A stretch of DNA of 64,000 nucleotides, from assembly GCA_034430795.1 (NCBI GenBank), contig DAOUDJ010000209.1, positions 3,762 to 67,761 of the forward strand, in the 5' to 3' direction. Within the stretch, counting starts at the first letter, position 1. Each line of letters opens with the position of its first letter. The DNA is from Anaerolineales bacterium (GTDB lineage Bacteria > Chloroflexota > Anaerolineae > Anaerolineales > E44-bin32). Below the pieces are notes generated by a model. It worked only from the letters and a program-made list of their open reading frames with translations. It ran no database searches and had not been told where the DNA came from. Positions 1 to 64,000 of this stretch are shown in pieces. The position numbers were made by a program, and so were the translations under genes.

Positions 1-348
1 TTGAAGTTCTGGAGCATGTCCCGGTTGTAGGACTAACAGCGCGCCATGAGACTCGGCAACAAGTGGTTGGCGCAACTCTGATGCAACTGGCGTTTTCGCA
101 CTCGCCTGTAATCTGACCCGGTCAACATCGAGACCGCGAATGTCCGTCCGCCGCCATGCATCATCGCTCGTCGACGGCATCGGGAAATCCTTAAACTTCT
201 CCCATGCTGCCATCCGCTTTGCTTTAAACGCTTCTGACTCGCCAAGAGCTTGAGAGATACCCTCGACATCTTCACGTGTGAAGCTGAATTCCGGCGCTTC
301 CTGCTTTCGTACTACGCGTTTACGCCGGCTAACAGTTCGGGAACTCAT
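1..348 (-). CDS. sufD: Fe-S cluster assembly protein SufD, N-terminal 116 codons (gene continues past the left window edge)
   Basis: Absent from the ORF track because no stop lies in the window. Reverse-strand ATG at 348..346, about 60 nt downstream of the sufB stop. The frame is open to position 1 and reads MSSRTVSRRKRVVRKQEAPEFSFTREDVEGISQALGESEAFKAKRMAAWEKFKDFPMPSTSDDAWRRTDIRGLD... Both the sequence and the position after sufC-sufB fit SufD. Confidence 0.65.
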   Translation of the reverse strand, partial: MSSRTVSRRKRVVRKQEAPEFSFTREDVEGISQALGESEAFKAKRMAAWEKFKDFPMPSTSDDAWRRTDIRGLDVDRVRLQASAKTPVASELRQPLVAESHGALLVLQPGHAPELQ

Positions 349-407
349 GCTCTCAACAACCTCATCTTGAAATCTATCATTAGGATGACATGGACCGGTT
401 ACCGCTC

Positions 408-1820
408 TTACCCGATCGAGCCTTCCATCTGAAGCTGGATCAGACGGTTCATCTCTACGGCGTACTCCATCGGAAGCTCTTTAACCAGTGGTTCGATGAA
501 ACCGGAGACGACCATCGTGATCGCTTCTTCCTCGCTTAATCCACGGCTCATTAAGTAGTAAAGCTGTTCCTCGCCAACCTTGCTCACCGAGGCTTCATGC
601 CCGATGCTGACATCATCCTCGTCGATTTCAATATAGGGGTAAGTGTCCGAGCGCGATTGCGGATCCAGAAGCAGCGCATCGCAAACAACATTCGACTTCG
701 ATCCGACCGCACCGTCATGAACTTTCAGCAATCCACGATAGGATGACCGGCCGCTGCCCTGGCTTATCGATTTAGCGGTAATCTTACTGGTCGTATGTGG
801 TGCGACATGGATCATTTTCCCGCCTGTATCCTGATGCTGCCCGTCAGTGGCAAAAGCCATGGAAAGGATCCCGCCGCGTGCGCCCTTTCCCATCAAGTAG
901 CAGGATGGGTATTTCATCGTAAGTTTGCTGCCGATGTTGGCATCCACCCAGTCATGGGAGGCATCTTGAAAAACCATCGCCCGCTGGGTGACCAGGTTGT
1001 AAACGTTGTTCGACCAATTCTGAATCGTTGTGTAGCGGCTGCGTGCGCCGCGTTTGACGATGATCTCGATCACACCGCTGTGCAAAGAATCCGTCGAGTA
1101 AGTCGGCGCCGTACAGCCCTCCACGTAGTGAACATCCGCACCTTCGTCGACGATGATTATCGTGCGTTCAAATTGACCGATGTTGGCAACATTCAGGCGG
1201 AAATAAGCTTGAAGCGGGAGCTCCACTTTCACCCCGGGCGGGACGTAGACAAAAGACCCGCCCGACCACACCGCACCGTTCAATGCGGCGAACTTATTGT
1301 CGGTATAGGGGATGACCGTTCCGAAATATTCACGGAATAAATCTGGGTGCTGCCGAAGGCCTTCTTCTATGCTGAGGAATATTACGCCTTGTTCTTCGAG
1401 ATGCTCCAGGATGCTGTGGTACACCATTTCCGATTCGTACTGCGCACCAACGCCAGAGAGAAACTTTTGCTCGGCCTCGGGGATGCCCAGCTTATCGAAG
1501 GTCTCCTTGATCGAATCAGGAACATCATCCCAGGATTGCCCTTCCTTCTCCGCCGGTTTGACGTAGTAGTAAATATTATCCAGGTCAAGACCGCTGACAT
1601 CGCCACCCCAGGTTGGCATCGGCCGTTCTAAGAAGTGTTCGTATGCCTTCAAGCGGTATTCGAGCATCCACTTCGGTTCGCCTTTGATTGCCGAGATCTG
1701 CTCCACTACTTCTCGGTCCAAACCTTTACGGGTTTTGAATACCGAGACGTCGGGATCGCTAAATCCGTACTTATATTGATCAATATCTTGGAGATTCTTG
1801 AGATCCCCTGAAGCAGCCAT
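408..1820 (-). CDS. sufB: Fe-S cluster assembly scaffold SufB
   Basis: 470-aa ORF with full-length SufB-like sequence ([65 protein letters not shown]). Lies directly downstream of sufC. Confidence 0.95.
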
Positions 1821-1835
1821 ACCGCCGAAGCCTCC

Positions 1836-2615
1836 CTACCCCTGTACCTTCCCATTGTGCTTTTCACGAACCCAATCGTAGCCTTGCTCTTCCAGGTGCT
1901 GCGCTAGATCTGCTCCGCCAGACTCAACGATCCGACCATCGAGCATAATGTGCACTTTGTCGGGTTTGATGTAATTCAGAATACGTTGATAGTGGGTGAT
2001 AATCAGGACGCCCAGATCGGGGCCGGCGAGTGTGTTTACACCATTCGCCACAATCCGCAGAGCGTCGATGTCCAGGCCAGAATCCGTCTCATCGAGAATT
2101 GCAATGGAGGGTTCCAGCGTTGCTAATTGTAGAATCTCGGCGCGCTTCTTCTCGCCGCCGGAGAAGCCATCGTTCAGGTAGCGACCCGCGAACTCATGCG
2201 CCATCTGGAGCAAGTCCATTTTCTCCTTCAGGAGCTTCCGGAATTCAGGGATCGGGATACCTTTATACTCTAGGTCCCGGGCTTTACGGTGAGCGTTAAT
2301 CGCCTGACGCAAGAAATTGGCGACGGAAACCCCAGGTATAGCGACGGGATATTGGAAAGCGAGGAACAGCCCCATCCGCGCCCGCTCATCCGTAGCCATC
2401 TCTGTCAGATCCTCCCCCTTGAAAAGAATCTGACCCTTCGTCACCTTATATGACGGGTGACCCATTAACACGTTCGCCAGCGTCGACTTGCCCGTTCCAT
2501 TTGGACCCATCAAAGCATGGATCTCCCCCTCGCGGACGATAAGGTTCACGCCCTTAAGAATCTCCTGTCCTTCGATGGAAGTATGCAAGTCTTTTACTTC
2601 CAATATATCCGTCAT
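1836..2615 (-). CDS. sufC: Fe-S cluster assembly ATPase SufC
   Basis: 259-aa ORF with Walker [13 protein letters not shown] signature FSGGEKKR and Walker [20 protein letters not shown] upstream. Confidence 0.95.
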
Positions 2616-2669
2616 AAAAATTCCTCCGCCCTCTTTTCCACGACCTTAATGGAGCGTGGACACCAAGGG

Positions 2670-2699
2670 ATTATAGCACGCACCGTTTCCAGATGTCAA
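2670..2699 (-). promoter_or_regulatory. sigma-70-type promoter of the sufCBD operon
   Basis: Minus strand reads AAATATTGACATC-tggaaacggtgcgtgc-TATAAT. The -35 TTGACA lies at 2699..2694, followed by an 18-nt spacer and the -10 at 2675..2670. This is about 45 nt upstream of the SD and ATG of sufC. Confidence 0.45.
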
Positions 2700-2788
2700 T
2701 ATTTGTGATAAATATCTAATATATTCCACCCGTTAATCACAGGGTATAAGGGTTTCCGCCCGAATTATAATCATAAATATCTGAAATA

Positions 2789-2818
2789 TTGACATCCGCT
2801 GGCAGGACGTGCTATACT
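2789..2818 (+). promoter_or_regulatory. sigma-70-type promoter of the sufR-like gene (probably leaderless mRNA)
   Basis: Reads AAATATTGACATC-cgctggcaggacgtgc-TATACT. The -35 is at 2789..2794, followed by an 18-nt spacer and the -10 at 2813..2818. The ATG at 2826 lies only 7 nt after the -10, and no SD is present. Confidence 0.45.
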
Positions 2819-2825
2819 GCGGAAA

Positions 2826-3458
2826 ATGGCCTCCAAAACCCGCGAAACGATACTACATACTCTACATGCCCGCAGCAGTTGCACAGTGAAGGAATTGGCT
2901 GAAGCGGCGGGCATATCCCCCGTTTCCGTGCGCCACCACCTGGGGAAATTGCAGATTGATGGCCTGCTGTGCATAGAGGAAGTGAAGCACGGCGTTGGTC
3001 GGCCACATCAATTGTTTTCCTTGACGGAAGAGGCTCACGAGCTTTTCCCCACCCGCTATCTCCGCCTAACCAATCGGCTTCTTGACCAGATGAAGGAATC
3101 GCTGCCCCTCATCTACTATGAAGGTGTGCTTACAAACATCGCCGATGCGATGGCCGAGGGATATGCCAGCCAGCTCGAGGGGCTTCCATTGACAGCGCGC
3201 CTGGTTCGTCTTATTGAACTGCTTAACGAAGAGGGTTTCACCGCGGAGTTTGAGCGGCGCGAGGACATCATCGTGATCCGTGCATTTAGCTGCCCATATT
3301 TTGCAATTGGACAGAAACACCCTGAGGTCTGCATGATCGATCAAACCTTCATCGCCAAGGCGCTATCCTTACCGGTCGAGCAGGTGCAAAGCATGCTGGA
3401 TGGTGATGCACATTGTGCCTTCTCTGTCCAGTTAATGAGTGAAAAAGAACATGAGTGA
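2826..3458 (+). CDS. winged-helix (ArsR/DeoR-like) transcriptional regulator, SufR-like
   Basis: 210 aa. N-terminal HTH (TVKELAEAAGISPVSVRHHLGKLQIDGLL). C-terminal half carries three Cys (CPYFAIGQKHPEVC ... HC). Divergent from the suf operon. Confidence 0.65.
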   Translation: MASKTRETILHTLHARSSCTVKELAEAAGISPVSVRHHLGKLQIDGLLCIEEVKHGVGRPHQLFSLTEEAHELFPTRYLRLTNRLLDQMKESLPLIYYEGVLTNIADAMAEGYASQLEGLPLTARLVRLIELLNEEGFTAEFERREDIIVIRAFSCPYFAIGQKHPEVCMIDQTFIAKALSLPVEQVQSMLDGDAHCAFSVQLMSEKEHE

Positions 3459-3795
3459 AGAAACAACCCCAACGACAATATGGGAAGCGGATTCAACCCA
3501 TCCAGAAGCAGCCAAAACGCTTCGGATTCGACTGCGCGAAGTGATGGACCCTGAGCTCGGGCTCAACATTATCGAATTGGGCTTAATACGAGATGTGACG
3601 TTCGATGAGGAGAGCGTCCAACTGAAAATGATCTTGACGACGCCCTTCTGCCCTTACGCAGCGGCGTTGATCGAAATGACACGCAGCAAAGCCATCGAAG
3701 CAACGGGGATTGAGACGATGGTCGAGCTCGGCATGGAGATGTGGGAACCATCGATGATGGAGGCTGGGACCGGCGGCGAGTGGGGGCTGTTCTGA
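3439..3795 (+). CDS. DUF59 / MIP18-family Fe-S assembly protein (SufT-like)
   Basis: 118 aa. Contains LREVMDPELGLNIIELGLIRDV and the conserved TTPFCPY motif. Overlaps the upstream stop. An alternative ATG at 3451 would give an ATGAGTGA overlap. Confidence 0.75.
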   Translation: MKKNMSEETTPTTIWEADSTHPEAAKTLRIRLREVMDPELGLNIIELGLIRDVTFDEESVQLKMILTTPFCPYAAALIEMTRSKAIEATGIETMVELGMEMWEPSMMEAGTGGEWGLF

Positions 3796-3826
3796 AGGTA
3801 AGGGCGGGATAATATCGCCTCCCGCT

Positions 3827-3861
3827 GTCATCTCGAGTCCAACGAGAAATCCCTATTACGA
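3827..3861. repeat. 35-nt dispersed repeat motif, left boundary copy
   Basis: Reads gtcatctcgagtccaacgagaaatccctattacga. Its last 19 nt (cgagaaatccctattacga) are identical to 4672..4690. Confidence 0.85.
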
Positions 3862-3940
3862 TCCTGTAGAGATCCCCTTCTATTAAGAATGAAACCCATC
3901 TTTCCCAAAGACCCGAACACCCTATTGAGTCGCCTCAGGG

Positions 3941-4640
3941 ATTTCTCATGGTCTGTTGTAATTGTAGGGGGTCCGGGGAAAAACTGTTCCCCCCGGAATT
4001 CCCGCTGGGGGGTTGGGGGGAAAATAACAGAGCACACCACCGGCCGGGCAGAAACCAGGTTAGCATTAACTCAACCGAGAATCGGTTAACTCCGCGAAAC
4101 AATCTCAACCTTTCTTGTGTGGAGATTGCCGCGTCTCCCTGACAAGATCTCAATGATAGGGACGGTAGTCGCATTTCTCACGGCCTCTTTTTATTGTAGG
4201 GGGTTTGGGGGGCAGAAAAAAATGAGCACGCCCCACACTGAGCAGAAACCGGATCAGCGTTAACTCAACCGAGAATCGATATGCTCAACGAAGCAATCTC
4301 CTCCTTTCTTGCGCGGAGATTGAGATCCTTCGACACCGCCCCCGACAAAACCGGGGATCAGAGGACAGGCCTCGCCCAGGCGGGCTCCTGACTAGGGCGG
4401 TATCCGGATTTCTCATGGTCTGTTGTAATTGTAGGGGGTCCGGGGGAAAACTGTTCCACCCGGAGCCCCCGCTGGGGGTTTGGGGGGCAGAAAAAATGAG
4501 CACCATACAGATCGAGCTGAACCCAGATCAGCATTAACTCAACCGAGAATCTATATGCTCAACGAAGCATTCTCCTCTTCTCTTGCGCTGAGATTGCCAC
4601 GTCGCCCTTGCGGGCTCCTCGCAATGACAAGCACGGAAAC
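3941..4640. repeat. three tandem copies of a ~233-bp non-coding unit
   Basis: The anchor 'atttctca' recurs at 3941, 4173 and 4408, giving periods of 232 and 235 nt. Shared blocks are attgtaggggg..tttggggggcagaaaaaatgagcac, agaaacc.g.t.agc.ttaactcaaccgagaatc, and caatctc(N13-15)gagattg. Copy 2 lacks a ~37-nt hairpin-forming insert (tccggggg..ccccgga) that copies 1 and 3 have. ORFs here are short and repeat-derived. Confidence 0.85.
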
Positions 4641-4655
4641 ACTTCGTCCCCCTTT

Positions 4656-4690
4656 GTCATTTCAAGCGAAGCGAGAAATCCCTATTACGA
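4656..4690. repeat. 35-nt dispersed repeat motif, right boundary copy
   Basis: Reads gtcatttcaagcgaagcgagaaatccctattacga. It is a direct repeat of 3827..3861. It also forms an imperfect inverted repeat with ctcctcgcaatgaca at 4615..4629. Confidence 0.85.
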
Positions 4691-4778
4691 CACTTAGAAA
4701 TTCACCTTGAATGAAAAAGACCTCTTTCCCAGAGGTCCAAGCACTCTCAATATTGAATATAGCAGGGAGAACGCAGTC

Positions 4779-5090
4779 CTACATCGCCACTCTCGTTTCA
4801 GATTCCACCCGCCGCCGATTGGAGATGAGCCCAATCAGGCTGACCCAACCGAGGAGAATACGAATGATCAACCCGATCGAGGTAACCGCCAATAAAAACA
4901 CCGTGGCGATCACAACGATGACCATCCAGCTCGAGAGCGGACCTCTGCCGTGATAGGTGACCAATCGAGCGCGCAATCGCCGGATAAACTGCACACTGGG
5001 CTCGACCGGGACAAGGGTGTCCGAAAGTAATTCTTCCAACCGCTTTTTACTTAGGCTTGCATCCATCTTTTTCTCATCCCGCTTTTTCAT
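4779..5090 (-). CDS. small single-pass membrane protein, putative anti-sigma factor
   Basis: 103 aa with one hydrophobic helix (WMVIVVIATVFLLAVTSIGLIIRILLGWVSLIGLI). Overlaps the 3' end of the ECF sigma gene by 17 nt. The assignment rests on context only. Confidence 0.45.
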   Translation of the reverse strand: MKKRDEKKMDASLSKKRLEELLSDTLVPVEPSVQFIRRLRARLVTYHGRGPLSSWMVIVVIATVFLLAVTSIGLIIRILLGWVSLIGLISNRRRVESETRVAM

Positions 5091-5670
5091 CTTTTACAGA
5101 TCTGGCTTCGGAGCTCTCTTCTTCAATACGCCTTGCTTCTGCACGCATGGTATTCAACGTCCGGTGATATAGGCTTTTTACCGCCCCCTCACTTCTACCC
5201 ATCACTTCTCCGACCTCCGCGTTCGACATGCGCTCGACAAATTTAAGGATCAATAACTGTTGCCGGTCGGGAGGGAGTTGCCGCACAATCGCCATCAGCA
5301 GCTCGGTCTCCTCATGCGCCATCGCCTCCGATTCTGGGTGCTCAGCCACTTCGCTCACCGCTACATGTTGATCGAGCGGGACGACAGGGCGACGACTGCG
5401 ATCGCGGTGCCAATTCGCAACCAGGTTGTGTGCGATGCGATACAACCAGGCGGTAAAGGGAACTCCTTTATCCTCGAACGTTGCCACATGCCGCAGAGCT
5501 CGCTGGAAGACCATCTCTGTCAAATCTTCGGCATCGTGATAGTTCCCCGTCCGATAATAGATGTAGTTGTAAATCTTCCGGATATGTCGCTCGTATAGCT
5601 CGCCGAAAGCCTCGGGATCTGAACCCGCTTGCCGCGCCAGCGCCATATCATCCATCGCCGGTTCTTTCAT
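5074..5670 (-). CDS. ECF-type RNA polymerase sigma-70 family factor
   Basis: 198 aa. Region 2 (YNYIYYRTGNYHDAEDLTEMVFQRALRH..FTAWLYRIAHNLVANWHR) and region 4 (LPPDRQQLLILKFVERMSNAEVGEVMGRSEGAVKSLYHRTL). Confidence 0.9.
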   Translation of the reverse strand: MKEPAMDDMALARQAGSDPEAFGELYERHIRKIYNYIYYRTGNYHDAEDLTEMVFQRALRHVATFEDKGVPFTAWLYRIAHNLVANWHRDRSRRPVVPLDQHVAVSEVAEHPESEAMAHEETELLMAIVRQLPPDRQQLLILKFVERMSNAEVGEVMGRSEGAVKSLYHRTLNTMRAEARRIEEESSEARSVKDEKAG

Positions 5671-5757
5671 TGCGCACCGGTCCTGAATCCTGAACTTCTA
5701 TAATGGAGAACACCAATATTCATCATTCGTTACCGTTGCCATGATCGTGATTTCGAA

Positions 5758-8628
5758 ATGAGTCCGCGCTCACACTTCTCCCTCAAAATGCCTTCGCAGT
5801 ATAGCATAGGGCACTATCAGGGATGCTATAATGCCCCCCTCAATCCTATGCAATCACTAATCTCCTTCGACCTCGAAACCACTGGTCTGGATCCCGCTCG
5901 CGATGCCATTATTGAAATCGGTGCGGTTCGATTTCGCGGCGACCGGGTCGAAGATGAATGGTCAGAACTCATCTTCCCCGGCCGCCCGATTCCCCCCGCC
6001 ATCGTTCAACTCACCGGCATCACGGACGCCATGCTCTCAAGTGCACCGCGGATCACTAATGTTCTCGCCGATCTGGATGCTTTCGTCGGCGACCTGCCCA
6101 TCCTGGGGCATAACATCCAATTCGACCTGGCATTCATGAAGCGCCGCGGCTTATTCGAACTAAATCCCTACCTAGACACTTTCGATCTGGCTTCTGTCAT
6201 GCTTCCCTCGGCTGGACGGTATGGTCTCCAAGCATTGGCTCAGTCACTCGGCGTGCCCGTGCGAGCTGCCCACCGGGCGATAGATGACGCCCACACAACT
6301 CGCCAGGTTTTTCTTCAGCTATACGAGGAAGCGCGGGCAATCCCATTCCCCATCCTGGAGGAGATTACGCGCTACGGAGAGGAGATTGAATGGGGAGCCG
6401 GCTGGGTATTCGATCTGGCCTACGGCGAGAGACGTGAGAAAGAAGAACCAACGAAGGGTGAATTCCCGACCCTGTTCCCAAAAGCCCTCATTCCGGAAGA
6501 AAAGCTAACCCCATCGGCTGAGCCTGGACCACTTGATGTGGAGGAGATCGCCTCCATTTTCGAGCCGGGTGGACAGATGGCAAAAGCATTCCCAGAATAC
6601 GAAGATCGTCCACAGCAGATCAGCATGGTGAGAGCGGTGACGGAAGCGCTCTCCGAGAGCAAGCACTTAATGGTCGAGGCGGGAACGGGGACGGGGAAAT
6701 CGATGGCTTACCTGGCGCCTGCCTTCGCATGGGCAGCACAAAATGGGCGGCCAGTGGTCATCTCAACCAATACGCTCAACCTCCAGGATCAATTGATCCA
6801 CAAAGACATCCCGGACCTGAACCAGGCTCTGGATACGGAATACCGTGCGGCTGTGCTTAAAGGACGCGGCAATTACCTCTGCCCCCGCCGCTTCAACACC
6901 TTACGAAGCCTGGGACCGAGATCACCGGAAGAGACACGTGTCCTCACCAAACTCCTTCTCTGGCTGACCAACGGCGGCAGCGGCGATCGCAGCGAGCTCA
7001 ACCTGCCTCGGGAGGAGTCTTTAGCCTGGTCGAGATTGTCTGCAGATAACGAGGACTGCTCAATCGAGAATTGCGTTCAACATACGGGTGGGACTTGCCC
7101 CTATTTCCGCTCTCGACTTGCAGCCGAGCACGCCCATATCATTATCGTTAATCACGCTCTCTTGTTAGCTGACATCGCCATCGGGAACCGCGTGATCCCC
7201 GAGTATCAATACCTTATCATCGATGAGGCGCATCACCTAGAGTCAGCGACGACCAACGGTCTGAGCTATAGCGTAACGGAGATGGAGGTTCAACGCGTGC
7301 TGCGCGACCTGGGAAGCCATACAAGGGGGCTCCTGCGCCAGATTTTAGAAGTCGCCCGCGCCTCGCTCCCTCCCGAGGGTGCCACACAAGTCGATCGTAT
7401 CATCAACGCAGTCTCCGACCGTACCGTCGAATGCATCGAGATGTCCAAGACACTTTTCGGACACATCTCTGAAGTACTTGAGAATCAGCGTGAAGGGCGG
7501 GAGCTGGGATTCTACGGGCAGCAGATGCGCATCGTACCCGCCACGAGAACACTCCCGGATTGGGAAAAGGTGGAGATCTCCTGGGAAAATCTGCGCGGCC
7601 CGCTCGCCAAGATCGTTGAGAAACTCGTAGAAATGGCAGATGATCTTGAAAGTCTGGCAGAGACGGGCGTCGATGCTGCGGAAAACCTGTCGGTCGCTGC
7701 ACGCATCGCCCGGCGCAGCCTCGGTGAGGTCTACAAACACCTCGAACGGATGATCTTCGAGCCGGACCCGGCGGATATATATTGGGCTAATGTCCGGCCC
7801 CCTGGCGAGCGCCTTTCGCTGCACGCTGCACCACTCGAAGTCGGACCGCTCGTGGAGCGCTATCTTTGGCACGAAAAGGAAGCCGTAATTATGACCTCGG
7901 CTACGCTCACAACAGCCGGCGACTTCGACTATATCCGTCGGCGGTTGTACGCGCAGGATGCGGACGAGCTGGCGTTGGGATCACCCTTTGATCACGAAAC
8001 ATCCACGTTGCTCTATCTCGTGAACGACATACCGGAACCCGTCCAACGACAAGCCTATCAGCGCGCTCTCGAAAGCGGATTGATCCGCCTGGTGAAGGAG
8101 ATCGGAGGAAAAACAATGGTCCTCTTCACCTCGAATGCCCAACTCCAGACAACCGCCCGCGCCTTGGCTGAACCTTTGACAAGTGAGGGCATTCATCTCT
8201 TCGAGCAGAGCCGGGGAGCCTCCCGCCACGCCTTGTTGGAGAGCTTCCGGTCGACAGAGCAAGCCGTCCTGCTCGGCACACGCTCTTTTTGGGAAGGGGT
8301 TGACATCCCCGGACCGGCGCTCTCAGTGCTTGGGATCGTGCGCCTGCCCTTTGCAGTCCCCAACGATCCAATAATCGCCGCTCGTGCAGACACGTATGAA
8401 TCTCCCTTTGATGAATATATGCTTCCCGAGGCCATCCTGCGTTTCCGGCAGGGGTTTGGCCGTTTGATCCGCACTCGCTCAGATCGGGGCGTCGTAGTGG
8501 TCTTCGATCGCAGGATCATCTCGAAATTCTACGGCCGCATGTTCGTCGATTCACTCCCCCGCTGCAGCGTCAAGCTCGGGAGCCTGGCAGAACTTCCGGA
8601 AGCAGCTTCTCGCTGGCTTGGTCTGTAA
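5758..8628 (+). CDS. dinG: DinG-family (XPD-like) ATP-dependent helicase with N-terminal DnaQ-like 3'-5' exonuclease domain
   Basis: 956 aa. Exonuclease motifs ISFDLETTGLD, GHNIQFDLAF and HRAIDDA. Helicase motifs EAGTGTGKS and DEAHH. Four Cys at 6880..7097. The true start may be the ATG at 5848 (MQSLISFDLE). Confidence 0.88.
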   Translation: MSPRSHFSLKMPSQYSIGHYQGCYNAPLNPMQSLISFDLETTGLDPARDAIIEIGAVRFRGDRVEDEWSELIFPGRPIPPAIVQLTGITDAMLSSAPRITNVLADLDAFVGDLPILGHNIQFDLAFMKRRGLFELNPYLDTFDLASVMLPSAGRYGLQALAQSLGVPVRAAHRAIDDAHTTRQVFLQLYEEARAIPFPILEEITRYGEEIEWGAGWVFDLAYGERREKEEPTKGEFPTLFPKALIPEEKLTPSAEPGPLDVEEIASIFEPGGQMAKAFPEYEDRPQQISMVRAVTEALSESKHLMVEAGTGTGKSMAYLAPAFAWAAQNGRPVVISTNTLNLQDQLIHKDIPDLNQALDTEYRAAVLKGRGNYLCPRRFNTLRSLGPRSPEETRVLTKLLLWLTNGGSGDRSELNLPREESLAWSRLSADNEDCSIENCVQHTGGTCPYFRSRLAAEHAHIIIVNHALLLADIAIGNRVIPEYQYLIIDEAHHLESATTNGLSYSVTEMEVQRVLRDLGSHTRGLLRQILEVARASLPPEGATQVDRIINAVSDRTVECIEMSKTLFGHISEVLENQREGRELGFYGQQMRIVPATRTLPDWEKVEISWENLRGPLAKIVEKLVEMADDLESLAETGVDAAENLSVAARIARRSLGEVYKHLERMIFEPDPADIYWANVRPPGERLSLHAAPLEVGPLVERYLWHEKEAVIMTSATLTTAGDFDYIRRRLYAQDADELALGSPFDHETSTLLYLVNDIPEPVQRQAYQRALESGLIRLVKEIGGKTMVLFTSNAQLQTTARALAEPLTSEGIHLFEQSRGASRHALLESFRSTEQAVLLGTRSFWEGVDIPGPALSVLGIVRLPFAVPNDPIIAARADTYESPFDEYMLPEAILRFRQGFGRLIRTRSDRGVVVVFDRRIISKFYGRMFVDSLPRCSVKLGSLAELPEAASRWLGL

Positions 8629-8707
8629 CCACACATTGACGCTCCTCGCCGCGTCCGACTATAATCAGCACACCAAATCTCAACACATAAGTCGAAGGAT
8701 AAAAAAC

Positions 8708-9265
8708 GTGATTGATGTCAACGAACTGCGAAATGGCGTAACCTTTGAGTTGGATGGAAACCTTTATAGAGTAATCGAGTACACCCATCATAAACCCGGC
8801 CGGGGCAAGGCCACGATCCGCACAAAAGTGCGCAACTTGCGCAGTGGCGCCGTGCTTGAGAAATCATTCACATCAAGTGATCGGGTACAGGACGTTCGGC
8901 TCGACTACCGCACCGCCCAATTCCTGTATTTCGACGGAGACTTATACCATTTCATGGACGTGGTTTCGTTCGAGCAGCCTGCACTTGACAGCGATGCGCT
9001 TGGAGATGCAGTGAATTACCTTACTGAAAACCTGGAGGTGAAGCTCACCTTCTACGATCAAGAACCGATCGAAATCGAACTCCCAACGGCGGTGGATCTC
9101 GAAGTCAAAGAGGCGGAGATGGCGGTGAAAGGCGACACTGCCACAGGCGCAAATAAAACCGTTACGGTGGAGACTGGCCTTAAAGTCCAGGTCCCTCTTT
9201 TCGTCGAGATGGGCAACAAAATTCGTGTCGATACCCGCACAGGCGAATACCTAACCCGGGTTTAG
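8708..9265 (+). CDS. efp: translation elongation factor P
   Basis: The ORF-track frame is trimmed to the in-frame GTG at 8708, giving 185 aa (VIDVNELRNGVTFELDGNLYRVIEYTHHKPGRGKATIRTKVRNLRSG...). The 30 upstream codons show no EF-P similarity. Confidence 0.93.
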   Translation: MIDVNELRNGVTFELDGNLYRVIEYTHHKPGRGKATIRTKVRNLRSGAVLEKSFTSSDRVQDVRLDYRTAQFLYFDGDLYHFMDVVSFEQPALDSDALGDAVNYLTENLEVKLTFYDQEPIEIELPTAVDLEVKEAEMAVKGDTATGANKTVTVETGLKVQVPLFVEMGNKIRVDTRTGEYLTRV

Positions 9266-9291
9266 ATCATCTAAACCGTCTACCTATCAAT

Positions 9292-9630
9292 ATGATTACC
9301 CCTGCCGGTCGGGAATGCCCCTACTATTACGAGGACTTCAATCGAGGTCGATCCATTCAGGAATGCCGTCTACTCGAGAATACCCCCGGCGGCGGGGAAT
9401 ACACGCCTGATCTTTGCCAAAAGTGTAAAGTTCCCGGGATTAAGATGGCCAACGCCTGTCCGAATATGGTATTGGAAGCGAAGGTTGAACGCAGCTTCTT
9501 CGGTCTTCGACGACGGATCGAAGCAGCAGCTTTCTGCACGAAAACACTCCGGGATGTGCCCGAACCAGAGATCGGCTGCGGGGAGTGTCACCTCGAATTT
9601 CCGATTTTCAGAACCTCCACGGAGGAATAA
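9292..9630 (+). CDS. hypothetical Cys-rich protein (8 Cys, two CxxC pairs)
   Basis: 112 aa with CQKC and CGEC motifs. Its stop overlaps the next start (TAATG). No clear SD and no family recognised. Confidence 0.45.
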   Translation: MITPAGRECPYYYEDFNRGRSIQECRLLENTPGGGEYTPDLCQKCKVPGIKMANACPNMVLEAKVERSFFGLRRRIEAAAFCTKTLRDVPEPEIGCGECHLEFPIFRTSTEE

Positions 9631-10814
9631 TGCTCAAAACCATCCTTCTTGACCTGGACGATACGCTCCTGGATAACCAGATGGAGAGTTTCCTCCCAGC
9701 CTATTTTCAGCGGTTGGCACACTACATGTCGGACACACACGCTCCAGATGGTTTCATTCGCGAGCTCATCGTCGGCAGCCAGAAAATGCTTGAAAACACC
9801 GATCCCCGAGTAACTCTTGAAAAAACTTTCGCGGATTACTTTTATCCAGCCCTAGATCTCAACGCGAACGAAGTTGAAGCGCAGATATACAGCTTCTACA
9901 AACGAGTCTTCCCATCTTTAAAAGCCGTGACTGGCATACGCCCTTCTGCAAGGCCCGTTGTGGAGAGTCTTCTAGACCAGGGTTTCGAGGTCGTCGTTGC
10001 AACCAACCCTCTCTTTCCGAAGGTTGCGATTGAGGAGCGGCTTCGATGGGCGAATCTGGCACCTGAAGAACTCCCTTTCACATTGATCACAAGCTACGAA
10101 ATCTGCCACTTTACAAAACCCCAGCCAGCCTATTACGCCGAGATCCTCGGCCAATTAGGCCGCAAACCGCATGAGGTTGTGATGGTGGGAAACGACCCCG
10201 GACTCGACCTCGACCCGGCGAAGGCTTTATCCATGCGCGTCTATCATCTTTCAGACGATCCCGGTGACGGGTACCCAGGAGGGAATCTAGACGAGTTGCT
10301 TGTGTGGATAGGGCAGCAACTTAACATCCCCGATCCCGAGGAAATCCGCACCGCGCGGGCGGTCTCCGCCCGATTCCGCGGCCATGCTGGCGCTCTCGCA
10401 ACGCTTGTTCGCGAGTTCACGAATGACGAGTGGAAACGCTCACCAGCGCCGGGTGAATGGGCGCCGGTTGAGATCGTTTGCCATCTACGCGACGTTGAGA
10501 TGGAGGTCAATCGACCACGGCTTGCCGCTTTCTCCGCTGCCGAACCGCCTCATCTAACGGCACAAGACACCGATATCTGGGCGGATGAGCGAGATTACAT
10601 CAGCCAATCTGGACCAGAGGCGTTAAGTGATTTTCTCGAAGCGCGAGTGGCCCTTCTGCAGGAATTGGAGATTCTCAACGAGAATGAATGGAACCGGCCG
10701 GCCCTGCACTCCCTGCTTGGTCCTACCTCTTTGATAGAGGTGATGGGCATCGCAACGGACCATGATCTCCTGCATCTGGCACAGATGCGCGCTACGCTCC
10801 CTAATACCCACTGA
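9630..10814 (+). CDS. HAD-superfamily hydrolase fused to a C-terminal DinB-like domain
   Basis: Starts at the ATG at 9630, after a GGAGGA SD. HAD motif I is LLDLDDTLL, with motif IV-like VMVGNDPGLD. The C-terminal ~150 aa carries His-rich DinB-like segments (VEIVCHLRDVE, ATDHDLLHLAQMR). Confidence 0.7.
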   Translation: MLKTILLDLDDTLLDNQMESFLPAYFQRLAHYMSDTHAPDGFIRELIVGSQKMLENTDPRVTLEKTFADYFYPALDLNANEVEAQIYSFYKRVFPSLKAVTGIRPSARPVVESLLDQGFEVVVATNPLFPKVAIEERLRWANLAPEELPFTLITSYEICHFTKPQPAYYAEILGQLGRKPHEVVMVGNDPGLDLDPAKALSMRVYHLSDDPGDGYPGGNLDELLVWIGQQLNIPDPEEIRTARAVSARFRGHAGALATLVREFTNDEWKRSPAPGEWAPVEIVCHLRDVEMEVNRPRLAAFSAAEPPHLTAQDTDIWADERDYISQSGPEALSDFLEARVALLQELEILNENEWNRPALHSLLGPTSLIEVMGIATDHDLLHLAQMRATLPNTH

Positions 10815-11198
10815 ATCAGCGCTCCATTCGTGGCCTGGTGCACCCATTAATACATCCGCAAGCCCGCACACGGCGGCGCCTTGCCTTAATTCGGTGAAGA
10901 GCTCTCCGCTGAGGAAATGTTGAGGTCAAACATCGTGTTGGGGCGGATTGTACGCCGCCCGTTTGTATGGATCAACGGATAGAACAACGGGCTTTCTAGA
11001 AGAACAAATCGCGATGGATCGATACACGGGTCGATTAATTGGCGGTTAAACCAAGGGTTAGGCGGCGAATCCCTCAGTAGGGGCACATGACTGACCACGT
11101 GTGTTTCTGGGCAGGTTTGCCCCCGACTGGAGAATCATTTCACCCTCTCTCACCCCACCTTTACACTCCTTCGGGCGAAAGTTATAATCCTTCAAGTG

Positions 11199-11280
11199 GG
11201 GGAAGTGCTGGAATTGGCAGACAGGCGTGACTTAGGATCACGTGCCCTCGGGCGTGTGGGTTCAAATCCCACCTTCCCCA
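11199..11280 (+). tRNA. tRNA-Leu, anticodon UAG
   Basis: The 82-nt sequence folds into a cloverleaf by hand. Acceptor stem GGGGAAG/CTTCCCC. Anticodon arm CGTGA-CTTAGGA-TCACG. Long variable arm TGCCCTCGGGCGT. T arm GTGGG-TTCAAAT-CCCAC. Discriminator base A. CCA is not encoded. Confidence 0.9.
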
Positions 11281-11373
11281 CTGTGGATCGTTCGATTGCT
11301 TCGGTCTCACGTGGAAGATCGAGCCATCAATTTTCCCCCGAAAATATTCAAAACTGCCAGGAAGGAACGTATA

Positions 11374-12780
11374 TTGAAAATCGAAAGACAGGACCTGGAA
11401 AACCGCCAAGTTGAACTTCAAATTGAAGTCGCTTCGGACCAGCTTCACACAGCAATGCGCTCCGCCGCACGACGTCTCAGCCAAGGGACCAAGATTCCCG
11501 GGTTTCGTCCTGGGAAGGCGCCCTACGAGGTTGTCGTGGGCAAATTCGGCGAAGATGTTGTCTTCGAAGAAGCGCTGGACAGCCTCGGCCAGGAAATCTA
11601 TCGTGACGCGCTCGAAGAATCCGAGATCGAACCCTACGCTCCCGGCGCGCTTGAGGAAGTCATCCGTGAAGACCCGCTCAAACTTCGCTATACGGTGCCC
11701 CTCGCGCCTGAGGTCGATCTAGGCGCATATCGGGATATTAGAATCCCCTTTGAAGGCGCGGAAGTCACAGATGAAGCTTTTGAAGAGGCACTGGAAGGAA
11801 TTCGCCAGCGACAGGCATTGATTGAACCTGTCGATCGCCCTGCCGAAGAAACGGATTTAGTGATCATAGATTTATCCGGCGAACTTCTTGATCCAGAGGA
11901 TGAGGAAGACGCAAAATTAATCGACATGAAGGACATCTCCGTCCTGGTCGACCCGGAAACTGATGTCCCCACCCCTGGCGTTATGGAGCATCTTTTAGGA
12001 TTAGCTGCCGGGGATGAAAAATTTTACGAGTATACCTTTGCCGACGACCATCCTACTGAAGATCTGCGAAATCGCGCAGCCAGGTTTGACATCAAGTGCC
12101 TGGAAGTGAAATCCCGCCTTATCCCGGATTGGTCAGATGACCTGGCGCAAAATCTGGGCGATTTTGAAAGTTTGCTGGATCTGCGAGTGAAACTTCGCGA
12201 GAATCTTCAGGAACAGGCAGAAACTGAGGCGGAAAAACAACACCGGGACGAAATCATGCAGAAACTCGTTGAAGGAGCTTCTGTGGATTATCCCCCCATC
12301 GTCCTTCAGGAAGAGACCGGGCATCTCATACAAGATCTCCGTATGCGTCTGAGCAACCAAAACTTAGCGCTCGAGGATTATTTAACAATCGAAGGAAAGA
12401 CAGAAGAAGATCTCCGCACTGAGCTGGAGCCTGAAGCAACGGAGCGTATTAAGCGCGGCCTTGTGTTAAGCAAGCTTGTCGACGTTGAAGAACTGAAGGT
12501 AGAAGATGAAGAAATTGAAGCCGGGATCAAGCGCCTTATCGAACCCTTGGGAGCGGATGCGGATAAACGACTTCTTGAAGCTTTCGAATCACCCGCAGGC
12601 CGCCAGCGTATTGCAATGGATATTCTCACCGATAAAGCAATACGCCGAATAGTCGCAATCGCCAGAGATGAACCAGAAGAACAGGATGTATCTACTATAG
12701 AAGTTATTAGCAAAGAAGAGAATAATGGTATGGATTCTGCACCTGAGGTCTCAGGCGCAGATGACATGAAAAAGGAGTAA
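11374..12780 (+). CDS. tig: trigger factor (ribosome-associated PPIase chaperone) with acidic C-terminal tail
   Basis: The track ORF (from 11242) overlaps the tRNA, so I trimmed it to the TTG at 11374, which follows GGAAGGA. The N-terminus ([18 protein letters not shown]...[11 protein letters not shown]) is typical of trigger factor, and the tig-clpP-clpX order is the standard one. Confidence 0.88.
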
Positions 12781-12790
12781 GTACCCAATC

Positions 12791-13420
12791 ATGGACGGAA
12801 AAGATCCGCGTTCAATAATTCCGATGGTAATCGAATCGAGCGGGCGTGGCGAGCGCGCCTATGATATTTACTCGCTGCTCTTGCGCGAACGCATCATTTT
12901 TCTTGGCACACCGATCAGTGATCAGGTGTCCAACCTGATGGTCGCACAACTGTTGTTCCTCGATCGAGAGGATCCCGATCGACAGATTAACATGTATATT
13001 AATTGCCCTGGTGGTCAGATTTATTCCGGTCTAGCGATCTATGACACCATGCTGCAGGTCCGTGCGCCGATTTCTACAGTCGCGGTAGGCGTGACTGCTT
13101 CCTTTGGTACGGTTCTGTTAGCCGCAGGCACGAAAGGGAAACGCTACGCCCTGCCCCACGCAACGATCCACCTACACCAACCCTTGAGCAGCGCGCAAGG
13201 CCAGGCGACGGATATCGAGATCCAGGCGAAAGAGATCTTGCGTTTACGCGCAGAATTGAATAACATAATCGTGTACCATACCGGTCAATCTCTGGAAGAT
13301 ATCGAGCGTGATACAGAGCGCGATTTCTATATGACTGGAAAGGAGGCGCAAGAATACGGCCTCATCGACCATATCCTCGAGCCCTATGAAGACGAGGAAA
13401 AAGAGAAAAAAGAGAAGTAG
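12791..13420 (+). CDS. clpP: ATP-dependent Clp protease proteolytic subunit
   Basis: 209 aa. Ser ([11 protein letters not shown]), His (IHLHQP) and Asp (ERDFYM) triad contexts are all present. Confidence 0.95.
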
Positions 13421-13431
13421 AAGTCTAAGTT

Positions 13432-14736
13432 ATGCCAAAGAAACAGGAACCACAAGTACCTGAGACACGGCGATGCTCCTTCTGCAGCCGAGATGAGGAG
13501 ACAATCCATCGCCTTATTGCCGGTCCTGAAGGCGTCTTCATCTGCAATGAATGTGTCGACCTCTGCCAGGATATCTTAGAGGGCGAAGGAGCTCGGCCAT
13601 CTAGTGGTCTTACTTCTTCCGGTAAGCCATCCCGATCCCCTCGAGAAATCTTCGACAATCTTGAGGAATACGTCGTTAGCCAGGAGCACGCAAAGCGCGT
13701 GCTTTCCGTGGCTGTATACAACCATTACAAACGTATCGCCAACCGCGGCCACCACGATGTAGAATTGGATAAGGCGAATATTCTGCTCGTTGGCCCCACA
13801 GGAAGCGGGAAAACGCTTCTCGGACAGACCTTAGCCCGCAGTCTAGATGTCCCCTTCTGCATCGCGGACGCGACGGCGCTCACAGAGGCTGGCTATGTCG
13901 GCGAAGATGTAGAGAATATCCTCCTGCGACTGCTGCAGGCTTCCGAGTTCAACGTTCGACGCGCCGAACGCGGCATCGTTTATATCGATGAAATCGATAA
14001 AACCGCCCGCAAAAGCGGCGATAATCCGAGCATCACCCGCGACGTTTCTGGCGAGGGCGTCCAGCAGGCGCTCCTGAAGATCATCGAGGGTGCGGTTGTG
14101 AACGTCCCACCGCAAGGGGGGCGGAAGCATCCACAGCAGGAGTTCATACAGGTCGATACCTCCGATGTTCTTTTTATCTGTGGCGGCACTTTCGACGGGC
14201 TGGCGGATATCGTCGCCGAGCGCGTGGGGCACCGCGGCAGAATGGGTTTCGCCGGTGCAGTCACGGACTCGCTGGCGCAAAAACTCGAGGAAAGCGCCCT
14301 TCTACGCCTGGTCATACCAGATGATCTGATGCGGTTCGGGATGATCCCAGAAATCGTCGGTCGTCTACCAGTTGTAACAAATGTTGATCCCCTCGATGCA
14401 GAAGCGCTGCGCGCCATCCTGACCGAACCGCGCAATGCACTCGTCTTGCAGTACAAACGCCTGCTCGAGATGGACAAGGTGGAGCTCGAATTCACCGAAG
14501 AAGCGCTCACTGCAGCCGCCCAGCTCGCTCTCGAACGAGAGACAGGGGCGCGCGGTCTACGTGCAATCATCGAAGGTGCTCTGCTCGACGTGATGTACGA
14601 CATCCCTTCCTGCCCAGATATCAGCAGAGTTCTGGTTGACGAACAGGCGATTCACCGAACGGGAAAACCTCATCTGTACGATACAAACGGGGAGGAACTC
14701 TCGATCAGCGATAAGAGCCTGCCCGACGCCGCTTGA
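13432..14736 (+). CDS. clpX: ATP-dependent Clp protease ATP-binding subunit ClpX
   Basis: 434 aa. Zinc ribbon CSFCS..CNEC, Walker A GPTGSGKT, Walker [10 protein letters not shown]. Confidence 0.95.
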
Positions 14737-14764
14737 TCCAATTCGCTCTCTCAGGTAATACAAC

Positions 14765-15637
14765 GTGAATAGACTAGCCACTTTCTCAATCGTTGCTTAC
14801 GATGCAACTATGGATGCTTTGGGAATCGCCGTCGCCTCAAAATTCCCGGCCGTCGGTGCAGTCGTACCTTGGGCTCAAGTAGGTGCAGGTGCTGTCGCAA
14901 CTCAATCGCATGCCAACACAACCTTCGGCCCAAGAGGCTTGGAACTCATGACGAAGGGCCGCTCTGCCCAGAATGTTTTGAAGGATTTACTTGCGAATGA
15001 CGAAGAGCGAGAGCTTCGACAGGTAGGGATCGTCGATGCACAAGGTCGCACAGCCACATTCACAGGCGCAGATTGCTTCGAATGGGCCGGTGGAAAAACC
15101 GGTGCGAATTACTGCGTTCAGGGAAATATACTCACCGGTCCAGAAGTGATCGATCAGATGGCTTCCGCGTTTGAGGACTCAAAGAAAGACCTTCCCGAAC
15201 GCTTGCTCAAAGCGTTGCTTGCCGCTGATCAGGCAGGGGGTGACCGCCGCGGGAAACAGAGCGCGGCGATTTACGTCGTAAAACCCGAGGGTGGATATGG
15301 GGGCTTCAACGACCGCTGGATCGATTATCGTGTCGACGATCACGAAGATCCAGTCCCGCGGCTGATGGAGATCCTCGGACTTCATAGCCTGTACTTCGGG
15401 AAGAGCCCAGCTGAAGAGGAGCTTGATATCGACGGCGCAGTCTGCGAAGCCCTACAGCAAATAATGCGGGATCTGGGGTATGAGATTGATGAAATCACAG
15501 GGAACTATGATCACAAAACCCAGACCGCGCTCCGCCGGTTCATCGGCAATGAGAACTTCGAAGAGCGCACGGCGTTTGAAAAGGGGCGCATTGATCAACC
15601 GGTATATGAATACCTGCTAAAGAAATTCCGCGGCTGA
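14765..15637 (+). CDS. DUF1028-family (Ntn-hydrolase-like) protein with C-terminal peptidoglycan-binding-like repeat
   Basis: 290 aa with a GTG start. The N-terminus (TFSIVAYDATMDALGIAVASKFPAVGAVVPWA) is typical of DUF1028. The C-terminus (LGYEIDEITGNYDHKTQTALRRFIGNENF) resembles PG_binding_1. Confidence 0.7.
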   Translation: MNRLATFSIVAYDATMDALGIAVASKFPAVGAVVPWAQVGAGAVATQSHANTTFGPRGLELMTKGRSAQNVLKDLLANDEERELRQVGIVDAQGRTATFTGADCFEWAGGKTGANYCVQGNILTGPEVIDQMASAFEDSKKDLPERLLKALLAADQAGGDRRGKQSAAIYVVKPEGGYGGFNDRWIDYRVDDHEDPVPRLMEILGLHSLYFGKSPAEEELDIDGAVCEALQQIMRDLGYEIDEITGNYDHKTQTALRRFIGNENFEERTAFEKGRIDQPVYEYLLKKFRG

Positions 15638-15724
15638 TTTCAAGAGATCGCTGCGGAAAGACCTACGACTTCGCTCGACGCTTCAAACAGGGACCATCAC
15701 AATGCTCTTCCTGAGGCAGTAAAT

Positions 15725-16528
15725 ATGAAACAACTGTCGGACATCAAAGGTCTGATCATTGATTTGGACGGCGTGCTTTGGCGCGGCCGGACTTTTCTGG
15801 AGGGCGTACCCGAATTCTTTTCATTCCTGCGGACCAACTCCATGCCGCTATTGCTGGTCACAAACAACTCCACCGCCACACCAAAGAGTGTGGCTGATCG
15901 CCTGGAAGGTGCTGGTGTGCAGATCAACCCGGCTGAGGTTTTAATCTCCTCACAGGCAACCGCAGTTTACTTGCAGCATAGATTCCCCTCTGGAACCACG
16001 ATTTACGCCATCGGTGAAGATGCGCTGAAGGACACGTTATCTGCTGCAGGATTTAACCTTCATGACACAGCGGATGGTGTGCAAGCTGTCGTAATGGGCT
16101 TCGATCGAGAGATCAACTGGGTGAAAATGGTTGAAGCTGCAATTGCCATTCAATCAGGGGCGCTTTTCATCGCAACCAACCCGGATCTGAGCTTTCCAAT
16201 CGAGCGCGGGCAGGCTCCTGGCGCAGGCGCTTTCATCGCGGCCGTTCAGCTCACAACAGGCGTAGAACCGATCATCATCGGCAAGCCGGAACCCCGCCTT
16301 TTTGACCTCGCCAGAGAACGCCTGGGTCTAAAAGCCGAACAGATCCTCGCCATCGGCGACCGGCTAGAGACCGACATCCTCGGCGCCCAACGTGCTGGAA
16401 TAACAACTGGCTTGCTCCTCACCGGGGTGACATCGAGTGACCAGGCGGAAGCATCGGCGATCAAACCCGATTGGATCTTTGATGACCTGCCATCCCTCAC
16501 CCGTGAGCTCATGAGGTCACACGAGTGA
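15725..16528 (+). CDS. HAD-IIA family sugar-phosphate phosphatase (NagD-like)
   Basis: 267 aa. Motifs IIDLDGVLWRG, LLVTNNS and GDRLETDILGA. Confidence 0.8.
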   Translation: MKQLSDIKGLIIDLDGVLWRGRTFLEGVPEFFSFLRTNSMPLLLVTNNSTATPKSVADRLEGAGVQINPAEVLISSQATAVYLQHRFPSGTTIYAIGEDALKDTLSAAGFNLHDTADGVQAVVMGFDREINWVKMVEAAIAIQSGALFIATNPDLSFPIERGQAPGAGAFIAAVQLTTGVEPIIIGKPEPRLFDLARERLGLKAEQILAIGDRLETDILGAQRAGITTGLLLTGVTSSDQAEASAIKPDWIFDDLPSLTRELMRSHE

Positions 16529-17577
16529 AACCGAAGCCATTCTTCTTCGACCTAAGCCTCCCCCAGGTGGAGACCCACCTACAGACGCTCGGCGCTGAAC
16601 GCTACCGTGCCCGACAGCTCTGGGAGGGAATGTACAAGAAGTTAGCCCCCTCTCCGCAGAAAATCTCCAATCTCCCCGAAAATCTACGCGAACAGCTGGA
16701 AAGAACGCTCACCTTCTCTGCGTTGACCGTTCAATCAACGCTCAGTTCCCGGGACGGCGAGACAGAGAAGTACCTCTTGGAAGCCCAGGATGGACAGGCA
16801 ATCGAAGTTGTCTTGATGCGTTACCACCACCGCCATACAGCCTGTATCTCCACACAAATCGGATGTGGCATGGGTTGTGTTTTTTGCGCTACGGGTCAGA
16901 TGGGCTTTAAGCGCAACCTAAGCTCGGGCGAAATCATTGAGCAGGTGATCAGTCTTTCCCGGCGACTTGACGCCAACGGCGACCGCCTTTCGAACGTCGT
17001 ACTCATGGGAATGGGCGAACCTTTTCAGAATTACGACGCATCGATGGAGGCGATCGACCGCCTTAACGACCCCGAAGGTTTCAACTTCGGAAAACGTCGT
17101 TTCACAATTTCCACGGTAGGCCTGGTCCCGATGATCGAACGGTTTACAAAAGAACGTCGTCAGGCGAACCTAGCAATCTCGCTGCATGCGGCGACAAACG
17201 CTTTGCGTGAACAGTTGCTGCCGATCAATCGCCGGTATCCGCTGGATGTGTTGATGCCCGCATGCCGATCCTATACGGTGCAGAGTGGACGAAGAATCAC
17301 TTTCGAATGGGCGCTCATTCAAGGGGTAAATGACGGGGATGAACAAGCTGCGGCCTTGGCAGATTGGGTACATAAAATGAACTGCCACATAAATATCATC
17401 CCTCTAAATCCAACCCATGGTTATGAAGGTCAAGCCACGAACCGCGATCAAGTCCTCCGTTTTCAAAATGCCTTAGAGCAGGCTGGAATCGCCACAACGG
17501 TCCGCGTCCGCCGTGGGGTCGATATCCAAGCGGGGTGCGGTCAGTTAGCCGCGGAAAAGCAGAGAAGCGTCTCTTGA
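16525..17577 (+). CDS. rlmN: 23S rRNA/tRNA (adenine-C2)-methyltransferase RlmN (radical SAM)
   Basis: 350 aa. Radical-SAM motif CGMGCVFCATG and the second Cys context QAGCGQL. The GTG start overlaps the upstream stop. Confidence 0.9.
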   Translation: MKPKPFFFDLSLPQVETHLQTLGAERYRARQLWEGMYKKLAPSPQKISNLPENLREQLERTLTFSALTVQSTLSSRDGETEKYLLEAQDGQAIEVVLMRYHHRHTACISTQIGCGMGCVFCATGQMGFKRNLSSGEIIEQVISLSRRLDANGDRLSNVVLMGMGEPFQNYDASMEAIDRLNDPEGFNFGKRRFTISTVGLVPMIERFTKERRQANLAISLHAATNALREQLLPINRRYPLDVLMPACRSYTVQSGRRITFEWALIQGVNDGDEQAAALADWVHKMNCHINIIPLNPTHGYEGQATNRDQVLRFQNALEQAGIATTVRVRRGVDIQAGCGQLAAEKQRSVS

Positions 17578-17643
17578 TAAAGATTCATGCTCTGCCGGAT
17601 AAGCACTTGTCTTGTCAATTCTTAGCCCAAAAGGTATGATTAC

Positions 17644-18324
17644 ATGATGGTCAATAAAAAAATCATCATGCCGTCGATCCTATCGGCGGATTTTTTAAAC
17701 TTGGGTGATGCAATCGCTGAGTGCGTTGCTGCCGGTGCCGATTGGTTTCATCTAGATATCATGGACGGGCACTTCGTTCCCAATATTGCACTTGGTCCAG
17801 GCGTCGTCGGTGCTTGTCGACGGGCAACAGACCTGCCTCTCGATGTTCATCTGATGATTGAAAATCCAGACCAATATTTAGATGCTTTTGCCACAGCTGG
17901 AGCTAATTCAATCAGCGTCCATCATGAGGTCTGCTCTCAGGTACGAAATACGCTCACAACGATCCGGAATATGGGGCTAAATGCCGGTATCGCGATTAGC
18001 CCTGGAACAGCGGTTGATGAGATCAAGGATATCCTCGATCTGGTTGACCTTGTTCTGGTGATGACCGTTCAGCCAGGCTTTGCTGGCCAAAGCTTCATCG
18101 AGAATTCAGCAGAAAAAGTCCGCCGCATGCGCAGCATAATCGACGCAGCTGGTCTGAATACGCACATTCAAGTGGACGGTGGGATCAATTCTAAGACGGC
18201 GCCTGCATGCGCTGAGGCAGGGGCAGATTATTTCGTCGCCGCCAGCGCAATCTTCCAGCATCCAAATGGGATCACGGCTGGAATTCGTGCGTTACAATCT
18301 TCAATTGAGGTGGAATCTAAGTAA
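17644..18324 (+). CDS. rpe: ribulose-phosphate 3-epimerase
   Basis: 226 aa. Motifs PSILSADF, HLDIMDGHFVPN, MTVQPGFAGQ and QVDGGIN. Confidence 0.95.
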   Translation: MMVNKKIIMPSILSADFLNLGDAIAECVAAGADWFHLDIMDGHFVPNIALGPGVVGACRRATDLPLDVHLMIENPDQYLDAFATAGANSISVHHEVCSQVRNTLTTIRNMGLNAGIAISPGTAVDEIKDILDLVDLVLVMTVQPGFAGQSFIENSAEKVRRMRSIIDAAGLNTHIQVDGGINSKTAPACAEAGADYFVAASAIFQHPNGITAGIRALQSSIEVESK

Positions 18325-18332
18325 ACGCAACA

Positions 18333-18351
18333 GGTCGCCTTGAAGGCGACC
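18333..18351. terminator. hairpin between convergent rpe and rpmB
   Basis: ggtcgcc-ttgaa-ggcgacc, a 7-bp stem. The flanking U tracts are weak. Confidence 0.35.
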
Positions 18352-18390
18352 ATGGGTTTCGATTGGAAGTAGTAGGAGGAAGGTATAAGA

Positions 18391-18570
18391 CTAGACGCGG
18401 GCCATCCGTTTGATACACTTCGTACACAGCGTCTTCTGAACCATGCGCCCACCTTCCATTACCTGCACTTTCTGAAGGTTGGGACGAAACTTACGTTTCG
18501 TCGCCTTCATGGAGAAGCTACGGCTCTGCCCGAAACTGGTTTTTTTGCCGCAATTCTCACACTTAGCCAT
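18391..18570 (-). CDS. rpmB: 50S ribosomal protein L28
   Basis: 59 aa, below the ORF-track cutoff. Hand translation gives MAKCENCGKKTSFGQSRSFSMKATKRKFRPNLQKVQVMEGGRMVQKTLCTKCIKRMARV. Confidence 0.9.
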   Translation of the reverse strand: MAKCENCGKKTSFGQSRSFSMKATKRKFRPNLQKVQVMEGGRMVQKTLCTKCIKRMARV

Positions 18571-18678
18571 CTGGAATGCTTCCTTTCAAACGAAATTGTT
18601 TATTTGTGGACCGGCGCAAATGTTACCACAGCTTAGACCGTCCATCAATGCCTAGCACTATGACGGGAGAGAAATCGA

Positions 18679-19035
18679 ATGACCGATGAAAGCAATGTTC
18701 ATGGGCGAATCATCGTCTCACCGAAGGCGATCGCCACAATAGTAGCACAATCCGCTCTGCAGTCGTACGGTGTCGTTGGCATGGCCTCGAAGAATATCGT
18801 CGACGGCATCGCGCAAGCTCTCGTACGCGACCCTCGCCATGGTGTGCAGGTCAGCACGGCTGACGATCAAATTACCATTGATCTGTTTATCATTGTTGAA
18901 TATCAAACCCGAGTTTCTTCCGTCGCAGAGAGTGTCGCCAACATCGTTCACTACCAGGTAGAGAGATCGCTTGGCATGCCTGTCAAGGCGGTGAACGTTC
19001 ACGTTCAAGGCTTGCGGATCAGCAGCAGAGATTAA
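18679..19035 (+). CDS. Asp23/Gls24-family (YloU-like) protein
   Basis: 118 aa. Contains ISPKAIATIVAQSALQSYGVVGM, typical of Asp23. Lies immediately upstream of the DAK2 gene, as in Firmicutes. Confidence 0.85.
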   Translation: MTDESNVHGRIIVSPKAIATIVAQSALQSYGVVGMASKNIVDGIAQALVRDPRHGVQVSTADDQITIDLFIIVEYQTRVSSVAESVANIVHYQVERSLGMPVKAVNVHVQGLRISSRD

Positions 19036-19053
19036 TCGCCAAACGGAGGCTCG

Positions 19054-20748
19054 ATGAGCAAGTCGCACAATGATATTAATCCAGAGCTTCGAGCGCGCCT
19101 TCTTGAGAAAGCTCTAGAGATCGATGGGGCCACTCTGAGCCAGATGGTCTTCGCCAGTCTGGACTGGCTCCGAACCAACCAACAGCTCGTCAACTCATTG
19201 AATGTTTTCCCCGTTCCAGACGGTGATACTGGAACCAACATGGTACTGACGATGCAATCGGCAGTCGACGAGATCGTCAACATTAGCGAATATCCAGTAG
19301 GAGAAGTAGCTGCCGCGATAGCGCAAGGCGCACTCATGGGCGCGCGCGGCAATTCCGGTGTCATCCTTTCGCAGATCTGGCGCGGCTTCGCCCGTGTTCT
19401 AGAAGGGAAAGAATTGATGAGCGCCGAATCCTTCACTTCCGCCCTAAAAGAGGCCAGTGAGACGGCGTACAAAGGCGTCGTACGCCCCGTTGAGGGGACA
19501 ATCCTCACCGTCTCGAAGGATGTTGCTGCTGAGGCAGAGAAAGCATTGGAGAATGGAACTACATCCACCCTCGAGCTTCTTGAGCGGGTAGTAGAAGCCG
19601 CCGACGATTCCGTCGAACGAACACCCGATCTCCTTCCAGTTTTAAAGGACGCCGGTGTCGTCGATAGCGGCGGCAAAGGTTTGTTCTTTATCCTGGAAGG
19701 CATGCTCCGCGCAGCTTACCGACTGCCACTTGATCAACCGCTTCTTAGCGTCCAACCTTTGAGTTCGCTGGACTTAGACAGAGCGGCAGAGTCCATCGAG
19801 CCTGGCCAGGATTGGGAAGTCATCATTGACTTCTCTCCCGAGGAGCTTCTAGATCTCGAAACCTTCTACACAAAACTAGATGGGATTGGCACGTCAATCC
19901 AGGTCGGCGAGGGCGATGGGATGTATCGCATGCATATCCACGTGGAGGATAACAAAGAGTACGAGCCTATTGACTACATTAAAGGCTTAGGGACGATCAC
20001 AAATATTGCCATAGAGAACCTGATGGTTCAAACCGCAAAACCCGAGGATGATCACTCTCTGTCCGAGATCCGCCTTCAACCCATTGAACCCGGAGAGATC
20101 GCAGTGGTTGCCGTCGCACCAGGAATGGGTCTCGCCCGAGTTTTCGCCAGCCTGGGAGTCACTGCTCTCATCGAGGGCGGTCAGACGATGAATCCCAGCA
20201 CGCAGGAAATCATGAGCGCATTTGAAAATCTGCCAACAGATCAGGTCGTGATCCTGCCCAACAATAAGAATATCATCCTCGCCGCACAACAAGCGACCGA
20301 GCTTACCGTAAAGAAAGTCGCGCTCATTCCCACCGTATCCGTTCCACAGGGTATTGCCGCTATGTTCGCCTGGACCCCTGACGGTAATTTCGAAGCCACG
20401 GTCACTGCGATGGAGGCGGCGCTCGAATCAATTCAATCCGCCGCAATCACAACCGCCACTCGTTCAGTTGAAATTGATGGTGTTAAGGTGGAAACAGGGC
20501 AGGTGATCGGTTTGCTCAATGGAAAACTTGCGTGCTCAGGACAATCGATCGAAGATGTCCTGAACGCCATTCTCAAGGATGCTTCAACAGAGAAATATGA
20601 ATTGATTACTCTATATTACGGTGAAGACTTAAATGCGATGCAGGCTAACCAGCTCGCAGATATCGCGCGCGAGCTCTACCCGAAGCAGGAGATCGAAGTC
20701 CACGAGGGCACTCAACCTCATTATCAACTCATCCTTTCCATCGAGTAA
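19054..20748 (+). CDS. DAK2-domain protein (YloV / fatty-acid kinase FakA-like)
   Basis: 564 aa. DhaL-type motif FPVPDGDTGTNM. The domain layout resembles YloV/FakA. Confidence 0.85.
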   Translation: MSKSHNDINPELRARLLEKALEIDGATLSQMVFASLDWLRTNQQLVNSLNVFPVPDGDTGTNMVLTMQSAVDEIVNISEYPVGEVAAAIAQGALMGARGNSGVILSQIWRGFARVLEGKELMSAESFTSALKEASETAYKGVVRPVEGTILTVSKDVAAEAEKALENGTTSTLELLERVVEAADDSVERTPDLLPVLKDAGVVDSGGKGLFFILEGMLRAAYRLPLDQPLLSVQPLSSLDLDRAAESIEPGQDWEVIIDFSPEELLDLETFYTKLDGIGTSIQVGEGDGMYRMHIHVEDNKEYEPIDYIKGLGTITNIAIENLMVQTAKPEDDHSLSEIRLQPIEPGEIAVVAVAPGMGLARVFASLGVTALIEGGQTMNPSTQEIMSAFENLPTDQVVILPNNKNIILAAQQATELTVKKVALIPTVSVPQGIAAMFAWTPDGNFEATVTAMEAALESIQSAAITTATRSVEIDGVKVETGQVIGLLNGKLACSGQSIEDVLNAILKDASTEKYELITLYYGEDLNAMQANQLADIARELYPKQEIEVHEGTQPHYQLILSIE

Positions 20749-20757
20749 GTATCGCCT

Positions 20758-21615
20758 ATGATTAAAATTGTCACCGACGCTGCGGTTAGATTCACATCGG
20801 CGAACTTCGCCCAGAAACACGGGATAACAATCGCCCCAACATCTGTCCATTATGGAGATGTCCACATCTCCGATGGCCCCGATGCTGACTTGCGTGATCT
20901 CCGTCCTGCGCTTAAAGGGGGGGAGCAGGAAATACGTATTGAGAGCCCCTCCGTCGATCTCATCGCAGAGATTTATGCACGTCTAAGCGGCCAGACGAAT
21001 TACATCTTATCCATTCATACAACCTCTGGGTTGACCGATACATTTATAAACGCACAAAAAGCCAGTCAGCAATTCCTGGGGAGAGTGGACATCGACGTCG
21101 TCGATTCCCAAACCACGTCTATTGGACTGGGACTGCTGGTACAAACCTCCGTACAAGGGATTCAGCGGGGCGAATCGCTGGAGAAGTTGGTAAAAACAGT
21201 TCGCGGAATGATTACCCGTCTCTATACGGTCATGTTTCTCGATGATCTTTCCTATCTGGAACGAAACCAACTTGTAAGTCAATCACAGGCAATTCTGGGA
21301 AATATGTTGGGGATTATTCCATTCCTGACAATCGAAGATGGTGAACTGCAACCAATGGAGAAGGTCCGATCAAGAGTGCGGGCCCTCGAGAAGCTAATCG
21401 AATTCGTTTGTGAATTTTCGGGGGTAGACCACCTGGGTATCCTTCACGGATATGGGAAGCCGACGCAAGACGCACTTTATATCGCTGAACGACTTCGCTC
21501 TTTATATCCGAGCTCTCCGATTTCACAGGTATGCTACGGTCCTACGCTGGCAGCATATATTGGCTTCAACGGTCTTGGGGCGATCGTGCTGGAATCAAAA
21601 GAGGAATCCATATGA
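20758..21615 (+). CDS. DegV-family fatty-acid-binding protein (FakB-like) 1
   Basis: 285 aa. The N-terminus (IKIVTDAA) and overall sequence are DegV-like, though more divergent than the next gene. Confidence 0.8.
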   Translation: MIKIVTDAAVRFTSANFAQKHGITIAPTSVHYGDVHISDGPDADLRDLRPALKGGEQEIRIESPSVDLIAEIYARLSGQTNYILSIHTTSGLTDTFINAQKASQQFLGRVDIDVVDSQTTSIGLGLLVQTSVQGIQRGESLEKLVKTVRGMITRLYTVMFLDDLSYLERNQLVSQSQAILGNMLGIIPFLTIEDGELQPMEKVRSRVRALEKLIEFVCEFSGVDHLGILHGYGKPTQDALYIAERLRSLYPSSPISQVCYGPTLAAYIGFNGLGAIVLESKEESI

Positions 21616-22460
21616 CCAGCAAATCTGGTTCTATTGCCATCGTGACGGACAGCACGGCTGACCTCCCAGATGAAACTGCAGAATCGCTGAACATCTCTGT
21701 GATCCCAGCGGTGTTGACCCTGGATGGTAAGACGTACGTGGATGGTCAAGATATATCAAGAGCCGAGTTCTACCAGCGAATGCCAACCCTACGGACACCG
21801 CCCACGACGGCTGTGCCCTCCGCAATCGTCTTCGAAGAGACATATCAACGTCTGCTTGAAAGCGGCGTCGAGCGTATTCTTTCGATCCACTTATCTTCCC
21901 AGCTAAGCGGCATGATCAACACTGCCTTACAAGCCGCGCACAGCTTTGGCGACCGCGTGAAAGTGTTCGACAGCAGCCAGCTCAGCCTGGGTACTGGCTT
22001 CCAGGCCATCGAGGCTGCCCGAGTGGTCGAGGAAGGGTTGGATTTCGATCAAGTTGTGAGCACAGCGAGGCACTTTCGAGAGAAAGCGTATGTCGTTGCG
22101 TTGATTGATCGACTCGAATATATGCGCCGAAGCGGGCGAGTTAACTGGCTACGAGCCAATATTGGTGATTTTCTTCAAATCAAGCAATTGGTGGAAGTAA
22201 AGGATGGACTCGTTAACGCGCTTACACGAACTCGAACATACACGAAAGCATTTGAGCGATTAATCTCTATCGCCTCTACTTGGAGTAATATTAGACGTCT
22301 CGCCGTGCTCCACTCAGGAGCATCAGAAAAAGCTAAGGAGCTCACCGAGCGGGTGGCTGATCTGTGCCCAAACCCTTTGATGATCGTCAATGTAACCACA
22401 GTCATCGGTGTCCACGTTGGACCAGGATGCGTTGGGCTCGCGGTTTTAACCCAGAATTAA
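21612..22460 (+). CDS. DegV-family fatty-acid-binding protein (FakB-like) 2
   Basis: Trimmed to the ATG at 21612, which overlaps the upstream stop (ATGA). Contains IAIVTDSTADLP and SIHLSSQLSGM. Confidence 0.85.
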   Translation: MTSKSGSIAIVTDSTADLPDETAESLNISVIPAVLTLDGKTYVDGQDISRAEFYQRMPTLRTPPTTAVPSAIVFEETYQRLLESGVERILSIHLSSQLSGMINTALQAAHSFGDRVKVFDSSQLSLGTGFQAIEAARVVEEGLDFDQVVSTARHFREKAYVVALIDRLEYMRRSGRVNWLRANIGDFLQIKQLVEVKDGLVNALTRTRTYTKAFERLISIASTWSNIRRLAVLHSGASEKAKELTERVADLCPNPLMIVNVTTVIGVHVGPGCVGLAVLTQN

Positions 22461-22500
22461 ACTCTGGCACTTTTACACCATCCCGCGTATATTTATCATA

Positions 22501-25023
22501 ATGAACCCATCACTAGACAAACTCTCGAAATTCCTTCGACTTGAAGCCGAGCGCGCTTATGATAACCGGGCGGTCGTCGGCGGCCTCCAGCAGATGCTAG
22601 AACCCTGGGCGGAAGAAGCGAAAGCGTCAAGCTTGACGGATTCGTCCATCGAACTGGTCGTCTCCCGGCTACGTGACTACGGCCGGCTCTCCCCAAAATC
22701 CCGCTATGAATCACTCCAGGGTCTATGGAACCGGCTTCGCACGGCTCATCCCGAGCTTGACGACAACCTTCTTATTAAACTGCCCACCGGGGAATCCCCC
22801 CCATCATTAGATCCGACGGTCATCGAATCAGACACTCTGGAAACAACCGAAACCCAGGATAACCTCCCCTCAGCTCCATTACAGAAAAGCGTTGAGGAGA
22901 AGGCACCTCCAACCGCAGTGGATGTGGAAGAGAAAGATTCCACCCCGCCTGCACCGCCTGTCGCGCTCACCGCGCCCCTAACCACCCTGCAAGGGATCGG
23001 ACCTAAGTCGGCGAAGACACTTTCGAAGCTGGACCTCGAGAATCTCGGCGACTTACTCTGGCATCTTCCCCGCCGTTACGACGATTACTCCCAACTCGAA
23101 ACGATCAACCGTCTCTGGTATGGTCAGGATGTTACAGTCATCGGAACGATCGAGAAAATCGAGATGCGTGCAGTTCGTGGCGGTCGCATGAAGCTCACCG
23201 AAGCCGTGGTGAGCGACGGAACAGGATCCCTGCGGGTTACCTGGTTTAATCAACCATGGATTGCGAATAAATTAAAACCCGGGCGGGGTATTGTGTTATC
23301 CGGGAAAATCGACCAGTACCTCGGCCGACTCACGATGAACAGTCCCGAGTGGGAGCCGCTCGAGCGGCATCAACTTCATACAAATCGCATCGTGCCGGTG
23401 TACCCTCTGACTGCTGGCGTGTCTGGGAAGTGGCTGCGGCGGGTGATCCACTCCATCGTTCAGCGCTTGGCTTCCCGTGTCCCGGATCCAATCCCTTCCG
23501 GGATTCGCCAGTCCGCAGGTCTCGTGCCTCTAAGCGTTGCCCTACAACAAATACATTTCCCTGACAACCAGGATCAACTGACTAAAGCGCAGCACCGGCT
23601 GGCCTTTGGCGAGATGTTCTTGCTCCAGTTGGGCGTATTGCGGCAAAAACAGGATTGGGAACAACTCGATTCCGAACCCCTTCAGGTCGAAGATCAATGG
23701 CTCGACCACTTCACATCTAACCTTCCATACACCCTCACCAATGCCCAGAAAGGCGCGTTGGACGATATTCGTAAGGATATGGCCTCATCGAAACCCATGA
23801 ATCGCTTGCTCCAGGGAGATGTTGGATCTGGGAAAACTGTGGTTGCCGCGGCCGCTATTGGAATCAGCGCCGCGAACAAGGCGCAATCCGCTTTTATGGC
23901 ACCCACGAGCATCCTTGCCGATCAGCACTTTCATACCCTGCGCGAACTGCTTCCCGTTTCAGCACAAATTCCTGAAGATTCCATACGGCTGCTTATCGGC
24001 GCCACTCCCGAAGCCGAGAAAAACGAGATCCGCCAAGGGTTAGAAGATGGTGCGGTCCAAGTCATCATCGGCACCCACGCGCTGATCGAAGATCCGGTAA
24101 ACTTCAAACGACTTGGGCTAGTGATCATCGACGAGCAACATCGCTTCGGTGTAGAGCAGCGGGCCGCCCTACGCGACAAAGGGCAGAACCCGAATCTGTT
24201 GGTTATGACCGCGACACCGATCCCACGATCGCTCGCGCTGACAGTCTTCGGCGATCTGGATCTGACCCTTCTGGATGAAATGCCTCCCGGTCGCCAGCCA
24301 GTGGATACCCGCGTATTACTGCCGCGTGAGCGTTCACGGGCCCATGTATTCGTTGACAGCCAAATAGGAAAAGGAAAACAGGCTTTCATCATCTATCCAC
24401 TCGTCGAGGGCTCAGAGAAGGTCCAGACGAAGGCTGCGGTCGATGAATATCAAATATTACAAGAGAATGTCTTCCCATCCCACAAGGTTGGTTTGCTTCA
24501 CGGACGGATGCGGCAAGAAGAAAAAGAGCAGGTTATGGATGGTTTTCGAAAAGGTGAGTACGATGTCTTGGTGTCCACTTCAGTCGTTGAAGTGGGCATG
24601 GATATCCCGAATGCGACTGTGATGCTCATCGAGGGGGCAAATCATTTCGGGCTTGCGCAGCTTCACCAATTCAGAGGCCGCGTTGGTCGGGGGGATTCTC
24701 AGTCCTTTTGTCTACTTATTCCCGACCGCGATGATGACGTCGAGAATACCCGTTTGACCGCCATGCAAGCAACGAATGACGGTTTCGAACTCGCCGATTT
24801 GGATCTCGAACAACGCGGTCCAGGCGATTTCCTTGGCACTCGCCAATCTGGTTTTGCGCAGCTCCGTACAGCTCAACTCACTGATATCCGCTTGATTGAG
24901 AAAGCACGTCGAGAGGCGATCCGCCTTTTCGAAGAGGACCCAGACCTTACTAAACCCGAGCACGAGGCGCTTGCACTGGAGCTGGCACGCTTCTGGTCTA
25001 TCGAGAAGGGAGAAATCAACTGA
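22501..25023 (+). CDS. recG: ATP-dependent DNA helicase RecG with ~155-aa N-terminal extension
   Basis: 840 aa. The wedge region begins near LQGIGPKSAKTLSKL..LPRRYDDY. Helicase motifs GDVGSGKT, DEQHRFG, TATPIPR and QLHQFRGRVGRG. Confidence 0.9.
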   Translation: MNPSLDKLSKFLRLEAERAYDNRAVVGGLQQMLEPWAEEAKASSLTDSSIELVVSRLRDYGRLSPKSRYESLQGLWNRLRTAHPELDDNLLIKLPTGESPPSLDPTVIESDTLETTETQDNLPSAPLQKSVEEKAPPTAVDVEEKDSTPPAPPVALTAPLTTLQGIGPKSAKTLSKLDLENLGDLLWHLPRRYDDYSQLETINRLWYGQDVTVIGTIEKIEMRAVRGGRMKLTEAVVSDGTGSLRVTWFNQPWIANKLKPGRGIVLSGKIDQYLGRLTMNSPEWEPLERHQLHTNRIVPVYPLTAGVSGKWLRRVIHSIVQRLASRVPDPIPSGIRQSAGLVPLSVALQQIHFPDNQDQLTKAQHRLAFGEMFLLQLGVLRQKQDWEQLDSEPLQVEDQWLDHFTSNLPYTLTNAQKGALDDIRKDMASSKPMNRLLQGDVGSGKTVVAAAAIGISAANKAQSAFMAPTSILADQHFHTLRELLPVSAQIPEDSIRLLIGATPEAEKNEIRQGLEDGAVQVIIGTHALIEDPVNFKRLGLVIIDEQHRFGVEQRAALRDKGQNPNLLVMTATPIPRSLALTVFGDLDLTLLDEMPPGRQPVDTRVLLPRERSRAHVFVDSQIGKGKQAFIIYPLVEGSEKVQTKAAVDEYQILQENVFPSHKVGLLHGRMRQEEKEQVMDGFRKGEYDVLVSTSVVEVGMDIPNATVMLIEGANHFGLAQLHQFRGRVGRGDSQSFCLLIPDRDDDVENTRLTAMQATNDGFELADLDLEQRGPGDFLGTRQSGFAQLRTAQLTDIRLIEKARREAIRLFEEDPDLTKPEHEALALELARFWSIEKGEIN

Positions 25024-25550
25024 TGGTACGAGCAGTTTTCCCGGGGACATTCGATCCTGTTCACTTTGGTCATATTGACATCGCAAATCGAGCCGCACGG
25101 ATTTTCGATGAGCTCATCATCGCAGTTTACGACAACCCGCCGAAAAACCTACTCTTCTCAGCAGACGAACGCCTGGAAATGGCCAACAGAGCCTTCGCTG
25201 ATAATGAGCGGATTACCGCGAGCATCTTCAGTGGACTGATTGTTAAATATTGTCGTGACGTTGATGCTAAGGTGATTGTCCGCGGTTTGCGCGTATTCTC
25301 CGATTTTGAACACGAATTCCGCATGGCCCTGGCAAACCACCGCCTGGACTCGGATATTGACGTCGTTCTATTAATCACCAGCGAGGAGCACAGCTTTCTT
25401 ACCGGCAGTACGGTCAAGGAGATCGCCTCTTTAGACGGCGATGTGACCACACTTGTTCCAGATTTTGTCCATACTGCTCTGACAAAACGTTTCCAAGATC
25501 TTGGCGATGATGGGCCCAATGTCGTCCCGATGACTTCATTGCGAGATTGA
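25023..25550 (+). CDS. coaD: phosphopantetheine adenylyltransferase
   Basis: 175 aa. Contains AVFPGTFDPVHFGHIDI. The start overlaps the recG stop. Confidence 0.95.
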   Translation: MVRAVFPGTFDPVHFGHIDIANRAARIFDELIIAVYDNPPKNLLFSADERLEMANRAFADNERITASIFSGLIVKYCRDVDAKVIVRGLRVFSDFEHEFRMALANHRLDSDIDVVLLITSEEHSFLTGSTVKEIASLDGDVTTLVPDFVHTALTKRFQDLGDDGPNVVPMTSLRD

Positions 25551-25650
25551 GCAATGTTGACGTCAAAACGTGTTTGGTGTACGCTTCGGCCCAAACCTTG
25601 CATCCTGGGAATCAGGTCCATCTGAACAACGGGGTGGACCGGAGGGATCT

Positions 25651-26157
25651 ATGGATATCCTGCACTTAGTGGACCGATTGGAAGAACTCTTCAATGATTG
25701 TTTTGCGATTCCACTGACCAATAACGTCATCGTCAACGAAGATCGAATGCTGGAGATTATCGACCAGATGCGTATCTCAATCCCTGATGAGGTGAAGAAC
25801 GCACAACAGATTATCGCACAGCGCGATCGTGTTTTAGCCCAGGCGCAGGAAGAAGCCCATCGGACGGTTAAACTGGCGAAAGATAAGGGGGACGACATCA
25901 TCGCTCGTGATGCTATTGTTGAAGCGGCCCAGGGTCGCGCTGATCAAATTATCGCTCAGGCGCGGGTCGAAGTAGAAAATATCCGCATCGAAGCGGATGA
26001 TTACATCATCGAAACACTGGGAGCACTCGAAAACGAGCTCTCCAATTTAATCAATCAAGCTCGAAATGGAATCGCCAAATTAACTGCTGAAAGACAGGGT
26101 TTCGCCGGTGAGTTTGAAGATAGTGTCGAGGAGGCTGAAAAAGAAGCAGAGGAATAG
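25651..26157 (+). CDS. hypothetical coiled-coil protein
   Basis: Trimmed to the ATG at 25651, after GGAGGG. The sequence is heptad-like and rich in A/E/Q/R. No catalytic motifs recognised. Confidence 0.5.
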   Translation: MDILHLVDRLEELFNDCFAIPLTNNVIVNEDRMLEIIDQMRISIPDEVKNAQQIIAQRDRVLAQAQEEAHRTVKLAKDKGDDIIARDAIVEAAQGRADQIIAQARVEVENIRIEADDYIIETLGALENELSNLINQARNGIAKLTAERQGFAGEFEDSVEEAEKEAEE

Positions 26158-26249
26158 CCCGCGAAAACCACCTTTTGTGTTGAAGCGCAGAGAGAAGCAG
26201 TGACCGCTCTCACCAAATATTTCTTCAAGGTTCGGCGGGCTTTTTTTTT
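26157..26249 (+). terminator. long imperfect hairpin followed by T9
   Basis: gcccgc(ga)aacc ... ggtt(cg)gcgggc encloses the nested pairs ttgaag/cttcaa and gagag/ctctc, and is followed by ttttttttt at 26241..26249. Lies between two convergent genes. Confidence 0.4.
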
Positions 26250-26278
26250 AAACCAATCTGAGACCTCGCACCTTCAGT

Positions 26279-27952
26279 TTAAACACCTTTAGCAGTTTCG
26301 TCTCCATCCAGTGACTGTTCCGCTATAAGTTGGGAATCATCCTGTTTCTCGCGGGAGAGGCGGGCAGCTACTTCAATGAAACGCTTGAAAAGTGGATGGG
26401 GGCGGTTAGGGCGTGATAGGAACTCAGGATGGAACTGACTTCCAATCATGAAGGGATGGTCCGTTAACTCTGCGATTTCCACAAGCCTGCCATCCGGTGA
26501 TTCCCCGGAGAAAATCATACCTTTTGAGTTGAAGATCTCTCGGTAGCTGTTGTTGAACTCAAATCGGTGGCGGTGACGCTCTTGCACTAAAGCTTGACCG
26601 TATGCGTCCGCCGCGATTGAGCCATCAAGAAGCTGACACGGGTACAATCCTAACCTCATCGTCCCACCTAATTCACCAATGCCGCGCTGCTCGGGGAGTA
26701 GATCGATCACAGGATGCGGTGTATTCCGGTTGAACTCTGTCGAGTTAGCATCCTCAGAATCAAACACATAGCGTCCAAATTCGATAACCATCACCTGCAT
26801 TCCAAGGCATAACCCCAGGTAAGGCACGCGCTTCTCACGGGCATAACGAGCAGCCGAGATTTTTCCCTCAATCCCCCGTGCGCCGAATCCGCCAGGTACG
26901 ATGATCCCATCCGCCTGTTCAAGCTCGTCCCAGCCTTTCCCGCGTTCCAATTCAGCAGAATGCAGCCAAAGGATCTCCGCGTCCACACCCACGGTCAACG
27001 ACGCGTGGCGCACCGCCTCACGGACGCTCATATAAGCATCTTTTAGCTCCACGTATTTCCCCACAAGGGCAATTTTGACCTTCGGTCGAGGTCTGCGTTG
27101 CTCCGCGATCAAAGATTCCCACTCAGTCCAATCTGGTTTCTTGCGGCTTTCGAGACCCATGCGAGATAGGACGTACTTTCCAACCCCTTCCTTTTCCAGC
27201 AAGAGCGGTATTTCATACAGAACTGATGTCGTGGGAAGGGGAATCACCGCTCGCACCTCGACATCGCAGAACAAGGCAATCTTCTCGCACAGTTCCTGCC
27301 CCATGGGGTAATCCGACCGGGCGATGATCACGTCTGGCTGAATACCAATCGAGCGCAGCTCACGAACCGAATGCTGGGTTGGTTTGGTCTTCAACTCACC
27401 CGTCGCGCCGATATGAGGGAGCCAAGTGACATGGATGTAGACGGTATTCTCGCGACCCAGATTCGCGCGCATCTGACGTAGCGCCTCGAGGAACGGCAAC
27501 GATTCGATGTCCCCAACCGTACCACCAACTTCTACAAGGACGATCTCTGCATTTGTGGCCGCCGGGACAAGGCTGATCGTTCGTTTGATTTCGTTCGTGA
27601 TGTGGGGGATCACCTGGATTGTGCCCCCCAAGAAATCTCCCTTCCGCTCACGAGCGATAACCTCAGAATAAATTTGTCCCGTGGTGATGTTGCAAACAGA
27701 GCTGAGGCTGGCATCGATGAAACGCTCGTAATGTCCTAGGTCTAAATCTGTCTCAGAGCCATCATCCAAGACATAAACCTCGCCATGTTGATAAGGGCTC
27801 ATTGTGCCCGGATCAACGTTAATATAAGGATCGAGCTTCTGGATGGAAACCGCAAAACCGCGTTCTTTCAGCACCTTACCTAATGCAGCCGCGGTGACCC
27901 CTTTGCCAACGGAGCTCACTACACCACCAGTCAGGAAGATATATTTTTCCAT
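26279..27952 (-). CDS. pyrG: CTP synthase
   Basis: 557 aa. N-terminus [16 protein letters not shown]. Glutamine amidotransferase domain motif GLCLGMQ. Confidence 0.95.
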
Positions 27953-27979
27953 CTCAGCTCACCTCCCTCATACAACTTT

Positions 27980-28024
27980 GGTTAAAAGAGAAGTGGGGAG
28001 GGTCATGTTGGTGACCCTCCCCAC
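27980..28024 (-). terminator. intrinsic terminator / attenuator in the pyrG leader
   Basis: Minus strand reads GTGGGGAGGGTCA-ccaaca-TGACCCTCCCCAC, a perfect 13-bp stem, followed by TTCTCTTTTAACC. It ends 40 nt before the pyrG ATG, and no room for a promoter remains downstream of it. Confidence 0.6.
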
Positions 28025-28070
28025 CTGATTTCGAGACTTCCGCTCGAATGGATAGCTGTTTGCCTTCTCA

Positions 28071-28442
28071 CTAGACTAGGTTCTCCAAATCCGCGGCGGC
28101 ACGCCTCATCTCGAGAAAAACCAGCCCGAGCTTCGCTTGCCTACGTGCCAAGACGGTTAAAACAGCGCCATTACCAATCGAGGTAAGGAGGACGTAGCCC
28201 TCATCACCATGAATGTACACCTCATCCAGGGAACCCCGACCCAGTTCGCCAGCGATCCGCTCGCCCAGGCTGAGCATAGCCGCAGACATCGCCGCAACCC
28301 GATCCTCTTCCACGGAAGAAGGTAGTGCGGCGGCGATCGTAAGACCATCAACACTCACTACAGCCGATGCTTCTACGTCGGGCGTTCTGCCCTGCATATC
28401 TTGCAATCGATCGACCATGGCTTCGTGGGCTGTTTTTTCCAT
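28071..28442 (-). CDS. Roadblock/LC7 (MglB-like) domain protein
   Basis: 123 aa. Contains VEASAVVSVDGLTIAAALPSSVEEDRVAAMSAAMLSLGERI and YVLLTSIGNGAVLTVLA. Confidence 0.8.
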   Translation of the reverse strand: MEKTAHEAMVDRLQDMQGRTPDVEASAVVSVDGLTIAAALPSSVEEDRVAAMSAAMLSLGERIAGELGRGSLDEVYIHGDEGYVLLTSIGNGAVLTVLARRQAKLGLVFLEMRRAAADLENLV

Positions 28443-28645
28443 CCGAGTTTTCCCCGATCAATTTGATGAACCCCGCCAGTCTACCATAGCCGAGGATGCT
28501 GAGCAAGAAGAATGGGCTACTATGCCGGTTAATTTAAATCATTGCGCGTTCTTTAGCTTCGCTCCCCCCCCCCCGCCTCCGGTCGGGGATATTGCCCCCC
28601 AAACCCTTCTCCGCTTCGCACCGGGGGCACTTGGCGAAACGGGGG

Positions 28646-28682
28646 CCGAGAAATCCCTGGGATGTTGCGCTTGAAGACTCCT
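28646..28682. repeat. dispersed repeat motif copy (cgagaaatccctgg..gactcc type)
   Basis: ccgagaaatccctgggatgttgcgcttgaagactcc matches 39488..39523 (gcgagaaatccctggggtgttgttcttgaggactcc). Confidence 0.75.
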
Positions 28683-28729
28683 TCTACAAAACCAGCGGCA
28701 TCCCTATGAGACGAAATACGCCCCTGAAT

Positions 28730-28812
28730 GTCATTGCGAGCGGAGCGAAGCTATCTTCCTCCATCCTTATCGAGAGATTGCAACGTCGCCCTGGCGGACC
28801 TCTCGCAATGAC
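28730..28812. repeat. 83-bp palindromic (MITE/REP-like) element
   Basis: Terminal inverted repeats gtcattgcgag (28730) and ctcgcaatgac (28802). The internal segment gagattgcaacgtcgccc matches gagattgccacgtcgccc at 4590. Confidence 0.75.
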
Positions 28813-28839
28813 ACGCGCGGCAATGCCTTATCATCTTTT

Positions 28840-28871
28840 GTCTATTTCGAGTACAGCGAGAAATCCTTACG
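28840..28871. repeat. dispersed 35-nt repeat motif copy
   Basis: gtctatttcgagtacagcgagaaatccttacga, compared with gtcatttcaagcgaagcgagaaatccctattacga at 4656. Confidence 0.7.
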
Positions 28872-29262
28872 ATGCTGCTCATGAGGGCTCCACTTGTGGA
28901 TACGAATAGAAATCGCTCTGCCGTGATCCACTTCGGGGCGGGCGCCCAATTGGTGCTCGCCACAACACGGGGTGGATGCCAGCGCTGAGCCGCGGCGACC
29001 TCCCCCACCCCGAGTAACTCACCATCCATCCTGCCTGGATTAGCATCGTGCTGGATGCTTGCCCACCCTGTCCCCCTAATCTTTCACTCACCCGGCCACC
29101 CAACTCCGAGAGAGCTCCCCGACGCCAGATCTTTAACGAATAGGAAATCCGGACAAAAGAAAGAAACTTTGTAAGCGATATGGTGTTGTGTAAAGTAGCA
29201 TCCAAAGACCTACCCCTGAAAAATTGAATGTTTGGGATACAACATCCCTGGAGGGGATCGTT

Positions 29263-30426
29263 ATGTCAAAGCGTTACGCTAATATCGTCGGCTGGGGCAA
29301 ATACACCCCCGAACAGGTGCTCACCAATGCCGACCTCGAGCGTATGATTGATACAACCGATGAGTGGATCGTTAAGCGTACCGGCATCCATGAACGCCGG
29401 ATCGTCAGCCCGACCGAGAATACCTCGGATATGGCTGTCGCCGCAGCGCGCGATGCTCTGGCCATAGCCGAGGTACGGGCGCGCGACCTAGGCTTGATCA
29501 TCGTCGCCACCTCCAGTCCGGATTACCTCACCCCTCCGGTCTCTTCGCAAGTCCAGCACGCACTCGGAGCGCGCGACGTGGGCGCTTTCACGCTTGTAGC
29601 CGGGTGTGCTGGCTTCGTCTATGCGTTAACCACTGCCCAGCAATACATCTCCAATGGTGTCTGCGACAACGTACTCGTCATCGGTGTTGAGCTGCTGAGT
29701 CGCTTCATCGATTGGACCGATCGTTCAACTTGTGTGCTTTTCGGCGACGGCGCCGGCGCGGTCGTCCTACAAGTGAGCGACAAACCTGCTGGGGTGCTTT
29801 CATCTGTCCTTGGCTCCGATGGATCAGGCGCCGAGCATCTGATCCTGCCGGGCGGGGGAACAGCCAATCCCCCCACCCACGAAACGATCGACCAGGGACT
29901 TCACACGTTAAAGATGAACGGCAACCAGGTCTTCCGCTTTGCCTCACGCATTATCGGTAAAGCGCTACGGCAAGTGATCCAACAGGCCGGACTGACGAGC
30001 GACGACATCGATCTCTTCATCCCCCACCAGGCAAACTTGCGTATTATCGAGAGCGCGGCACGCTATGTGGGTTTCCCCGAAGAGAAAATCTTCATCAATA
30101 TCGATCGCTACGGAAACACCTCCGCCGCGTCGATCCCGATTGCATTGGTGGAAGCTTTCGAGCAAGGGCGCGCTAAAGTAGGTGACACGCTGGCGTTTGT
30201 AGCCTTTGGCGCCGGTCTCTCCTGGGCAGCGGCCGTGGTCAAGGTGGCCGAACGTGTAAAACCAATCCCCTTCCTTCACTCTCGCCGAAAAACACCTGCT
30301 TGGATCTCAGCGTTTAACCCCTTAAACACCGTCGTGGTTAAGCCTTTGGGGACAGCGCTGAGACTTATGCAGGTCGGCTTCCAACTAATAACAACTTGGT
30401 TTCGGCGGATCCTAAGATTGAGTTAG
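29263..30426 (+). CDS. fabH: 3-oxoacyl-ACP synthase III (FabH-like) with 59-aa C-terminal extension
   Basis: Trimmed to the ATG at 29263, after GGAGGGG. Active-site contexts are GCAGFVYAL (Cys), PHQANLRI (His) and YGNTSAAS (Asn). Confidence 0.85.
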   Translation: MSKRYANIVGWGKYTPEQVLTNADLERMIDTTDEWIVKRTGIHERRIVSPTENTSDMAVAAARDALAIAEVRARDLGLIIVATSSPDYLTPPVSSQVQHALGARDVGAFTLVAGCAGFVYALTTAQQYISNGVCDNVLVIGVELLSRFIDWTDRSTCVLFGDGAGAVVLQVSDKPAGVLSSVLGSDGSGAEHLILPGGGTANPPTHETIDQGLHTLKMNGNQVFRFASRIIGKALRQVIQQAGLTSDDIDLFIPHQANLRIIESAARYVGFPEEKIFINIDRYGNTSAASIPIALVEAFEQGRAKVGDTLAFVAFGAGLSWAAAVVKVAERVKPIPFLHSRRKTPAWISAFNPLNTVVVKPLGTALRLMQVGFQLITTWFRRILRLS

Positions 30427-30460
30427 AACAAGCGGGGTTTCACGATAAACAATAGGGGTC

Positions 30461-31957
30461 CTACTCTCCGTAGGTCACTTTTACTGCAACACGGTCGATT
30501 TGACCTTCTGACGTGCGTGGCAATGCCTCAATAAACTGAATTTGTCTAGGCTTCTTATACGTAGCAATTCGTTTCGTTACCGCTTCGATCACTTCCTTAT
30601 CAGTCAACGTCTCTCCTGGCTTGAGTTCTACAACAGCCTTTACCGTTTCACCCCAGGTCTCATCGGGAACCCCGATGACACACACGGCGCTGACCTGCGG
30701 CAGGGAAGCGATGGCGAACTCCACCTCGGCAGGATAGACGTTCTCCCCACCCGACTTGATAAGATCCTTCTCCGGTTTGCGACCCACATAGTACAGGTAG
30801 CCTTCCTCGTCGAGACGTCCCAGGTCACCGGTGTGGTGCCACCCGAGACGGGCAGCGTAAAGGTTTGCATCTTCGTCACGCCAGTAGCCCTTAAAGACCA
30901 GAGGACCTTGAACAACGATCTCCCCCGTCGCGCCTACCGGCACTTCGTTACCCTGCTCATCGAAGCAACGCAATTCAGCGGCAGGCAAGGGCTTGCCAAC
31001 CGCACCTGGTTTCTCCCGCACATCGATCAGCGTAACAACCCCGGAGGTCTCGGATTGACCGTAACCAGTCCAGAAACTTGCCCCGCTTTCCGCCAACAGG
31101 CGCTGGATCATCTCAGGGGCATCAAGCCCCAAGACATAGCGCAGCGAATCCCACGTGGCGCCGGTCGCTTCACGCGCCTCCAGCAAAGTCGCCAATACCG
31201 GCGGGAAACTGGCCAATAAACTCACTTGATGTTGATCCATGAGCCCTACCGCATCGGTGGGATCGAAACGCTCCTGGATGACATTGGCGCCACCAGCCTG
31301 AAGTGTCGCTAATGAGAGCCCTAACCCGGTGACGTGGAAGAGTGGAAGAGCGGCGAGATGGCGGTCGTCGGGTGTTAGCTCAAGACCATTTATCAGTTGA
31401 TCGCTGGCCGTCAGGATATTAGCGTGTGTTAACGTCGCCGCACGTGGTACGCCTTCGACAGCTGCTGTAGTCAGCAACACGAAGGCATCGTCCGCCTTGA
31501 CGACCGGGATTTCACTATCCCCCTCCTGTGACAAGTCATCGAAGGACAGCCAACCCTCCTGAGACTCGCTGCCAATGAGGGCTCGAAACGGAATAGTATC
31601 GACTTCGATGGATTCAAGCGTTCCCAAGTTGACTGCATCCACGATCAACATCTTCGGTTCAGCCAGATCCAACACTCCTTGAACCTCAGCGCCCGACAGA
31701 CGCCAATTAATCGGAAAAACGATCGCTCCAGTTCTTGCGCAAGCGCCAAACAACAGGAAGCTCTCGATGGCATTATAGGCAAGGAGGCAGACGCGTTCAC
31801 CCGTTGCGATCCCCCTCCGGTTGAGACCCTCGGCAAGCACATCCACGCGATCTAGCAATTGATTGTAAGTAAGTGAATCAGATGGACCGATAAGTGCTAT
31901 TTCAGAACCTCGTGCACGGGCATTATCTTGAAGGGTTGTGTAAAAAGTTCGTCCCAT
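30461..31957 (-). CDS. AMP-dependent acyl-CoA synthetase/ligase (class I adenylate-forming)
   Basis: 498 aa. Contains YGQSETSG, HTGDLGRLDEEGYLYYVGR and IKSGGENVYPAEVE. The P-loop-like A3 motif is atypical (LLTTAAVEGVPRAATLTH). Confidence 0.85.
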   Translation of the reverse strand: MGRTFYTTLQDNARARGSEIALIGPSDSLTYNQLLDRVDVLAEGLNRRGIATGERVCLLAYNAIESFLLFGACARTGAIVFPINWRLSGAEVQGVLDLAEPKMLIVDAVNLGTLESIEVDTIPFRALIGSESQEGWLSFDDLSQEGDSEIPVVKADDAFVLLTTAAVEGVPRAATLTHANILTASDQLINGLELTPDDRHLAALPLFHVTGLGLSLATLQAGGANVIQERFDPTDAVGLMDQHQVSLLASFPPVLATLLEAREATGATWDSLRYVLGLDAPEMIQRLLAESGASFWTGYGQSETSGVVTLIDVREKPGAVGKPLPAAELRCFDEQGNEVPVGATGEIVVQGPLVFKGYWRDEDANLYAARLGWHHTGDLGRLDEEGYLYYVGRKPEKDLIKSGGENVYPAEVEFAIASLPQVSAVCVIGVPDETWGETVKAVVELKPGETLTDKEVIEAVTKRIATYKKPRQIQFIEALPRTSEGQIDRVAVKVTYGE

Positions 31958-32002
31958 AATGTTACCTGCCTTCCCCGTGATGATTCCTGATGTGATTAGA
32001 TC

Positions 32003-32809
32003 TCATCCCAACCAACGCTTTCGCCTTTTATAGTGCTTCACGTCCCGGTAGCTCTTACGCTCTCCCAGCTGATTAAGTCCCAGGTAAAACTCCTTGATGT
32101 CCTCGTTGTTAACCATTTGCTCTGCCGACCCGTCCAATACGATACGCCCGTTATCCATCACGTATGCGTAGTCCGCCACACTAAGCGCCAGATTGGCATT
32201 TTGTTCCACCAGAAGGATCGAGATTCCGCTTTGATCGCGCATCTGTTGGATGACTCGGAAAATTTCGGCGACGAGCAAAGGTGCCAAGCCAAGGGAAGGC
32301 TCATCTAGCAGAATGAAGCGCGGATTGCTCATTAACGCCCGTCCAATCACGAGCATCTGCTGCTCGCCGCCAGATAGATAACCGCTTACGCGCTTGCGCA
32401 AGTCCTCCAACCTAGGGAAGAAGTGGTACACCTCGGCTAGATCCCGTCGCAAAGAGGAATCCGGCGTGCGACCACAAGCGACCGAACCGACGATCAAATT
32501 CTCTTCGACGGTGAGGTGCTGGAATAAGCGACGACCTTCGAGGATTTGGATTAGACCCCGGCGGACGACTTCATCGGGCGGTAAACGGTCGATGCGTGCA
32601 CCATCATATTCGATCGTCCCGCGGGTAATCCTCCCATCCTGGCTTACCAATAGGCCCGAGATTGCACGCAGCGAAGTCGTTTTCCCAGCGCCATTTGAGC
32701 CGAGAAGGGCAACGATTGTGCCAGGTTTCACCTCGAGTGATACCCCTCGCAATACCTGGATGACGTCGCTATATACAACCTCGATGTTATTGAGTTTTAA
32801 CTGCGACAT
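32003..32809 (-). CDS. branched-chain-amino-acid-type ABC transporter ATP-binding protein (LivF-like)
   Basis: 268 aa. Walker A GSNGAGKTT, signature LSGGEQQM, Walker B ILLDEPSLGL. Confidence 0.9.
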   Translation of the reverse strand: MSQLKLNNIEVVYSDVIQVLRGVSLEVKPGTIVALLGSNGAGKTTSLRAISGLLVSQDGRITRGTIEYDGARIDRLPPDEVVRRGLIQILEGRRLFQHLTVEENLIVGSVACGRTPDSSLRRDLAEVYHFFPRLEDLRKRVSGYLSGGEQQMLVIGRALMSNPRFILLDEPSLGLAPLLVAEIFRVIQQMRDQSGISILLVEQNANLALSVADYAYVMDNGRIVLDGSAEQMVNNEDIKEFYLGLNQLGERKSYRDVKHYKRRKRWLG

Positions 32810-32878
32810 AGTTACCTTATTGATCCCGGGAACATCAATTCCAGATGCCCCCGGGGGTAATTCACAACGGTGGATACT

Positions 32879-34219
32879 TTACTCTGTAGGTCGCAGATCA
32901 GGGGTGTCGGTCCAGTCTTGTAGAACATTAAAGGCATCCGGTCCACCCTGGATCATGCGGATCTGGGAAACATGTGGCGATCGACTCGTACCTGAGTAGT
33001 CGACGCGCAGGACACCATCCAGCGCCTCGAAGGGGCTTAAGTCTATCAAGGCATCATGCACTGCTTCGCCGTTGAGATTCTCGTAGCCCACCGTATCGAT
33101 GGCGTGCTGGATCGCCTGAACGGCCATATCGATCCCGGCGACCAACAGCAGGTAGCCGACATTGTGCTCACTCGACGGCCGTTCGTTGGCGGCGAACAAG
33201 CTCTCGGCATACTGCACTCCGGAATTATCAGCATCGGTCCACCAGAGATAGGGGAAGGCCGAGATCAAGCCAACGCCATATGCCCCGTCTGCGAGGAAAG
33301 CATAAGTGGCCAGATCCATGCCCCAGTTATCGGTCGCGACGACAAATTGATCACGTAGCCCAAGGCTATGGAGGTCATTCAAGACAACCGATACGCCGAA
33401 CGCCAATGTGTTGGTCCAGATGACATTGGCACCAGCCGCCTGGGCGTTGAGGATGGCGATAGTAGTATCCGCGGCCGGCGAGACATCGTAGGTTTCTTCA
33501 GCGACCACCTCGATGCCTAAATCATCCAGGAAGGCCCGCGTCTCGGGTGTGAGTGCTCCCTGGCCAAAGGCTGTGGGCCAGCTGACATAGGCCAGCTTGA
33601 TCTCATCCCCTGCATCGGCCGGTTTGTACGCTGCCCAGTTATCATGCAAAAAGGTCATCACTAAGCCGAACTGATCGGGGTAGATGGGACCCAGCCCGAA
33701 GGAATAACCCGAATCGATGTAGAAGCCACGGGCACTCAAACCGGCGGTGATGTTGACGACCTTATTCTCGGCGAAGCGCTGCGCCAGCGCTTCAACTTCA
33801 CCGGAACCGTAGGTGATCATCACAAGCGGATTGTCATCTTGGCCGGTGAAGCGATCGAAAGCTGCCACGGCTTCATCGATGCTGCCGCCAGTATCGGCGA
33901 ATTTCACATCAAGCATGGCACCGTAAATCCCGCCAGCCTCATTAACTGCTGCGGCGGCATCTTCCGCTCCGTGCACCAGTGGTGAGGTGATTGCCGCATA
34001 AGGGCCGGAAAGATCGCCAAAGTGATAGATAGTGATGGTTTCGCCAGTCAGATCGGGCGGTCCAGCCGGCTCCTCGGGTTCCGGCTCAGGAGTAGCGGGC
34101 TCCTCTATAGGCTCTGGTGGTGGTGGTGGTGGTTCTTCCGTGGGGGCTGGAGCGCAGGCACCTAATACCAGCGCTACCAGGACAAATAGGCTAAGAAGGA
34201 TATGGATCTTGCTACGCAT
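32879..34219 (-). CDS. ABC transporter substrate-binding lipoprotein (LivK/type-I periplasmic-binding fold)
   Basis: 446 aa. Signal peptide plus lipobox (LVLGAC), then a Pro/Glu-rich linker (APAPTEEPPPPPPEPIEEPATPEPEPEEPAGPP), then a Leu/Ile/Val-binding-protein-like body. Confidence 0.85.
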   Translation of the reverse strand: MRSKIHILLSLFVLVALVLGACAPAPTEEPPPPPPEPIEEPATPEPEPEEPAGPPDLTGETITIYHFGDLSGPYAAITSPLVHGAEDAAAAVNEAGGIYGAMLDVKFADTGGSIDEAVAAFDRFTGQDDNPLVMITYGSGEVEALAQRFAENKVVNITAGLSARGFYIDSGYSFGLGPIYPDQFGLVMTFLHDNWAAYKPADAGDEIKLAYVSWPTAFGQGALTPETRAFLDDLGIEVVAEETYDVSPAADTTIAILNAQAAGANVIWTNTLAFGVSVVLNDLHSLGLRDQFVVATDNWGMDLATYAFLADGAYGVGLISAFPYLWWTDADNSGVQYAESLFAANERPSSEHNVGYLLLVAGIDMAVQAIQHAIDTVGYENLNGEAVHDALIDLSPFEALDGVLRVDYSGTSRSPHVSQIRMIQGGPDAFNVLQDWTDTPDLRPTE

Positions 34220-34337
34220 GGCTCATCTCCTCGTTAAGTTTGACGGGGTCTACTCAGGCCATCGGATTCAATGTCGGGGATCGGGGCACGCCCTGAGCTT
34301 CGAAATGAAACAAGTTGTTCCTGCACCTCCTCTTGGG

Positions 34338-35399
34338 TTAATGAGAGAATGGACGCAATCGCCAGGCTGCTTTTATGACATTCCAGCGATACGCTAAACC
34401 TCGCGGCTCAAAGATCAGGAACAGCATTAAAGCTGTACCGAAGAACAATGGACGCAATGCCTGAACGGCACCATAAGCTGTAGCTGGAAGAATATCGGAG
34501 AAAACTGGTCCAAGGATAGTAGCAATTTCGATCAACATCTCGACCACAATCGCGCCGAAGAAAGGACCCAGATTGGATCCCAGACCTCCGATGACCAGCA
34601 TCCCCATGAAGATGATCGAGTCGGTCAAATTGAAGGTTTCAGAATTGATATGGCGCAGTTGGTGAGCCGCCAGCGCACCTGCCAGGCCAGCGTACATAGC
34701 CGCCAGGAAGAAAGCCTGAAGTTTTACCCGGAACAGATTAACTCCAAGCACCTCCGCGGCCAAATCATTATCGCGGATCGTGATGAAGGCGCGCCCAAGA
34801 CGAGAGCGCGAGACATTGTGGGCAACGAATGTAGTCACGATCAGGATAGTCAATGTCAACACCAGGTAGCGCTGCGGCGTGTTGATTTCCAACCCGAAAA
34901 ACACGGGCACGGCCACGTTCAACCCCTGGGCACCGTTCAGCAGCTCTTTGAAGGAGTTGCGGGTAAACCAGGGGATGATGAACTGGGCTGCCAGGGTGGC
35001 CATTACTAGGTAAAACCCCTTCACCCGCAGTGAGGGCAGACCGAATAACAACCCGATCACACCAGCCCCCAGAGCAGCAGCTGGCATCGAGAAGAAGAAG
35101 GGCCAGCCCAGCTGGTTTACCAGCAGCGCAGAAATATAGCCTCCGGTGGTCATGAAGGCCGCCTGGCCCAGTGAGATCTGTCCGGTATAGCCCGTGAGTA
35201 AATTGAGCCCTTGAATTGCGATGATGGTAATGCATATGCGATTCACCAGGGCGACAAGGCTTTGACTTGCATAGAACGGCAATGTGTAGAGCGCAATAAT
35301 GAGAGCGAACAGAACCACCCACTGCCACTTGCGACGGATGGTTGCCATGTCCTCTGCATAACTTGTATCGAATTCACCGGCAGGTCGTAACACAGCCAT
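34338..35399 (-). CDS. branched-chain-type ABC transporter permease (LivM-like)
   Basis: 353 aa, polytopic. Contains GYTGQISLGQAAFM. Confidence 0.9.
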   Translation of the reverse strand: MAVLRPAGEFDTSYAEDMATIRRKWQWVVLFALIIALYTLPFYASQSLVALVNRICITIIAIQGLNLLTGYTGQISLGQAAFMTTGGYISALLVNQLGWPFFFSMPAAALGAGVIGLLFGLPSLRVKGFYLVMATLAAQFIIPWFTRNSFKELLNGAQGLNVAVPVFFGLEINTPQRYLVLTLTILIVTTFVAHNVSRSRLGRAFITIRDNDLAAEVLGVNLFRVKLQAFFLAAMYAGLAGALAAHQLRHINSETFNLTDSIIFMGMLVIGGLGSNLGPFFGAIVVEMLIEIATILGPVFSDILPATAYGAVQALRPLFFGTALMLFLIFEPRGLAYRWNVIKAAWRLRPFSH

Positions 35400-35402
35400 T
35401 TT

Positions 35403-36323
35403 CTAGATCCTCTCGATCCTCTTTTGACCGAATAATCCTTCTGGCAGAATCAGCAAGACCAACAGGAGCACGATATACGGCATGATCTCGCCCGAATTAC
35501 GAATAAATTGGATCTTCGAGGCTGAGACCAACCCCTTCGATAGGCCAATTAAAAGACCACCGACGATCGTGCCCGGGATCGACTCCAAGCCACCTAGGAG
35601 CACGGCTGGGAAGGCCGCCAGCACCACAATGGAAAGGCTCAAATCGAGGCCGCTAGCGGTAGCTAGGAGAACCCCCCCAGTTGTCGCAACAACGGCGGCC
35701 AGCATCCACGAGATGCCAAAGATGCGGTGGACGCGCAGGCCAATGCTCTGCGCCAGCTCGTGATCCTCGGAGGTGGCCCTCATCGCCAGCCCGGCTTTGG
35801 TAAATTGAAAGAAGGCACCGATTACGATTACGCCCAGGATGGCCACGATAAAGGACCACACCAAGTTCTGCTTGAGAATCAGCACAATCGGGTTACCCTC
35901 ATATATAAATGGGGTTGTGATCTTATAAGGGTCACCGGCCGAGAAAATATGCGGGAAATTGCGCTGACTTCCACCGAAAAACAACAGCGCTAATCCTTGC
36001 AGCACCTGGCTGAGACCTAGCGTCATCAGTATGATCGAAAGCAGTGGTTGTCCAGTCATCGGTCGCAGCGCCAAACGTTCGATGACCAGACCCAGAAAAG
36101 CCGAGAGGATCAACGCCAGGGCGATCGAGACCCACAATGGCAGCCCCAGTTCCACCGAAAACCACCAGGTGATTAGCGCACCTATGAGCAGCAGTTGGCC
36201 TTGCGCGAAGTTGAAGATGTAGGAGGACTTGAAGATGAGCACCAAGCCGAGCGCCATCAAGGCGATTGGACCACCGGCTAATAATCCAGTTACGGCGAAC
36301 TGGGGCAGTAATTGCCAATTCAT
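35403..36323 (-). CDS. branched-chain-type ABC transporter permease (LivH-like)
   Basis: 306 aa, polytopic. Contains NFAQGQLLLIGA. Confidence 0.9.
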   Translation of the reverse strand: MNWQLLPQFAVTGLLAGGPIALMALGLVLIFKSSYIFNFAQGQLLLIGALITWWFSVELGLPLWVSIALALILSAFLGLVIERLALRPMTGQPLLSIILMTLGLSQVLQGLALLFFGGSQRNFPHIFSAGDPYKITTPFIYEGNPIVLILKQNLVWSFIVAILGVIVIGAFFQFTKAGLAMRATSEDHELAQSIGLRVHRIFGISWMLAAVVATTGGVLLATASGLDLSLSIVVLAAFPAVLLGGLESIPGTIVGGLLIGLSKGLVSASKIQFIRNSGEIMPYIVLLLVLLILPEGLFGQKRIERI

Positions 36324-38254
36324 TCTGGACTCTCCTCCTTATCGAGCGCTTCTACACGCACCGTCGTTTCGACGATCCCTTCACGACCATCGCGGTAGCG
36401 CACATAAGCCTTGACGTTCACTTCGACGCTATCCCTATACATGGCGTCAATAATATCCTGATAATGTTCCCGCAACGTCCTTCGGCGCAGTTTACGAGTG
36501 CGAGTAAGCTCAGCCTCATCAGCATCGAATTCTTTGTGCATCAGCACAAACCGGCGAACTGCTGCCGCCTCGACTAATGTGTCGTTGACGCGCTCCACAT
36601 CCTGTCGAATTAGACTATAGACCTCTGGCTTTTGCGATAAATCCACGTAAGTTGTGTAAGCGAGACCGTGCCGTTCAGCCCAGCGGCCCACGTTCTCAAA
36701 ATCAATGTTGATTAAAGCCGTGACAAATGGGAGATCGGTCGCGCCTACCGTCATCACGTCACGGATATAGGGGCTGAACTTGAGCTGACCTTCGATGAAC
36801 TGTGGTGAGAAGTGCTCCCCGCTTGCCAGCGTGATCATCTCCTTAAGGCGATCGAGGTAGATCAGGTGCTGGTTCTCATCGATGTGCCCAGCGTCCCCGG
36901 TTCGGAACCACCGTTTACCTTCCGCATCGATCTCGAGTGCCTCTTGAGTGGCACCCGGATCTTTGTAGTATCCCTGGAAAACGGAAGGACCGGCGATGAG
37001 GATTTCGCCGTCATCGCCAATGCGGACTTCCATCCCAGGTGGTGGTACGCCGACAGTCTCAAAACGCACATCATCACCGATGTGGAGCGTGTGGGTCTGG
37101 GCTTCCGTGGAACCGTATAGCTGCTTGATATTAACACCGATGGCACGGAAGAAACGGATCACATCTGGGCTCTGGGCTGCACCCGAAGAATATGCAGAGC
37201 GGATGCGGGTCATGCCCAGTTTGTCCCGTAGGGGGTGAAATAGAGCGAACTCCCCTACCACATAAAGCAGGCGCCAGATCCAGGGAACCGGTTTATGCTG
37301 TTCGTAGCGTAAATTCGCTACTTTATAGCCGACCGGCATGAAGATTCGGTAGAGTAAACGATTGGCCCAAGTGGCTTCGGTCATCTTCACCTGCACCAAG
37401 GCAACCAGGCTTTCCCACTGGCGAGCGCTGAACAACTGCACGAAGGGTGTGATCTCGCGCAGGTTTTCCTGGACCGTCTCGGGAGCCTCTGGAAAGTTGA
37501 CGATCATGCCCGTACGCAGGTGAATCGCCAGTCCAAGCACGTTCTCGGTGATCCAGGCCGGGGGTAGGAATGAGAGGTATTCATCATCTGCGGTGCGCGG
37601 GTCGACCTCCAGAGTTAGATCACAACCGTCGATTAAATTTGCGTGGCTGATCATCGCCCCTTTCGGCTGACCAGTTGTTCCTGATGTGTAGCAAAAGATG
37701 GCAAACTCATCAGCTTTTCCTGCGTCGACCACTTGATCAAACAGCGCTGGTTTTTCCCCATGGAGGTGTCTGCCAAATGCCTGGACCTCGGCGTAATCCA
37801 GCAGCCATTCATCATCGTAGCTCCACAGACCCTTCTCATCCCAGAAGATGACACGCTCCACCTGCGGGAGCCGATCCTTGATCTCGATCAGCTTATCGCA
37901 CTGTTCCTGATCCTTAGCGAACACCAGGGTGGAATCCGAGTGTGCCACGATATATTCAATTTCAAGCGGTGAGCTATCCGTGAAGATACCCACGGCAACA
38001 CCACCGACAGATTGGACCGCCAATTGTGCCCAAAAGTATTGCGGATCGTTATCGCCAATGATGCAGGCTTTCTCTCCGCGGGAAAAACCCAGATGCATCA
38101 GACCAAGGCAAAGATCGCGCGTCTGCTCAAACGATTCTTCCCAGGTAAGGGAGCGCCAGATTCCGCGATCCTTCTGCCGCATTGCGGTTCTGCTCGACCC
38201 ATAACGCGCTGCAGTAGCCCGCAAACTCTTCGGGAGGGTATCCATCTCGCCCAC
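36320..38254 (-). CDS. long-chain acyl-CoA synthetase (AMP-forming, FadD-like) embedded in the ABC operon
   Basis: 644 aa. Canonical A3 motif YTSGTTGQPKGAMISH, plus YGSTEA and FRTGDAG. The start overlaps the livG-like stop region and the stop overlaps the livH-like start. Confidence 0.85.
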   Translation of the reverse strand: MGEMDTLPKSLRATAARYGSSRTAMRQKDRGIWRSLTWEESFEQTRDLCLGLMHLGFSRGEKACIIGDNDPQYFWAQLAVQSVGGVAVGIFTDSSPLEIEYIVAHSDSTLVFAKDQEQCDKLIEIKDRLPQVERVIFWDEKGLWSYDDEWLLDYAEVQAFGRHLHGEKPALFDQVVDAGKADEFAIFCYTSGTTGQPKGAMISHANLIDGCDLTLEVDPRTADDEYLSFLPPAWITENVLGLAIHLRTGMIVNFPEAPETVQENLREITPFVQLFSARQWESLVALVQVKMTEATWANRLLYRIFMPVGYKVANLRYEQHKPVPWIWRLLYVVGEFALFHPLRDKLGMTRIRSAYSSGAAQSPDVIRFFRAIGVNIKQLYGSTEAQTHTLHIGDDVRFETVGVPPPGMEVRIGDDGEILIAGPSVFQGYYKDPGATQEALEIDAEGKRWFRTGDAGHIDENQHLIYLDRLKEMITLASGEHFSPQFIEGQLKFSPYIRDVMTVGATDLPFVTALINIDFENVGRWAERHGLAYTTYVDLSQKPEVYSLIRQDVERVNDTLVEAAAVRRFVLMHKEFDADEAELTRTRKLRRRTLREHYQDIIDAMYRDSVEVNVKAYVRYRDGREGIVETTVRVEALDKEESPE

Positions 38255-38255
38255 C

Positions 38256-39032
38256 TCAAACTGCCTCGCCTAGGTAGGCGTTGATCACGGTTGGGTCCAA
38301 GCGGATTTGCTCGGGAGAACCTTCGGCAATCTTGGCGCCGAAGTCAAGCACCACGGCGCGGTCAGCGATATCCATGACCAAGCCCATATCATGTTCTATC
38401 AGCAAGATTGTCATATGCTCGCGCTCGTGGATATCGAGGATGAAACGCGCCATATCCTCCTTTTCTTCCTGATTCATGCCAGTCATAGGTTCATCCAGCA
38501 GCAGCAAGCGCGGCTCGAGCGCCAGGGCGCGGCCCAATTCCACTCGCTTGCGTAGTCCGTAAGGTAATGATCCGACAATCGATTTACGGATGTGTTCGAT
38601 CTCGAGGAAATCGATGATCTCTTCGATCCGTACTCGATGAGCGATGTCTTCACGGTGCGCCGGACCCCAATAGATCAAACACTGTAAAAAGGTAGCGCGC
38701 ATATGGATATTACGAGCTGCCATTAAGTTATCGAGCGTGCTCAGGCCGGTATACAGGGCGATATTCTGAAAGGTGCGTGCCACCCCCATTTGAGCGATGC
38801 GATGGGGTGGTAGCATCGTCAGGTCCTTCCCGTCAAACAGGATATGCCCTTTGTAGGGACGGTAGAAGCCGTTGAGGCAGTTCAGTATTGATGTCTTACC
38901 AGCGCCGTTCGGCCCGATAATTGCCAGAATCTCACCAGGATGGACGTCGAAGCTAACACTCGTGAGCGCCTGGGTACCGCCGAAGCGCAATGAGACGTCA
39001 TCTACCTTTAGAAAAGTCGTTTCAGTTGTCAT
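38256..39032 (-). CDS. branched-chain-type ABC transporter ATP-binding protein (LivG-like)
   Basis: 258 aa. Walker A GPNGAGKTS, Walker B LLLDEPMTGM, and the LivG-type C-terminus. Confidence 0.9.
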   Translation of the reverse strand: MTTETTFLKVDDVSLRFGGTQALTSVSFDVHPGEILAIIGPNGAGKTSILNCLNGFYRPYKGHILFDGKDLTMLPPHRIAQMGVARTFQNIALYTGLSTLDNLMAARNIHMRATFLQCLIYWGPAHREDIAHRVRIEEIIDFLEIEHIRKSIVGSLPYGLRKRVELGRALALEPRLLLLDEPMTGMNQEEKEDMARFILDIHEREHMTILLIEHDMGLVMDIADRAVVLDFGAKIAEGSPEQIRLDPTVINAYLGEAV

Positions 39033-39210
39033 ACAGGCGGAAGAAATCCCATCGCCATAGATTCCTAAGAATCAGAATGAATGGAGCCGAGTCACCGAGT
39101 TTTTACGATTCGTTGTTCGTTAAATGAATCTGGGCGTTCCCAGTGGTTGATTTTTTTTAGCGAAGTGAAACCGGTCACAGGAAGTGCTTAACTATCCACC
39201 ACATCTTCTA

Positions 39211-39238
39211 ATAATACAAATTCGAATAGAAATGTCAA
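39211..39238 (-). promoter_or_regulatory. candidate sigma-70 promoter of the ABC/acyl-CoA synthetase operon
   Basis: Minus strand reads atatTTGACA-tttctattcgaatttg-TATTAT with a 16-nt spacer. It would give a leader of about 170 nt before the ATG at 39032. Confidence 0.4.
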
Positions 39239-39472
39239 ATATCGCACAGCAAAATCGAAGATGTCATGTTGAGCTGCTCCTGAACCGCTTGTCCCAATGA
39301 AATTGCAGACGGGGATCTCCCAGTGCAAACTCTAGATTTTGTGATTGCGAGCTATCCAGCGCCGCTCAGGGTAAACTGAGCTGGAGTATCTCGTTCTTCG
39401 AACGTTCGGGGGTTTTTTTGCCAGGGGCGAGATTCTTCGTCGCTCCACACCTCAGACAATGTGAAGAATCCT

Positions 39473-39523
39473 GTCATTTCGAGCATAGCGAGAAATCCCT
39501 GGGGTGTTGTTCTTGAGGACTCC
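39473..39523. repeat. dispersed repeat motif copy (both sub-motifs)
   Basis: gtcatttcgagcatagcgagaaatccctggggtgttgttcttgaggactcc combines the 4656-type and the 28646-type motifs. A related gtgattgcgagc lies at 39341. Confidence 0.75.
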
Positions 39524-39704
39524 ACATGTGGAAAAGAAAGAGCCCATCGTTCCTTAGTTTCTTAAACGATGAGTTGTGTCATCTCAGCGATTTCTTCAAT
39601 AAGCAGGCTCCCCACACCCTTCAGTCGGATGACTGAGCTGGGTGGCTATCACCTGCATAAGTTTAAATTGATGGTTTTAAATAGGAAAAAGGGTGTTCGT
39701 GATG

Positions 39705-40268
39705 TTACCCGCCTTTTTTATTGGGGAGCAGCCCCGGGAGCAGATGCACGATAACCTTCCTCCGCTCCAAGTCGACCTCGCGAATGACAGATTCGATTGC
39801 CGGAAGAAGTACTTCATCACCAGTTTCGTTGCGTACAACGAAGACGTCATTCGCGCCAGTCTCAATGATCTCTGCGATTTCACCCAGCACTTCACCGTCC
39901 TCGCAGCAAATGCGTAATCCGAGTAGCTGCCAGTGATAGTATTCCCCCTCTTGCAAAGACTCAACATCACCAGATTCCAACCGGATCTCCACATCCCGCC
40001 ACTGCTCAGCCGCGTCTCGATCCTCACAGCCTTCAATGACGAGAAGGTATCGTCCGCGATGCAAACGGATGGAGGTGACGGTCGAAGGTGTTGTTGTATC
40101 ACCAAGGAAGATCTCCGTCCCTGGACGGATAGATTGGATCAATTTAGAGAACTGCTCAACAACTAGCCCGCCTCGAATCCCGTGAGGACGAACAATACGC
40201 CCGACAACCAGAAAATTCGGTGGTTGACGGGCGCTTCCCTTCTCGGGTGGATCTGAAGGTCGAACCAT
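39705..40268 (-). CDS. rimM: 16S rRNA processing protein RimM
   Basis: 187 aa. Contains VVGRIVRPHGIRGGLVV and a PRC-barrel C-terminus. The order ffh-rpsP-KH-rimM is conserved. Confidence 0.9.
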   Translation of the reverse strand: MVRPSDPPEKGSARQPPNFLVVGRIVRPHGIRGGLVVEQFSKLIQSIRPGTEIFLGDTTTPSTVTSIRLHRGRYLLVIEGCEDRDAAEQWRDVEIRLESGDVESLQEGEYYHWQLLGLRICCEDGEVLGEIAEIIETGANDVFVVRNETGDEVLLPAIESVIREVDLERRKVIVHLLPGLLPNKKGG

Positions 40269-40274
40269 TCGCGT

Positions 40275-40502
40275 TTAAGGGATATCGAGTGTTGCGCGTA
40301 CTCCATTTCGAGCAGCAGCCACTCTCAAGAGCACGCGCATAGCGTTTGCCACTCGGCCATTGCGCCCAATCACCCTTCCCATGTCTTCCTCGGCGACAGA
40401 TAATTCCAATAGGACATCTCGTCCCCGGTTTTCCTCCGTCACCCAGACTTCTGTAGGATCGTCAACAATGGACTTCGCAATAAACTCGATTAAGGATTTC
40501 AC
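40275..40502 (-). CDS. KH-domain RNA-binding protein (YlqC/UPF0109)
   Basis: 75 aa. Contains VIGRNGRVANAMRVLL. Confidence 0.85.
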   Translation of the reverse strand: MKSLIEFIAKSIVDDPTEVWVTEENRGRDVLLELSVAEEDMGRVIGRNGRVANAMRVLLRVAAARNGVRATLDIP

Positions 40503-40559
40503 GTTGGATTAAACCCTCCATAAGTCCTGTTTGAGCGCGTTCGCGAACAGCTTCAGGAC

Positions 40560-41330
40560 TTAGGCATCCTCTTCCTTCTCGGATTCAGCTTCAGCGTTCG
40601 CTTCTTCCTCGTCTACCTCAGCCTCAGGTTCTTCTTTGGCTTCAGGCTCAGTATCAGTTTCAGTTTCCGTTTCGGCTTCAGATTCAGCAGCCTCTTCGGT
40701 CTCCTTGGCTTCTTCTTCACCATCGGCAGCTTCAGCCTCGGTTTCCTCTGCAACCTCAGGAGCTTCCTTTTCCTCCGCTGGAGCTTCTTCAGGCTCCGCT
40801 TCAGCCTCGGATGCTTCCTTTTCCTCCGCCGGAGCTTCTTCAGGCTCCGCTTCAGCCTCGGTCTCTGCTGCAGCCTCGGGTGCTTCCTCTTCCTCCGCTG
40901 GAGCTTCTTCGGCTTCAGGCGTTTCTTCTACAGCTTCTTCCGCCTCTTCCTTCTTGCGCGCCTTTGCTTTCTTCTTGCGCTTCCCGATAAGATCATCACG
41001 ACGTGTCCGCGGATCGATCTCTGGGAGAGCCTTTTCAGCTTCCTCTAACAGCTTCTCGAGCGATTCTCCTTGCTTAAAGCGTTCCCAACGCTCCCAGGTT
41101 CCAAGAGCGTTAAGTGCTTGACGGACGGCGTCGCTCGGCTGTGCTCCATGCTGTAGCCAGTGGAATAAACGCGCTTCATCCACCACTACGGTGGATGGTT
41201 CCGTGCGAGGATTATAGTGGCCGAGGATCTCCAAGAAGCGCCCATCTCGTGGGCTTTCCTTGTCCGCGGCGACGATTCGGTAGCTCGGTTGGTTACGGGC
41301 TCCCACTCGACGTAATCGAATTCGAACCAT
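40560..41330 (-). CDS. rpsP: 30S ribosomal protein S16 with ~160-aa acidic low-complexity C-terminal extension
   Basis: The N-terminal ~85 aa (MVRIRLRRVGARNQPSYRIVAADKESPRDGRFLEILGHYNP) is canonical S16. The tail is E/A/P-rich and includes a 51-bp tandem DNA repeat at 40762..40861. Confidence 0.9.
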   Translation of the reverse strand: MVRIRLRRVGARNQPSYRIVAADKESPRDGRFLEILGHYNPRTEPSTVVVDEARLFHWLQHGAQPSDAVRQALNALGTWERWERFKQGESLEKLLEEAEKALPEIDPRTRRDDLIGKRKKKAKARKKEEAEEAVEETPEAEEAPAEEEEAPEAAAETEAEAEPEEAPAEEKEASEAEAEPEEAPAEEKEAPEVAEETEAEAADGEEEAKETEEAAESEAETETETDTEPEAKEEPEAEVDEEEANAEAESEKEEDA

Positions 41331-41437
41331 TTATCGTCCCTCTCTTTTTATTTTTGCCTGTTCGTGTTTCGGGGTCGAGAGGGGGCTGCCTCGGAAGGGA
41401 GACAATTGTTAACCTTTCAACCACCAACAGGCTTTGA

Positions 41438-42772
41438 TTATAACGGCCAAGATCCCATTCTTGGAAGGCCGCGTTTCCCTATTTGCTTCATCATCTTCCG
41501 CATCTGACGATATTGACGCAGAAGCTGATTGATCTGTTGGACGCTCGTACCCGATCCCCTGGCGATGCGTCGCTTCCGGCTTGCATTCAGGATTTCCGGT
41601 TTGCGCTTTTCCATAACGGTCATCGACTGCAAGATCGCCTGCGTAAAGACCAGTTGATTTTCAGCCTCTCGGCTATCGATCTCGTTCCCAGCCACGCCGA
41701 GCGGTAAAGCCTCAAGCAATTTACTCACTGGACCCATTTGACGCATCATCGCAAGCTGTTGAGCAAAATCCTCGAGCGTGAATTCCCCCTGCAAAAGCCT
41801 TTCTGCCTGAGCTTCCACTGCTCCTTTTTCGATCGCAGCTTCAGCTTTCTCGATGATGGAAAGCACATCACCCATCCCCAGAATTCGTGAGGCAAGCCGT
41901 TCAGAATCGAACGTCTCCAGTGCATCGCGTGCTTCACCAACTCCGATTAACTTGATCGGGATGCCTGTCACCGCACGCATCGAGATCGCAGCACCACCAC
42001 GGGCATCGCCGTCCATCTTCGTCAGGATTAAACCCGTTAGGTTCACCGTTGTATTGAAACCCTGCGCGATATGGACAGCTTCCTGTCCCGTCATCGCGTC
42101 TACGATGAGCAAAGTCTCAGCAGGATCGACAACCGATTTAATCTGACGCAACTCGTCCATCATCGGCTCATCGATTTGCAGGCGCCCCGCTGTGTCGATG
42201 ATGACGACACTCGCCCCACCCTTGCGCGCCTTCTCAAAGCCCTCTGCGCAGATCTCTGCTGGGTTTCGGTCCATGCTTGTGAAGACCGGAACATCGATCT
42301 CCGCACCCAGAACTTCCAACTGTGTGGCTGCTGCGGGCCGGTATGGGTCAGCGGCGATGAGCATGGTTCGTTCACCCTGCCCTTTGAGCTTGCGAGCAAG
42401 CTTTGCGGCCGTAGTTGTCTTTCCAGACCCCTGTAACCCGACCAACAAGATGACGCGTGGTTTGGCGCCTTGGAGCAGTAAACGTTCCGGCTCACCCAGT
42501 ACAGTGACCAATTCCTGATGAATAATGCGTATTACCTGCTGCGCCGGATTTAGAGCGCGCGAGACATCTTCACCTAAAGCGCGTTCCTTAACCCGCTCCA
42601 ACAGGTCTTTAACAACTTGGTAATGTACATCTGCTTCTAAGAGCGCCAGACGGATCTCACGCAGGGCAATATCAATATCCCCCGCTTTAAGTTTGCCGTG
42701 CCGACTGAGCTCTTTAAAGACAGTTTGTAGTTTGGTCGAAAGTGACTCAAACACGTTTGCAAATCGCCCCAA
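41438..42772 (-). CDS. ffh: signal recognition particle protein Ffh
   Basis: 444 aa. Contains GLQGSGKTTT and DTAGR, plus an M domain rich in Met, Arg and Gln. The start may instead be the GTG at 42754 (VFESLSTKLQ). Confidence 0.95.
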   Translation of the reverse strand: MGRFANVFESLSTKLQTVFKELSRHGKLKAGDIDIALREIRLALLEADVHYQVVKDLLERVKERALGEDVSRALNPAQQVIRIIHQELVTVLGEPERLLLQGAKPRVILLVGLQGSGKTTTAAKLARKLKGQGERTMLIAADPYRPAAATQLEVLGAEIDVPVFTSMDRNPAEICAEGFEKARKGGASVVIIDTAGRLQIDEPMMDELRQIKSVVDPAETLLIVDAMTGQEAVHIAQGFNTTVNLTGLILTKMDGDARGGAAISMRAVTGIPIKLIGVGEARDALETFDSERLASRILGMGDVLSIIEKAEAAIEKGAVEAQAERLLQGEFTLEDFAQQLAMMRQMGPVSKLLEALPLGVAGNEIDSREAENQLVFTQAILQSMTVMEKRKPEILNASRKRRIARGSGTSVQQINQLLRQYRQMRKMMKQIGKRGLPRMGSWPL

Positions 42773-42878
42773 TACGCAATCCGCCGCTCGGTCATTTTAC
42801 GAACAGCGACCGTCCGGCGGGTCGTAAGTCGTATTCGACTCTATAACGTGAGAATTGTAGCCTGCTCTATGGCCTTGG

Positions 42879-45614
42879 TCAAGGGATACCTTCGCTGTGC
42901 ATGAGATCGAGGATATTTCGACCAATACGCTCAGCTACAATCGAATTCTGGCCCTCGATCACGACGACCACAACATAGCGGCTACCGTTTATGAAGAGCC
43001 CACCTTGATACCAGCCAAGCATCTCGCCGACCTCACCCGTAAGGGCTACTGAGCGCTGGCCAAAGGGTTGACCTGCTGCAGCACTGAGCACCTCGATGAC
43101 CCGCTTTCTAACGTTTTGATCCAACACCCTGTTGCCTGACCCCGCAGGGGGGATTTCATTCCAATCCCCTCCCTGGGGTCGGTAGGCATCCACGACTCGG
43201 AGTGCTGGTAAACCCGGGTCTGCGATCAATCCCGCAAATGCCCGGGCGAGCTGCAGAGGGCTTATTGTTAGATCCCCCTGCCCAACCGCCGCCAACCTCA
43301 ACGCTCCTTCACTGGCTAGGTCACCTGGACCTGACGGATCTATGGTTGGCAAGCGAACTTCCGGACGGTCAAAGAAACCAAAGGCCTCGAGCATCTGGTT
43401 GAACTCCTCAGCTCCTAACTCCATGCCGAGCGTGACGAAAGGCGCAGGACACCCATTCAAGAAGGCCTTTGTGAAGTCTGCCTTGCCATCATGGAGAAGC
43501 TTTACCAAACATTCAAGCGACTGACCGTTTACTTCGATAGAGGTTTCTAAGTTCAGAACCAAATCGCCAGGTTCAGCGATGCCCATTTGAATGCTCCATG
43601 CAAGAATATACGGGCTTATCACCATTCCGGGTTGATATCTTCCCTGTGTGACTCGGTTTAATAGTGGAGATGCAGGATCAGTCGTTATGTCTTGCCACTC
43701 TTGATCAAACCGATTTGGATCGTATGAAGGCGATGAAGCCATGGCCAGGATGTCGCCGGACTGTGCTTCCAGCAGGACAAGTCCACCTTGGTACCCACTG
43801 AGTTGATCCGCGGCAGCTTTCTGCAAGTGGTGGTCTAGTGTCAACCGAAGATCGCTGCCGGGTGGAGGATGTCCACTCGTGAGCTGTGACCACCCTATCG
43901 AAATCGGATTATCACCCTCGCTTCCCCTCAGAAGCCCATCCATGACGCTTTCCAAGCCGGATAAACCATACGTAAAGGAGTTATATCCTATGACCGTCGC
44001 GCTTTCAGGGTGTGGATAAAACCGTTGATATGAACCCGGATTGCCCGTTGATTTAGCAAGTAGCTCCCCGGCTTCATCCATGATTAACCCTCGTTTCGTA
44101 TACAGATCTTCCACCGCCCTTCGAGGGTTGTCAGTCCTGCTAAAAAGAATAGGCGCTCGATAAACCGTCCACCAACCTAAAGTTACTGCCAGCGCTCCCC
44201 ATGCGATGAGACTTCCATAGTGCAGCGCCGCAAGTGGGCGTGTGAAGATTTCATTCCACTCGGTTTTCCCTGAGAGCAGAAGCAGAATGCCCAGAAGGAT
44301 GAAGCTCGTGACAAGCGATGATCCGCCGTAGGATACAAACGGCAATGTCACCCCAACCAGCGGAAGCAGACGGATATTCCCACCAATAATCAGCACTGCT
44401 TGCAGCCCTAGCGAGATGCTGATGCCTGCGGAGAGCAAGGCAGAGAAAGGATCCCGCGAATGAAAAGCGACGCGTAATCCCCTGCTAACAAGAACGGCAA
44501 AAAGGGCGATGACGGCTAATCCTCCAAGTAAACCGAACTCCTCAGTAATTGCAGTGAAGATGAAATCGGTATGAACCGCGGGAACAAATCCTGGTGAACC
44601 CAAGCCAAACCCGCGCCCGACTACTCCGCCGGAGGCTAAAGCGATGAGAGACTGAACCAGCTGATACGACCCTCCGATCGAATCCGGCCACGGGTTAATC
44701 CATGCCGTAATCCGCTGACCAACGACATCGAAAAGGAAATAACCCATTGTGCCAGCCAGCATCCCAAAAATCGAAGCAAAGACGAGGATTACCCATCGTC
44801 CTGTCGCTACATAAAGTAGAAGGGCAAGGAGCGCCAGGAAGAGCATTCCCATCCCCAAATCCCGCTGAACGAGCAATAGAGCTACCGAGAGCGACCAGAT
44901 GACAATCAATGGAAGCAGTGTGGAAAACGAGGGGAGTCCCTCCTCTCGATGGAATGTGAAACGCAGTTTGTCACTCAGAAAGGACGCAAGAAAGGCAACT
45001 AATAGCAACCGGAGAGGTTCAGATGGCTGGAGATAAACCCCACAGCATCCGAGCCAGAGTCTGGGCTCACCTCCCGTAGGATGGGTGCCGAAAACCAATG
45101 TCAATATCATCAGCACCAAACCCACGGTCATCCACACATACCGGTAGCGCCGCAGCCAAGATAGATTCCGATCCCCATGAAGAACCGCATAGAGGACGGT
45201 GATACCAACGATGAACCAAGCCGTCTGCCGAAACCCGAAGCTTGGAAATAGGCGCCAAATAACCAGCAAACCCCAGCCAGTGAGCAGAAAAGCTGTTGGC
45301 AGCAAGATGGGATCGCGCTCGGGATTCGTGCGATGGAGCGCCTGGCGAGTGAGCCAAAAACCAAAAACCCAAACAGGAAGAACGAGAAAGTGCCCCCAGC
45401 GATCTCCAAAAGCTGACCATTGGTTTAGGCGTGCTGCAGATGCGAAAGACAATGCAAAGGCAGTGAAGAGCAAAAAGAGGAACGCGAGGCTTCCCAGAAA
45501 TAGCTCGCGCTCCTCGCTGGTTCGTTCTTGATCAACGAAGATATCGATCCACAAGGAGAGAGTACCTCCTACGCGCCGCTTCTGAGATGAGGTCAGGTTT
45601 AGTAGCAATTGCAT
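42879..45614 (-). CDS. fusion of SEDS glycosyltransferase (RodA/FtsW family) with a class-B penicillin-binding-protein-like domain
   Basis: 911 aa. The N-terminal ~470 aa is polytopic, with SEDS motifs (QLVQSLIALASGGVVGRGFGLG, PAVHTDFIFTAITEEFG). The C-terminal ~430 aa carries PBP2/PbpA framework motifs (KRGLIMDEAGELLA, GLSGLESVMDGLL, ILAMASSPSYDPNRF, VGQGDLTISPLQLA). The start is uncertain. The ATG at 45614 overlaps mtnP by 83 nt. An alternative TTG at 45554 follows a GGAGG. Confidence 0.85.
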   Translation of the reverse strand: MQLLLNLTSSQKRRVGGTLSLWIDIFVDQERTSEERELFLGSLAFLFLLFTAFALSFASAARLNQWSAFGDRWGHFLVLPVWVFGFWLTRQALHRTNPERDPILLPTAFLLTGWGLLVIWRLFPSFGFRQTAWFIVGITVLYAVLHGDRNLSWLRRYRYVWMTVGLVLMILTLVFGTHPTGGEPRLWLGCCGVYLQPSEPLRLLLVAFLASFLSDKLRFTFHREEGLPSFSTLLPLIVIWSLSVALLLVQRDLGMGMLFLALLALLLYVATGRWVILVFASIFGMLAGTMGYFLFDVVGQRITAWINPWPDSIGGSYQLVQSLIALASGGVVGRGFGLGSPGFVPAVHTDFIFTAITEEFGLLGGLAVIALFAVLVSRGLRVAFHSRDPFSALLSAGISISLGLQAVLIIGGNIRLLPLVGVTLPFVSYGGSSLVTSFILLGILLLLSGKTEWNEIFTRPLAALHYGSLIAWGALAVTLGWWTVYRAPILFSRTDNPRRAVEDLYTKRGLIMDEAGELLAKSTGNPGSYQRFYPHPESATVIGYNSFTYGLSGLESVMDGLLRGSEGDNPISIGWSQLTSGHPPPGSDLRLTLDHHLQKAAADQLSGYQGGLVLLEAQSGDILAMASSPSYDPNRFDQEWQDITTDPASPLLNRVTQGRYQPGMVISPYILAWSIQMGIAEPGDLVLNLETSIEVNGQSLECLVKLLHDGKADFTKAFLNGCPAPFVTLGMELGAEEFNQMLEAFGFFDRPEVRLPTIDPSGPGDLASEGALRLAAVGQGDLTISPLQLARAFAGLIADPGLPALRVVDAYRPQGGDWNEIPPAGSGNRVLDQNVRKRVIEVLSAAAGQPFGQRSVALTGEVGEMLGWYQGGLFINGSRYVVVVVIEGQNSIVAERIGRNILDLMHSEGIP

Positions 45615-46398
45615 CTTCTAATGCGGCGTGACATTCACAACCCACCTTTTCGGGGAGTTCTGCAACAAGGCGAGCGATTACTTCCTGGGCGAGGTTGGTA
45701 TTCTTCTTAACCGTTTGGAAGACCATCTCCACCGTGACTGGCTCCTCGGCTTGATGCCAGACGTCGTAATCTGTGACATGCGCCATTACCGCGTAGCACA
45801 TCTCAGCTTCTCTGGCGAGAAAAGCTTCAGGAGAAGTTGTCATCCCAATAATAGATATTCCCCAAGCACGGTAGATATTGGATTCTGCACGGGTCGAGAA
45901 ACGCGGTCCTTCGATCGTGATGTAGCATCCTCCACGATGGACATTCCCGCTTACTTCCTCGGTGCTGGAAGCCAAGAGCTCGGAGAGGTCTGGGCAAAAC
46001 GGGTCGGCGACACTTATATGTGTCACCAATCCGCTCTCGAAGAACGAGCGAGACCTGGAAACTGTGCGGTCGAAGATCTGGTCAGGGATGACAATCTCGC
46101 CTGGCACATAGTCCTCACGCAGCGACCCGCAGGCACTGACCGCAAGAACGCGCTTGACACCGAACATTTTCATCGCATATATATTTGCCCGGTAATTTAC
46201 GTCAGTCGGTGGATAGATATGCCCGATCCCGTGGCGTGCAAGAAAAGCGACTTTTCGACTATTTAACATACCCATAGCAATCGGTGAACTAGGTTCACCA
46301 AAGGGTGTCGAGACCTCATGCATTTCTACATCAGTCAGATCATGCATGTCGTACAAGCCCGACCCACCAATTACGCCGAGAACAGGTTTTTCGTCCAT
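45532..46398 (-). CDS. mtnP: S-methyl-5'-thioadenosine phosphorylase
   Basis: 288 aa. Contains GVIGGSGLY, FLARHG, ACGSLRE and IGMTTSPEAFLAREAEMCYA. Confidence 0.9.
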   Translation of the reverse strand: MDEKPVLGVIGGSGLYDMHDLTDVEMHEVSTPFGEPSSPIAMGMLNSRKVAFLARHGIGHIYPPTDVNYRANIYAMKMFGVKRVLAVSACGSLREDYVPGEIVIPDQIFDRTVSRSRSFFESGLVTHISVADPFCPDLSELLASSTEEVSGNVHRGGCYITIEGPRFSTRAESNIYRAWGISIIGMTTSPEAFLAREAEMCYAVMAHVTDYDVWHQAEEPVTVEMVFQTVKKNTNLAQEVIARLVAELPEKVGCECHAALEDAIATKPDLISEAARRRYSLLVDRYLR

Positions 46399-46545
46399 AA
46401 TCTCTCTCTTATTTCTTGCTATCTTAACCTAGGCTCGAGTTCGTAATTTCCACTTTCAGACAACGGTTGCCCTGCCGCTTATGTGGCTATACGAATATTC
46501 TTGTATCACGAAATTGGCGTTCACCACGCATAGATGTTCGTTCGA

Positions 46546-46986
46546 TTATTCCAAGTCATCTTCAACAACGGGTGCTTCCATTCGGAATTCAACTCGACCG
46601 AAGGAAATCTGGTCGCCATAGGTGACGACCAACGGTCCTTCGAGCGGTATTCCATTGACTGCCGTTCCGTTCCGCGAGCCTGAATCCTCCAACCACCACT
46701 GCCCATCCTGAAAGGATAACCGCGCATGATGCGCGGAAGCCATATCATCCTCAAGCACCAATGTATTATCGGCTGCTCGACCAATTCTATTATTTGCAAT
46801 GAGAGAGTGTCTCACCTCAACATCCGACCCATCAGCTAAGACAAGAACTGCGGGAGGGCTATGTACTTCTGATGCTCGATGGGATTGTATCTCCTTCCCA
46901 AGAAAAAGAAGGAGCATGCCCAGAAAAGCGTAGAGGATCAGGCCCATGACAACCCTGATCATAAGAAGTACTAATCCTGGAGTCAT
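46546..46986 (-). CDS. membrane-anchored FHA-domain protein (FhaB/FipA-like)
   Basis: 146 aa. N-terminal TM helix (LVLLMIRVVMGLILYAFLGMLLLFL) followed by an FHA core (IGRAADNTLVLEDDMASAHHARLSF..WWLEDSGSRNGTAVNG). The start overlaps the upstream stop. Confidence 0.8.
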   Translation of the reverse strand: MTPGLVLLMIRVVMGLILYAFLGMLLLFLGKEIQSHRASEVHSPPAVLVLADGSDVEVRHSLIANNRIGRAADNTLVLEDDMASAHHARLSFQDGQWWLEDSGSRNGTAVNGIPLEGPLVVTYGDQISFGRVEFRMEAPVVEDDLE

Positions 46987-47849
46987 TCCTGAGGTTTTTT
47001 CTTCTTGGGGATCACTCGGGTTCGTTGGTCACCGGAAGGGCGCGGGGGGAATGGAGGCGAATAAGCTGGCGTTTCATCGGGTGGTCCTCCAGGGTCCTCT
47101 CCGTATACAAGCCGGTTTCCCGCCAGGTTGATTACATCTCCCGATTGTAGGACATGATGCTTAATTGCCCGCCCATTGATCACAGTGCCAGCGGAGGATC
47201 CTAGATCAAATGCTTCAAACCGCCCTTCTCTTGCTCGAATTTGAGAATGAGTCCTCGATATTCGTGGGTCATCGATGATAAGTTGATTATCCAGACGGCG
47301 GCCGATGTTCACGACGGGTCGATCCAAGGGAAAATGGCGATCCCCATTTACAATCAAATACGCACCCTTGGGAAGTACACCCGGATTGGTCTTGGGTTCA
47401 GTCTGCATAGCCTGTGTGAACTCCAGCGGGCTAGTGCTGTGCCATGCGACAACCCTCACCTCTTTCGGCCTTAATGTAGGATCGACTGCGATTGTCACAA
47501 TCGGTTTTCGAAAGACCAGATAATCACAGTCCCGTGCAACTTGAAGAAGCCCTTGCGAGAAGCTATCCTGCAGGTGTGGCGCTTGATCTAGAATCGCCTG
47601 CGCATCATCGGGATTCAGCGTGAGCGCGTATTGATCAGGGACGAAGGGTTTGCCATCTTCCGTCCTGCGGATACCCTCATCCATCGCGCGCGAGAGTTGG
47701 GCAGCGACCAGCGCAGGCGAAAACTGAACCCCGATCAATTTACCCAGGGCTCCCTCGACGAATCTCTCAATTTGTGACTCGATGTGGTCGATTGGATTAG
47801 CCACGCTTGCTGTGTCTCTTAACCGTAAAAATAGCCATTCTGCGTGCAA
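46983..47849 (-). CDS. FhaA-like protein (DUF3662-like N-domain + C-terminal FHA), paralog 2
   Basis: 288 aa. FHA core IGRRLDNQLIIDDPRISRTHSQI..FDLGSSAGTVINGR and a Pro-rich tail. An alternative GTG start lies at 47804. Confidence 0.8.
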   Translation of the reverse strand: MHAEWLFLRLRDTASVANPIDHIESQIERFVEGALGKLIGVQFSPALVAAQLSRAMDEGIRRTEDGKPFVPDQYALTLNPDDAQAILDQAPHLQDSFSQGLLQVARDCDYLVFRKPIVTIAVDPTLRPKEVRVVAWHSTSPLEFTQAMQTEPKTNPGVLPKGAYLIVNGDRHFPLDRPVVNIGRRLDNQLIIDDPRISRTHSQIRAREGRFEAFDLGSSAGTVINGRAIKHHVLQSGDVINLAGNRLVYGEDPGGPPDETPAYSPPFPPRPSGDQRTRVIPKKKKPQE

Positions 47850-47874
47850 TCATAGCACATATATTAGATGTGAT

Positions 47875-48729
47875 TTAATTATTCTCGCCAGGGGAATCCG
47901 AATCAAGCTTTCTCAATTGCTTTGTGATCCTAAAATCCATGGGGGTTATGCGATCATCTGCGGGCTCTGGCGCAGGTCCTGGCTTGTAAGGTGGTGTTAC
48001 CTCTGGCGGACCACCCGTATCTTCTCCATAGATTAATTCGACAGTCGCTACATTAATCAAGTCCCCCGGTTGGAGCGTATGTTCCTTAACCTTTCGTCCA
48101 TTCACAAAGGTCCCGGCTGTAGAATTGAGGTCATGGATGACGTATTTACCGCGGTTGGCTAGCAGCTGCAAATGTTGTCTTGAGACTCGAGGATCGTCGA
48201 TTACCAGATCATTATCCAAACGACGACCAATTTTGACCAGTGGGGTTGATAGCTGAAAATGCCGTTTGCCTTCGACAACGAGAAAAGCGCCAGCTGGGGG
48301 TCTATCGGTATCGTACTCCTCGATCGGCGTGAGCTCGCCCTGTATACCCAGCGGATTGCTGCTGTGCCAACCGATAATGCGAACCCCATCTTGAGGGAGG
48401 GTTGGGTCAGTGGCAATCGTGAAATGAACATCTCTTGCAAAAAGAAAACCGGCCTGTTGCAGAGCTTGCCTAAACTCCCGGGATATTTCCATTTGAAGAT
48501 CGTCCGACAATTGCCCGATTTGTTTCATGGCATCTGGGTGAACGCTTAACGTGAACTGATCAGGGGCAAACTCTCGCCCATTAGAATCAATACGCGCAAC
48601 CCCAACCGATTCTTTTGCAAATTGGTGGGCAAAGTTTTCCAGAGGGAGATCGCCAAGATCGAGATACCCCAAGGATTTCTTAAGAGCTTCCTCTATCGCT
48701 CCTGCAATCTGTAATAATCGATCGTCCAT
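47875..48729 (-). CDS. FhaA-like protein (DUF3662-like N-domain + C-terminal FHA), paralog 1
   Basis: The track ORF is trimmed to the ATG at 48729 (MDDRLLQIAGAIEEALKK), giving 284 aa. FHA core IGRRLDNDLVIDDPRVSRQHLQL..HDLNSTAGTFVNGR. The 81 upstream codons look non-coding (S/R/C-rich). Confidence 0.8.
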   Translation of the reverse strand: MDDRLLQIAGAIEEALKKSLGYLDLGDLPLENFAHQFAKESVGVARIDSNGREFAPDQFTLSVHPDAMKQIGQLSDDLQMEISREFRQALQQAGFLFARDVHFTIATDPTLPQDGVRIIGWHSSNPLGIQGELTPIEEYDTDRPPAGAFLVVEGKRHFQLSTPLVKIGRRLDNDLVIDDPRVSRQHLQLLANRGKYVIHDLNSTAGTFVNGRKVKEHTLQPGDLINVATVELIYGEDTGGPPEVTPPYKPGPAPEPADDRITPMDFRITKQLRKLDSDSPGENN

Positions 48730-48796
48730 TCTTATGATTATACATAGCCGCCGCTCGTCGTTAAAAGGGCAATTCGTACTATATACTGGAGATGTG

Positions 48797-49204
48797 ATGC
48801 AACCCGGATACGAAGAGATCGAACATACTGCCGATTGGGCATTACGCGTTCGCGGCCAAAATCTCACCGATTTGTTCCGCAACGCCGCCTTTGGCATGCT
48901 TTCATTGCTAGACATTGAACCTGTCCCGGGAAATGCAGAAAGCCGCTTTTTCGAACTGGTAGCGGAAGACACCGAGACGTTGCTGGTTTCCTGGCTGGAA
49001 GAGCTGCTCTACCCGCTCGATGTTGAAAATGCTGCAGTTGTCGATTTCGAGGTTGATGTGTTAGAAAAAACTCGATTAAAGGCAACGATCGAGTTAAAGA
49101 AAATCGCAACGATCAAGAAAGAAATTAAAGCCGTCACTTTTAACGAACTGGATATTCGTGCCATAGAATCCGGCTACGAGACGATTATCGTCTTTGATGT
49201 TTAG
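48797..49204 (+). CDS. archease (RtcB activator)
   Basis: Trimmed to the ATG at 48797 (MQPGYEEIEHTADWALRVRG), giving 135 aa. Lies immediately upstream of rtcB. Confidence 0.85.
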   Translation: MQPGYEEIEHTADWALRVRGQNLTDLFRNAAFGMLSLLDIEPVPGNAESRFFELVAEDTETLLVSWLEELLYPLDVENAAVVDFEVDVLEKTRLKATIELKKIATIKKEIKAVTFNELDIRAIESGYETIIVFDV

Positions 49205-49222
49205 AAATAGGAGGTGGCAATA

Positions 49223-50674
49223 ATGGTAGAGAAAAAAGATCTAATAAAAATCACGGATGTCATCTGGGAAATCCCTACTTCTTATCGAGAAGATATGCGC
49301 GTCCCAGTGAGGATATTCGCGGATGAAGCTTTGATCGATGCGGCACTGGGCGACAAATCCTTCAATCAGGCGGTTAACACCACAACACTCCCGGGGCTCG
49401 TGAGTCCCGTCGTCGTTATGCCGGACGTTCACCAAGGTTACGGTTTCCCGATCGGTGGTGTTGCCGCGAGCAGATATCCGGATGGCATCATCTCCCCAGG
49501 CGCGATCGGCTACGACATCAATTGCGGTGTGAGGCTGCTCGCGAGCGGAATTTCGTTTGACGATGTACAGAGGGAACTCCCCGATCTCGCTTTAGCGCTC
49601 GATGCGAATTGTCCAAGCGGGGTCGGCGTCGGTGGAAGCGTGCGTCTCACCACCAAGGAACTGGATAAAGTATGCCGACAGGGTAGTAACTGGGCGTTGA
49701 AAAACAATTACGCCCGCAGGGATGATCTCGAGCGAACAGAAGAGCAAGGTCAGATTCACGGCGCCGATCCTTCCAGCATTAGCTCTCGCGCTAAACAGCG
49801 CGGCAAGGGCCAACTCGGGACACTAGGGGCAGGCAATCACTTCATCGAGATCGATGTCGTTGACGAGATCTTCCATGAAGCAGCCGCGGACGCTATGGGG
49901 TTGGCGAAGGGGTTGCTCACCGTCCAGATCCACTGCGGCTCGCGTGGGTTTGGACACCAGGTCTGCTCCGATTATGTCCGCGAATTTCAGAGCGCAGTGA
50001 AGCGCTATGGAATCAAACTGCCTGACCGCGAACTGGTCTGCGCGCCTCTGAATTCCCCGGAGGGTAAACGATACATGGCGGCGATGGCATGCGCAGCAAA
50101 CTACGCCTTTTGCAATCGACAAGTGCTGGCGCATCACGTCCGCCGTTCTTTTGAGCAAGTGCTTGCGGGGAGAGTGCCGGATTGGGACCTTCACCAGGTT
50201 TACGACATTGCCCACAATATGGGGAAGACCGAGACCCATGTCGTCGATGGTGAAAAAGTGCGTGTTTGTGTGCACCGCAAAGGGGCAACTCGTGCTTTCG
50301 GTCCCGGATTCGAGGGGCTGCCAGAAGTCTATAAACCGTTCGGTCAGCCTGTCCTGGTCCCCGGCAGCATGGGGACTGCATCCTGGGTTCTGCTGGGAAC
50401 AGAGGAGAGCATGACGAAGTCATTTGGATCGTCATGCCATGGCGCTGGACGAGTGATGAGCCGCAGGCAGGCAAAGCGGGAAGTTTGGGGCCAAGACCTG
50501 CGAGAAGAGCTTGAGGCGCAGGGCATCATCATCCACGCGGGCTCCATGCCCGGTCTTGCGGAGGAAGCGCCAAAAGCCTATAAGGATGTGGATGCCGTAG
50601 TCGATGTAGTCGTCCGTGCTGGTATCGCCGCCAAAGTCGCTCGTCTTCGACCCGTTGTGGTGATCAAGGGGTGA
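49223..50674 (+). CDS. rtcB: RNA 3'-phosphate/2',3'-cyclic-phosphate ligase RtcB
   Basis: 483 aa from the ATG at 49223, 8 nt after AGGAGG. Contains [38 protein letters not shown] and SSCHGAGR. Confidence 0.95.
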
Positions 50675-50703
50675 GGAAAAAACGATAATCTTCGCAAGAA
50701 ACG

Positions 50704-50746
50704 AAAGAGGCAGTCCATAGGTCATTTTAGGACGGCCTCTTTTTCC
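50704..50746. terminator. bidirectional terminator between convergent rtcB and tyrS
   Basis: aaagaggcagtcc-(13 nt)-ggacggcctcttt, a 13-bp stem with 1 mismatch. T-rich sequence follows on the plus strand, and tttcgtttc follows on the minus strand. Confidence 0.55.
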
Positions 50747-50758
50747 AATCCACTACGG

Positions 50759-51991
50759 TTATTCTGGCATGAGCCTCAGGAAACGGCGTTTCCCGACCTT
50801 CAGAATTGCTGTTTGTTTTAAATCGAGAGCCATGTTCGGATCATCAAGCACTTCTCCATCCAAGCGGACTCCATTCTGCTTGATCAGACGCCTGGCTTCG
50901 CTCCTGCTGCTCACCAACCCAGAATCCACCATCACGTCAACAATGGTTCGGTCAGATCCAGTGCTGTACTCCGGCATCTCCTCGGGGTCCTCGTGCTCTT
51001 GAAAAACTCGACGGAAAGCTGCTTCGGCAGGCTCAACTGCTTCCTCGCCCTGGTAGATGGCGACGATTTCGCGTGCCAGGCGCATTTTCACATCGCGTGG
51101 ATGCAGCTTGCTCTCGTCTAATCCCCGCTCGATCTCGGCTATTTCATGCGGATCCAAGCGCGTCACCAAACGGAAATAATTCATCATCGCCGAATCTGGA
51201 AGCGACATCACCTTTCCATACATCTCCTCGGGAGTTTCATCGATGCCGATGTAATTCCCCGTGCTCTTCGCCATCCGCATATGTCCATCGGTACCTACGA
51301 GTACGGGTGTGGTTAACGCGACCTGTGGGCGCACTCCCATAGCCTCCTGCAGTTTTCGGCCGGCGAGCAAATTGAAGAGCTGCTCGGTTCCACCGAGTTG
51401 AACATCTGCCTTCAGTATTGTAGCGTCATACCCTTGAAGCACGCCGTAGAAGAACTCGTGCAGCCAGATCGGGTCGCCCTTCTCGAAACGTTTAGAGAAA
51501 TTGTCACGCACCAGGAATTGCTGGACCGTGAAAAGACTCGCCATTTCGATGATCTGTTCCATGGAAAGCTTTGAAAGCCATTCATGGTTGTACCGGACCT
51601 CTGTTTTCTCAGGATCAAGGATTTTAAAAGCCTGATCCGTATAGGTCTTAGCGTTTTCCATGACCTGATCATGGCTAAGCCGCGGGCGTGCTTTGTCTTT
51701 GTCCGAAGGGTCGCCTACCAGTGCAGTGAAGGTTCCAATGACGAATATTGCCTGATGGCCGAGGTCCTGAAATTGCTTGAGCTTCCTCATGGTCACGGTA
51801 TGACCGAGGTGAAGATCCGGCGACGTTGGGTCGTATCCGCAATAGACGCGAATCGGCTCCCCCGTTTTTGCTGATTGGATCAGCTTCTCCTTAAGCTCTG
51901 TTTGCATCGCGTCTCGTAGCTTCTCATCCCCCATCTCGACACCCTGCATCAAGATATCGATTTGTTCTTCGATCGATTTGCTCTGAGACAT
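50759..51991 (-). CDS. tyrS: tyrosyl-tRNA synthetase
   Basis: 410 aa. HIGH variant PDLHLGH, KMSKS variant RMAKSTGN, and a C-terminal S4 domain. Confidence 0.95.
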   Translation of the reverse strand: MSQSKSIEEQIDILMQGVEMGDEKLRDAMQTELKEKLIQSAKTGEPIRVYCGYDPTSPDLHLGHTVTMRKLKQFQDLGHQAIFVIGTFTALVGDPSDKDKARPRLSHDQVMENAKTYTDQAFKILDPEKTEVRYNHEWLSKLSMEQIIEMASLFTVQQFLVRDNFSKRFEKGDPIWLHEFFYGVLQGYDATILKADVQLGGTEQLFNLLAGRKLQEAMGVRPQVALTTPVLVGTDGHMRMAKSTGNYIGIDETPEEMYGKVMSLPDSAMMNYFRLVTRLDPHEIAEIERGLDESKLHPRDVKMRLAREIVAIYQGEEAVEPAEAAFRRVFQEHEDPEEMPEYSTGSDRTIVDVMVDSGLVSSRSEARRLIKQNGVRLDGEVLDDPNMALDLKQTAILKVGKRRFLRLMPE

Positions 51992-52231
51992 ACTGCCTGC
52001 TCCTAATGATGTAAAGATAGCTGGGTTAAAAAATGATCAAGCGCGGGCCGCATGCGCCCACGCTTGGTTTGCTGGCTTGTGCCCCTCAGAATTGAGGAGC
52101 TCAGTCCGGGAACATACAGCCGAACGGGCAAAGGGGGCGGTCTGCGCCCCGGGGATAGATGTAGCTGCATGGGTCCTTTAATCCATTTTTCCGCATGGCG
52201 ATGCAATCATAACATATGCCGGAGTTAGACC

Positions 52232-52795
52232 TCACTCAGATATTACGGATCGCTCCCGCCGGCAAACCCATACATCGCCTTCCAGCTCAAGCTCAACAAG
52301 ATTCGCCTGCCTGGCGATCGTCGCCGCCAGCTGCTCCCCGCTCTCGGTCCCTGTCCTCACCTCTCGCCCAAATGGTCCTTTGATAGTCGTTGGGGTTTGA
52401 AAAGTGAAGACCTTCTGATCCCCAACGACAATCACATACCAGCCGGCTCCCCTCCTTGTTAATCTAAGAGAGTCGATCTCCCGCCACATCATCTCCACTT
52501 CGCGTATAGGGGTCTGATGAATAAGATTACTTTCTGATAGGCTAATTTTCGTATTCCGTTCAAGCCAATTAGAGAAGGAACTCGCCAATGCGGCCAGCAG
52601 AAAGAGAATGGTAACGATGATGGCAGTCAAAGAGATGGAACCTAAACGTGATAATAATATGGCGTCTAGAATCCCCAAGGTAAGCACTAAGAGCCAGGCC
52701 ACCCGTTCCCCAGATCGATTGAGCGTAATCAAGCGGTAGGTTTTCTTTGCGTCGAATTCAGCGAATGCCTTCAAAAAATCCGGACGTTGTTTCAC
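52232..52795 (-). CDS. hypothetical membrane protein (two TM helices + soluble C-domain)
   Basis: 187 aa. TM segments VAWLLVLTLGILDAILLS and LTAIIVTILFLLAALASSF. No family recognised. Confidence 0.5.
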   Translation of the reverse strand: MKQRPDFLKAFAEFDAKKTYRLITLNRSGERVAWLLVLTLGILDAILLSRLGSISLTAIIVTILFLLAALASSFSNWLERNTKISLSESNLIHQTPIREVEMMWREIDSLRLTRRGAGWYVIVVGDQKVFTFQTPTTIKGPFGREVRTGTESGEQLAATIARQANLVELELEGDVWVCRRERSVISE

Positions 52796-52881
52796 CTCAA
52801 TCTCCTCGTGGACAGAGTTTCATTTACCATCCGGTAAAACCTCGACCTTTTTCTCACTGCTTGAGCTGAATGTGGATCCGT

Positions 52882-53835
52882 TCACAAGAGTCTCTCGCGA
52901 ATCGCTCGCTCGGAAGTACGTTCACCTACAAAGCCAACAAGCAATACTCCAACCAATGTAACTAGCATGCCAGCCCACGCTCGCCCTGGTATCATCTCGC
53001 CGATCAACCACGGTGAGATGAGCGCAGTCCCAATGGGCATCAAATTTAAGGTAATGCTCATCTCAAAGGCTTTCAGTTTGCGGCGTGCGTGATTCCAGAT
53101 CAAAAACGCAACCATGGAACTCGGCACAATTAGCCAGAGCAATATTCCCCAAGTCGACATTGGAGGAAAGGCACGCAGAGGCGAAATGAGTAGTATGGTA
53201 AAACCACCGATACCCATCGGTAAGGCGGATAGGGTTAAAGGGTCAATCACTTTTTCCCGAGCAATCGAACGACCTATCAAGCCGTTGATGGTTAACGCGA
53301 GAACGCCAATGAGCGTTAGACCAATCGAGTAGAAATCGTCTAGGTCAACACTCATTCCGAAGAAAACTACACTGCCCGCGAGGGCAACAACAAGACCCAG
53401 AATTTGCAACGAGGTGGGTTTTTCATTGAGAAAGGCTGCTCCTAGAAGAAAGGTCAGTACGGGGATGCCATTAAGTAAGAATGCGGATGTAGTCGCGTTT
53501 AGATTTTCCAATCCCCTGAACATCATTATCGTCCCGATGGCAAAACCAGAGATTCCCATAATCCCCAGGCGGAGCCAATCTAGAGTACCCAAAACTCGCA
53601 GAATCCCTCGAGAAAAGAAAAGCAGCAAGGGTATAAACAAAAGAAAAGCACAAACATATCTAAAGCCAGCAATTTCATATGGCGAGAGATCTTCGAGGAG
53701 AATTTTTATTAAAGGCGCAGTTGTCGACCAGATCAGAACTACGGCGATCGCTTCGATATAAGGGAATAATCGTCTAAACACGAAGGAATAGTTCCTTAAA
53801 CGCTCCGGTGACTTGAGCCAATGCCTCATCGTCAA
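52882..53835 (-). CDS. EamA/DMT-family transporter
   Basis: 317 aa with about 10 TM helices and two EamA-like halves. The start is uncertain. The ATG at 53835 overlaps ltaE by 62 nt, whereas a GTG at 53781 overlaps by 8 nt. Confidence 0.8.
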
Positions 53836-54826
53836 CCCAATAATGCATAACCAGCCGCATCTGGCCAGCGCGTGATGCGCTGATTTTTATCCCCTTATCG
53901 GCAAAACGACGCACTAACTCCTCCCCGGCGATCGGCGCATTTGCATCGAGCCGCAGGAAGATCATATTCGTCGCTGGTGTTTCATAATCCAAGGATATTC
54001 CGGGGAGCTCAGCTAGAGATTCTGCAAGCCGGCACGCTCTGATGTGATCTTCTCTCAACCGATCCACCATATTTTCAAGAGCCACCACCCCCGCTGCTGC
54101 GAGCACGCCCGCTTGCCGCATCCCCCCGCCCAACATTTTCCGTGCACGGTGAGCTTTTTGAATGAAGGCTTTATCTCCACAGATGACCGATCCCGCCGGA
54201 GCGCACAGCCCCTTCGAGAGACAGAACGTTACCGAATCGGCTGGTGCGACAAGCTCTGCAGGGGATACGCCTAGGGCGATCGCGGCGTTAAATATTCGCG
54301 CGCCATCGACATGCATGCAAAGCCCATGTTCTTGGGCGACGCGCCCCACTTCCTGTGTGTATTCTACGCTCAATACCGACCCCCCACAGCGATTGTGGGT
54401 ATTTTCAAGGCAGATTAAGCTGGTTAGGGGAAAGTGATCGTTATCCGCACGAATGGCCGCTTCAATCTCATCGTGTGCAACCGTTCCATCATCTCTATTC
54501 TCGACGACGAAGGTATGGATGCCCCCCAGCGCGGATACGCCTCCCGCCTCATATAAATAAGTATGCGAACGATCCCCGATGATGATTTCGTCGCCGCGGG
54601 CGCAGTGAGCCAGAATGGCCGCCAGATTCCCCATCGTCCCGGATGGTACGAAGAGTGCCGCTTCCTTGCCCAACATCTTCGCGGAGAGCTCCTGTAAATG
54701 GTTTACCGTCGGATCCTCGCCGTAAACATCATCCCCCACCTCGGCGTTCGCCATCGCCTCCCGCATCTCAGGGGTTGGCTCGGTTACTGTATCAGAGCGT
54801 AAATCGATCCATTCCATTGCCATCAT
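53774..54826 (-). CDS. ltaE: low-specificity L-threonine aldolase (PLP-dependent)
   Basis: 350 aa. Contains [28 protein letters not shown] and [10 protein letters not shown] (PLP Lys context). Confidence 0.85.
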
Positions 54827-54916
54827 CCTTTTCGTTTACCCATCAACCCCAAGCTTTCGGTACCCATGAATTCCTCAATTTTGAATCTCCACGCTCGACC
54901 GAACCCACGGATGCTA

Positions 54917-55837
54917 TTACCGTTGGCGCAAGATATTTAGAGTCGACTCAAAATCCTCTGGAAGTGGTGAATTGAAAGTCGTTGGCTGTTCATTTCCAAG
55001 AAGACGAATAGTTAGCTGACCGGCGTGCAACAGCTGCCGTTCAACAGGCAGCGTGGGTTTGCGACGGCCATAAACCCGATCCCCCACGATCGGACAATCG
55101 ATAAACGACAGATGAACGCGGATCTGGTGGGTACGACCCGTTTCAGGTCGAACTTCAAGAAATGAATGCTCATGGAACTGTTCACGGGTGTGATACGTTG
55201 TAACAGCCTCCCGCCCCCGGCTTTTTGACACAACCGCCATTTTCTGGCGGTGCTTGGAGTCGCGGCCGATAGGCGCATCAATTTTCCCCGATGGGGTCGG
55301 TGGTTTGGAATCCGTGATTGCAAAATAGACTTTCTTCACTTGTCGATCCTGAAATTGTTTCTGGAGCCACTGATGAGCTTCATCGTGCTTTGCGAAGAGG
55401 ATGAGACCAGACGTGTCCTTATCAAGCCGGTGGACTACACCAGGGCGCCCCTCATCACCGATGCCGCGAATATCTGGTGCATGCGCTAGGACTGCATGAA
55501 CTAGTGTTCCAGTTTGGTGACCCACGGAAGGATGGACAACAACACCTGGCTCCTTGTTGATAACCAGGAGATCATGATTTTCATAAACAACGTCGATCGG
55601 GATCGCTTCAGGCTGTAAATCCGTGCGGGTTGGCTCGGGTATCGAGACCTGAATATCCTCGCCGCCATCAAGGCGATAGCCTGTTTTCTTAACAACTTTA
55701 CGATCAACGCTAACCAAAGCGCTGCGAATGAGTTTCTGCACTTGAGAGCGAGAGAGATCCCCTATGTATTCCACAATTACGACGTCCAGCCTACCACCTG
55801 GCTTCGGTGCAAGGAAGCGAATAGTCTGTGCAACCAC
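54917..55837 (-). CDS. rluD: 23S rRNA pseudouridine synthase, RluD family
   Basis: 306 aa. S4 domain at the N-terminus. Contains HRLDKDTSG and GRTHQIRVHL. Confidence 0.9.
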   Translation of the reverse strand: MVAQTIRFLAPKPGGRLDVVIVEYIGDLSRSQVQKLIRSALVSVDRKVVKKTGYRLDGGEDIQVSIPEPTRTDLQPEAIPIDVVYENHDLLVINKEPGVVVHPSVGHQTGTLVHAVLAHAPDIRGIGDEGRPGVVHRLDKDTSGLILFAKHDEAHQWLQKQFQDRQVKKVYFAITDSKPPTPSGKIDAPIGRDSKHRQKMAVVSKSRGREAVTTYHTREQFHEHSFLEVRPETGRTHQIRVHLSFIDCPIVGDRVYGRRKPTLPVERQLLHAGQLTIRLLGNEQPTTFNSPLPEDFESTLNILRQR

Positions 55838-55842
55838 TGGCT

Positions 55843-56385
55843 TTATCCCGATTGACCTTCGAGGTTCCGACTCCCCTTCTCTTCGACGGGATCAGCCTCG
55901 TCTCGTTTCTTATTTCGCCGTTCCTCGACCCACATTGCACCCACAAGAAGCGCTGCACCAATGGATATACAGGAATCAGCCACATTGAAGACCGCAAAAC
56001 TGCCCAAAGAAACGAAGTCTGTTACCGCGCCATGATACAACCTGCTGAGCAGGTTGCCTGTCGCCCCGCCCAACTGGAGCCCTAGTGCGATGCGGGATGC
56101 GACTTGCTCGCGAGGGATCTGGGGGAAGTAATACAGGATGGCGCCAATTACAAGAACTGCAATCACAGTGAAAATCACACCACCGGAGGGGAAGATCCCA
56201 AAAGCTGCTCCTGTATTATTCCAATGGACGATGCGCGCATACGGTCGAAGCCAGTCAAATGGAACCCAGGATTCGCCGACCGCCAGGTTTGTTCTTACAA
56301 GGTATTTAGTCCACTGATCCAAGGCGACGATGACGCCGGCGAGACAGATCAGGAATCCATAATCCCGCAACAATGATCGCTTCAC
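55843..56385 (-). CDS. lspA: lipoprotein signal peptidase II
   Basis: 180 aa. Contains NTGAAFG and FAVFNVADSCISIG. The ileS-lspA-rluD order is conserved. Confidence 0.9.
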   Translation of the reverse strand: MKRSLLRDYGFLICLAGVIVALDQWTKYLVRTNLAVGESWVPFDWLRPYARIVHWNNTGAAFGIFPSGGVIFTVIAVLVIGAILYYFPQIPREQVASRIALGLQLGGATGNLLSRLYHGAVTDFVSLGSFAVFNVADSCISIGAALLVGAMWVEERRNKKRDEADPVEEKGSRNLEGQSG

Positions 56386-56454
56386 TTCAGGTTGTAACCT
56401 CCTTCATTAGACGGACTTGATTGTACCGTAATGCCCCATCAAGTGGGATTCATG

Positions 56455-56492
56455 AATCGGGTTTCCCGGAGGGTATCCTGGGAAACCCGATT
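56455..56492 (-). other. perfect 13-bp stem-loop in the ileS-lspA spacer
   Basis: aatcgggtttccc-(12 nt)-gggaaacccgatt. No U tract follows on either strand. Confidence 0.5.
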
Positions 56493-56531
56493 GCTCTCAT
56501 GCACCTGCGAGAGATTCTCTCCTAGTAAGAA

Positions 56532-59500
56532 TTAACCTTCGACTTTACGTAGAGCGATCCGTAACGATTCTCCGTCGAAATGATGCTCGGTCGTGATCAC
56601 GCCCTGCGGGTTTGCCCTCGACTGCATACTCTCAGCGATGACTTCTCCTTGAATATAGACGCGGTGCACATCGATGGCCTGAGCAAGCTTATCACTTGCA
56701 GTATATTGCACCTCGATGCCATCATCCACCTGAAGATTCGCCTGCCTGCGCAAGTCTTGCACGCGGCGCACAAACTCTCGCGCCAACCCTTCCAGGACCA
56801 ACTCTTCTGTCAGCTCTGTAACCAACGCCGCTACATAGGGTCCATCCGCAACAGCGGAAAAACCCTCGTGAGCTTCGATGCGTAGTTCCACTTCATCCGC
56901 CGTCAACTGGATGGCTTGATCTTCGATTTTTACCTCGATCGGTTTCCCTGCCAGCAGAGCAGACGCACTTTGAGATGGATCAAGCTTCCCAACAGCGTCA
57001 CGGATCGCGGGGAAGAGCGAACCATATTTCTGCCCTAACTGCTTTGGCAGCGCCTTGAGTTGGTACTCGACTGCTTCTGCAGCGGCGTCGAGCAAGCGTA
57101 CTTTTTTAACATTTAATTCATCTCGGATCAGCGCATCGAAACGATTGACAATAGCACGCTCCTCTGAACCTGAGACTGCGAAAACAACTTCGGATAGAGG
57201 TTGCCTCAGCTTCCTGTTAGCTTTGTTCCGCGCTGCATGCCCCATGGAGATGAGCATTTGAACGAATTTCATCTCCTTCAATAAATCCTCATCCACCTCA
57301 GCTGGATCCACCTCCGGCCAAGGGCGATGGTGGACACTCTCAAGCGCGTCATCATCGATGCTCCGTACGAGGTTTTGGTACATCGTCTCCACAACAAAGG
57401 GCGTGAAAGGAGCTAGAACGTGGGTCAAGGTCAGCAGCGCTTGATAGAGCGCAGTATAGGCTGCATGTTTATCCGCATCCGAGGCTTCATCCACACCGGT
57501 TTTCGCCCAGAACCGGCGCCTACTCCGACGGAGGTACCAGTTGCTCAAGTCATCCAGGAAATTCCCGATCACTTTAGCAGCGCGGTCGGGCTCGAAGGTT
57601 TCAAGAGCATGTGTCACCTGATCGATTGTCTGAAGCGAACGTGAGAGAATCCAACGGTCCATAACACTGAACCGGACATCACCACGGTCGGCCGGTGTCC
57701 ACCCATCGAGATTGGCATAGGTAACGAAGAAGGCATACACATTCCACAGTGGTATCAGGAACTGTCGCCGGGCTTCGGTCGCGGTCTCAAATCCAAAAAG
57801 CAAGTCCTTCTCAGGCCTGTGGTTGCAATAGACCCACCGCATGACATCTACACCCATTGCGTCGGCGGCTTTGTTAAACTCGATCATATTGCCCGAAGAT
57901 TTATGCATCGGTTGCCTATCTTCGGCGAGCAAAGTCGCATAAGTAAACACGTGTTTGAATGGCGACTTCCGCTCGAGAATCGTGCTCAAAGCCAGGAGGC
58001 TATAGAACCAGTTTCGGAACTGTCCCGGGAATGATTCGCTGATTAGATCGGCAGGATACCACTCCGACCAATACTCCTTATCGGTGTTGTAGCGGAGCGT
58101 ACTCATCGCCACAACCCCCGCATCCAACCAGGGATTGCCAACATCCGGGATGCGTTCGATAACCGCGCCACATTCACTGCATTCAATCTTCACAGCATCG
58201 ATGTACGGTCGGTGTGGCGTGTGACCCTCAAAAACGTCCCAGCCCTCAACCGCTCTCGCTTCGAGTTCCTCGCGACTTCCAATCACTTCGAAATGCCCGC
58301 AGGATTCGCACTCCCAGATTGGCAGTGCCAGCCCGTAATAGCGCTTCTTCGAGAGCATCCAGTTATGCATATTCCGCAGCCAATCGAGCTCACGCTCCAG
58401 TCCGAAGGAGGGATGCCAAGTTGTTTCTTCTTTCACGACCTCCATAATCTGATAACGCAGGTTGTTTAACTTCTCCTCTTCTGTGACCTGCTCGTAGGGT
58501 TTGTCTAGTTGTTCGCCCATGTTGATGAACCATTCATCCACAAGATGGAATACAAGCTCTTCCCCGCAACGCCAACAAACCGGGTAGCGATGGATATAAT
58601 CCTCGATATTGTAAGTCAAGCTCTTTTCAGTCAGATTTTCGAATATTGGCTGAGCAACTTTCTGGACATTCATCCCCGACAGCCAGCCAAACCCATCGAG
58701 GAAAAGACCGTCGTTGTCTAGCGGTGCAATAACCGGCAGGCCATGTTCCTTGCTCAACTGGAAATCCTCGGCACCACAGCCAGGCGCGATGTGTACGATT
58801 CCAGTCCCCTCGTCTTCGCCCACTTCTTCCCATAGGATCACGCGATGCGCTTCAGGACTTCCCTGTTCTTTTTGAACGGGCAGCTCATCAAAAGGACCAT
58901 CATAAGTCCAACCTTCCATTTCTTTGCCTTTAAGCTCCGCTTCAACTTCGTAGGAACCCTTCAATATATGCAATGTCCCCCTGCTCAGATAGAAAAACTC
59001 ATCCCCCTGACGGACCTTGACATAATCCAAGTCGGGACCAACGGCGGCAGCGACGTTGCTCGTGAGCGTCCATGGCGTGGTCGTCCAAATGAGCAAGCTC
59101 TCACGTTCTCGATCGCGGAGCGGAAAGCGCAACGTGATACTCGGGTGGGTGATTTCCTTGTACCCCTCGGTCACAATCTCATGCTGGCTTAAGCCCGTAC
59201 CACAACGCACACACCACGGCATAACATCACGCCCTTTGAAAATCCAGCCCCGATCGTAGCAGGACTTGAGCACGGCCCAGATGGTGTAGTTGTTGTCATC
59301 TGAAAAAGTGAAATATGATCCGCCTAGTTCCGGCATGCCTAAGCGGCCCACGATGGATTCAACGCTGCCCGTTACCGGTCCGTGCGGCCCTTCCACTGTG
59401 ATTTGCTGGGATGGATCCTCCGCCATCTTATCTCGCAGAGTCCGCAGCATGTCGGGATCGTTCCAATCCATCCAGAACCCCAGGCGGATGCTCTGCTCTG

Positions 59501-59894
59501 TCTGCACCGCGGAGTATTTCAAGACCTGTTGCTTGCACAAATTGACAAAGCGATCGAGGCCGAATTCTTCAATTTCACGCTTGCTGTTGAAACCCATCTC
59601 CCGCTCGACATTGACCTCAACCCATAAACCTTGGCAATCGAAACCGTTCTGGTATCGCGTTCGAAACCCCTGCATGGCTTTAAAGCGATGGAAGAGATCT
59701 TTATATGTCCGCCCCCAACCATGATGAACTCCCATAGGGTTATTGGCCGTAATCGGACCATCAATGAAGGACCAACGTGGACCGTTTGACCTGAGTGCGA
59801 CGAGTTTTTTGAAAGCCTGAATTTCATCCCAGAACTTTAAGACTTCTTTTTCAAGTGCGATGAAATCTACCTGGTTGTCGACGGATTTAAACAT
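56532..59894 (-). CDS. ileS: isoleucyl-tRNA synthetase (long, type-2-like form)
   Basis: 1120 aa. HIGH variant PMGVHHGWGR, KMSKS variant MHKSSGN, CP1 editing region, and Zn-ribbon-like CxxC pairs. Confidence 0.95.
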   Translation of the reverse strand: MFKSVDNQVDFIALEKEVLKFWDEIQAFKKLVALRSNGPRWSFIDGPITANNPMGVHHGWGRTYKDLFHRFKAMQGFRTRYQNGFDCQGLWVEVNVEREMGFNSKREIEEFGLDRFVNLCKQQVLKYSAVQTEQSIRLGFWMDWNDPDMLRTLRDKMAEDPSQQITVEGPHGPVTGSVESIVGRLGMPELGGSYFTFSDDNNYTIWAVLKSCYDRGWIFKGRDVMPWCVRCGTGLSQHEIVTEGYKEITHPSITLRFPLRDRERESLLIWTTTPWTLTSNVAAAVGPDLDYVKVRQGDEFFYLSRGTLHILKGSYEVEAELKGKEMEGWTYDGPFDELPVQKEQGSPEAHRVILWEEVGEDEGTGIVHIAPGCGAEDFQLSKEHGLPVIAPLDNDGLFLDGFGWLSGMNVQKVAQPIFENLTEKSLTYNIEDYIHRYPVCWRCGEELVFHLVDEWFINMGEQLDKPYEQVTEEEKLNNLRYQIMEVVKEETTWHPSFGLERELDWLRNMHNWMLSKKRYYGLALPIWECESCGHFEVIGSREELEARAVEGWDVFEGHTPHRPYIDAVKIECSECGAVIERIPDVGNPWLDAGVVAMSTLRYNTDKEYWSEWYPADLISESFPGQFRNWFYSLLALSTILERKSPFKHVFTYATLLAEDRQPMHKSSGNMIEFNKAADAMGVDVMRWVYCNHRPEKDLLFGFETATEARRQFLIPLWNVYAFFVTYANLDGWTPADRGDVRFSVMDRWILSRSLQTIDQVTHALETFEPDRAAKVIGNFLDDLSNWYLRRSRRRFWAKTGVDEASDADKHAAYTALYQALLTLTHVLAPFTPFVVETMYQNLVRSIDDDALESVHHRPWPEVDPAEVDEDLLKEMKFVQMLISMGHAARNKANRKLRQPLSEVVFAVSGSEERAIVNRFDALIRDELNVKKVRLLDAAAEAVEYQLKALPKQLGQKYGSLFPAIRDAVGKLDPSQSASALLAGKPIEVKIEDQAIQLTADEVELRIEAHEGFSAVADGPYVAALVTELTEELVLEGLAREFVRRVQDLRRQANLQVDDGIEVQYTASDKLAQAIDVHRVYIQGEVIAESMQSRANPQGVITTEHHFDGESLRIALRKVEG

Positions 59895-59902
59895 CTAACA
59901 CC

Positions 59903-60613
59903 TCACGGTTCAAGCTCAATGACCAAGCGTTTATTGATAGCGCCCTTGCTCTTGTAGTCCACGATGCGGATCTGACCTACTTCCTCAGTGTTGGCAACGT
60001 GGGTCCCGCCGTCGGCTTGGAGATCAAGTCCTTCGATTTCCACCACTCGAACTTCTTGAATCCCAGGAGGCAGGAGATTGATTTTCGTTCGGATCAGGTC
60101 AGGGATCTGGAAGGCTTCATCGCGCGGCAAGATTGCAGTCTTAATGGATCGAGCCGCACTGACCTCTACATTGATTTTCTTTTCGATCTCGACGACGAGT
60201 TCCTTATGCATGGATTCAAACTCAAAATCCATTCGTCCACGTAAGGGTTGCATATTTCCGCCGGTTACGCTTGCACCATAATCTCGCCATATCACCCCGC
60301 ATAGGATGTGCATCGCGGTGTGGACGCGCATCAGCTGGTAGCGTCGCTCCCAATCCACTTCACCCTCCACTTCCGCGCCGGCTTCGGGTGGGTCTCCATC
60401 AATTTCATGCCAGAGCTCACCATCGACCTTCCGAACTCGTTTCACGGACAGGGTTTGGTCCCCCAATTGAAATACACCGAAATCGCAGGGCTGTCCCCCT
60501 CCGCCGGGGTAGAAAGCGGTCCGGTCCAGGGAAATTCCGTGCTCCGAGACACCCATCACCTTTGCAGTGAAGGTCTTCAAGAACGAGTCTTCATGGAACA
60601 GCAATTCCGTCAT
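59903..60613 (-). CDS. alaX: AlaX-M-type alanyl-tRNA editing protein (AlaRS second-additional-domain homolog)
   Basis: 236 aa. Contains FYPGGGGQPCD, the HxxxH motif (VHTAMHILCG) and GGTHV. Its stop lies 8 nt before the ileS start. Confidence 0.85.
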   Translation of the reverse strand: MTELLFHEDSFLKTFTAKVMGVSEHGISLDRTAFYPGGGGQPCDFGVFQLGDQTLSVKRVRKVDGELWHEIDGDPPEAGAEVEGEVDWERRYQLMRVHTAMHILCGVIWRDYGASVTGGNMQPLRGRMDFEFESMHKELVVEIEKKINVEVSAARSIKTAILPRDEAFQIPDLIRTKINLLPPGIQEVRVVEIEGLDLQADGGTHVANTEEVGQIRIVDYKSKGAINKRLVIELEP

Positions 60614-60683
60614 CGTTCATTCCTCTCTTTCCAGGGGTAGAAAGTGACACTTCATTAACCCCATTCAACCCCGTATAAATATT

Positions 60684-60982
60684 AAAAGCTCCCGTCCCAA
60701 ACAGGGACGAGAGCACATTACTCCCGTGGTACCACCCTGATTCCCATCAACAGCGGGCTCTCAGTCAGGTACGACCAACAAAATCAGTGGCTTATACCTG
60801 CGCCTTGGGTAACGGCAGGCGATCCCGGCTTCCTTACTTGCGATGTACTGCGTTCGGGTTGCAGCTCCGGAGGGATTTTCCGACTGTTATCCTGACCCGG
60901 CTCTCACCGTCCCCGGGCTCGCTGACAGGCAGACTCAGACGTACTCGTCTCCATCAAAGCTTTTTTCTTCTATTGAATTTAT
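60684..60982 (-). promoter_or_regulatory. T-box riboswitch leader (probable Ile specifier) controlling alaX-ileS
   Basis: Read on the minus strand. K-turn AGC-UUU-GA-UGGAG pairs with CUCCG-GA-GCU. Specifier loop is ACGAGUA / GAAAAUCC. AG bulge is AGCGA. Distal loop is GGACGGUGAGAG. An F-box-like CCGUUA is present. The T-box sequence AAUCAGGGUGGUACCACGGGAG lies at 60742..60721. The terminator CUCUCGUCCC-UGUU-GGGACGGGAG followed by CUUUU lies at 60713..60684. Confidence 0.88.
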
Positions 60983-60988
60983 GTACGC

Positions 60989-61017
60989 ATTATGCCATAC
61001 GCGCAAACACGGGTCAA
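60989..61017 (-). promoter_or_regulatory. sigma-70 promoter of the T-box/alaX-ileS transcript
   Basis: Minus strand reads TTGACC-(17 nt)-CATAAT. The predicted TSS is near 60982, about 20 nt before the Stem I K-turn. Confidence 0.55.
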
Positions 61018-61367
61018 TGACTCTGCGCTTGCACCGTCTCAAACCGATTCTGATGGACCAGGCATATGATTGAGAACGAGTCGACTAATACCACGGATCT
61101 CATTTGCTATACCATTAGAACCGGAGCGCCAATGTTGATATTCTTCGAGTAACGTTTCAACCCCGGCAAGGAGCGCCTGGTATTCGGATTCATAATTCTT
61201 TCCCATCAAGGATAATAATCGCGCTGGCGAATTAGCCTTCCGCTCCCTTTTTAATAGTCGGAAGGATCCTTGGACAGATTCGGGATAGCTGCAGCTGTTC
61301 CCGTAAAACTTAAGAGATATCCCCTCACCACGAGACTCTTATAGGCACTTCGTTTGTGAGGGTAATT

Positions 61368-62210
61368 TTATTTATTTACTCGGTCTGGATACCAATACTC
61401 AAAAAGAACGCTCAGATTGCGTTGATGAAGCTGCTCGGCCAAGCCGCCGAGTATTATGCGGCTCTTCCCACAAGATTCGATGTCGATCTGGGAAAGGTAG
61501 GCTTTGTAATCTTTCCGTCGGCTCGCCTGCCTGACATGACGCCGGATTACATTCATGTAGGTGAGATTGTCCTCCACTTTAGATGTGACCTCCCCCCGTA
61601 GAAAGGTCTCTCCATGTCCTTGGACAATATTTTCCAGCTTCATCTTTGGGAGACGTTTCATGCTCTCGACCATCGTGTCGAAATCGCCGTCGACGATATA
61701 CGGCAGCGGCATGAGTATGTCACCCGAAAAAAGAACCCGATCCTCCACCAGGAGCACGCCAATACCATCTGGGCTGTGGCCTGGGAGGTGTATCAGCTGG
61801 ATAGACCGCTTTCCAATCTGAAGACTCAAAGCTCCTTTTTCGAAGACCACATTCGGGAGAACGATCTTCAGATTCCGTAATTCTCGATTGGTTCGCTTTG
61901 CTGCCGCCAGGGTACGTTTGCCTTTTGTCTCAAGAAGAGTACGGCAGAGGGAGTGGCTGAGAATCGTTGCGTTTGGAAACCAGCAATTGCCCAATGTATG
62001 GTCGGAGTGATAGTGAGTGTTGATGATATAGCGGACTGGTTTGGATAATCGCCCTTCAAGAAAGTCGCGAATTTCTTTGGTTTCTGCAGGGTAAGCGAGC
62101 GTATCAATGAGAATGGACCAATCTTGGCCAACAATGGCCCCTGCATTCACCTGCGCATAAAGTTGGCTGGTGAATACGTATACATCCTCGGCTACCCGCT
62201 CTCTAATCAT
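61368..62210 (-). CDS. MBL-fold metallo-hydrolase
   Basis: 280 aa. HxHxDH motif (INTHYHSDHTLGN), plus later His and Asp ligands (HLPGHSPDG, FSGD, QGHG). Confidence 0.85.
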   Translation of the reverse strand: MIRERVAEDVYVFTSQLYAQVNAGAIVGQDWSILIDTLAYPAETKEIRDFLEGRLSKPVRYIINTHYHSDHTLGNCWFPNATILSHSLCRTLLETKGKRTLAAAKRTNRELRNLKIVLPNVVFEKGALSLQIGKRSIQLIHLPGHSPDGIGVLLVEDRVLFSGDILMPLPYIVDGDFDTMVESMKRLPKMKLENIVQGHGETFLRGEVTSKVEDNLTYMNVIRRHVRQASRRKDYKAYLSQIDIESCGKSRIILGGLAEQLHQRNLSVLFEYWYPDRVNK

Positions 62211-62350
62211 ACGTCCTCCTGTGTGACTGCAGTCAGGAAGGATAGCATACGGGGCAAATCGATGTCAAGCTAGCTTAACATAAATGATGTTTTGAACCAT
62301 AATTAGAGGAAATTGGTGATCCGACAATCTGTGTTAGCCCGGATGTGGGG

Positions 62351-64000
62351 TTATGTTGAGCCAGTTGTGGGTGTAGGGAAAGGTGTACTTGTTGGGACAG
62401 GGGTGGGTGTTCGCCAGCGCCACCACCATGGAGTCGGCGTTGGCCGCGGTGTCCGCGTAGGCGTCGGGGTCGGTGTTTGGAAGGGGGTTGGCGTGATGAT
62501 GGCTGTGTCGGGGTATAACTCGAGCATCGCTTCCTTCCAATTTCGTTGATCTCGAAACACAAATTCATTGAACCTCGCTCCATGATAGTAGGTTCGCCAA
62601 TTTGTCAGTGCTGGGACGCGCTCGAAGCCGTAATCCGCCGCCAGTTGTGTAAAATCAACATAGAATCCCGCAGGAATATTCCCTTTTATGCTCCCTCCTT
62701 GGTCATAGAATTGAGGGTCCCCGTCATAACGAATCTGGAAATCCCAACTGGGCGTCCGCAGCGGCTCACCTTGAGAACCATCCTGCTCTGCAGTACGAAC
62801 ATAGACTCTCCAGTAGGTCTGAGCCCCAAAATCCTCCCGTACCATCTCGATCCATCCGGCTTGAACCGCGGCTTGGCTGAAAGCGAAAGCCCGTCCAGTG
62901 AAAAGCCAATCATCATGAGACAAGCCAGGTGGAAGCGGATCGTTTATTCCCACGAACGCATGCTCTAACGTGGAAAGAAAATCCCACCCAAGATCGATTG
63001 TTACCCGCGCACGCAGAGCGTTGAAGGCCTCATCGACTGCGTCAGAGAGAGATGCATTAGGCGCGGTCACCCCCGGAAGCAGAGCGAGCGATAGACGGCC
63101 GAAAGTTGCATCCTGAGAAGTTAGTTCGATCACGTATAGCGGGAGTGTCGCCGTTTCATCTTCACCAAATGGATACGCCGCCGCAGGCAGACCCTCCGCC
63201 GTCCAAAAAAGATCCTCGATAGAAAGATGGATTGGGAGTCCCGGCGGATGCCCTCCATTATAGGAATAGGTGACCAGCCGCCGTTCAAAGGGATCCGCAA
63301 GAATGGCAATCAGCGCCTTTCCATCGGGTGACCAGCGCACACTGTGTCCTTGACCATTGGGAGATGATGGAAGATCGCTTTCAATTTCTTTGACCAAGAT
63401 CTCCTCAAAACCCCTTCTATTGATCGAGTAGGCCAACAGGCTCCCATCGGGACTAAAAGCAGGATCGCTCTCACCTAACTCGATGGTTTGAGTTAGATTA
63501 ATGAAGCGCTCGTCCGGTTGATCCAATTTCGCGACGAACACATCCGGCGAGCCATCACGATCGGAAATGAAGGCGATGCGTCGGCCGCCCGGATCCCAAT
63601 CCGGAGAATTATCGTTCGCAGGATGATTTGTTAACTGGATCACATCTTCATCATCCATTACCGGCAAGATGTAAATGTCAAAATCACCATCGTAATTCGC
63701 TTCGTAGGCGATCCATCGACCATCCGGTGACCAGGTTGGATTGCCTTCGAACCCCGGGGTTTCAGTCAACTGCCGTAGATTCCCGGAGTTGAGATCCAGC
63801 AAATAGAGATCCCAGTAGAGTCCGCGGTTTGATGTGAAAGCAAGCATCCCCTCATCCGCATTGAACGCTGGATTCCGATCGTCCCATTCCCCAAATGTGA
63901 TCTGGATTGGTTCAGCATCTCCAATTACGTATGCCCAAATACTGCTGCGCGCCTGGGTTCGGGCTGAGAAAAAGATCGTGCCCTTTGAGGCAATTTGCGT
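62351..64000 (-). CDS. TolB-like beta-propeller protein with uncharacterised C-domain and Pro/Thr-rich tail (5' end outside window)
   Basis: The frame stays open upstream of the track's Met (63847) to the window edge (...PAFNADEGMLAFTSNRG). It carries repeated propeller motifs (PTWSPDGRWIAYE, PDWDPGGRRIAFISDRDG, PAFSPDGSLLAYS, VRWSPDGKALIA). The C-terminal tail reads TPTPFQTPTPTPTRTPRPTPTPWWWRWRTPTPVPTSTPFPTPTTGST. Confidence 0.75.
   Translation of the reverse strand, partial: TQIASKGTIFFSARTQARSSIWAYVIGDAEPIQITFGEWDDRNPAFNADEGMLAFTSNRGLYWDLYLLDLNSGNLRQLTETPGFEGNPTWSPDGRWIAYEANYDGDFDIYILPVMDDEDVIQLTNHPANDNSPDWDPGGRRIAFISDRDGSPDVFVAKLDQPDERFINLTQTIELGESDPAFSPDGSLLAYSINRRGFEEILVKEIESDLPSSPNGQGHSVRWSPDGKALIAILADPFERRLVTYSYNGGHPPGLPIHLSIEDLFWTAEGLPAAAYPFGEDETATLPLYVIELTSQDATFGRLSLALLPGVTAPNASLSDAVDEAFNALRARVTIDLGWDFLSTLEHAFVGINDPLPPGLSHDDWLFTGRAFAFSQAAVQAGWIEMVREDFGAQTYWRVYVRTAEQDGSQGEPLRTPSWDFQIRYDGDPQFYDQGGSIKGNIPAGFYVDFTQLAADYGFERVPALTNWRTYYHGARFNEFVFRDQRNWKEAMLELYPDTAIITPTPFQTPTPTPTRTPRPTPTPWWWRWRTPTPVPTSTPFPTPTTGST

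Follow-up and report, generated by a model that had tools for sequence, protein, structure and literature searches.

The 983-bp intergenic gap at positions 3796-4778 of the DNA from an Anaerolineales (Chloroflexota) bacterium analyzed here (a 64-kb stretch, called the window) contains three head-to-tail units built from a conserved non-coding core and parts of hairpin modules. The best explanation for this block, to which we assign a probability of roughly 0.55, is that it represents a lineage-specific mosaic repeat cluster of the REP/BIME type that is non-autonomous, palindromic and intergenic. The coordinates of its features are listed in Table 1.

The gap separates two convergent housekeeping genes, which code for a PF01883 protein and a small membrane protein. 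The name "anti-sigma" given to the latter by the sequence-only reading is plausible from its position beside an ECF sigma gene, although Pfam provides no support for this identity. That reading also held that the gap contains no credible ORF, and our results agree. Eight small ORFs in the gap give zero Pfam matches even at E<=1, and their reading frames are unconserved, being broken from unit to unit. ARAGORN finds no tRNA or tmRNA in the gap.

Table 1. Features of the DUF59/anti-sigma gap, its neighbours and related module copies in the window
Feature	Position	Strand	Remarks
PF01883 (DUF59/FeS_assembly_P) gene	3439-3795	+	left neighbour of gap
A_left	3796-3941	.	first copy of ancestral DUF59/anti-sigma spacer
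Module Z in A_left	3826-3852		TGTCATCTCGAGTCCAACGAGAAATCC
Decayed anti-sigma terminator copy in A_left	~3892-3915		folds at only -7.1 kcal/mol vs -17.6 for right copy
Unit 1	3939-4170	+	nhmmer E=3.6e-50 vs core profile
Unit 1 core	3939-4100	+	5' box GGATTTCTCA...TTGTAGGGGGT
Unit 1 GTAG	3964-3967
Unit 1 GTAG-tagged G/C hairpin	3967-3997
Unit 1 GAGCAC	4030-4035
Unit 1 invariant box	4066-4083
Unit 1 hairpin H	4100-4128		stem 4100-4106 / 4122-4128
Unit 1 tail	4129-4165		Y-right-arm-like
Unit 2	4171-4405	+
Unit 2 core	4171-4295		short form
Unit 2 GTAG	4196-4199
Unit 2 GAGCAC	4224-4229
Unit 2 invariant box	4260-4277
Unit 2 hairpin H	4293-4322		stem 4294-4300 / 4316-4322
Unit 2 end	4323-4405		5-nt bulge and linker with CCCCGAC...CCGGGG hairpin; Y-right-arm-like terminus
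Unit 3	4406-4624	+
Unit 3 core	4406-4569
Unit 3 GTAG	4431-4434
Unit 3 G/C hairpin	4434-4470
Unit 3 GAGCAC	4498-4503
Unit 3 invariant box	4534-4551
Unit 3 hairpin H, imperfect	4568-4596		stem 4568-4574 / 4590-4596; fused to Y right arm GAGATTGCCACGTCGCCCTTGCGGGCTCCTCGCAATGAC
Unit 3 Y right arm	4590-4628		overlaps first 4 nt of A_right
A_right	4625-4778	.	second copy of ancestral spacer
Module Z in A_right	4655-4681
Intrinsic terminator of anti-sigma/ECF-sigma operon	stem 4738-4718, then TTTTTC	-	intact, in A_right (terminator scan)
Single-pass membrane protein gene (putative anti-sigma)	4779-5090	-	103 aa; right neighbour of gap
ECF sigma gene	5074-5670	-	overlaps 103-aa membrane-protein gene
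Core-less module copy	28730-28890	+	complete Y palindrome GTCATTGCGAGCGGAGCGAAGCTATCT...AGAGATTGCAACGTCGCCCTGGCGGACCTCTCGCAATGAC, then module Z
Core-less copy of modules X and Z	39270-39600	+	minus-strand terminator also present; downstream of rimM
Module Z of this copy	39472-39498

A repeat search recovers three in-register copies at 3928, 4160 and 4395, with spacings of 232 and 235 nt, and a further family of 123 nt at 4006, 4200 and 4474. The mean column identity in a three-way alignment of the units is 75%. All three units contain the exact 18-mer TTAACTCAACCGAGAATC, which has no other site in the 64 kb, and three 18-mer matches were seen in none of 100 shuffled sequences. The three head-to-tail copies of ~233 bp that had been described at this locus are therefore real. 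Divergence and indels among the units keep Tandem Repeats Finder from detecting the array in the gap.

The ~233-bp units are mosaics: a conserved core of 120-160 nt, with three invariant boxes, is bounded on each side by half-hairpins from a module family that has dispersed copies. These modules take the form GTCATTnnGAGCGAAGCGAnnAATC, where the nn pairs are complementary. By eye, the pairs are GC/GC in Y, CT/AG in X and TC/GA in Z; our regex list of modules holds only pre-filtered complementary instances of Y and Z and is not an independent test of this complementarity. The CAATCTC/GAGATTG hairpin previously ascribed to every unit is present with a 15-nt spacer in units 1 and 2, whereas unit 3 carries CATTCTC and one mismatch. 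When the gap is compared with the window by blastn, positions 4563-4684 match 28746-28869 (73% over 124 nt, E=4.5e-16) and positions 3825-3946 match 39471-39595. The core is found nowhere else within the 64 kb. The order of X, Y, Z and H varies among the window and loci L006, L008, L016, L029, L035, L043 and L061.

On either side of the array lies a diverged copy of the full ancestral spacer (A_left and A_right); each is ~145 nt long, and the two are 65% identical. A_left aligns over its full length with the 162-nt spacer of a relative (L033) at 72% identity, and A_right is 80% identical to the same spacer. Bracketing direct repeats of 35 bp had been noted, and a stretch of 19 identical nucleotides (CGAGAAATCCCTATTACGA) is indeed shared, but the repeats extend far beyond 35 bp. 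We rejected the idea that they represent a target-site duplication: they are copies of the whole spacer, and the pair occurs without a core in L061. The contig of a near-identical strain (L026) stops within module Z, and some relatives' contigs likewise terminate inside modules.

Among relatives whose anti-sigma proteins share 87-93% amino acid identity with that of the window, the DUF59/anti-sigma gap is found in six states, counting the window itself. The gap is 209 nt without any module in L027/L028, and 162 nt with only module Z and the terminator in L033. It is 354 nt with Y and Z and no core in L035-L038. In L029-L032 it is 534 nt, with a single decayed core (GTAGGTGG) from which the 18-mer box is gone. 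Finally, L061 has a gap of >547 nt with both spacer copies, Z(rc) and Y, and again the core is absent.

The proposed search for copies beyond this locus was productive. Four other Anaerolineales contigs (L006, L008, L015 and L016) contain a single copy of the core apiece, in two other genomic contexts. In L008 and L015 its neighbours are a secreted-protein gene on one side and a membrane-protein gene on the other, and in L006 and L016 it follows a HerA-like gene, together with modules. In relatives at 90% and 81% amino acid identity, the spacer between the HerA gene and the radical-SAM gene that comes after it is 73-99 nt long and holds no insert, so insertion polymorphism of the kind seen with MITEs is found at this gap as well as at the DUF59/anti-sigma gap. 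In all three contexts the gene downstream of the core points towards it, and convergence of the two flanking genes is visible in two of them; in L006/L016 the upstream side is beyond the contig end. The core is always located among GTCATTnnGAGCGAAGCGAnnAATC-type modules and in every case adjoins the right arm of a Y palindrome. In L006, L008 and L015 it is followed by a small ORF (MNEILRHYVPQYD...), which we discounted as a coding region: it is inside module X and is unconserved in L016 and the window.

Larger collections yield few additional matches. Of 185,579 species representatives, only 2 contain the exact 17-mer, each a single time, and the longer pattern GAGCAC-N28-32-box occurs in only two metagenome contigs. 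Matches of the 17-mer and TTGTAGGGGGTYYGGGGG in viral contigs all lack the rest of the core, no blastn match to known plasmid or phage DNA was obtained, and a literature text search with module sequences returned nothing relevant. The suggestion of a composite MITE-like insertion is upheld in part. The block is absent, partial or decayed in relatives, its core occurs in two other contexts, and its modules form a mosaic. However, the units have neither terminal inverted repeats nor a short target-site duplication; they start with the half-hairpin GGATTTCTCA and end with the Y right arm.

Within the core, some copies carry a hairpin in which an unpaired GTAG is followed by GGGGTCCGGGGG-AAAACTGTT-CCCCCGGACCCC with a loop of ~9 nt. 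Its 13-bp stem is perfect in L008 (-32.7 kcal/mol) and imperfect in unit 3 (-29.2 kcal/mol), unit 1 (-21.3 kcal/mol) and L015. An extra G/C hairpin in copies 1 and 3 that copy 2 lacks had been recognized correctly, but its spacer is 12-13 nt rather than 10 and the stem of unit 3 contains imperfections. In unit 2, L006 and L016, the GTAG and the left arm remain and the rest of the hairpin is gone. The junction in unit 2 (GTAGGGGGT/TTGGGGGG) is the exact product expected from a deletion in the long form between two GGGGGT repeats, which indicates that unit 2 lost its hairpin through deletion between G-runs. The independent losses in unit 2 and in L006/L016 establish that the hairpin is dispensable. 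No GTAG-G5 hairpin is found outside the array within the 64 kb, and the 13 generic GTAG hairpins in the window are no excess over the ~10 in shuffled sequences (range 5-16).

Comparisons among the copies indicate that the units are old and mosaic, and that a recent duplication was not their origin. Units 1 and 3 are identical at 36 of 36 positions in the 5' segment, and units 2 and 3 at 17 of 18 positions in the 3' segment. Mid-segment identity is 67-73% between units and 76-78% between units and foreign copies. Across the three units, 1 of 57 box positions departs from the foreign consensus, compared with 35 of 153 in the mid-segment (Fisher p=1.2e-4), so the box is better preserved than neutral decay in situ would predict. 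The longest stretch without any change measures 18 nt in the three units (permutation p=0.02) and 16 nt in all seven copies (p=0.002). Since the units have diverged as far among themselves as they have from foreign copies, and yet have kept the box, the triplication is old and partly constrained. Some of the 17-mer invariance reflects ascertainment, since that pattern served to find the foreign copies, and the sole copy found by synteny (L029) is without it. The core is 88% identical between L006 and L016, whose surrounding modules cannot be aligned. This conservation and the constraint on the box fit a selected gene and an element-level requirement equally well.

The sequence-only reading offered a tandemly amplified structured-RNA gene as one interpretation, and nothing in our tests lends it positive support. 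An Rfam scan of positions 3000-6000 at E<=10 returns only a chance match to mir-232 (16 bits, compared with a gathering score of 67), and an Rfam 15 scan of the entire window at gathering scores reports just a T-box leader and tRNA; the block accordingly belongs to no known RNA family, as had been stated. RNAalifold gives -13.4 kcal/mol for the plus strand and -13.5 kcal/mol for the minus strand of the seven cores. Double-sided compensatory changes are seen in 0 of 27 predicted pairs on either strand, a comparison of low power with seven sequences. Single-sequence MFE z-scores of -0.3 to -2.0 indicate no fold stability. A 9-bp stem on the minus strand (GGUUGAGUU/AACUCARCC) is held mainly via G-U pairs and was not accepted as evidence of structure, because transitions opposite the G/U-rich invariant arm would give G-U pairs anyway. 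A scan found no sigma-70-type promoter or intrinsic terminator in the units, with the proviso that promoter rules in Anaerolineales are poorly known, and a candidate -10 element is unconserved (TTTTGT in L006 and L016). By eye, the sigma-54 and ECF (GGAAC-N16-CGT) promoter consensus sequences fail to fit every copy. The sequence constraint on the 18-mer box leaves the RNA-gene interpretation some probability.

It is nevertheless conceivable, if unlikely, that the units are three paralogous genes for trans-acting small RNAs. The 5' box (GGATTTCTCA...TTGTAG) would then be a non-canonical promoter, and transcripts of ~130-230 nt would start near GGGGG (GTAGGGGG). The invariant UUAACUCAACCGAGAAUC would serve as a single-stranded seed for target mRNAs, and the H/Y hairpin would stabilize or end the transcript. 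In multi-copy sRNA families such as Qrr, OmrA/B and the tandem NsiR1 array of Nostoc, the paralogues diverge outside the seed. The block-wise conservation described above (long invariant runs, and boxes better kept than mid-segments) agrees with this pattern. So do a core that is apparently single-copy in each foreign genome, its retention between L006 and L016 despite the turnover of flanking modules, and the prediction that the box is mostly unpaired on the plus strand. These observations are opposed by the failure to find a sigma-70-like promoter or intrinsic terminator in or beside the units, and by the absence of an Rfam match, compensatory pairs and a stable fold. Moreover, the closest relatives lack the core at the orthologous locus or have it in decayed form, other genomes carry it at unrelated loci, and the invariance of its proposed seed is subject to the ascertainment noted above.

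A less probable proposal makes the units a non-autonomous mobile element with a functional RNA of its own, which a recombinase or nuclease encoded at another site would use in trans. Such an RNA would be of the guide or bridge type, comparable to the omega/reRNAs of IS200/IS605 and the bridge RNAs of IS110. This would reconcile presence/absence polymorphism with constrained boxes, and it fits the GTAG hairpin and the constant joining of the core to the Y right arm. However, no partner gene is present in the window or at the examined homologue loci, a conserved fold and covariation are absent, and no copy can be defined in which a variable "guide" segment lies beside a constant scaffold. Overall, we doubt that the core is a real new Anaerolineales RNA on a REP-like carrier, whether as an sRNA family with an 18-nt seed or as a guide/bridge-type RNA, with three functional paralogues here.

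We find it more improbable still that the units form an array of DNA sites for a host protein involved in nucleoid association, partition or site-specific recombination, with the boxes as recognition sites. Conservation at the level of sequence without RNA-type covariation is compatible with such an array, and BIMEs of E. coli provide a precedent in the IHF-binding motif between REPs. Yet the boxes are neither palindromic nor iterated within a unit, and by eye they match none of the IHF, dif and parS consensus sequences. The array is also missing in close relatives, which makes a conserved chromosomal role unlikely. An integron attC site was dismissed: RYYYAAC-like words are present, but the GTTRRRY partner and an integrase are absent. 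Ordinary spacer DNA duplicated in tandem, recently and neutrally, or multiplied by an assembly artefact, would suit the head-to-tail order and a gene-free convergent gap that tolerates extra DNA, but we regard this as refuted since mid-segments differ by 27-33%, the units are no nearer each other than foreign-genome copies, four foreign contigs have kept the core in two other contexts, the boxes are kept non-randomly, and the copies are too diverged for assembly collapse or expansion.

The array entered the DUF59/anti-sigma gap after the split from close relatives in which the gap is empty. If the block is a REP/BIME-like repeat cluster, the rest of its history can be outlined as follows. Growth to three units may have occurred by repeated self-adjacent insertion or by unequal recombination between hairpin modules, perhaps followed by gene conversion. 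The modules would move as single-stranded DNA hairpins handled by an HUH/Y1 transposase of the RAYT or IS200/IS605 type that is encoded elsewhere in the genome, and the invariant boxes could have been retained because this transposase needs them. For the host, the effect is probably just the presence of hairpins in the 3' untranslated regions of both convergent operons. No transposase, RAYT or integrase gene is found in the window (~45 annotated genes) or at the examined homologue loci. Likewise, no RAYT lies near the other module copies, where the adjacent ORFs are housekeeping genes or lack a Pfam match. The missing mobility gene counts against the REP/BIME reading, as do the apparently low copy number, the lack of a GTAG-hairpin excess, the missing transposon ends and the good preservation of the box.

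The repeat biology of Chloroflexota is almost unexplored, and the non-coding repeat reported here was previously undescribed. At this one locus, the series from an empty gap through one module, several modules and a decayed core to three cores reveals gain, shuffling and loss of hairpin modules between convergent Anaerolineales genes. The conserved core with its GTAG-tagged hairpin offers a handle for finding the responsible HUH transposase. Recognition of the modules should also aid annotation, since they break metagenome assemblies and create spurious small ORFs. If the core is transcribed, it would represent a new RNA family tied to mobile hairpin repeats.

Several known systems resemble parts of this array. 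Published GTAG-REPs have a GTAG tag, a stem of 5-13 bp and a loop of 2-20 nt, cluster in tandem together with flanking DNA, and are sited between convergent ORFs (Di Nocera et al. 2013, PMC3733652). The core hairpin, with its unpaired GTAG beside a 13-bp G/C stem, falls within these dimensions, and the array shares with GTAG-REPs and RAYT-associated REPINs (PMC3733652) the convergent-ORF site, tandem reiteration with flanking DNA, variable presence in relatives and G-T pairs in stems. It differs in having one GTAG hairpin per ~233-bp unit, inside a longer conserved non-palindromic core from which the hairpin can be lost. In addition, GTAG-REPs typically number tens to thousands in a genome, at dispersed sites, and no such dispersed family is visible within the 64-kb window, which also lacks a RAYT gene.

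Tandem sRNA paralogues (NsiR1, OmrA/OmrB, Qrr1-5) are similar in their head-to-tail arrangement and in diverging except for a short invariant seed-like block. Unlike them, the units have no recognizable promoter or terminator, occupy a non-syntenic locus and are surrounded by REP-like modules. MITEs and palindrome-associated elements derived from IS200/IS605 are comparable in being non-coding elements of 230-280 bp with hairpins at or near both ends and polymorphic insertion. The array departs from them in its lack of terminal inverted repeats, a short target-site duplication or a known parent element, and in the spacer copies of ~145 nt at its flanks. BIMEs of enterobacteria consist of palindromic units in both orientations with short conserved non-palindromic motifs between them, and they occupy extragenic 3' regions. 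The array has the same design, with mosaic palindromes that vary from locus to locus in order, orientation and number, conserved non-palindromic motifs between them, and a 3' extragenic position. Unlike BIMEs, it is of unrelated sequence and from another phylum, and its core is longer (120-160 nt) and apparently low-copy.

The three head-to-tail units that the sequence-only reading placed in the gap between two convergent genes are real, with spacings of 232 and 235 nt between in-register copies and 75% column identity in a three-way alignment. The conserved core of each unit (∼120–160 nt) contains the 18-mer TTAACTCAACCGAGAATC, here called the box, which is exact in all three units and has no other occurrence in the window; three matches to it were reached in 0 of 100 shuffles. 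As had been stated, the gap holds no credible ORF: its ORFs have no Pfam match, and every frame is broken by indels between units. An extra G/C hairpin is indeed present in units 1 and 3 and absent from unit 2. The hairpin CAATCTC-N15-GAGATTG, described for all units, pairs perfectly in units 1 and 2; in unit 3 a single mismatch interrupts it.

Window coordinates of the gap, its repeats and other features
Feature	Position	Strand	Remark
Intergenic gap	3796–4778		983 bp, between two convergent genes
PF01883/DUF59 gene	3439–3795	+	left neighbour of gap
103-aa single-pass membrane protein ("anti-sigma") gene	4779–5090	-	right neighbour; overlaps ECF sigma gene
ECF sigma gene	5074–5670	-	overlaps 103-aa membrane protein gene
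In-register copies, units 1/2/3	3928/4160/4395
123-nt repeat family	4006/4200/4474		from repeat search of window
Box, exact matches	4066, 4260, 4534
Spacer copy A_left	3796–3941
Spacer copy A_right	4625–4778
Module Z in gap	3826–3852 and 4655–4681
Sole good terminator in gap	4738–4718	-	part of anti-sigma operon
Core-less module clusters (two)	28730–28890 and 39270–39600
tRNA-Leu gene	11199–11281	+	directly 5' of trigger factor–ClpP–ClpX cluster
Mechanical trigger factor ORF	11242–12780		overlaps tRNA-Leu gene
T-box leader	60700–60966	-	109 bits, above gathering score; upstream of next two
236-aa protein, AlaX/ThrRS-editing-like domains	59903–60613	-
1120-aa ORF	56532–59894	-

The best-supported reading of this block is a mosaic cluster of lineage-specific, REP/BIME-like repeats, which would have moved into a gap between convergent genes and expanded there. 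Exact-pattern scans recovered the core, one copy per locus, in two Anaerolineales MAGs (L006 and L008) and two metagenome contigs (L015 and L016); the remaining matches were without the rest of the core, and nothing similar was present in the plasmid or phage collections. The core lies downstream of a HerA-like ATPase gene in L006 and L016; in L008 and L015 it is flanked by genes for a secreted protein and a membrane protein. In every context the gene 3' of the core converges on it. The upstream gene also faces the core in the window and in L008 and L015, and this side is lost at the contig end in L006 and L016.

The sequence TTGTAGGGGGTYYGGGGG occurs in 13 IMG/VR viral contigs (L048–L060; e.g., L050 9914–9931 and L059 5163–5180), 0 of 13 with the rest of the core, a count that is roughly what chance predicts; several sites lie in AT-rich intergenic stretches such as ...TATACTTGTAGGGGGTTTGGGGGACAGCAC, an odd context. 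A short ORF (MNEILRHYVPQYDIGQEP...) 3' of the core in L006 (2560–2650, minus strand), L008 (2318–2380) and L015 (about 925–990) is probably spurious, because its position falls within module X and neither L016 nor the window retains it.

Every core is surrounded by modules built as GTCATTnnGAG(C)GAAGCGAnnAATC, in which the two nn dinucleotides complement each other: GC/GC in module Y (ATTGC/GCAAT), CT/AG in X (ATTCT/AGAAT) and TC/GA in Z (ATTTC/GAAAT). The pattern is suggestive of selection for hairpin formation in RNA or single-stranded DNA. The modules carry in their loop the GCGAAGC mini-hairpin motif, which is very stable, and module Y forms a long palindrome. The family is also present, besides the core-less clusters of the window, in L008, L033, L035, L043 and L061, and module order varies between loci. 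Between L006 and L016, the HerA genes share 92% DNA identity and the cores 88%, whereas the core-adjacent modules are unalignable. Each window unit consists of a Z(rc) left arm (GGATTTCTCA), the core body and the inner left arm of the Y palindrome (GAAGCAATCTCC). In L061 (about 790–830, minus orientation; GGGATTTCTCACCCCCTACAGGGGTTCGAAATGAC as window plus strand), a Z-type hairpin with GTAGGGGG in its loop, in the opposite orientation, occupies the exact site where window unit 1 starts, which hints that the 5' end of the core arose through rearrangement inside a Z hairpin. Metagenomic contigs of relatives tend to break off inside modules. At the start of L016 (1–140), upstream of its module array, paired hairpins (CCACACAGCTTGCTGTGGGG, CCCCGCAGCTTGCTGCGGGG) and a GGGGGTTTGGGGG tract may represent another repeat family.

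Orthologous gaps in close relatives were reached through homologues of the anti-sigma protein (87–93% amino-acid identity). The gap is empty in L027/L028 (209 nt), and it holds module Z and a terminator in L033 (162 nt) and Y and Z in L035–L038 (354 nt). L029–L032 (534 nt) carry Y, a mutated core (GTAGGTGG) without the stretch from GAGCAC to the 18-mer, Y' and Z, and L061 (>547 nt) has the two spacer copies together with a Z(rc) hairpin and a complete Y, with no core. The HerA locus of relatives (90% and 81% amino-acid identity) shows an empty 73–99-nt gap before a radical-SAM gene. A sequence that comes and goes in this way at two independent loci, and also occurs in a third context, behaves like mobile or recombining repeats and unlike a conserved syntenic gene.

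The 19-nt identity claimed for the flanking direct repeats was confirmed. A_left and A_right each align to the whole L033 spacer (72% and 80% identity) and to one another at 65%; they are therefore two copies of an old, duplicated spacer rather than a target-site duplication. In L061 the spacer is duplicated without cores. A predicted working terminator is kept in the gene-proximal right copy only (-17.6 vs -7.1 kcal/mol).

The main rival reading, in which the units are paralogous sRNAs with an invariant seed, accounts for the low copy number and for the constraint on the box. Conservation is block-wise, and the longest invariant run among the three units is 18 nt (permutation p=0.02). The box departs from the foreign consensus at 1/57 positions and the middle segment at 35/153 (Fisher p=1.2e-4), although cross-genome box invariance is partly ascertainment, since foreign copies were found using that pattern; in the only core found by synteny (L029), the box is absent. 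The sRNA reading, however, leaves the patchy, non-syntenic distribution and the missing promoter and terminator unexplained. An unlikely hybrid reading, a mobile element encoding a functional RNA, would reconcile both sets of facts.

The suggestion of a structured-RNA gene is unsupported. The units matched no Rfam family in a permissive scan of 3000–6000 or a gathering-score scan of the whole window, in agreement with the earlier failure to recognise one, ARAGORN found nothing in the gap, and the units contain neither a sigma-70-type promoter nor an intrinsic terminator. MFE z-scores are -0.3 to -2.0 on both strands. RNAalifold gives about -13 kcal/mol for seven cores, with compensatory changes in 0 of 27 predicted pairs on either strand. 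Elsewhere in the window there are a T-box leader and a tRNA-Leu gene; the true trigger factor start is probably downstream of 11242, because the mechanical ORF overlaps the tRNA gene.

In the middle segment, identity is 67–73% among the units and 76–78% between them and foreign copies. Units 1 and 3 agree at all 36 of 36 positions of the 5' segment, and units 2 and 3 match at 17 of 18 of the 3' segment. The array is therefore old and mosaic, and this excludes a recent neutral duplication or assembly artefact.

The data establish the mosaic build of the block, the scattering of its modules, the presence/absence series, the GTAG hairpin with its deletion history and the lack of signatures of an RNA gene. 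Under the reading as a mosaic repeat cluster, a HUH/Y1 transposase encoded elsewhere would handle the single-stranded-DNA hairpins, the array would have grown through adjacent re-insertion or unequal recombination, and the boxes would be retained because the element needs them.

The extra hairpin reads GTAG followed by GGGGTCCGGGGG-AAAACTGTT-CCCCCGGACCCC; in L008 its stem pairs perfectly over 13 bp. The short form keeps ...GGGGGT before TTGGGGGG in unit 2, and ...GGGGGTCC before GGGGGG in L006 and L016. Short forms thus arose twice, by deletion between G-runs with different breakpoints, which makes the long form ancestral. The hairpin matches the published anatomy of GTAG-tagged REPs, which have a GTAG tag, a stem of 5–13 bp and a loop of 2–20 nt (PMC3733652). 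Such REPs often occur in tandem clusters including flanking DNA and between convergent ORFs, are reported in Chloroflexi, and are believed to be mobilised by RAYT transposases (PMC3733652). Against membership of this class, the window has no excess of GTAG hairpins; no RAYT gene is among its ∼45 annotated genes, all housekeeping. Rfam, plasmid and phage collections and literature searches yielded no description of the core or modules; the kind of element that they probably represent, clustered palindromic extragenic repeats, is well known.

Follow-up and report, generated by a model that had tools for sequence, protein, structure and literature searches.

We describe a five-gene cluster of an Anaerolineales bacterium (Chloroflexota) in which a RodA/FtsW-family (SEDS) module and a PbpA-type class B PBP (bPBP) form one polypeptide, and in which the PbpA-like half has lost all three catalytic motifs of a transpeptidase, as have all the relatives that we compared. 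We think it probable, with room for doubt, that in this FhaA/FhaB-SEDS-PbpA module a pseudo-transpeptidase is tethered to a SEDS polymerase and acts as its activator or scaffold, that crosslinks are made by other enzymes, and that its FHA proteins read kinases from other loci.

Results

Gene content and borders of the cluster

Within the 64,000-nt stretch that was analyzed (the window), positions 42879-48729 hold five co-directional minus-strand genes in the order fhaA1, fhaA2, fhaB-like, mtnP, and SEDS::PbpA (Table 1). Pfam and NCBIfam searches bore out what the initial annotation had read here: the five genes at these positions with their domains, an FHA domain in each of three proteins, two FhaA paralogs each with FhaA_N and FHA, and SEDS and PBP domains in one uninterrupted reading frame. 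The fhaA2 and fhaB genes overlap by 4 nt and mtnP overlaps the SEDS gene by 23 nt (mtnP stop TGA, 45534..45532), while 147 nt separate fhaB from mtnP. Both operon borders lie inside the window, with divergent archease/rtcB upstream and ffh-rpsP-khpA-rimM downstream, so a kinase/phosphatase pair just outside in the same operon is excluded. Pfam scans of essentially all window ORFs of at least 100 aa detected no Pkinase or PP2C domain, and a six-frame search of the window with an actinobacterial PP2C and two kinases as queries gave no match, confirming that a local kinase and phosphatase are missing across the 64 kb; 91 related loci likewise had no kinase or PP2C except two unlinked kinases.

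Table 1. Positions of genes, protein modules, motifs, and expression signals in the window
Feature	Position	Strand	Description
FhaA-like paralog 1	47875..48729	-	284 aa from ATG; mechanical ORF extends to 48972
FhaA-like paralog 2	46983..47849	-	ORF of 288 aa; 273 aa from the probable GTG start at 47804
FhaB/FipA-like TM-FHA protein	46546..46986	-	146 aa; N-terminal transmembrane helix and canonical FHA
mtnP, S-methyl-5'-thioadenosine phosphorylase	45532..46398	-	288 aa; TIGR01694
SEDS (RodA/FtsW-family) module	44235..45554	-	aa 1-440; FTSW_RODA_SPOVE 9.6e-72
SEDS motif QPSEPLR	45009..45029	-	
SEDS motif HTDF	44562..44573	-	kept in alignment with P. aeruginosa FtsW
Cytoplasmic linker and 11th transmembrane helix (former bPBP anchor)	44094..44234	-	aa 441-487
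PbpA-type pedestal (PBP_dimer_2)	43788..44093	-	aa 488-589; PF21922 7.5e-11
Pseudo-transpeptidase domain	42882..43787	-	aa 590-891; transpeptidase fold without catalytic motifs
Former SxxK site, M-V-I-S	43614..43631 (PGMVIS)	-	aligns with PbpA PGSTFK
Former SxN site, G-C-P	43440..43457	-	aligns with PbpA SCN
Former KTG region FGQRSVALTG	43035..43064	-	Lys-free (family profile versus PbpA)
Promoter-like site TTAACG-16 nt-TATAAT	48737..48764	-	consensus scan, 10/12 matches
Candidate internal -10 element TTAAGAT	46421..46427	-	in fhaB-mtnP spacer
Shine-Dalgarno AGGAGG for SEDS fusion	45565..45570	-	inside mtnP 3' end; 10 nt before TTG 45554

FHA proteins and expression signals

In Pfam searches, FhaA-like paralog 1 matched FhaA_N with 32 bits (1.6e-7; cut-off 25) and a C-terminal FHA domain with 75 bits (5.5e-21), which is followed by a conserved tail, YGEDxGGPPxxTPxYxP. 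Paralog 2, whose called orthologs are 273-274 aa long, matched both domains (FhaA_N 67.5 bits, 1.8e-18; FHA 61.7 bits, 8.9e-17), ends in a conserved Pro-rich tail, and is 40.6% identical to paralog 1 over 256 aa. For the TM-FHA protein (Pfam FHA 63 bits, 2.8e-17), the top NCBIfam match was FhaB_Rv0019c at 86.9 bits, under the 125-bit equivalog cut-off. Across 54 orthologs, all three proteins have invariant GR and SxxH residues in their FHA domains, and the TM-FHA protein has an invariant NG as well; the beta6-beta7 Asn is replaced by A, S, or G in both FhaA paralogs, and because both FHA domains lack this residue, FhaA peptide binding may be atypical.

Only 7 nt separate the end of the -10 box of the promoter-like site from the fhaA1 ATG, so the transcript is predicted to be leaderless and to start at this ATG; in 45 of 53 distinct loci, the orthologous fhaA1 start is preceded by an exact TATAAT at a distance of 6-10 nt (6-7 nt in 37). 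Upstream of mtnP, the motif TGnTA[AT]NAT (typically TGCTAAGAT) was found at 24 of 58 distinct loci versus 0.6% of shuffles, and its conservation suggests that a second promoter probably precedes mtnP; the window copy has no TG. The SEDS fusion most likely begins at TTG 45554, giving 891 aa, with ATG 45614 a less likely start, and 891 aa is the length of nearly all database homologs. Overlap or abutment of mtnP and the SEDS gene recurs among called genes (L001, L002, L004, L088, and L090), and the two genes appear to be translationally coupled.

Conservation of the cluster and identity of mtnP

A check of synteny found the same gene order in ~65 species-level genomes, and the cluster recurs with differing flanks at GC contents from 40% to 67%; the arrangement is not due to chance. 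One set of related loci comprises 84 (L001-L084), 80 of them from a GTDB species-genome scan, and the SEDS gene was found in every related genome sampled (n = ~80). In five lineages (L068, L071, L072, L073, and L076) the pedestal and transpeptidase module is deleted while SEDS and the cluster are retained, so a tethered activator is not indispensable. Transmembrane helix 11 survives even where lineages deleted the remaining PBP module, and another homolog group of ~805-835 aa shows further erosion of the domain.

Of 75 informative loci, 66 have MtnP placed between SEDS and the last FHA gene; eight related loci keep the rest of the cluster but have no mtnP in the slot. Three divergent loci (L085, L088, and L090) preserve the MtnP-SEDS adjacency despite other flanks and a PBP module identity of 30-36%; the PNP_UDP_1 gene at this position is 53-59% identical to mtnP, and in L090 the pair is kept in a cluster without FHA genes. 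The window protein scored 311.6 bits against the NCBIfam MTAP model TIGR01694 (cut-off 274.85) and aligned end to end with the archaeal MTAP structure 1v4n (E 1.7e-77); in our own reading of this alignment the phosphate- and nucleoside-binding motifs appear to be retained, and MtnP is predicted to be an intact MTAP enzyme with no extra domain. The initial annotation had placed mtnP in the pstP slot. The position is exact, being that of PP2C in an actinobacterial comparator (contig L092), but a role as functional substitute for the phosphatase is not supported: the MTAP fold is unrelated, and the slot is empty in eight loci.

A fused SEDS protein with a transpeptidase fold and no catalytic motifs

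Pfam assigned three domains to the fusion (FTSW_RODA_SPOVE 242 bits, PBP_dimer_2 42.6 bits, and Transpeptidase 78 bits), and its AF2 model has a pLDDT of 85 and a pTM of 0.80. In the SEDS module (dN/dS 0.085), H328 and D330 show no variation across 110 sequences; the HTDF motif holds the catalytic Asp. The Lys of QPSExxK is Arg in all fused SEDS homologs, a conservative change that we nonetheless count against the reading favored here. The linker and 11th transmembrane region has a dN/dS of 0.088 and an AF2 helix at 438-465 (pLDDT ~90), and the pedestal (dN/dS 0.165) has invariant columns that include R488, G489, G504, G507, R511, Y513, G523, E535, D539, R543, and G544.

By sequence and fold, the C-terminal 430 aa match best to M. 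tuberculosis PbpA (3un7/3lo7; sequence E 8.8e-31, family profile E 1.4e-74) and Coriobacteriia PbpA-type PBPs (4mnr and 4jbf). Foldseek placed M. tuberculosis PbpA on top with a TM of 0.79 (PbpA-type structures 0.79-0.83), the transpeptidase-fold domain is modeled with a pLDDT of 88-95, and its dN/dS of 0.21 indicates purifying selection; the PbpA-like module is thus a folded, selected domain and not a pseudogene. It shares with these PbpA-type proteins the pedestal type and the Cys of S-C-N, but SxxK, the site of beta-lactam acylation in the solved proteins, reads M-V-I-S in the window protein. Residue-level alignment to 3un7 and a whole-PbpA family-profile alignment revealed the loss of SxxK, SxN, and KTG, and this loss recurs in all 119 homologs of at least 45% identity, in 70 of 70 modules from the 84 related loci, and in all of the best 150 representatives of 50%-identity clusters, fused and unfused, while actinobacterial and Firmicutes PbpA-type proteins scored intact in the same pipeline. 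No alternative conserved Ser/Lys pair was found across these 119 + 70 + 150 relatives, and the residues lining the former active site differ widely. The Cys residues C682 and C702 are near-invariant, as is the GCP motif. With SxN missing, and with neither the Ser and Lys of SxxK nor the KTG Lys in place, the module is predicted to be unable to form an acyl-enzyme, and the earlier view, in which RodA was joined to a working PbpA, is not supported.

Discussion

In M. tuberculosis, Rv0020c-Rv0014c form the fhaA-fhaB-pstP-rodA-pbpA-pknA-pknB cell-wall and phospho-signaling operon (PMC11898655). The proposed homology to this actinobacterial cluster is upheld in content and order by the Actinomycetota contig L092 (STK-FhaA-FhaB-PP2C-SEDS-PbpA-PASTA kinase), as FhaA, a TM-FHA FhaB, SEDS, and a PbpA-type bPBP with a PBP_dimer_2 pedestal follow one another in both, with 42% identity in the SEDS part and 30% in the PBP module. 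The FHA phosphate-binding residues are also retained, with the Arg and Ser apparently kept in both the soluble FhaA paralogs and the membrane-anchored FhaB. Unlike the actinobacterial operon, however, the cluster lacks PP2C, with mtnP or nothing in its slot, lacks the Hanks and PASTA kinases, and encodes SEDS and PbpA as one polypeptide whose PbpA catalytic motifs are lost; FhaA is duplicated and has no ~300-aa disordered linker (273-284 aa versus 527 aa in M. tuberculosis; PMC11898655). Of the original interpretation as a whole, cluster homology and the missing local kinase and phosphatase stand and the working PbpA is not supported, and the lineage may have a distinct wiring of envelope-growth control.

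We propose that enzymatic activity resides in the SEDS half of the 891-aa protein, which would turn lipid II into glycan strands, as suggested by its retained motifs and strong purifying selection, and that the PbpA-like half is a pseudo-transpeptidase, which keeps anchor, pedestal, and fold. With every catalytic motif lost, this half is probably only a built-in activator or scaffold, likely holding and allosterically activating its cognate SEDS through the pedestal, as engineered dead bPBPs do, and perhaps docking other factors; covalent fusion would make the partnership obligatory and 1:1. If the half is non-catalytic, peptide crosslinks would therefore be made by other enzymes, and a candidate in related genomes is a canonical PBP2 beside mreB, with PPGSIFK and KTGT in L062 and L060 and with two unscanned ORFs in the mreC/mreD positions. 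As relatives own this canonical set with intact motifs, the role of main Rod-system synthase does not have to fall to the fusion. The FHA proteins would presumably recruit or restrain the machine upon Thr phosphorylation by Hanks kinases encoded elsewhere, and for MtnP, apparently co-expressed with SEDS, metabolic co-regulation rather than signaling would be the default assumption.

RodA-PBP2 and SpoVE-SpoVD fusions have been engineered, and those with the same N-to-C order, RodA-PBP2 among them, were functional (PMC6207328). Catalytically dead B. subtilis PBP2b and C. difficile SpoVD S311A still support their SEDS partners while other PBPs crosslink (PMC12713402), and the family described here would similarly keep an inactive bPBP that serves its cognate SEDS structurally or allosterically. 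Those proteins are engineered point mutants of active enzymes (PMC12713402), whereas the loss in this family is natural, extends to all three motifs, has become fixed in a large clade, and goes together with covalent fusion.

A true bifunctional class B synthase, with glycosyltransferase and D,D-transpeptidase in one chain, could be argued from the Pfam Transpeptidase hit, the whole-domain match to the PbpA fold, and the label of putative "bifunctional" bPBPs given to such chimeras (PMC12516126). We consider it very improbable, since the nucleophile Ser, the general-base Lys, SxN, and the KTG Lys are absent with no conserved Ser/Lys replacement, the Pfam match covers profile positions 1-194 of 299 only, and intact controls score as expected. 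Nor is it likely, though slightly less remote, that the whole fusion has no enzymatic activity even in its SEDS half, being either a scaffold or what is left of a decaying ancestral cluster of actinobacterial type. The loss of kinases, phosphatase, and transpeptidase chemistry relative to L092, the Lys-to-Arg replacement, and the separate mreB and intact PBP2 of relatives would fit such decay; the low SEDS dN/dS, the kept HTDF with its invariant residues, the presence of the gene in every sampled genome, a strong Shine-Dalgarno sequence with translational coupling, and the conservative nature of the replacement all oppose it.

The dead domain could instead serve as an extracellular sensor, binding lipid II or stem peptides but not turning them over, that replaces PASTA kinase sensing and signals through the membrane to the FHA proteins. 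Purifying selection on a domain with a well-folded cleft region in the AF2 model, the near-invariant C682, C702, and GCP motif, and the missing PASTA kinase of L092 are consistent with this. However, several lineages drop the domain entirely yet keep the FHA genes, the former active-site residues vary more than expected of a specific ligand pocket, and we know of no mechanism by which FHA domains read a conformational signal without phosphorylation, so we regard a sensor as unlikely. A more serious, if still doubtful, possibility is that mtnP is a working part of the module, coupling glycan polymerization to SAM/MTA or polyamine metabolism or binding the cytoplasmic face of SEDS. The old, tight linkage, kept without FHA genes in L090, speaks against mtnP being a mere passenger, and the frequent overlap or abutment, the persistence of the adjacency in the three divergent loci, the SEDS Shine-Dalgarno sequence within mtnP, and the promoter-like motif directly upstream point the same way. 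Against this, MtnP looks like an ordinary MTAP, eight loci do without it, housekeeping genes are frequently carried in conserved operons, and no biochemical link between MTA and peptidoglycan polymerization is known to us. The pseudo-transpeptidase proposal itself leaves the linkage of mtnP to SEDS unaccounted for.

SEDS::PBP fusions have been described before: natural SEDS-bPBP chimeras, such as those of Rhodococcus jostii (947 aa) and Senegalimassilia faecalis (931 aa), were reported as 117 InterPro proteins (PMC12516126). The family described here resembles them in having SEDS, an extra transmembrane helix, pedestal, and transpeptidase fold from N to C in ~890 aa. That paper presents the chimeras with a working transpeptidase, whereas in this family the chemistry is gone, and we found no statement in its main text on Chloroflexota fusions or dead active sites. 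The family described here is also far larger than those 117 proteins: the full-length query, SEDS half included, had 3595 database matches at E<=1e-10, and the PBP module alone matched 510 50%-identity clusters at E<=1e-30.

Organization of the cluster and its flanks

The initial annotation had described an Actinobacteria-style cluster of five minus-strand genes with duplicated FhaA, RodA fused to PbpA, a methylthioadenosine (MTA) phosphorylase in the phosphatase slot and no kinase, and every structural particular of this cluster was borne out by ORF reading and Pfam/NCBIfam profiles (see the table). SEDS and PbpA-type domains lie in a single uninterrupted ORF of 891 aa containing three Pfam domains. 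Its most likely start is TTG 45554, because AGGAGG lies 10 nt upstream and nearly all homologs share the 891-aa length; the AGGAGG sits within the end of mtnP, and with this start the two genes overlap by 23 nt. The upstream edge is formed by archease and rtcB, which are transcribed divergently, the ATG of archease (48734) lying 4 nt from that of fhaA1 (48729). Downstream are ffh, 106 nt past the fusion, and then rpsP, khpA and rimM.

Features of the cluster, candidate expression signals and SEDS genes of related loci that lack the PBP module
Feature	Position	Strand	Remarks
FhaA-like protein 1	48729..47875	-	284 aa; FhaA_N + FHA (Pfam, NCBIfam)
FhaA-like protein 2	47849 or 47804..46983	-	FhaA_N + FHA
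TM-FHA protein	46986..46546	-	146 aa; N-terminal hydrophobic helix + FHA domain
mtnP	46398..45532	-	S-methyl-5'-thioadenosine phosphorylase, passes TIGR01694 cut-off
SEDS::PBP fusion	start most likely TTG 45554	-	One ORF: FTSW_RODA_SPOVE, PBP_dimer_2, Transpeptidase
fhaA1 promoter-like site	48729-48764	-	TTAACG-16-TATAAT-7 nt-ATG
Candidate internal -10 upstream of mtnP	46421-46427	-	Motif comparison over loci
Similar sequence upstream of fhaA2	about 47845-47855	-	TGTGCTATGAT; sequence
SEDS gene without PBP module, L068	6744-8264		Soil Anaerolineales MAG
SEDS gene without PBP module, L071	7845-9377		Soil Anaerolineales MAG
SEDS gene without PBP module, L072	6307-7812		Soil Anaerolineales MAG
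SEDS gene without PBP module, L073	6479-8089		Soil Anaerolineales MAG
SEDS gene without PBP module, L076	7989-9470		Soil Anaerolineales MAG

The ribosomal protein S16 gene (40560-41330, -) encodes 256 aa, but only residues 8-66 match the Pfam S16 domain, and ortholog lengths of 134 to 383 aa point to a long C-terminal extension of variable size. A branched-chain amino-acid ABC transporter and two AMP-binding (acyl-CoA ligase-like) genes (32003-39032, -) separate rimM from CTP synthase in the window; since a Robl_LC7 gene and pyrG directly follow rimM in the related loci L001, L002 and L004, this block is a lineage-specific insertion or rearrangement.

Conservation across Chloroflexota

A database search with the fusion found 3595 relatives at E<=1e-10, and the best 120 of these are nearly all 865-932 aa long and come from Anaerolineales or Chloroflexota MAGs. 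Gene calls placed the same five genes between the same flanks in three relatives with 86%, 49% and 48% identity. Scanning one genome per GTDB species yielded 80 loci, each annotated with profiles, and all belong to Anaerolineales/Anaerolineae/Chloroflexota MAGs except L006 and L042. About 65 of the 80 have the usual order, in which archease/rtcB diverge from FhaA-FhaA-FhaB-MtnP-SEDS::PBP, followed by ffh in most and then by rpsP-khpA-rimM, and the cluster thus proved syntenic in related genomes. The contig of L006 (JAIWHF010000014.1), labelled 'Methanosarcinales archaeon', has the bacterial cluster between the usual flanks, at 86% identity, and is almost certainly mis-binned.

The remaining variants differ in content or in fusion state. 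L014 and L027 lack mtnP, and a group at 38% identity (L059-L062, L066, L075) has a single FhaA, FhaB and the fusion, with mtnP absent and other flanks. SEDS and a short PBP are separate genes in L063, L064 and L079. We rejected a frameshift or assembly artefact as the origin of the fusion because an ORF of about 891 aa is conserved in more than 100 homologs from independent assemblies; it is the split copies from long-read MAGs of MFD (L067, L069, L080, L081) that look like indel errors, and L063, L064, L079 and L085 are genuinely unfused. L085 has the order FhaA-FhaB-MtnP-SEDS-pseudoPbpA, where pseudoPbpA denotes a PbpA-type module without catalytic motifs, and different flanks. The fused L088 (40% GC, PBP module at 30% identity) has FHA-FHA-MtnP-fusion, yet other flanks, and L090, on a 3.9-Mb contig, has MtnP-SEDS-pseudoPbpA with FHA genes absent nearby. 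Judged by these three arrangements, the MtnP-SEDS-pseudoPbpA linkage predates the fusion as well as the duplication of FhaA.

The transpeptidase module has lost its catalytic motifs

The reading of the last gene as a fused RodA::PbpA stood as far as its SEDS and PbpA-type domains are concerned, but residue-level and profile alignments revealed a dead transpeptidase, which the initial annotation had missed. Aligned residue by residue with M. tuberculosis PbpA (PDB 3un7), the nearest solved relative of the PBP part, the window protein has PGMVIS opposite PGSTFK, so that the nucleophile Ser is replaced by Met and the Lys by Ser, and GCP opposite SCN. A family profile built from 51 members aligns to the full length of PbpA (E 1.4e-74), and here the KTG position falls on a Lys-free stretch just before LTG in the window protein. 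With SxxK, SxN and KTG all absent, the PbpA-type transpeptidase of the window is predicted from its sequence to be dead.

The same losses were found in 119/119 homologs of at least 45% identity, in 70/70 PBP modules from related loci, and in all 150 of the best representatives of 510 50%-identity clusters obtained by searching with the PBP module (E<=1e-30), about half of these 150 being unfused and roughly 450 aa long. In the same pipeline, PbpA-type proteins from Actinobacteria, Firmicutes and other groups scored fully intact, and canonical PBP2 in related genomes retains PPGSIFK and KTGT, so that the loss is specific to this family and not an alignment artefact.

Several observations bear on whether the module is decaying debris. 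Across ten close orthologs, dN/dS rose from 0.085 in the SEDS half to 0.165 in the pedestal and 0.21 in the transpeptidase-like domain. An AlphaFold2 model of the fusion from a 110-sequence alignment reached pLDDT 85 and pTM 0.80, with pLDDT 88-95 in the transpeptidase-like domain, and the model has the class B PBP scaffold (TM anchor, pedestal and penicilloyl-serine transferase fold). The best solved Foldseek matches were M. tuberculosis PbpA and Coriobacteriia relatives (TM 0.79-0.83 over about 440 columns). On the basis of the dN/dS values, the model and these matches, the PBP module is not a pseudogene.

Some lineages have gone further. The SxN region is missing from a separate group of proteins, P0310-P0356, with lengths of about 805-835 aa, and five loci (L068, L071, L072, L073 and L076) have lost the whole PBP module, leaving a SEDS gene that keeps the extra (11th) TM helix and stops shortly past the ENPR motif. 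In L068, L071 and L076, the next gene directly follows SEDS, with no space for a PBP module.

The SEDS half

The SEDS half matches FTSW_RODA_SPOVE at 242 bits (Pfam) and retains the HTDF motif, with H328 and D330 invariant; we take the Asp of this motif to be the catalytic residue of SEDS. The NCBIfam RodA and FtsW equivalogs scored 214 and 247 bits, both under their cut-offs of about 337, and the protein is therefore classed at the level of the SEDS family and not as RodA or FtsW. The Lys of QPSExxK is Arg in 118/118 fused homologs (QPSEPLR in the window, 45009-45029, -). Two Chloroflexota relatives without the fusion, L085 and L090, have Lys there, as do 120 SEDS proteins from Actinobacteria.

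Two members of the 38%-identity group, L062 (14129-18487) and L060 (13881-18373), have mreB 4-6 kb downstream of the fusion, followed by two ORFs placed as mreC/mreD by position only and then by a canonical PBP2 (PBP_dimer + Transpeptidase). The presence of mreB and an intact PBP2 elsewhere in these loci suggests that the fused SEDS is probably an extra SEDS and not the RodA of the Rod system, and the PBP2 near mreB in related genomes indicates that the lineage has an alternative crosslinking capacity.

FHA proteins and MtnP

The FHA and FhaA_N assignments stood up to profile search. FhaA_N scored 67.5 bits in paralog 2 and 32.2 bits in paralog 1 against a Pfam cut-off of 25, both proteins also pass the FHA cut-off, and both have the FhaA architecture of N-terminal FhaA_N/DUF3662 and C-terminal FHA. 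Neither has the long, disordered linker known from M. tuberculosis FhaA. The paralogs are 40.6% identical. The top NCBIfam model for the TM-FHA protein is FhaB_Rv0019c (FhaB/FipA) at 86.9 bits, under the 125-bit equivalog cut-off, and its architecture and cluster position are as in FhaB/FipA.

The Gly-Arg and Ser-x-x-His predicted to bind the phosphate are invariant in all three FHA proteins. The Asn-Gly loop is kept in FhaB, where the Asn is invariant, and the Asn of the beta6-beta7 loop (S-x-N-G-T) is A, S or G in both FhaA paralogs and all 54-55 orthologs (about 48115 in fhaA1 and about 47190 in fhaA2). The C-terminal tails of both FhaA proteins (47875-48030 and 46983-47110, -) share a conserved Pro-rich motif, YGEDxGGPPxxTPxYxPP, with a Thr about 80% conserved and a nearly invariant Tyr, and the tail of paralog 2 carries an additional PPFPPRPAGDQxT. 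As a speculation, this conserved tail could be a docking or phosphorylation site.

MtnP scored 311.6 bits against TIGR01694 (cut-off 274.85) and aligns end to end with the solved MTA phosphorylases (MTAPs) 1v4n and 2a8y, retaining GGSG, RHGxGH, EGPRFST, IGMT and VTDYD by our reading of the alignment. The protein is thus predicted to be a normal, intact MTAP, and we rejected a diverged phosphatase or pseudo-enzyme since it passes the MTAP equivalog cut-off and keeps the catalytic motifs of the solved enzymes. In 66/75 informative loci, its gene separates the SEDS gene from the last FHA gene, and the MtnP proteins of L085, L088 and L090 are 53-59% identical to that of the window. Why an MTA phosphorylase gene should be tied to a cell-wall polymerase gene over such deep divergence is a puzzle, and if the link is functional, it would represent a new metabolic input to cell-wall polymerisation.

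Comparison with the actinobacterial cluster

Actinobacteria have a well-known FhaA/FhaB cluster (PMC11898655). In its order fhaA-fhaB-pstP-rodA-pbpA-pknA-pknB, SEDS is followed by a PbpA-type bPBP with a PBP_dimer_2 pedestal, as in the window, where the two form one ORF. In contrast, the PP2C phosphatase PstP, found between fhaB and rodA, and the Hanks-type kinases after pbpA, one of them with PASTA repeats, are absent from the window cluster. The Actinomycetota comparator contig L092, which encodes a SEDS with about 70% identity to proteins of Thermoleophilia/Actinomycetes, has the order STK-FhaA-FhaB-PP2C-SEDS-PbpA (intact motifs)-PASTA kinase; its PP2C fills the slot equivalent to that of mtnP, in agreement with the earlier placing of MTA phosphorylase at the pstP position.

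Pfam detected no Pkinase or PP2C domain in essentially every sizeable ORF of the 64-kb window, with no PP2C between fhaB and the SEDS gene, and the gene after the fusion is ffh, not a kinase. A six-frame phmmer search of the window and 91 other loci used the PP2C and two kinases of L092 as probes; as a positive control, PP2C and kinase probes recognised the L092 proteins. This search returned zero PP2C matches in the window and the 91 other loci and kinase matches in two loci only, both unlinked to the cluster, and the claim that the window has no local kinase or PP2C held under both methods. The STK of L064 is a STAND-NTPase/kinase fusion separated by an amidohydrolase gene, and the kinase of L042 is located past tyrS, so neither was accepted as a cluster member.

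A complete cluster with PP2C and kinases within Chloroflexota was also rejected, as the sole one found, L092, is from Actinomycetota, and P0300, an intact PbpA-type protein labelled Chloroflexi, lies on a short contig without FHA or SEDS genes. A dead PbpA together with PP2C or kinases was not found in any cluster examined, and an intact PbpA together with MtnP was found in none of those with FHA or SEDS neighbors, a comparison in which the intact-cluster sample is small. With so few intact clusters sampled, the correlation between motif state and neighbors is a lead and not a result. The putative FhaA and FhaB readers are able to persist beside the polymerase without a local kinase or phosphatase.

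Proposed role of the inactive partner

A bPBP both crosslinks and allosterically activates its SEDS polymerase, and to our knowledge these two roles have so far been separated by engineered point mutants only. The present family (at least 150 50%-identity clusters checked directly; 510 at E<=1e-30) appears to have separated them naturally and over a long time, with stages in which the dead partner is free-standing, is fused, has a partly eroded domain or has been deleted altogether.

In the mechanism that we propose, the SEDS half would make glycan strands, and the tethered PbpA-like half, without crosslinking ability, would most likely retain the structural and allosteric role of a bPBP toward its own SEDS. 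This role is suggested by engineered, catalytically dead PBP2b and SpoVD, which continue to support the SEDS proteins they partner, with crosslinking left to other PBPs (PMC12713402), and by an engineered RodA-PBP2 fusion in the same orientation, which works (PMC6207328). The FHA proteins would presumably link the machine to kinases encoded elsewhere. That the PbpA-like half is a strictly required activator is disfavoured by deletion of the PBP module in some lineages and its further erosion in others, and perhaps also by the Lys-to-Arg change in SEDS. The family offers ready material for asking what the pedestal and transpeptidase fold do besides chemistry.

More broadly, we tentatively raise the possibility, which we consider doubtful as a whole, that a large Chloroflexota lineage naturally split glycan polymerisation from crosslinking in one SEDS-bPBP machine. 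The bPBP would persist as no more than a pseudo-enzyme, free-standing in some lineages and joined to SEDS in Anaerolineales, and a few lineages would have discarded it. Over the same period the ancestral kinase/phosphatase pair would have been dropped and MTA phosphorylase would have become the tightly coupled upstream gene, and the machine would be intrinsically beta-lactam-insensitive.

A catalogue of natural SEDS-bPBP chimeras, published in 2025, presents them as putative bifunctional synthases (PMC12516126). The window fusion likewise has SEDS, pedestal and transpeptidase in one polypeptide, but unlike a bifunctional enzyme it has the SEDS motifs without the transpeptidase motifs, which calls for caution with the 'bifunctional' label for such chimeras. 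Literature searches on Chloroflexi or Anaerolineae with SEDS, FhaA or PBP found nothing on this cluster. Within reach of these searches, the family-wide loss of transpeptidase chemistry in the PbpA-type partner, fused and unfused, its graded decay, the missing kinase/phosphatase pair and the conserved mtnP coupling all appear undescribed.

Expression signals and other features of the window

A generic consensus scan of the cluster stayed at background level, with 8 promoter-like matches against 6.2 expected and 9 terminator-like against 7.4. Comparison over loci was more informative, as in 45/53 distinct loci the fhaA1 start codon is preceded at a distance of 6-10 nt by an exact TATAAT, with adjacent sequence not conserved, which points to a leaderless transcript from the fhaA1 ATG. 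Upstream of mtnP, an extended -10-like motif, TGnTA[AT]NAT (typically TGCTAAGAT), was found in 24/58 loci (L005-L084) versus 0.6% of shuffles, suggesting a second promoter for the mtnP-SEDS pair. Sites of this kind may be internal promoters or the -10 form preferred by this lineage.

Elsewhere in the window, a T-box leader (60700-60966, -; Rfam 109 bits, gathering score 93) precedes an AlaX-like editing-domain gene (59903-60613) and a 1120-aa IleRS with DUF5915 (56532-59894). Two further fusion proteins are encoded on the plus strand, a DinG-type helicase carrying an RNase T-like exonuclease at its N terminus (5758-8628) and a HAD hydrolase joined to a DinB_2 domain (9585-10814).

Follow-up and report, generated by a model that had tools for sequence, protein, structure and literature searches.

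Pairs of a SEDS glycan polymerase and a penicillin-binding protein of class B (bPBP) are commonly viewed as obligate units of polymerase plus cross-linker, and as prime targets of beta-lactams. One such pair, RodA-PbpA of Mycobacterium tuberculosis (Rv0017c-Rv0016c), is encoded in the operon fhaA-fhaB-pstP-rodA-pbpA-pknA-pknB. To our knowledge, evidence for a second, non-catalytic role of the bPBP as activator comes from structures and engineered point mutants alone. Allosteric activation of the SEDS partner by its bPBP has been reported (PMC12713402; PMC12516126), and inactive bPBPs still support SEDS in B. subtilis (PBP2b(S309A) with PBP3) and in C. difficile (SpoVD(S311A) with PBP3) (PMC12713402). 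Furthermore, 117 proteins were catalogued in 2025 as 'bifunctional class B' SEDS-bPBP fusions (PMC12516126); the main text of this survey does not mention the Anaerolineae. In the open-access text that was searched, we found no earlier description of an Anaerolineae SEDS/pseudo-transpeptidase family.

Herein, we describe such a fusion in a window of 64,000 nucleotides (the whole stretch of DNA that was analysed) from an Anaerolineales bacterium. The gene and the parts of its product are laid out as follows.

42879..45614 (-): fusion gene for SEDS, 11th TM helix, pedestal of PbpA type, and pseudo-transpeptidase (ORF, Pfam, AlphaFold)
44271..45239 (-): SEDS (FtsW/RodA/SpoVE) glycosyltransferase core, aa 126-448 (PF01098, E=1e-71)
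44565..44567 (-): D350 of H-T-D-F-I-F (aa 348-353), the presumed catalytic Asp (aligned to FtsW D275)
44094..44270 (-): cytoplasmic linker and extra bPBP-type TM helix, aa 449-507 (helix 458-485 in the model)
43788..44093 (-): PbpA-type pedestal (PBP_dimer_2), aa 508-609 (PF21922, E=7.5e-11)
42900..43787 (-): transpeptidase fold without catalytic residues, aa 610-905 (partial PF00905 match, profile, AlphaFold/Foldseek)
43614..43625 (-): former S-x-x-K site, M664-V665-I666-S667 (aligned to PbpA S-T-F-K)
43509..43511 (-): C702 of the beta-hairpin region, presumably disulfide-bonded to C722 (conservation and PBPa parallel)
43446..43454 (-): former S-x-N site, G721-C722-P723 (aligned to PbpA S-C-N; the structural middle Cys alone is kept)
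43050..43058 (-): K-T-G equivalent, Q853-R854-S855 (profile alignment; beta3 strand)
43035..43043 (-): L858-T859-G860 at the end of beta3 (aligned to PbpA E-H-G)

If the ATG at 45614 is the start, the ORF encodes 911 aa, and the TTG at 45554 (codon 21) would give the 891-aa form that is annotated in public homologues. On the 911-aa protein, Pfam assigns aa 126-448 to FTSW_RODA_SPOVE, aa 508-587 to PBP_dimer_2, and aa 610-822 to Transpeptidase; a GTase (PF01098) and a TPase (PF00905) are thus found on one polypeptide, which defines a natural SEDS-bPBP fusion. AlphaFold models the full-length protein with a pLDDT of 87.9 and a pTM of 0.85. The linker/TM region carries G-W-W and an R-x-D-N-P-R-R juxtamembrane motif, with W481, W482, R493, D495, N496, and R498 at least 95% conserved.

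The SEDS half looks intact, as the earlier note had supposed, and the sequence comparisons support this. It matches PF01098 with 242 bits, forms a helical bundle in the AlphaFold model, and finds FtsW of P. aeruginosa (8BH1, E=3e-31) and RodA of E. coli (8TJ3_B, E=1e-28) in the PDB. D350 aligns to D275, the catalytic Asp in the P. aeruginosa protein, and is invariant in 107 fusions, and the Asp of HTDF is also retained in all 150 cluster representatives with a SEDS half; we take it to be equivalent to D262 of E. coli RodA. Against the curated NCBIfam cut-offs, the fusion scores 247 of the 337.5 needed for FtsW (TIGR02614), 214 of 336.7 for RodA (TIGR02210), and 156 of 455 for PBP2/MrdA (TIGR03423). 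As all three lie under the cut-off, no assignment to the FtsW or RodA orthologue group can be made.

The PBP half has the build of a class B PBP, with a TM anchor, a pedestal, and a penicilloyl-serine-transferase fold (Pfam, profile, AlphaFold/Foldseek). Modelling, proposed earlier as a check, confirms that the transpeptidase (TP) fold is kept (pLDDT 93, pTM 0.92), and Foldseek matches it to M. tuberculosis PbpA (3UN7) with a TM-score of 0.81. The family profile aligns to the same protein over its full length (E=4.6e-75). PbpA is the top match by both sequence and fold, and the pedestal is of its short type (PF21922).

Within this conserved fold, the earlier note had claimed that all three catalytic motifs are replaced, reading M-V-I-S, G-C-P, and L-T-G in a clear alignment register. 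Its codon coordinates (M664-V-I-S667 at 43625..43614, G721-C-P723 at 43454..43446, L858-T-G860 at 43043..43035, and HTDFIF at aa 348-353) proved exact, and its register holds for the SxxK and SxN sites but not for KTG. Both phmmer and the family profile against the PDB align 'YPPGSTFK' of PbpA to 'YQPGMVIS' and 'SCN' to 'GCP', and in the AlphaFold models a helix begins at residue 663, the expected seat of the SxxK serine. For the third site, the profile aligns 'KTGTA' of M. tuberculosis PbpA and E. lenta 4MNR to Q853-R854-S855-V-A857, and the predicted beta3 strand spans residues 851-859; we therefore prefer the Q-R-S register. L858-T859-G860, with Q853-R854-S855 five residues upstream of it, is probably not the KTG equivalent and was set aside. 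The replacement itself stands in either case, since a Lys is absent at both candidate registers in all 121 homologues.

The former catalytic positions are variable. Column 664 holds M/T/L/G/S/P (Thr in 41 of the 121 homologues) and column 667 is never K in the 121 sequences. Likewise, column 853 holds Y/F/L/Q/V/M and never K, and column 858 holds L/I/V, with G860 following in 119/121. The former SxN site keeps the form [G/A/R]-C-P, with C722 in 121/121 and P723 in 115/121 homologues. Across the 121 homologues, no replacement nucleophile or base is fixed at the lost catalytic positions. Nor do the motifs turn up elsewhere in the PBP half (aa 479-911), which the earlier note had named as a refutation. 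This half has only seven lysines: S-x-x-K and K-[ST]-G do not occur in it, and its single S-x-N, at position 826, sits in an unrelated loop. With the motifs replaced, their positions variable, and the SxN segment even deleted in one subclade, all sequence-level tests concur, and the conclusion that the TP domain is catalytically dead is supported. The fusion would therefore not be bifunctional, as the TP catalytic residues are gone and the polymerase site alone appears intact.

What has been kept of the former SxN loop is its cysteine. PBPa of M. tuberculosis has a disulfide that ties the x-residue of SxN to a beta-hairpin (PMC9974482). C702 and C722 are homologous to this cysteine pair, and both are invariant in the 121 homologues as well as in the 107 fusions; they presumably form a structural disulfide of the PbpA type.

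The canonical motif set is missing in all 385 relatives that were retrieved, which come from Anaerolineales, Promineifilaceae, and Ardenticatenaceae MAGs and are either ~890-aa fusions or ~450-aa stand-alone forms encoded beside a SEDS gene. On the earlier note's question of whether orthologues have the substitutions too, the loss is shared by 120 close homologues (45-99% identity), the best 150 of 510 cluster representatives (50% clustering, E<=1e-30), and 120 stand-alone relatives (Promineifilaceae, Ardenticatenaceae, Ca. Leptofilum). It is also seen in 66 genome loci, a sample found by patterns that were drawn from a 7-sequence alignment and lie at the TM/pedestal junction, and thus biased to the Anaerolineae pseudo-PBP family, with active relatives unsampled. 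As the same substitutions recur across homologues, clusters, loci, and stand-alone forms, chance and sequencing error are ruled out. The dead-TP state goes back to the ancestor of a large family that spans the Anaerolineae, in which SEDS and pseudo-PBP are fused or encoded by adjacent genes.

Selection acts on all parts of the protein, with conservation falling from SEDS over pedestal to TP. SEDS has a dN/dS of 0.08, the pedestal one of 0.16, and TP one of 0.21 (0.19-0.25); columns that are at least 90% conserved make up 33% of SEDS, 25% of the pedestal (25/102), 14% of the N-terminal part of TP, and 6% of its C-terminal part. In one subclade, the former SxN and beta-hairpin segment (~65 residues, including C702/C722) is deleted and the remainder is kept. 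A lineage-wide loss with an intact fold, an invariant Cys pair, and a dN/dS of ~0.2 is not decay.

The genes upstream of the fusion are conserved as well.

45532..46398 (-): MTAP-like phosphorylase gene (PF01048), overlapping by its end with the fusion gene's start
46546..48972 (-): three FHA genes (FhaA_N and FHA matches; conserved synteny), namely
47875..48972 (-): FhaA-like (FhaA_N/FHA matches)
46983..47849 (-): FhaA-like (FhaA_N/FHA matches)
46546..46986 (-): FhaB-like (FHA matches)

The operon order is FhaA-FhaA-FhaB-MTAP-SEDS/PBP, and the MTAP-like gene is the direct upstream neighbour in nearly all 66 loci and in one further locus (L067). In the latter, the stand-alone form and its SEDS gene overlap by 4 nt, and in two others (L043, L048) they are adjacent ORFs. 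An HMM search of all ORFs of the window and the 66 loci returned no second PBP, and Pfam found none among about 45 ORFs of the window. Neither a further PBP nor an L,D-transpeptidase was found in the window or within +-8 kb of the gene at the 66 loci.

The reading that we consider likely is that of a natural pseudo-transpeptidase that serves an active polymerase as its structural and allosteric partner, while cross-links would be supplied in trans. In a single polypeptide, the fusion corresponds in the Anaerolineae to the pair RodA-PbpA (SEDS-class B PBP). The invariant Asp and the strong purifying selection suggest that the N-terminal SEDS half is an active lipid II glycan polymerase. At the level of sequence, the C-terminal PbpA-type half has lost the Ser nucleophile, the general-base Lys, and the SxN and KTG residues, and it keeps its fold, pedestal, membrane anchor, and presumed structural disulfide. 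Given the established PBP mechanism, the loss of these residues means that no acyl-enzyme would form, be it for D,D-transpeptidation or for beta-lactam binding. The PBP module may be retained because the SEDS protein depends on the TM helix and pedestal of a bPBP to be stable and allosterically activated, and the head with its TP shape would probably still act as a non-catalytic spacer, docking, or binding module. The strands would then have to receive their cross-links in trans from other enzymes, be they class A PBPs, a different bPBP, or L,D-transpeptidases. The earlier note had gone further and proposed that the PBP module is retained only as a pedestal or allosteric partner. The conservation gradient and the engineered inactive bPBPs are consistent with such a role, but 'only' is probably too narrow: purifying selection on TP, its kept fold and cysteine pair, and its class-wide persistence suggest that the domain probably performs a non-catalytic task in its own right.

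Taken further, this thought leads to a head that has been neo-functionalised, so that a specific binding or regulatory role rather than pedestal activation explains its conservation, for example by keeping hold of the nascent strand or the stem peptide, docking a transpeptidase that acts in trans, or sensing the status of the wall. The head is indeed under purifying selection (dN/dS 0.19-0.25), retains the groove-lining Y-Q-P-G and G-Q-G-x-L-T-x-S-P-L-Q as well as the family-specific W818, and has been kept although pedestal-only proteins occur elsewhere (PMC12516126); moreover, bPBP-bPBP contacts have been proposed for B. subtilis and C. difficile (PMC12516126; PMC12713402). It is, however, the least conserved part of the protein, notably around beta3 (6% of columns at least 90% conserved), and one subclade tolerates a ~65-residue deletion in the former active-site region. 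We regard neo-functionalisation as rather unlikely to be the main explanation.

Far less probable still is that the head cross-links or cleaves peptidoglycan with residues outside the canonical set, such as a nucleophilic Cys or Thr. Such cryptic catalysis could draw on the invariant C722 in the former active-site loop, on the Thr at position 664 in part of the homologues, and on a fragmentary representative (P0261) that reads T-I-L-K at the SxxK site. C722 was nonetheless rejected as a nucleophile, since it has an invariant partner in C702, matches the known structural disulfide of M. tuberculosis PBPa, and is lost together with C702 in the deletion subclade. The spread of residues at 664 indicates that this position is not selected to be a nucleophile, neither Lys nor His has become fixed at 667 or 853 among the fusions, and what is conserved in the head is the generic framework of active bPBPs rather than a new constellation. 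Least credible of all is a decaying, non-functional paralogue or an artefact of assembly, frameshift, or misalignment. The gene is split into several ORFs at two long-read MAG loci (L046, L061), but hundreds of independent assemblies contain full-length intact ORFs, and the dN/dS of 0.08-0.25, the near-universal synteny, the confident structure prediction, and the full-length PbpA alignment all speak against it.

If the preferred reading of a retained pseudo-transpeptidase is correct, evolution would have kept the non-catalytic role of a bPBP alone, in an abundant but poorly studied class. With at least 510 clusters at 50% identity, the family is a ready-made system for asking which parts of a bPBP activate a SEDS enzyme, and it yields predictions on wall cross-linking in the Anaerolineae and on beta-lactam insensitivity at the SEDS/pseudo-PBP machine. 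A bolder extension, which we hold to be doubtful, is that the FHA-linked SEDS machine of the Anaerolineae works permanently without coupled D,D-transpeptidation, with another enzyme class alone doing the cross-linking (e.g., L,D-transpeptidases or class A PBPs brought to the dead head) or with a wall or sheath layer that is not canonically cross-linked. Were this true, a core wall synthase would be intrinsically blind to beta-lactams and would offer a natural separation-of-function system for the scaffolding or allosteric role of bPBPs. In practice, labels such as 'bifunctional' SEDS-bPBP and 'penicillin-binding transpeptidase domain-containing protein' should not be taken at face value.

Among known systems, M. 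tuberculosis PbpA (3UN7, 3LO7) shares with our protein its standing as best match of the PBP half, the PF21922 pedestal, and the Cys pair between SxN loop and beta-hairpin, and FhaA-like and FhaB-like genes lie upstream of the SEDS-PBP unit in both organisms. PbpA, however, carries S-T-F-K, S-C-N, and K-T-G, and beta-lactams acylate it (3UPN, 3UPO, 3UPP), whereas the Anaerolineae domain lacks all three motifs. Furthermore, the two separate genes of M. tuberculosis are fused here, and the Anaerolineae cluster shows an inserted MTAP-like gene in place of phosphatase and kinase genes, of which none are seen.

The PbpA-type domains of Coriobacteriia (E. lenta 4MNR; Atopobium parvulum 4JBF, 4N1X, and others) are similarly close (E=5.8e-72; TM-score at most 0.84, target-normalised), and the 931-aa fusion of Senegalimassilia faecalis has the same FtsW/RodA, PBPA_dimer, and TPase composition (PMC12516126). 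The Coriobacteriia TP domains have their motifs (G-K-T-G-T-A in 4MNR) and, according to PDB titles, form beta-lactam acyl-enzymes, which the Anaerolineae domain should be unable to do. These SEDS-PbpA TP domains were crystallised under the name 'peptidoglycan glycosyltransferase'.

The fusions of the 2025 catalogue likewise combine a SEDS GTase, a pedestal, and a TPase fold in one chain, with the GTase N-terminal as in Rhodococcus jostii; they are treated as putative bifunctional synthases, and the survey reports no loss of TP motifs (PMC12516126). The Anaerolineae fusion, by contrast, would be a monofunctional polymerase.

Also comparable are the RodA-PBP2 complexes of T. thermophilus (6PL5) and E. 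coli (8TJ3), as the SEDS half matches both RodA and FtsW chains. The fusion runs from the SEDS C-terminus over a cytoplasmic linker to the bPBP TM helix and the pedestal, which is the topology that a 1:1 complex such as RodA-PBP2 requires. The complexes differ in consisting of separate polypeptides with an active TP domain and a larger, PF03717-type pedestal.

Finally, the engineered inactive bPBPs resemble the proposed state, as they are both required for SEDS-dependent synthesis and sufficient to support it while another enzyme cross-links (PMC12713402). They are laboratory point mutants of canonical enzymes, whereas the Anaerolineae have lost three motifs naturally and class-wide.

The segment 42879..44180, in which the earlier note had claimed the loss of all three transpeptidase (TP) motifs, comprises the C-terminal 433 codons of a longer minus-strand ORF (42879..45614), which encodes 911 aa when counted from its ATG. 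Codon 21 is a TTG (45554..45552), where public homologue annotations begin (giving 891 aa). The upstream ATG (45614) is kept in the closest relatives, and both codons are candidate starts; disorder is predicted for residues 1-29. The fusion protein comprises the following domains.

aa 126-448, minus strand: SEDS domain FTSW_RODA_SPOVE (Pfam, E=1e-71)
aa 508-587, minus strand: PbpA-type pedestal PBP_dimer_2 (Pfam)
aa 610-822, minus strand: transpeptidase domain (Pfam, profile positions 1-194 of 299 only)

In the AlphaFold model, the SEDS C-terminus is followed by a cytoplasmic linker, then by an additional TM helix (458-485) and the pedestal, and this predicted order of parts is the topology required by a 1:1 SEDS-bPBP complex. 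The NCBIfam models for FtsW, RodA, and PBP2/MrdA match the query below threshold in every case, thus placing the fusion outside every curated orthologue group.

Among all PDB sequences, M. tuberculosis PbpA (3UN7) is the top phmmer match, and a family profile built from 49 members covers its whole length (E=4.6e-75). Both methods place YPPGSTFK of PbpA opposite YQPGMVIS and SCN opposite GCP, in agreement with the registers proposed earlier for SxxK and SxN; the codon coordinates reported for the three motif sites are also arithmetically exact. For KTG, the loss of the lysine stands, whereas the register does not. In the profile, KTGTA of PbpA aligns with Q853-R854-S855-V-A857, as does, independently, that of the Eggerthella lenta domain 4MNR, and L858-T859-G860, which had been taken as the KTG equivalent, aligns instead with E-H-G of PbpA and is rejected. 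The secondary structure in the AlphaFold models fits the profile register at all three motifs: the helix expected to open with the nucleophile begins at residue 663, G-C-P lies in the loop preceding helix 723-744, and strand beta3 spans 851-859. The corrected register does not restore the enzyme, as no lysine occupies column 853 or 858 in any of 121 sequences. A motif elsewhere in the domain, which the earlier note had regarded as refuting its reading, is excluded at the sequence level because neither S-x-x-K nor K-[ST]-G occurs anywhere in the PBP half of the query (which holds seven lysines only). The proposal of a catalytically dead TP domain is hence well supported. Since the nucleophilic Ser is gone, along with the Lys and the residues of SxN and KTG, no acyl-enzyme would form, and it follows from the established PBP mechanism that the domain can neither cross-link nor covalently bind beta-lactams.

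These substitutions are common to relatives, as the earlier note had suggested checking, and are thus a lineage trait rather than an accident. Each of the 120 closest proteins in the database is a fusion of ~890 aa from an Anaerolineales or Chloroflexota MAG (45-99% identity). Position 664 is M/T/L/G/S/P among the closest homologues and position 667 is A/S/G/T, never K, while 721-723 read G/A-C-P (C in 121/121, P in 115/121). When the PBP half was searched exhaustively with HMMER against 1.84 billion cluster representatives, 510 clusters matched at E<=1e-30. The best 150 of these all miss the catalytic motifs and include fusions and stand-alone proteins of ~440-470 aa, the latter from Promineifilaceae, Ardenticatenaceae, Ca. 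Leptofilum, and similar taxa. The stand-alone forms carry Y-Q-P-G-L-x-L-Q-P-F and R-C-P, have no KTG, and are directly preceded by a SEDS gene (4-nt overlap in locus L067, adjacent ORFs in L043 and L048). When one genome was scanned per species, 66 loci were recovered, nearly all labelled Anaerolineae or Chloroflexota, with the same substitutions in all. Motif loss is thereby shown to be lineage-wide and the genomic association of the TP-like domain with SEDS to be obligate.

One subclade (L052, L055-L060), which takes in one MAG made up of a single 4.9-Mb contig and another labelled Herpetosiphon sp., has deleted ~65 residues comprising the beta-hairpin, both conserved cysteines (see below), and the former SxN loop. 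Some of the sequence ahead of G-Q-G is missing as well, and the fusion is ~80 aa shorter (e.g., L059 6666..9089), and the pedestal, the C-terminal sheet, and the remainder of the head are kept. Two contigs with full Anaerolineae synteny carry foreign labels and are probably mis-binned, namely L002 (JAIWHF010000014.1, 'Methanosarcinales archaeon', 82% identity to the query) and L058 (JADJSY010000077.1, 'Lewinellaceae bacterium'). Two long-read MAGs have the fusion gene split into two or three overlapping ORFs (L046 7077..9303, L061 6581..9307), a break that may reflect either indel errors or true pseudogenes.

The fold itself has been retained. AlphaFold2 models the PBP half with a mean pLDDT of 93 and a pTM of 0.92 (87.9 and 0.85 for the full-length protein), and Foldseek matches M. 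tuberculosis PbpA over the full length (TM 0.81). Outside the deletion subclade, C702 and C722 are invariant, the latter occupying the centre of the former SxN. The corresponding residue of M. tuberculosis PBPa is disulfide-bonded to the beta-hairpin region (PMC9974482), and the partner cysteine aligns no more than a few residues from C702. The presumably structural residue of SxN has thus been retained and the two catalytic ones lost. Among nine close relatives, dN/dS (Nei-Gojobori) is 0.08 for the SEDS core, 0.16 for the pedestal, 0.21 for the TP-like domain, and 0.25 for its C-terminal third. Across 106 sequences, each <60% identical to the query, columns conserved in at least 90% number 108/323 in the SEDS core, 25/102 in the pedestal, 30/213 in the N-terminal part of the TP domain, and 5/83 in its C-terminal part. 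In the head, conservation is highest at the generic framework positions that active bPBPs share (S-x-P, N-R, Y-x-P-G, G-Q-G, P-L-Q, W868, E887) and at the family-specific W818; no new catalytic constellation is apparent among them. The TP-like domain is thus shown to keep its fold under purifying selection and not to be decaying.

The SEDS half, held to be intact in the earlier note, matches 8BH1 (P. aeruginosa FtsW, E=3e-31) and 8TJ3_B (E. coli RodA, E=1e-28) and retains the Q-P-S-E motif. D350 of H-T-D-F-I-F lies opposite FtsW D275 and is invariant in 107 fusions; its equivalent (E. coli RodA D262) is essential for polymerase activity. As far as sequence can tell, this shows an intact polymerase site and lends that claim good support.

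On the coding strand, the gene order is FhaA-like, FhaA-like, FhaB-like, MTAP-like phosphorylase, fusion, ffh, rpsP, rimM, and it is nearly universal among the 66 loci.

46983..47849 and 47875..48972, minus strand: tandem FhaA-like paralogues (FhaA_N + FHA)
46546..46986, minus strand: small FhaB-like FHA protein, downstream of the two FhaA-like genes
45532..46398, minus strand: MTAP-like purine/methylthioadenosine phosphorylase (PF01048), flanked by the FhaB-like and SEDS/pseudo-PBP genes
40560..41330, minus strand: rpsP (S16), 256 aa
14765..15637, plus strand: DUF1028 protein with a C-terminal PG_binding_2 domain

The cluster resembles the actinobacterial one, fhaA-fhaB-pstP-rodA-pbpA-pknA-pknB, whereas here the phosphatase and kinases are missing and MTAP is added; the scanned parts of the window showed neither a Ser/Thr kinase gene nor one for a PP2C phosphatase. 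The MTAP-like gene is there in almost every related locus (L001-L065, L067), unfused forms included, and its 3' end overlaps the fusion start by 23 nt (TTG) or 83 nt (ATG). After a normal S16 core, the rpsP product continues as a repetitive acidic tail (~170 aa, rich in Glu, Ala, and Pro), of which the plus-strand ORF 40636..41121 is a mere low-complexity shadow. Neither the window nor the +-8 kb around the gene at the related loci contains another PBP or an L,D-transpeptidase, and PG_binding_2 is the sole further domain identified in the window that relates to peptidoglycan.

Why would a pseudo-PBP module persist? The SEDS polymerase may need the TM helix and pedestal of its bPBP partner, which agrees with the gradient of conservation and with experiments on Ser-to-Ala bPBPs: these still sustain SEDS-dependent synthesis, and the cross-linking is done by a different enzyme (PMC12713402; PMC12516126). 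A 'pedestal only' role, as the earlier note had it, is plausible. A partly overlapping alternative is that the head keeps a residual non-catalytic role as a spacer, docking, or binding module, and the head's own dN/dS of ~0.2 argues for one. Provided that the wall is cross-linked at all, cross-linking would necessarily be supplied in trans; 'cross-linking elsewhere' is plausible as well.

A 2025 survey catalogued 117 natural SEDS-bPBP fusions and labelled them putative 'bifunctional' synthases (PMC12516126); its main text does not address motif loss or mention Anaerolineae. A search of open-access full text turned up no account of a SEDS-paired bPBP that naturally lacks the motifs. The unit described here is of a known kind, and its variant, in which the bPBP would be a conserved pseudoenzyme, is apparently undescribed in the open-access literature. 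The finding would surprise cell-wall specialists, is widely distributed, and is directly testable. The TP-like domain clearly descends from the bPBP family, although it lacks the three features that define membership (SxxK, SxN, and KTG). Its closest relatives of known properties, M. tuberculosis PbpA and the PbpA-type domains of Coriobacteriia, have intact motifs and have been crystallised as beta-lactam acyl-enzymes, whereas the Anaerolineae domain is motif-less.
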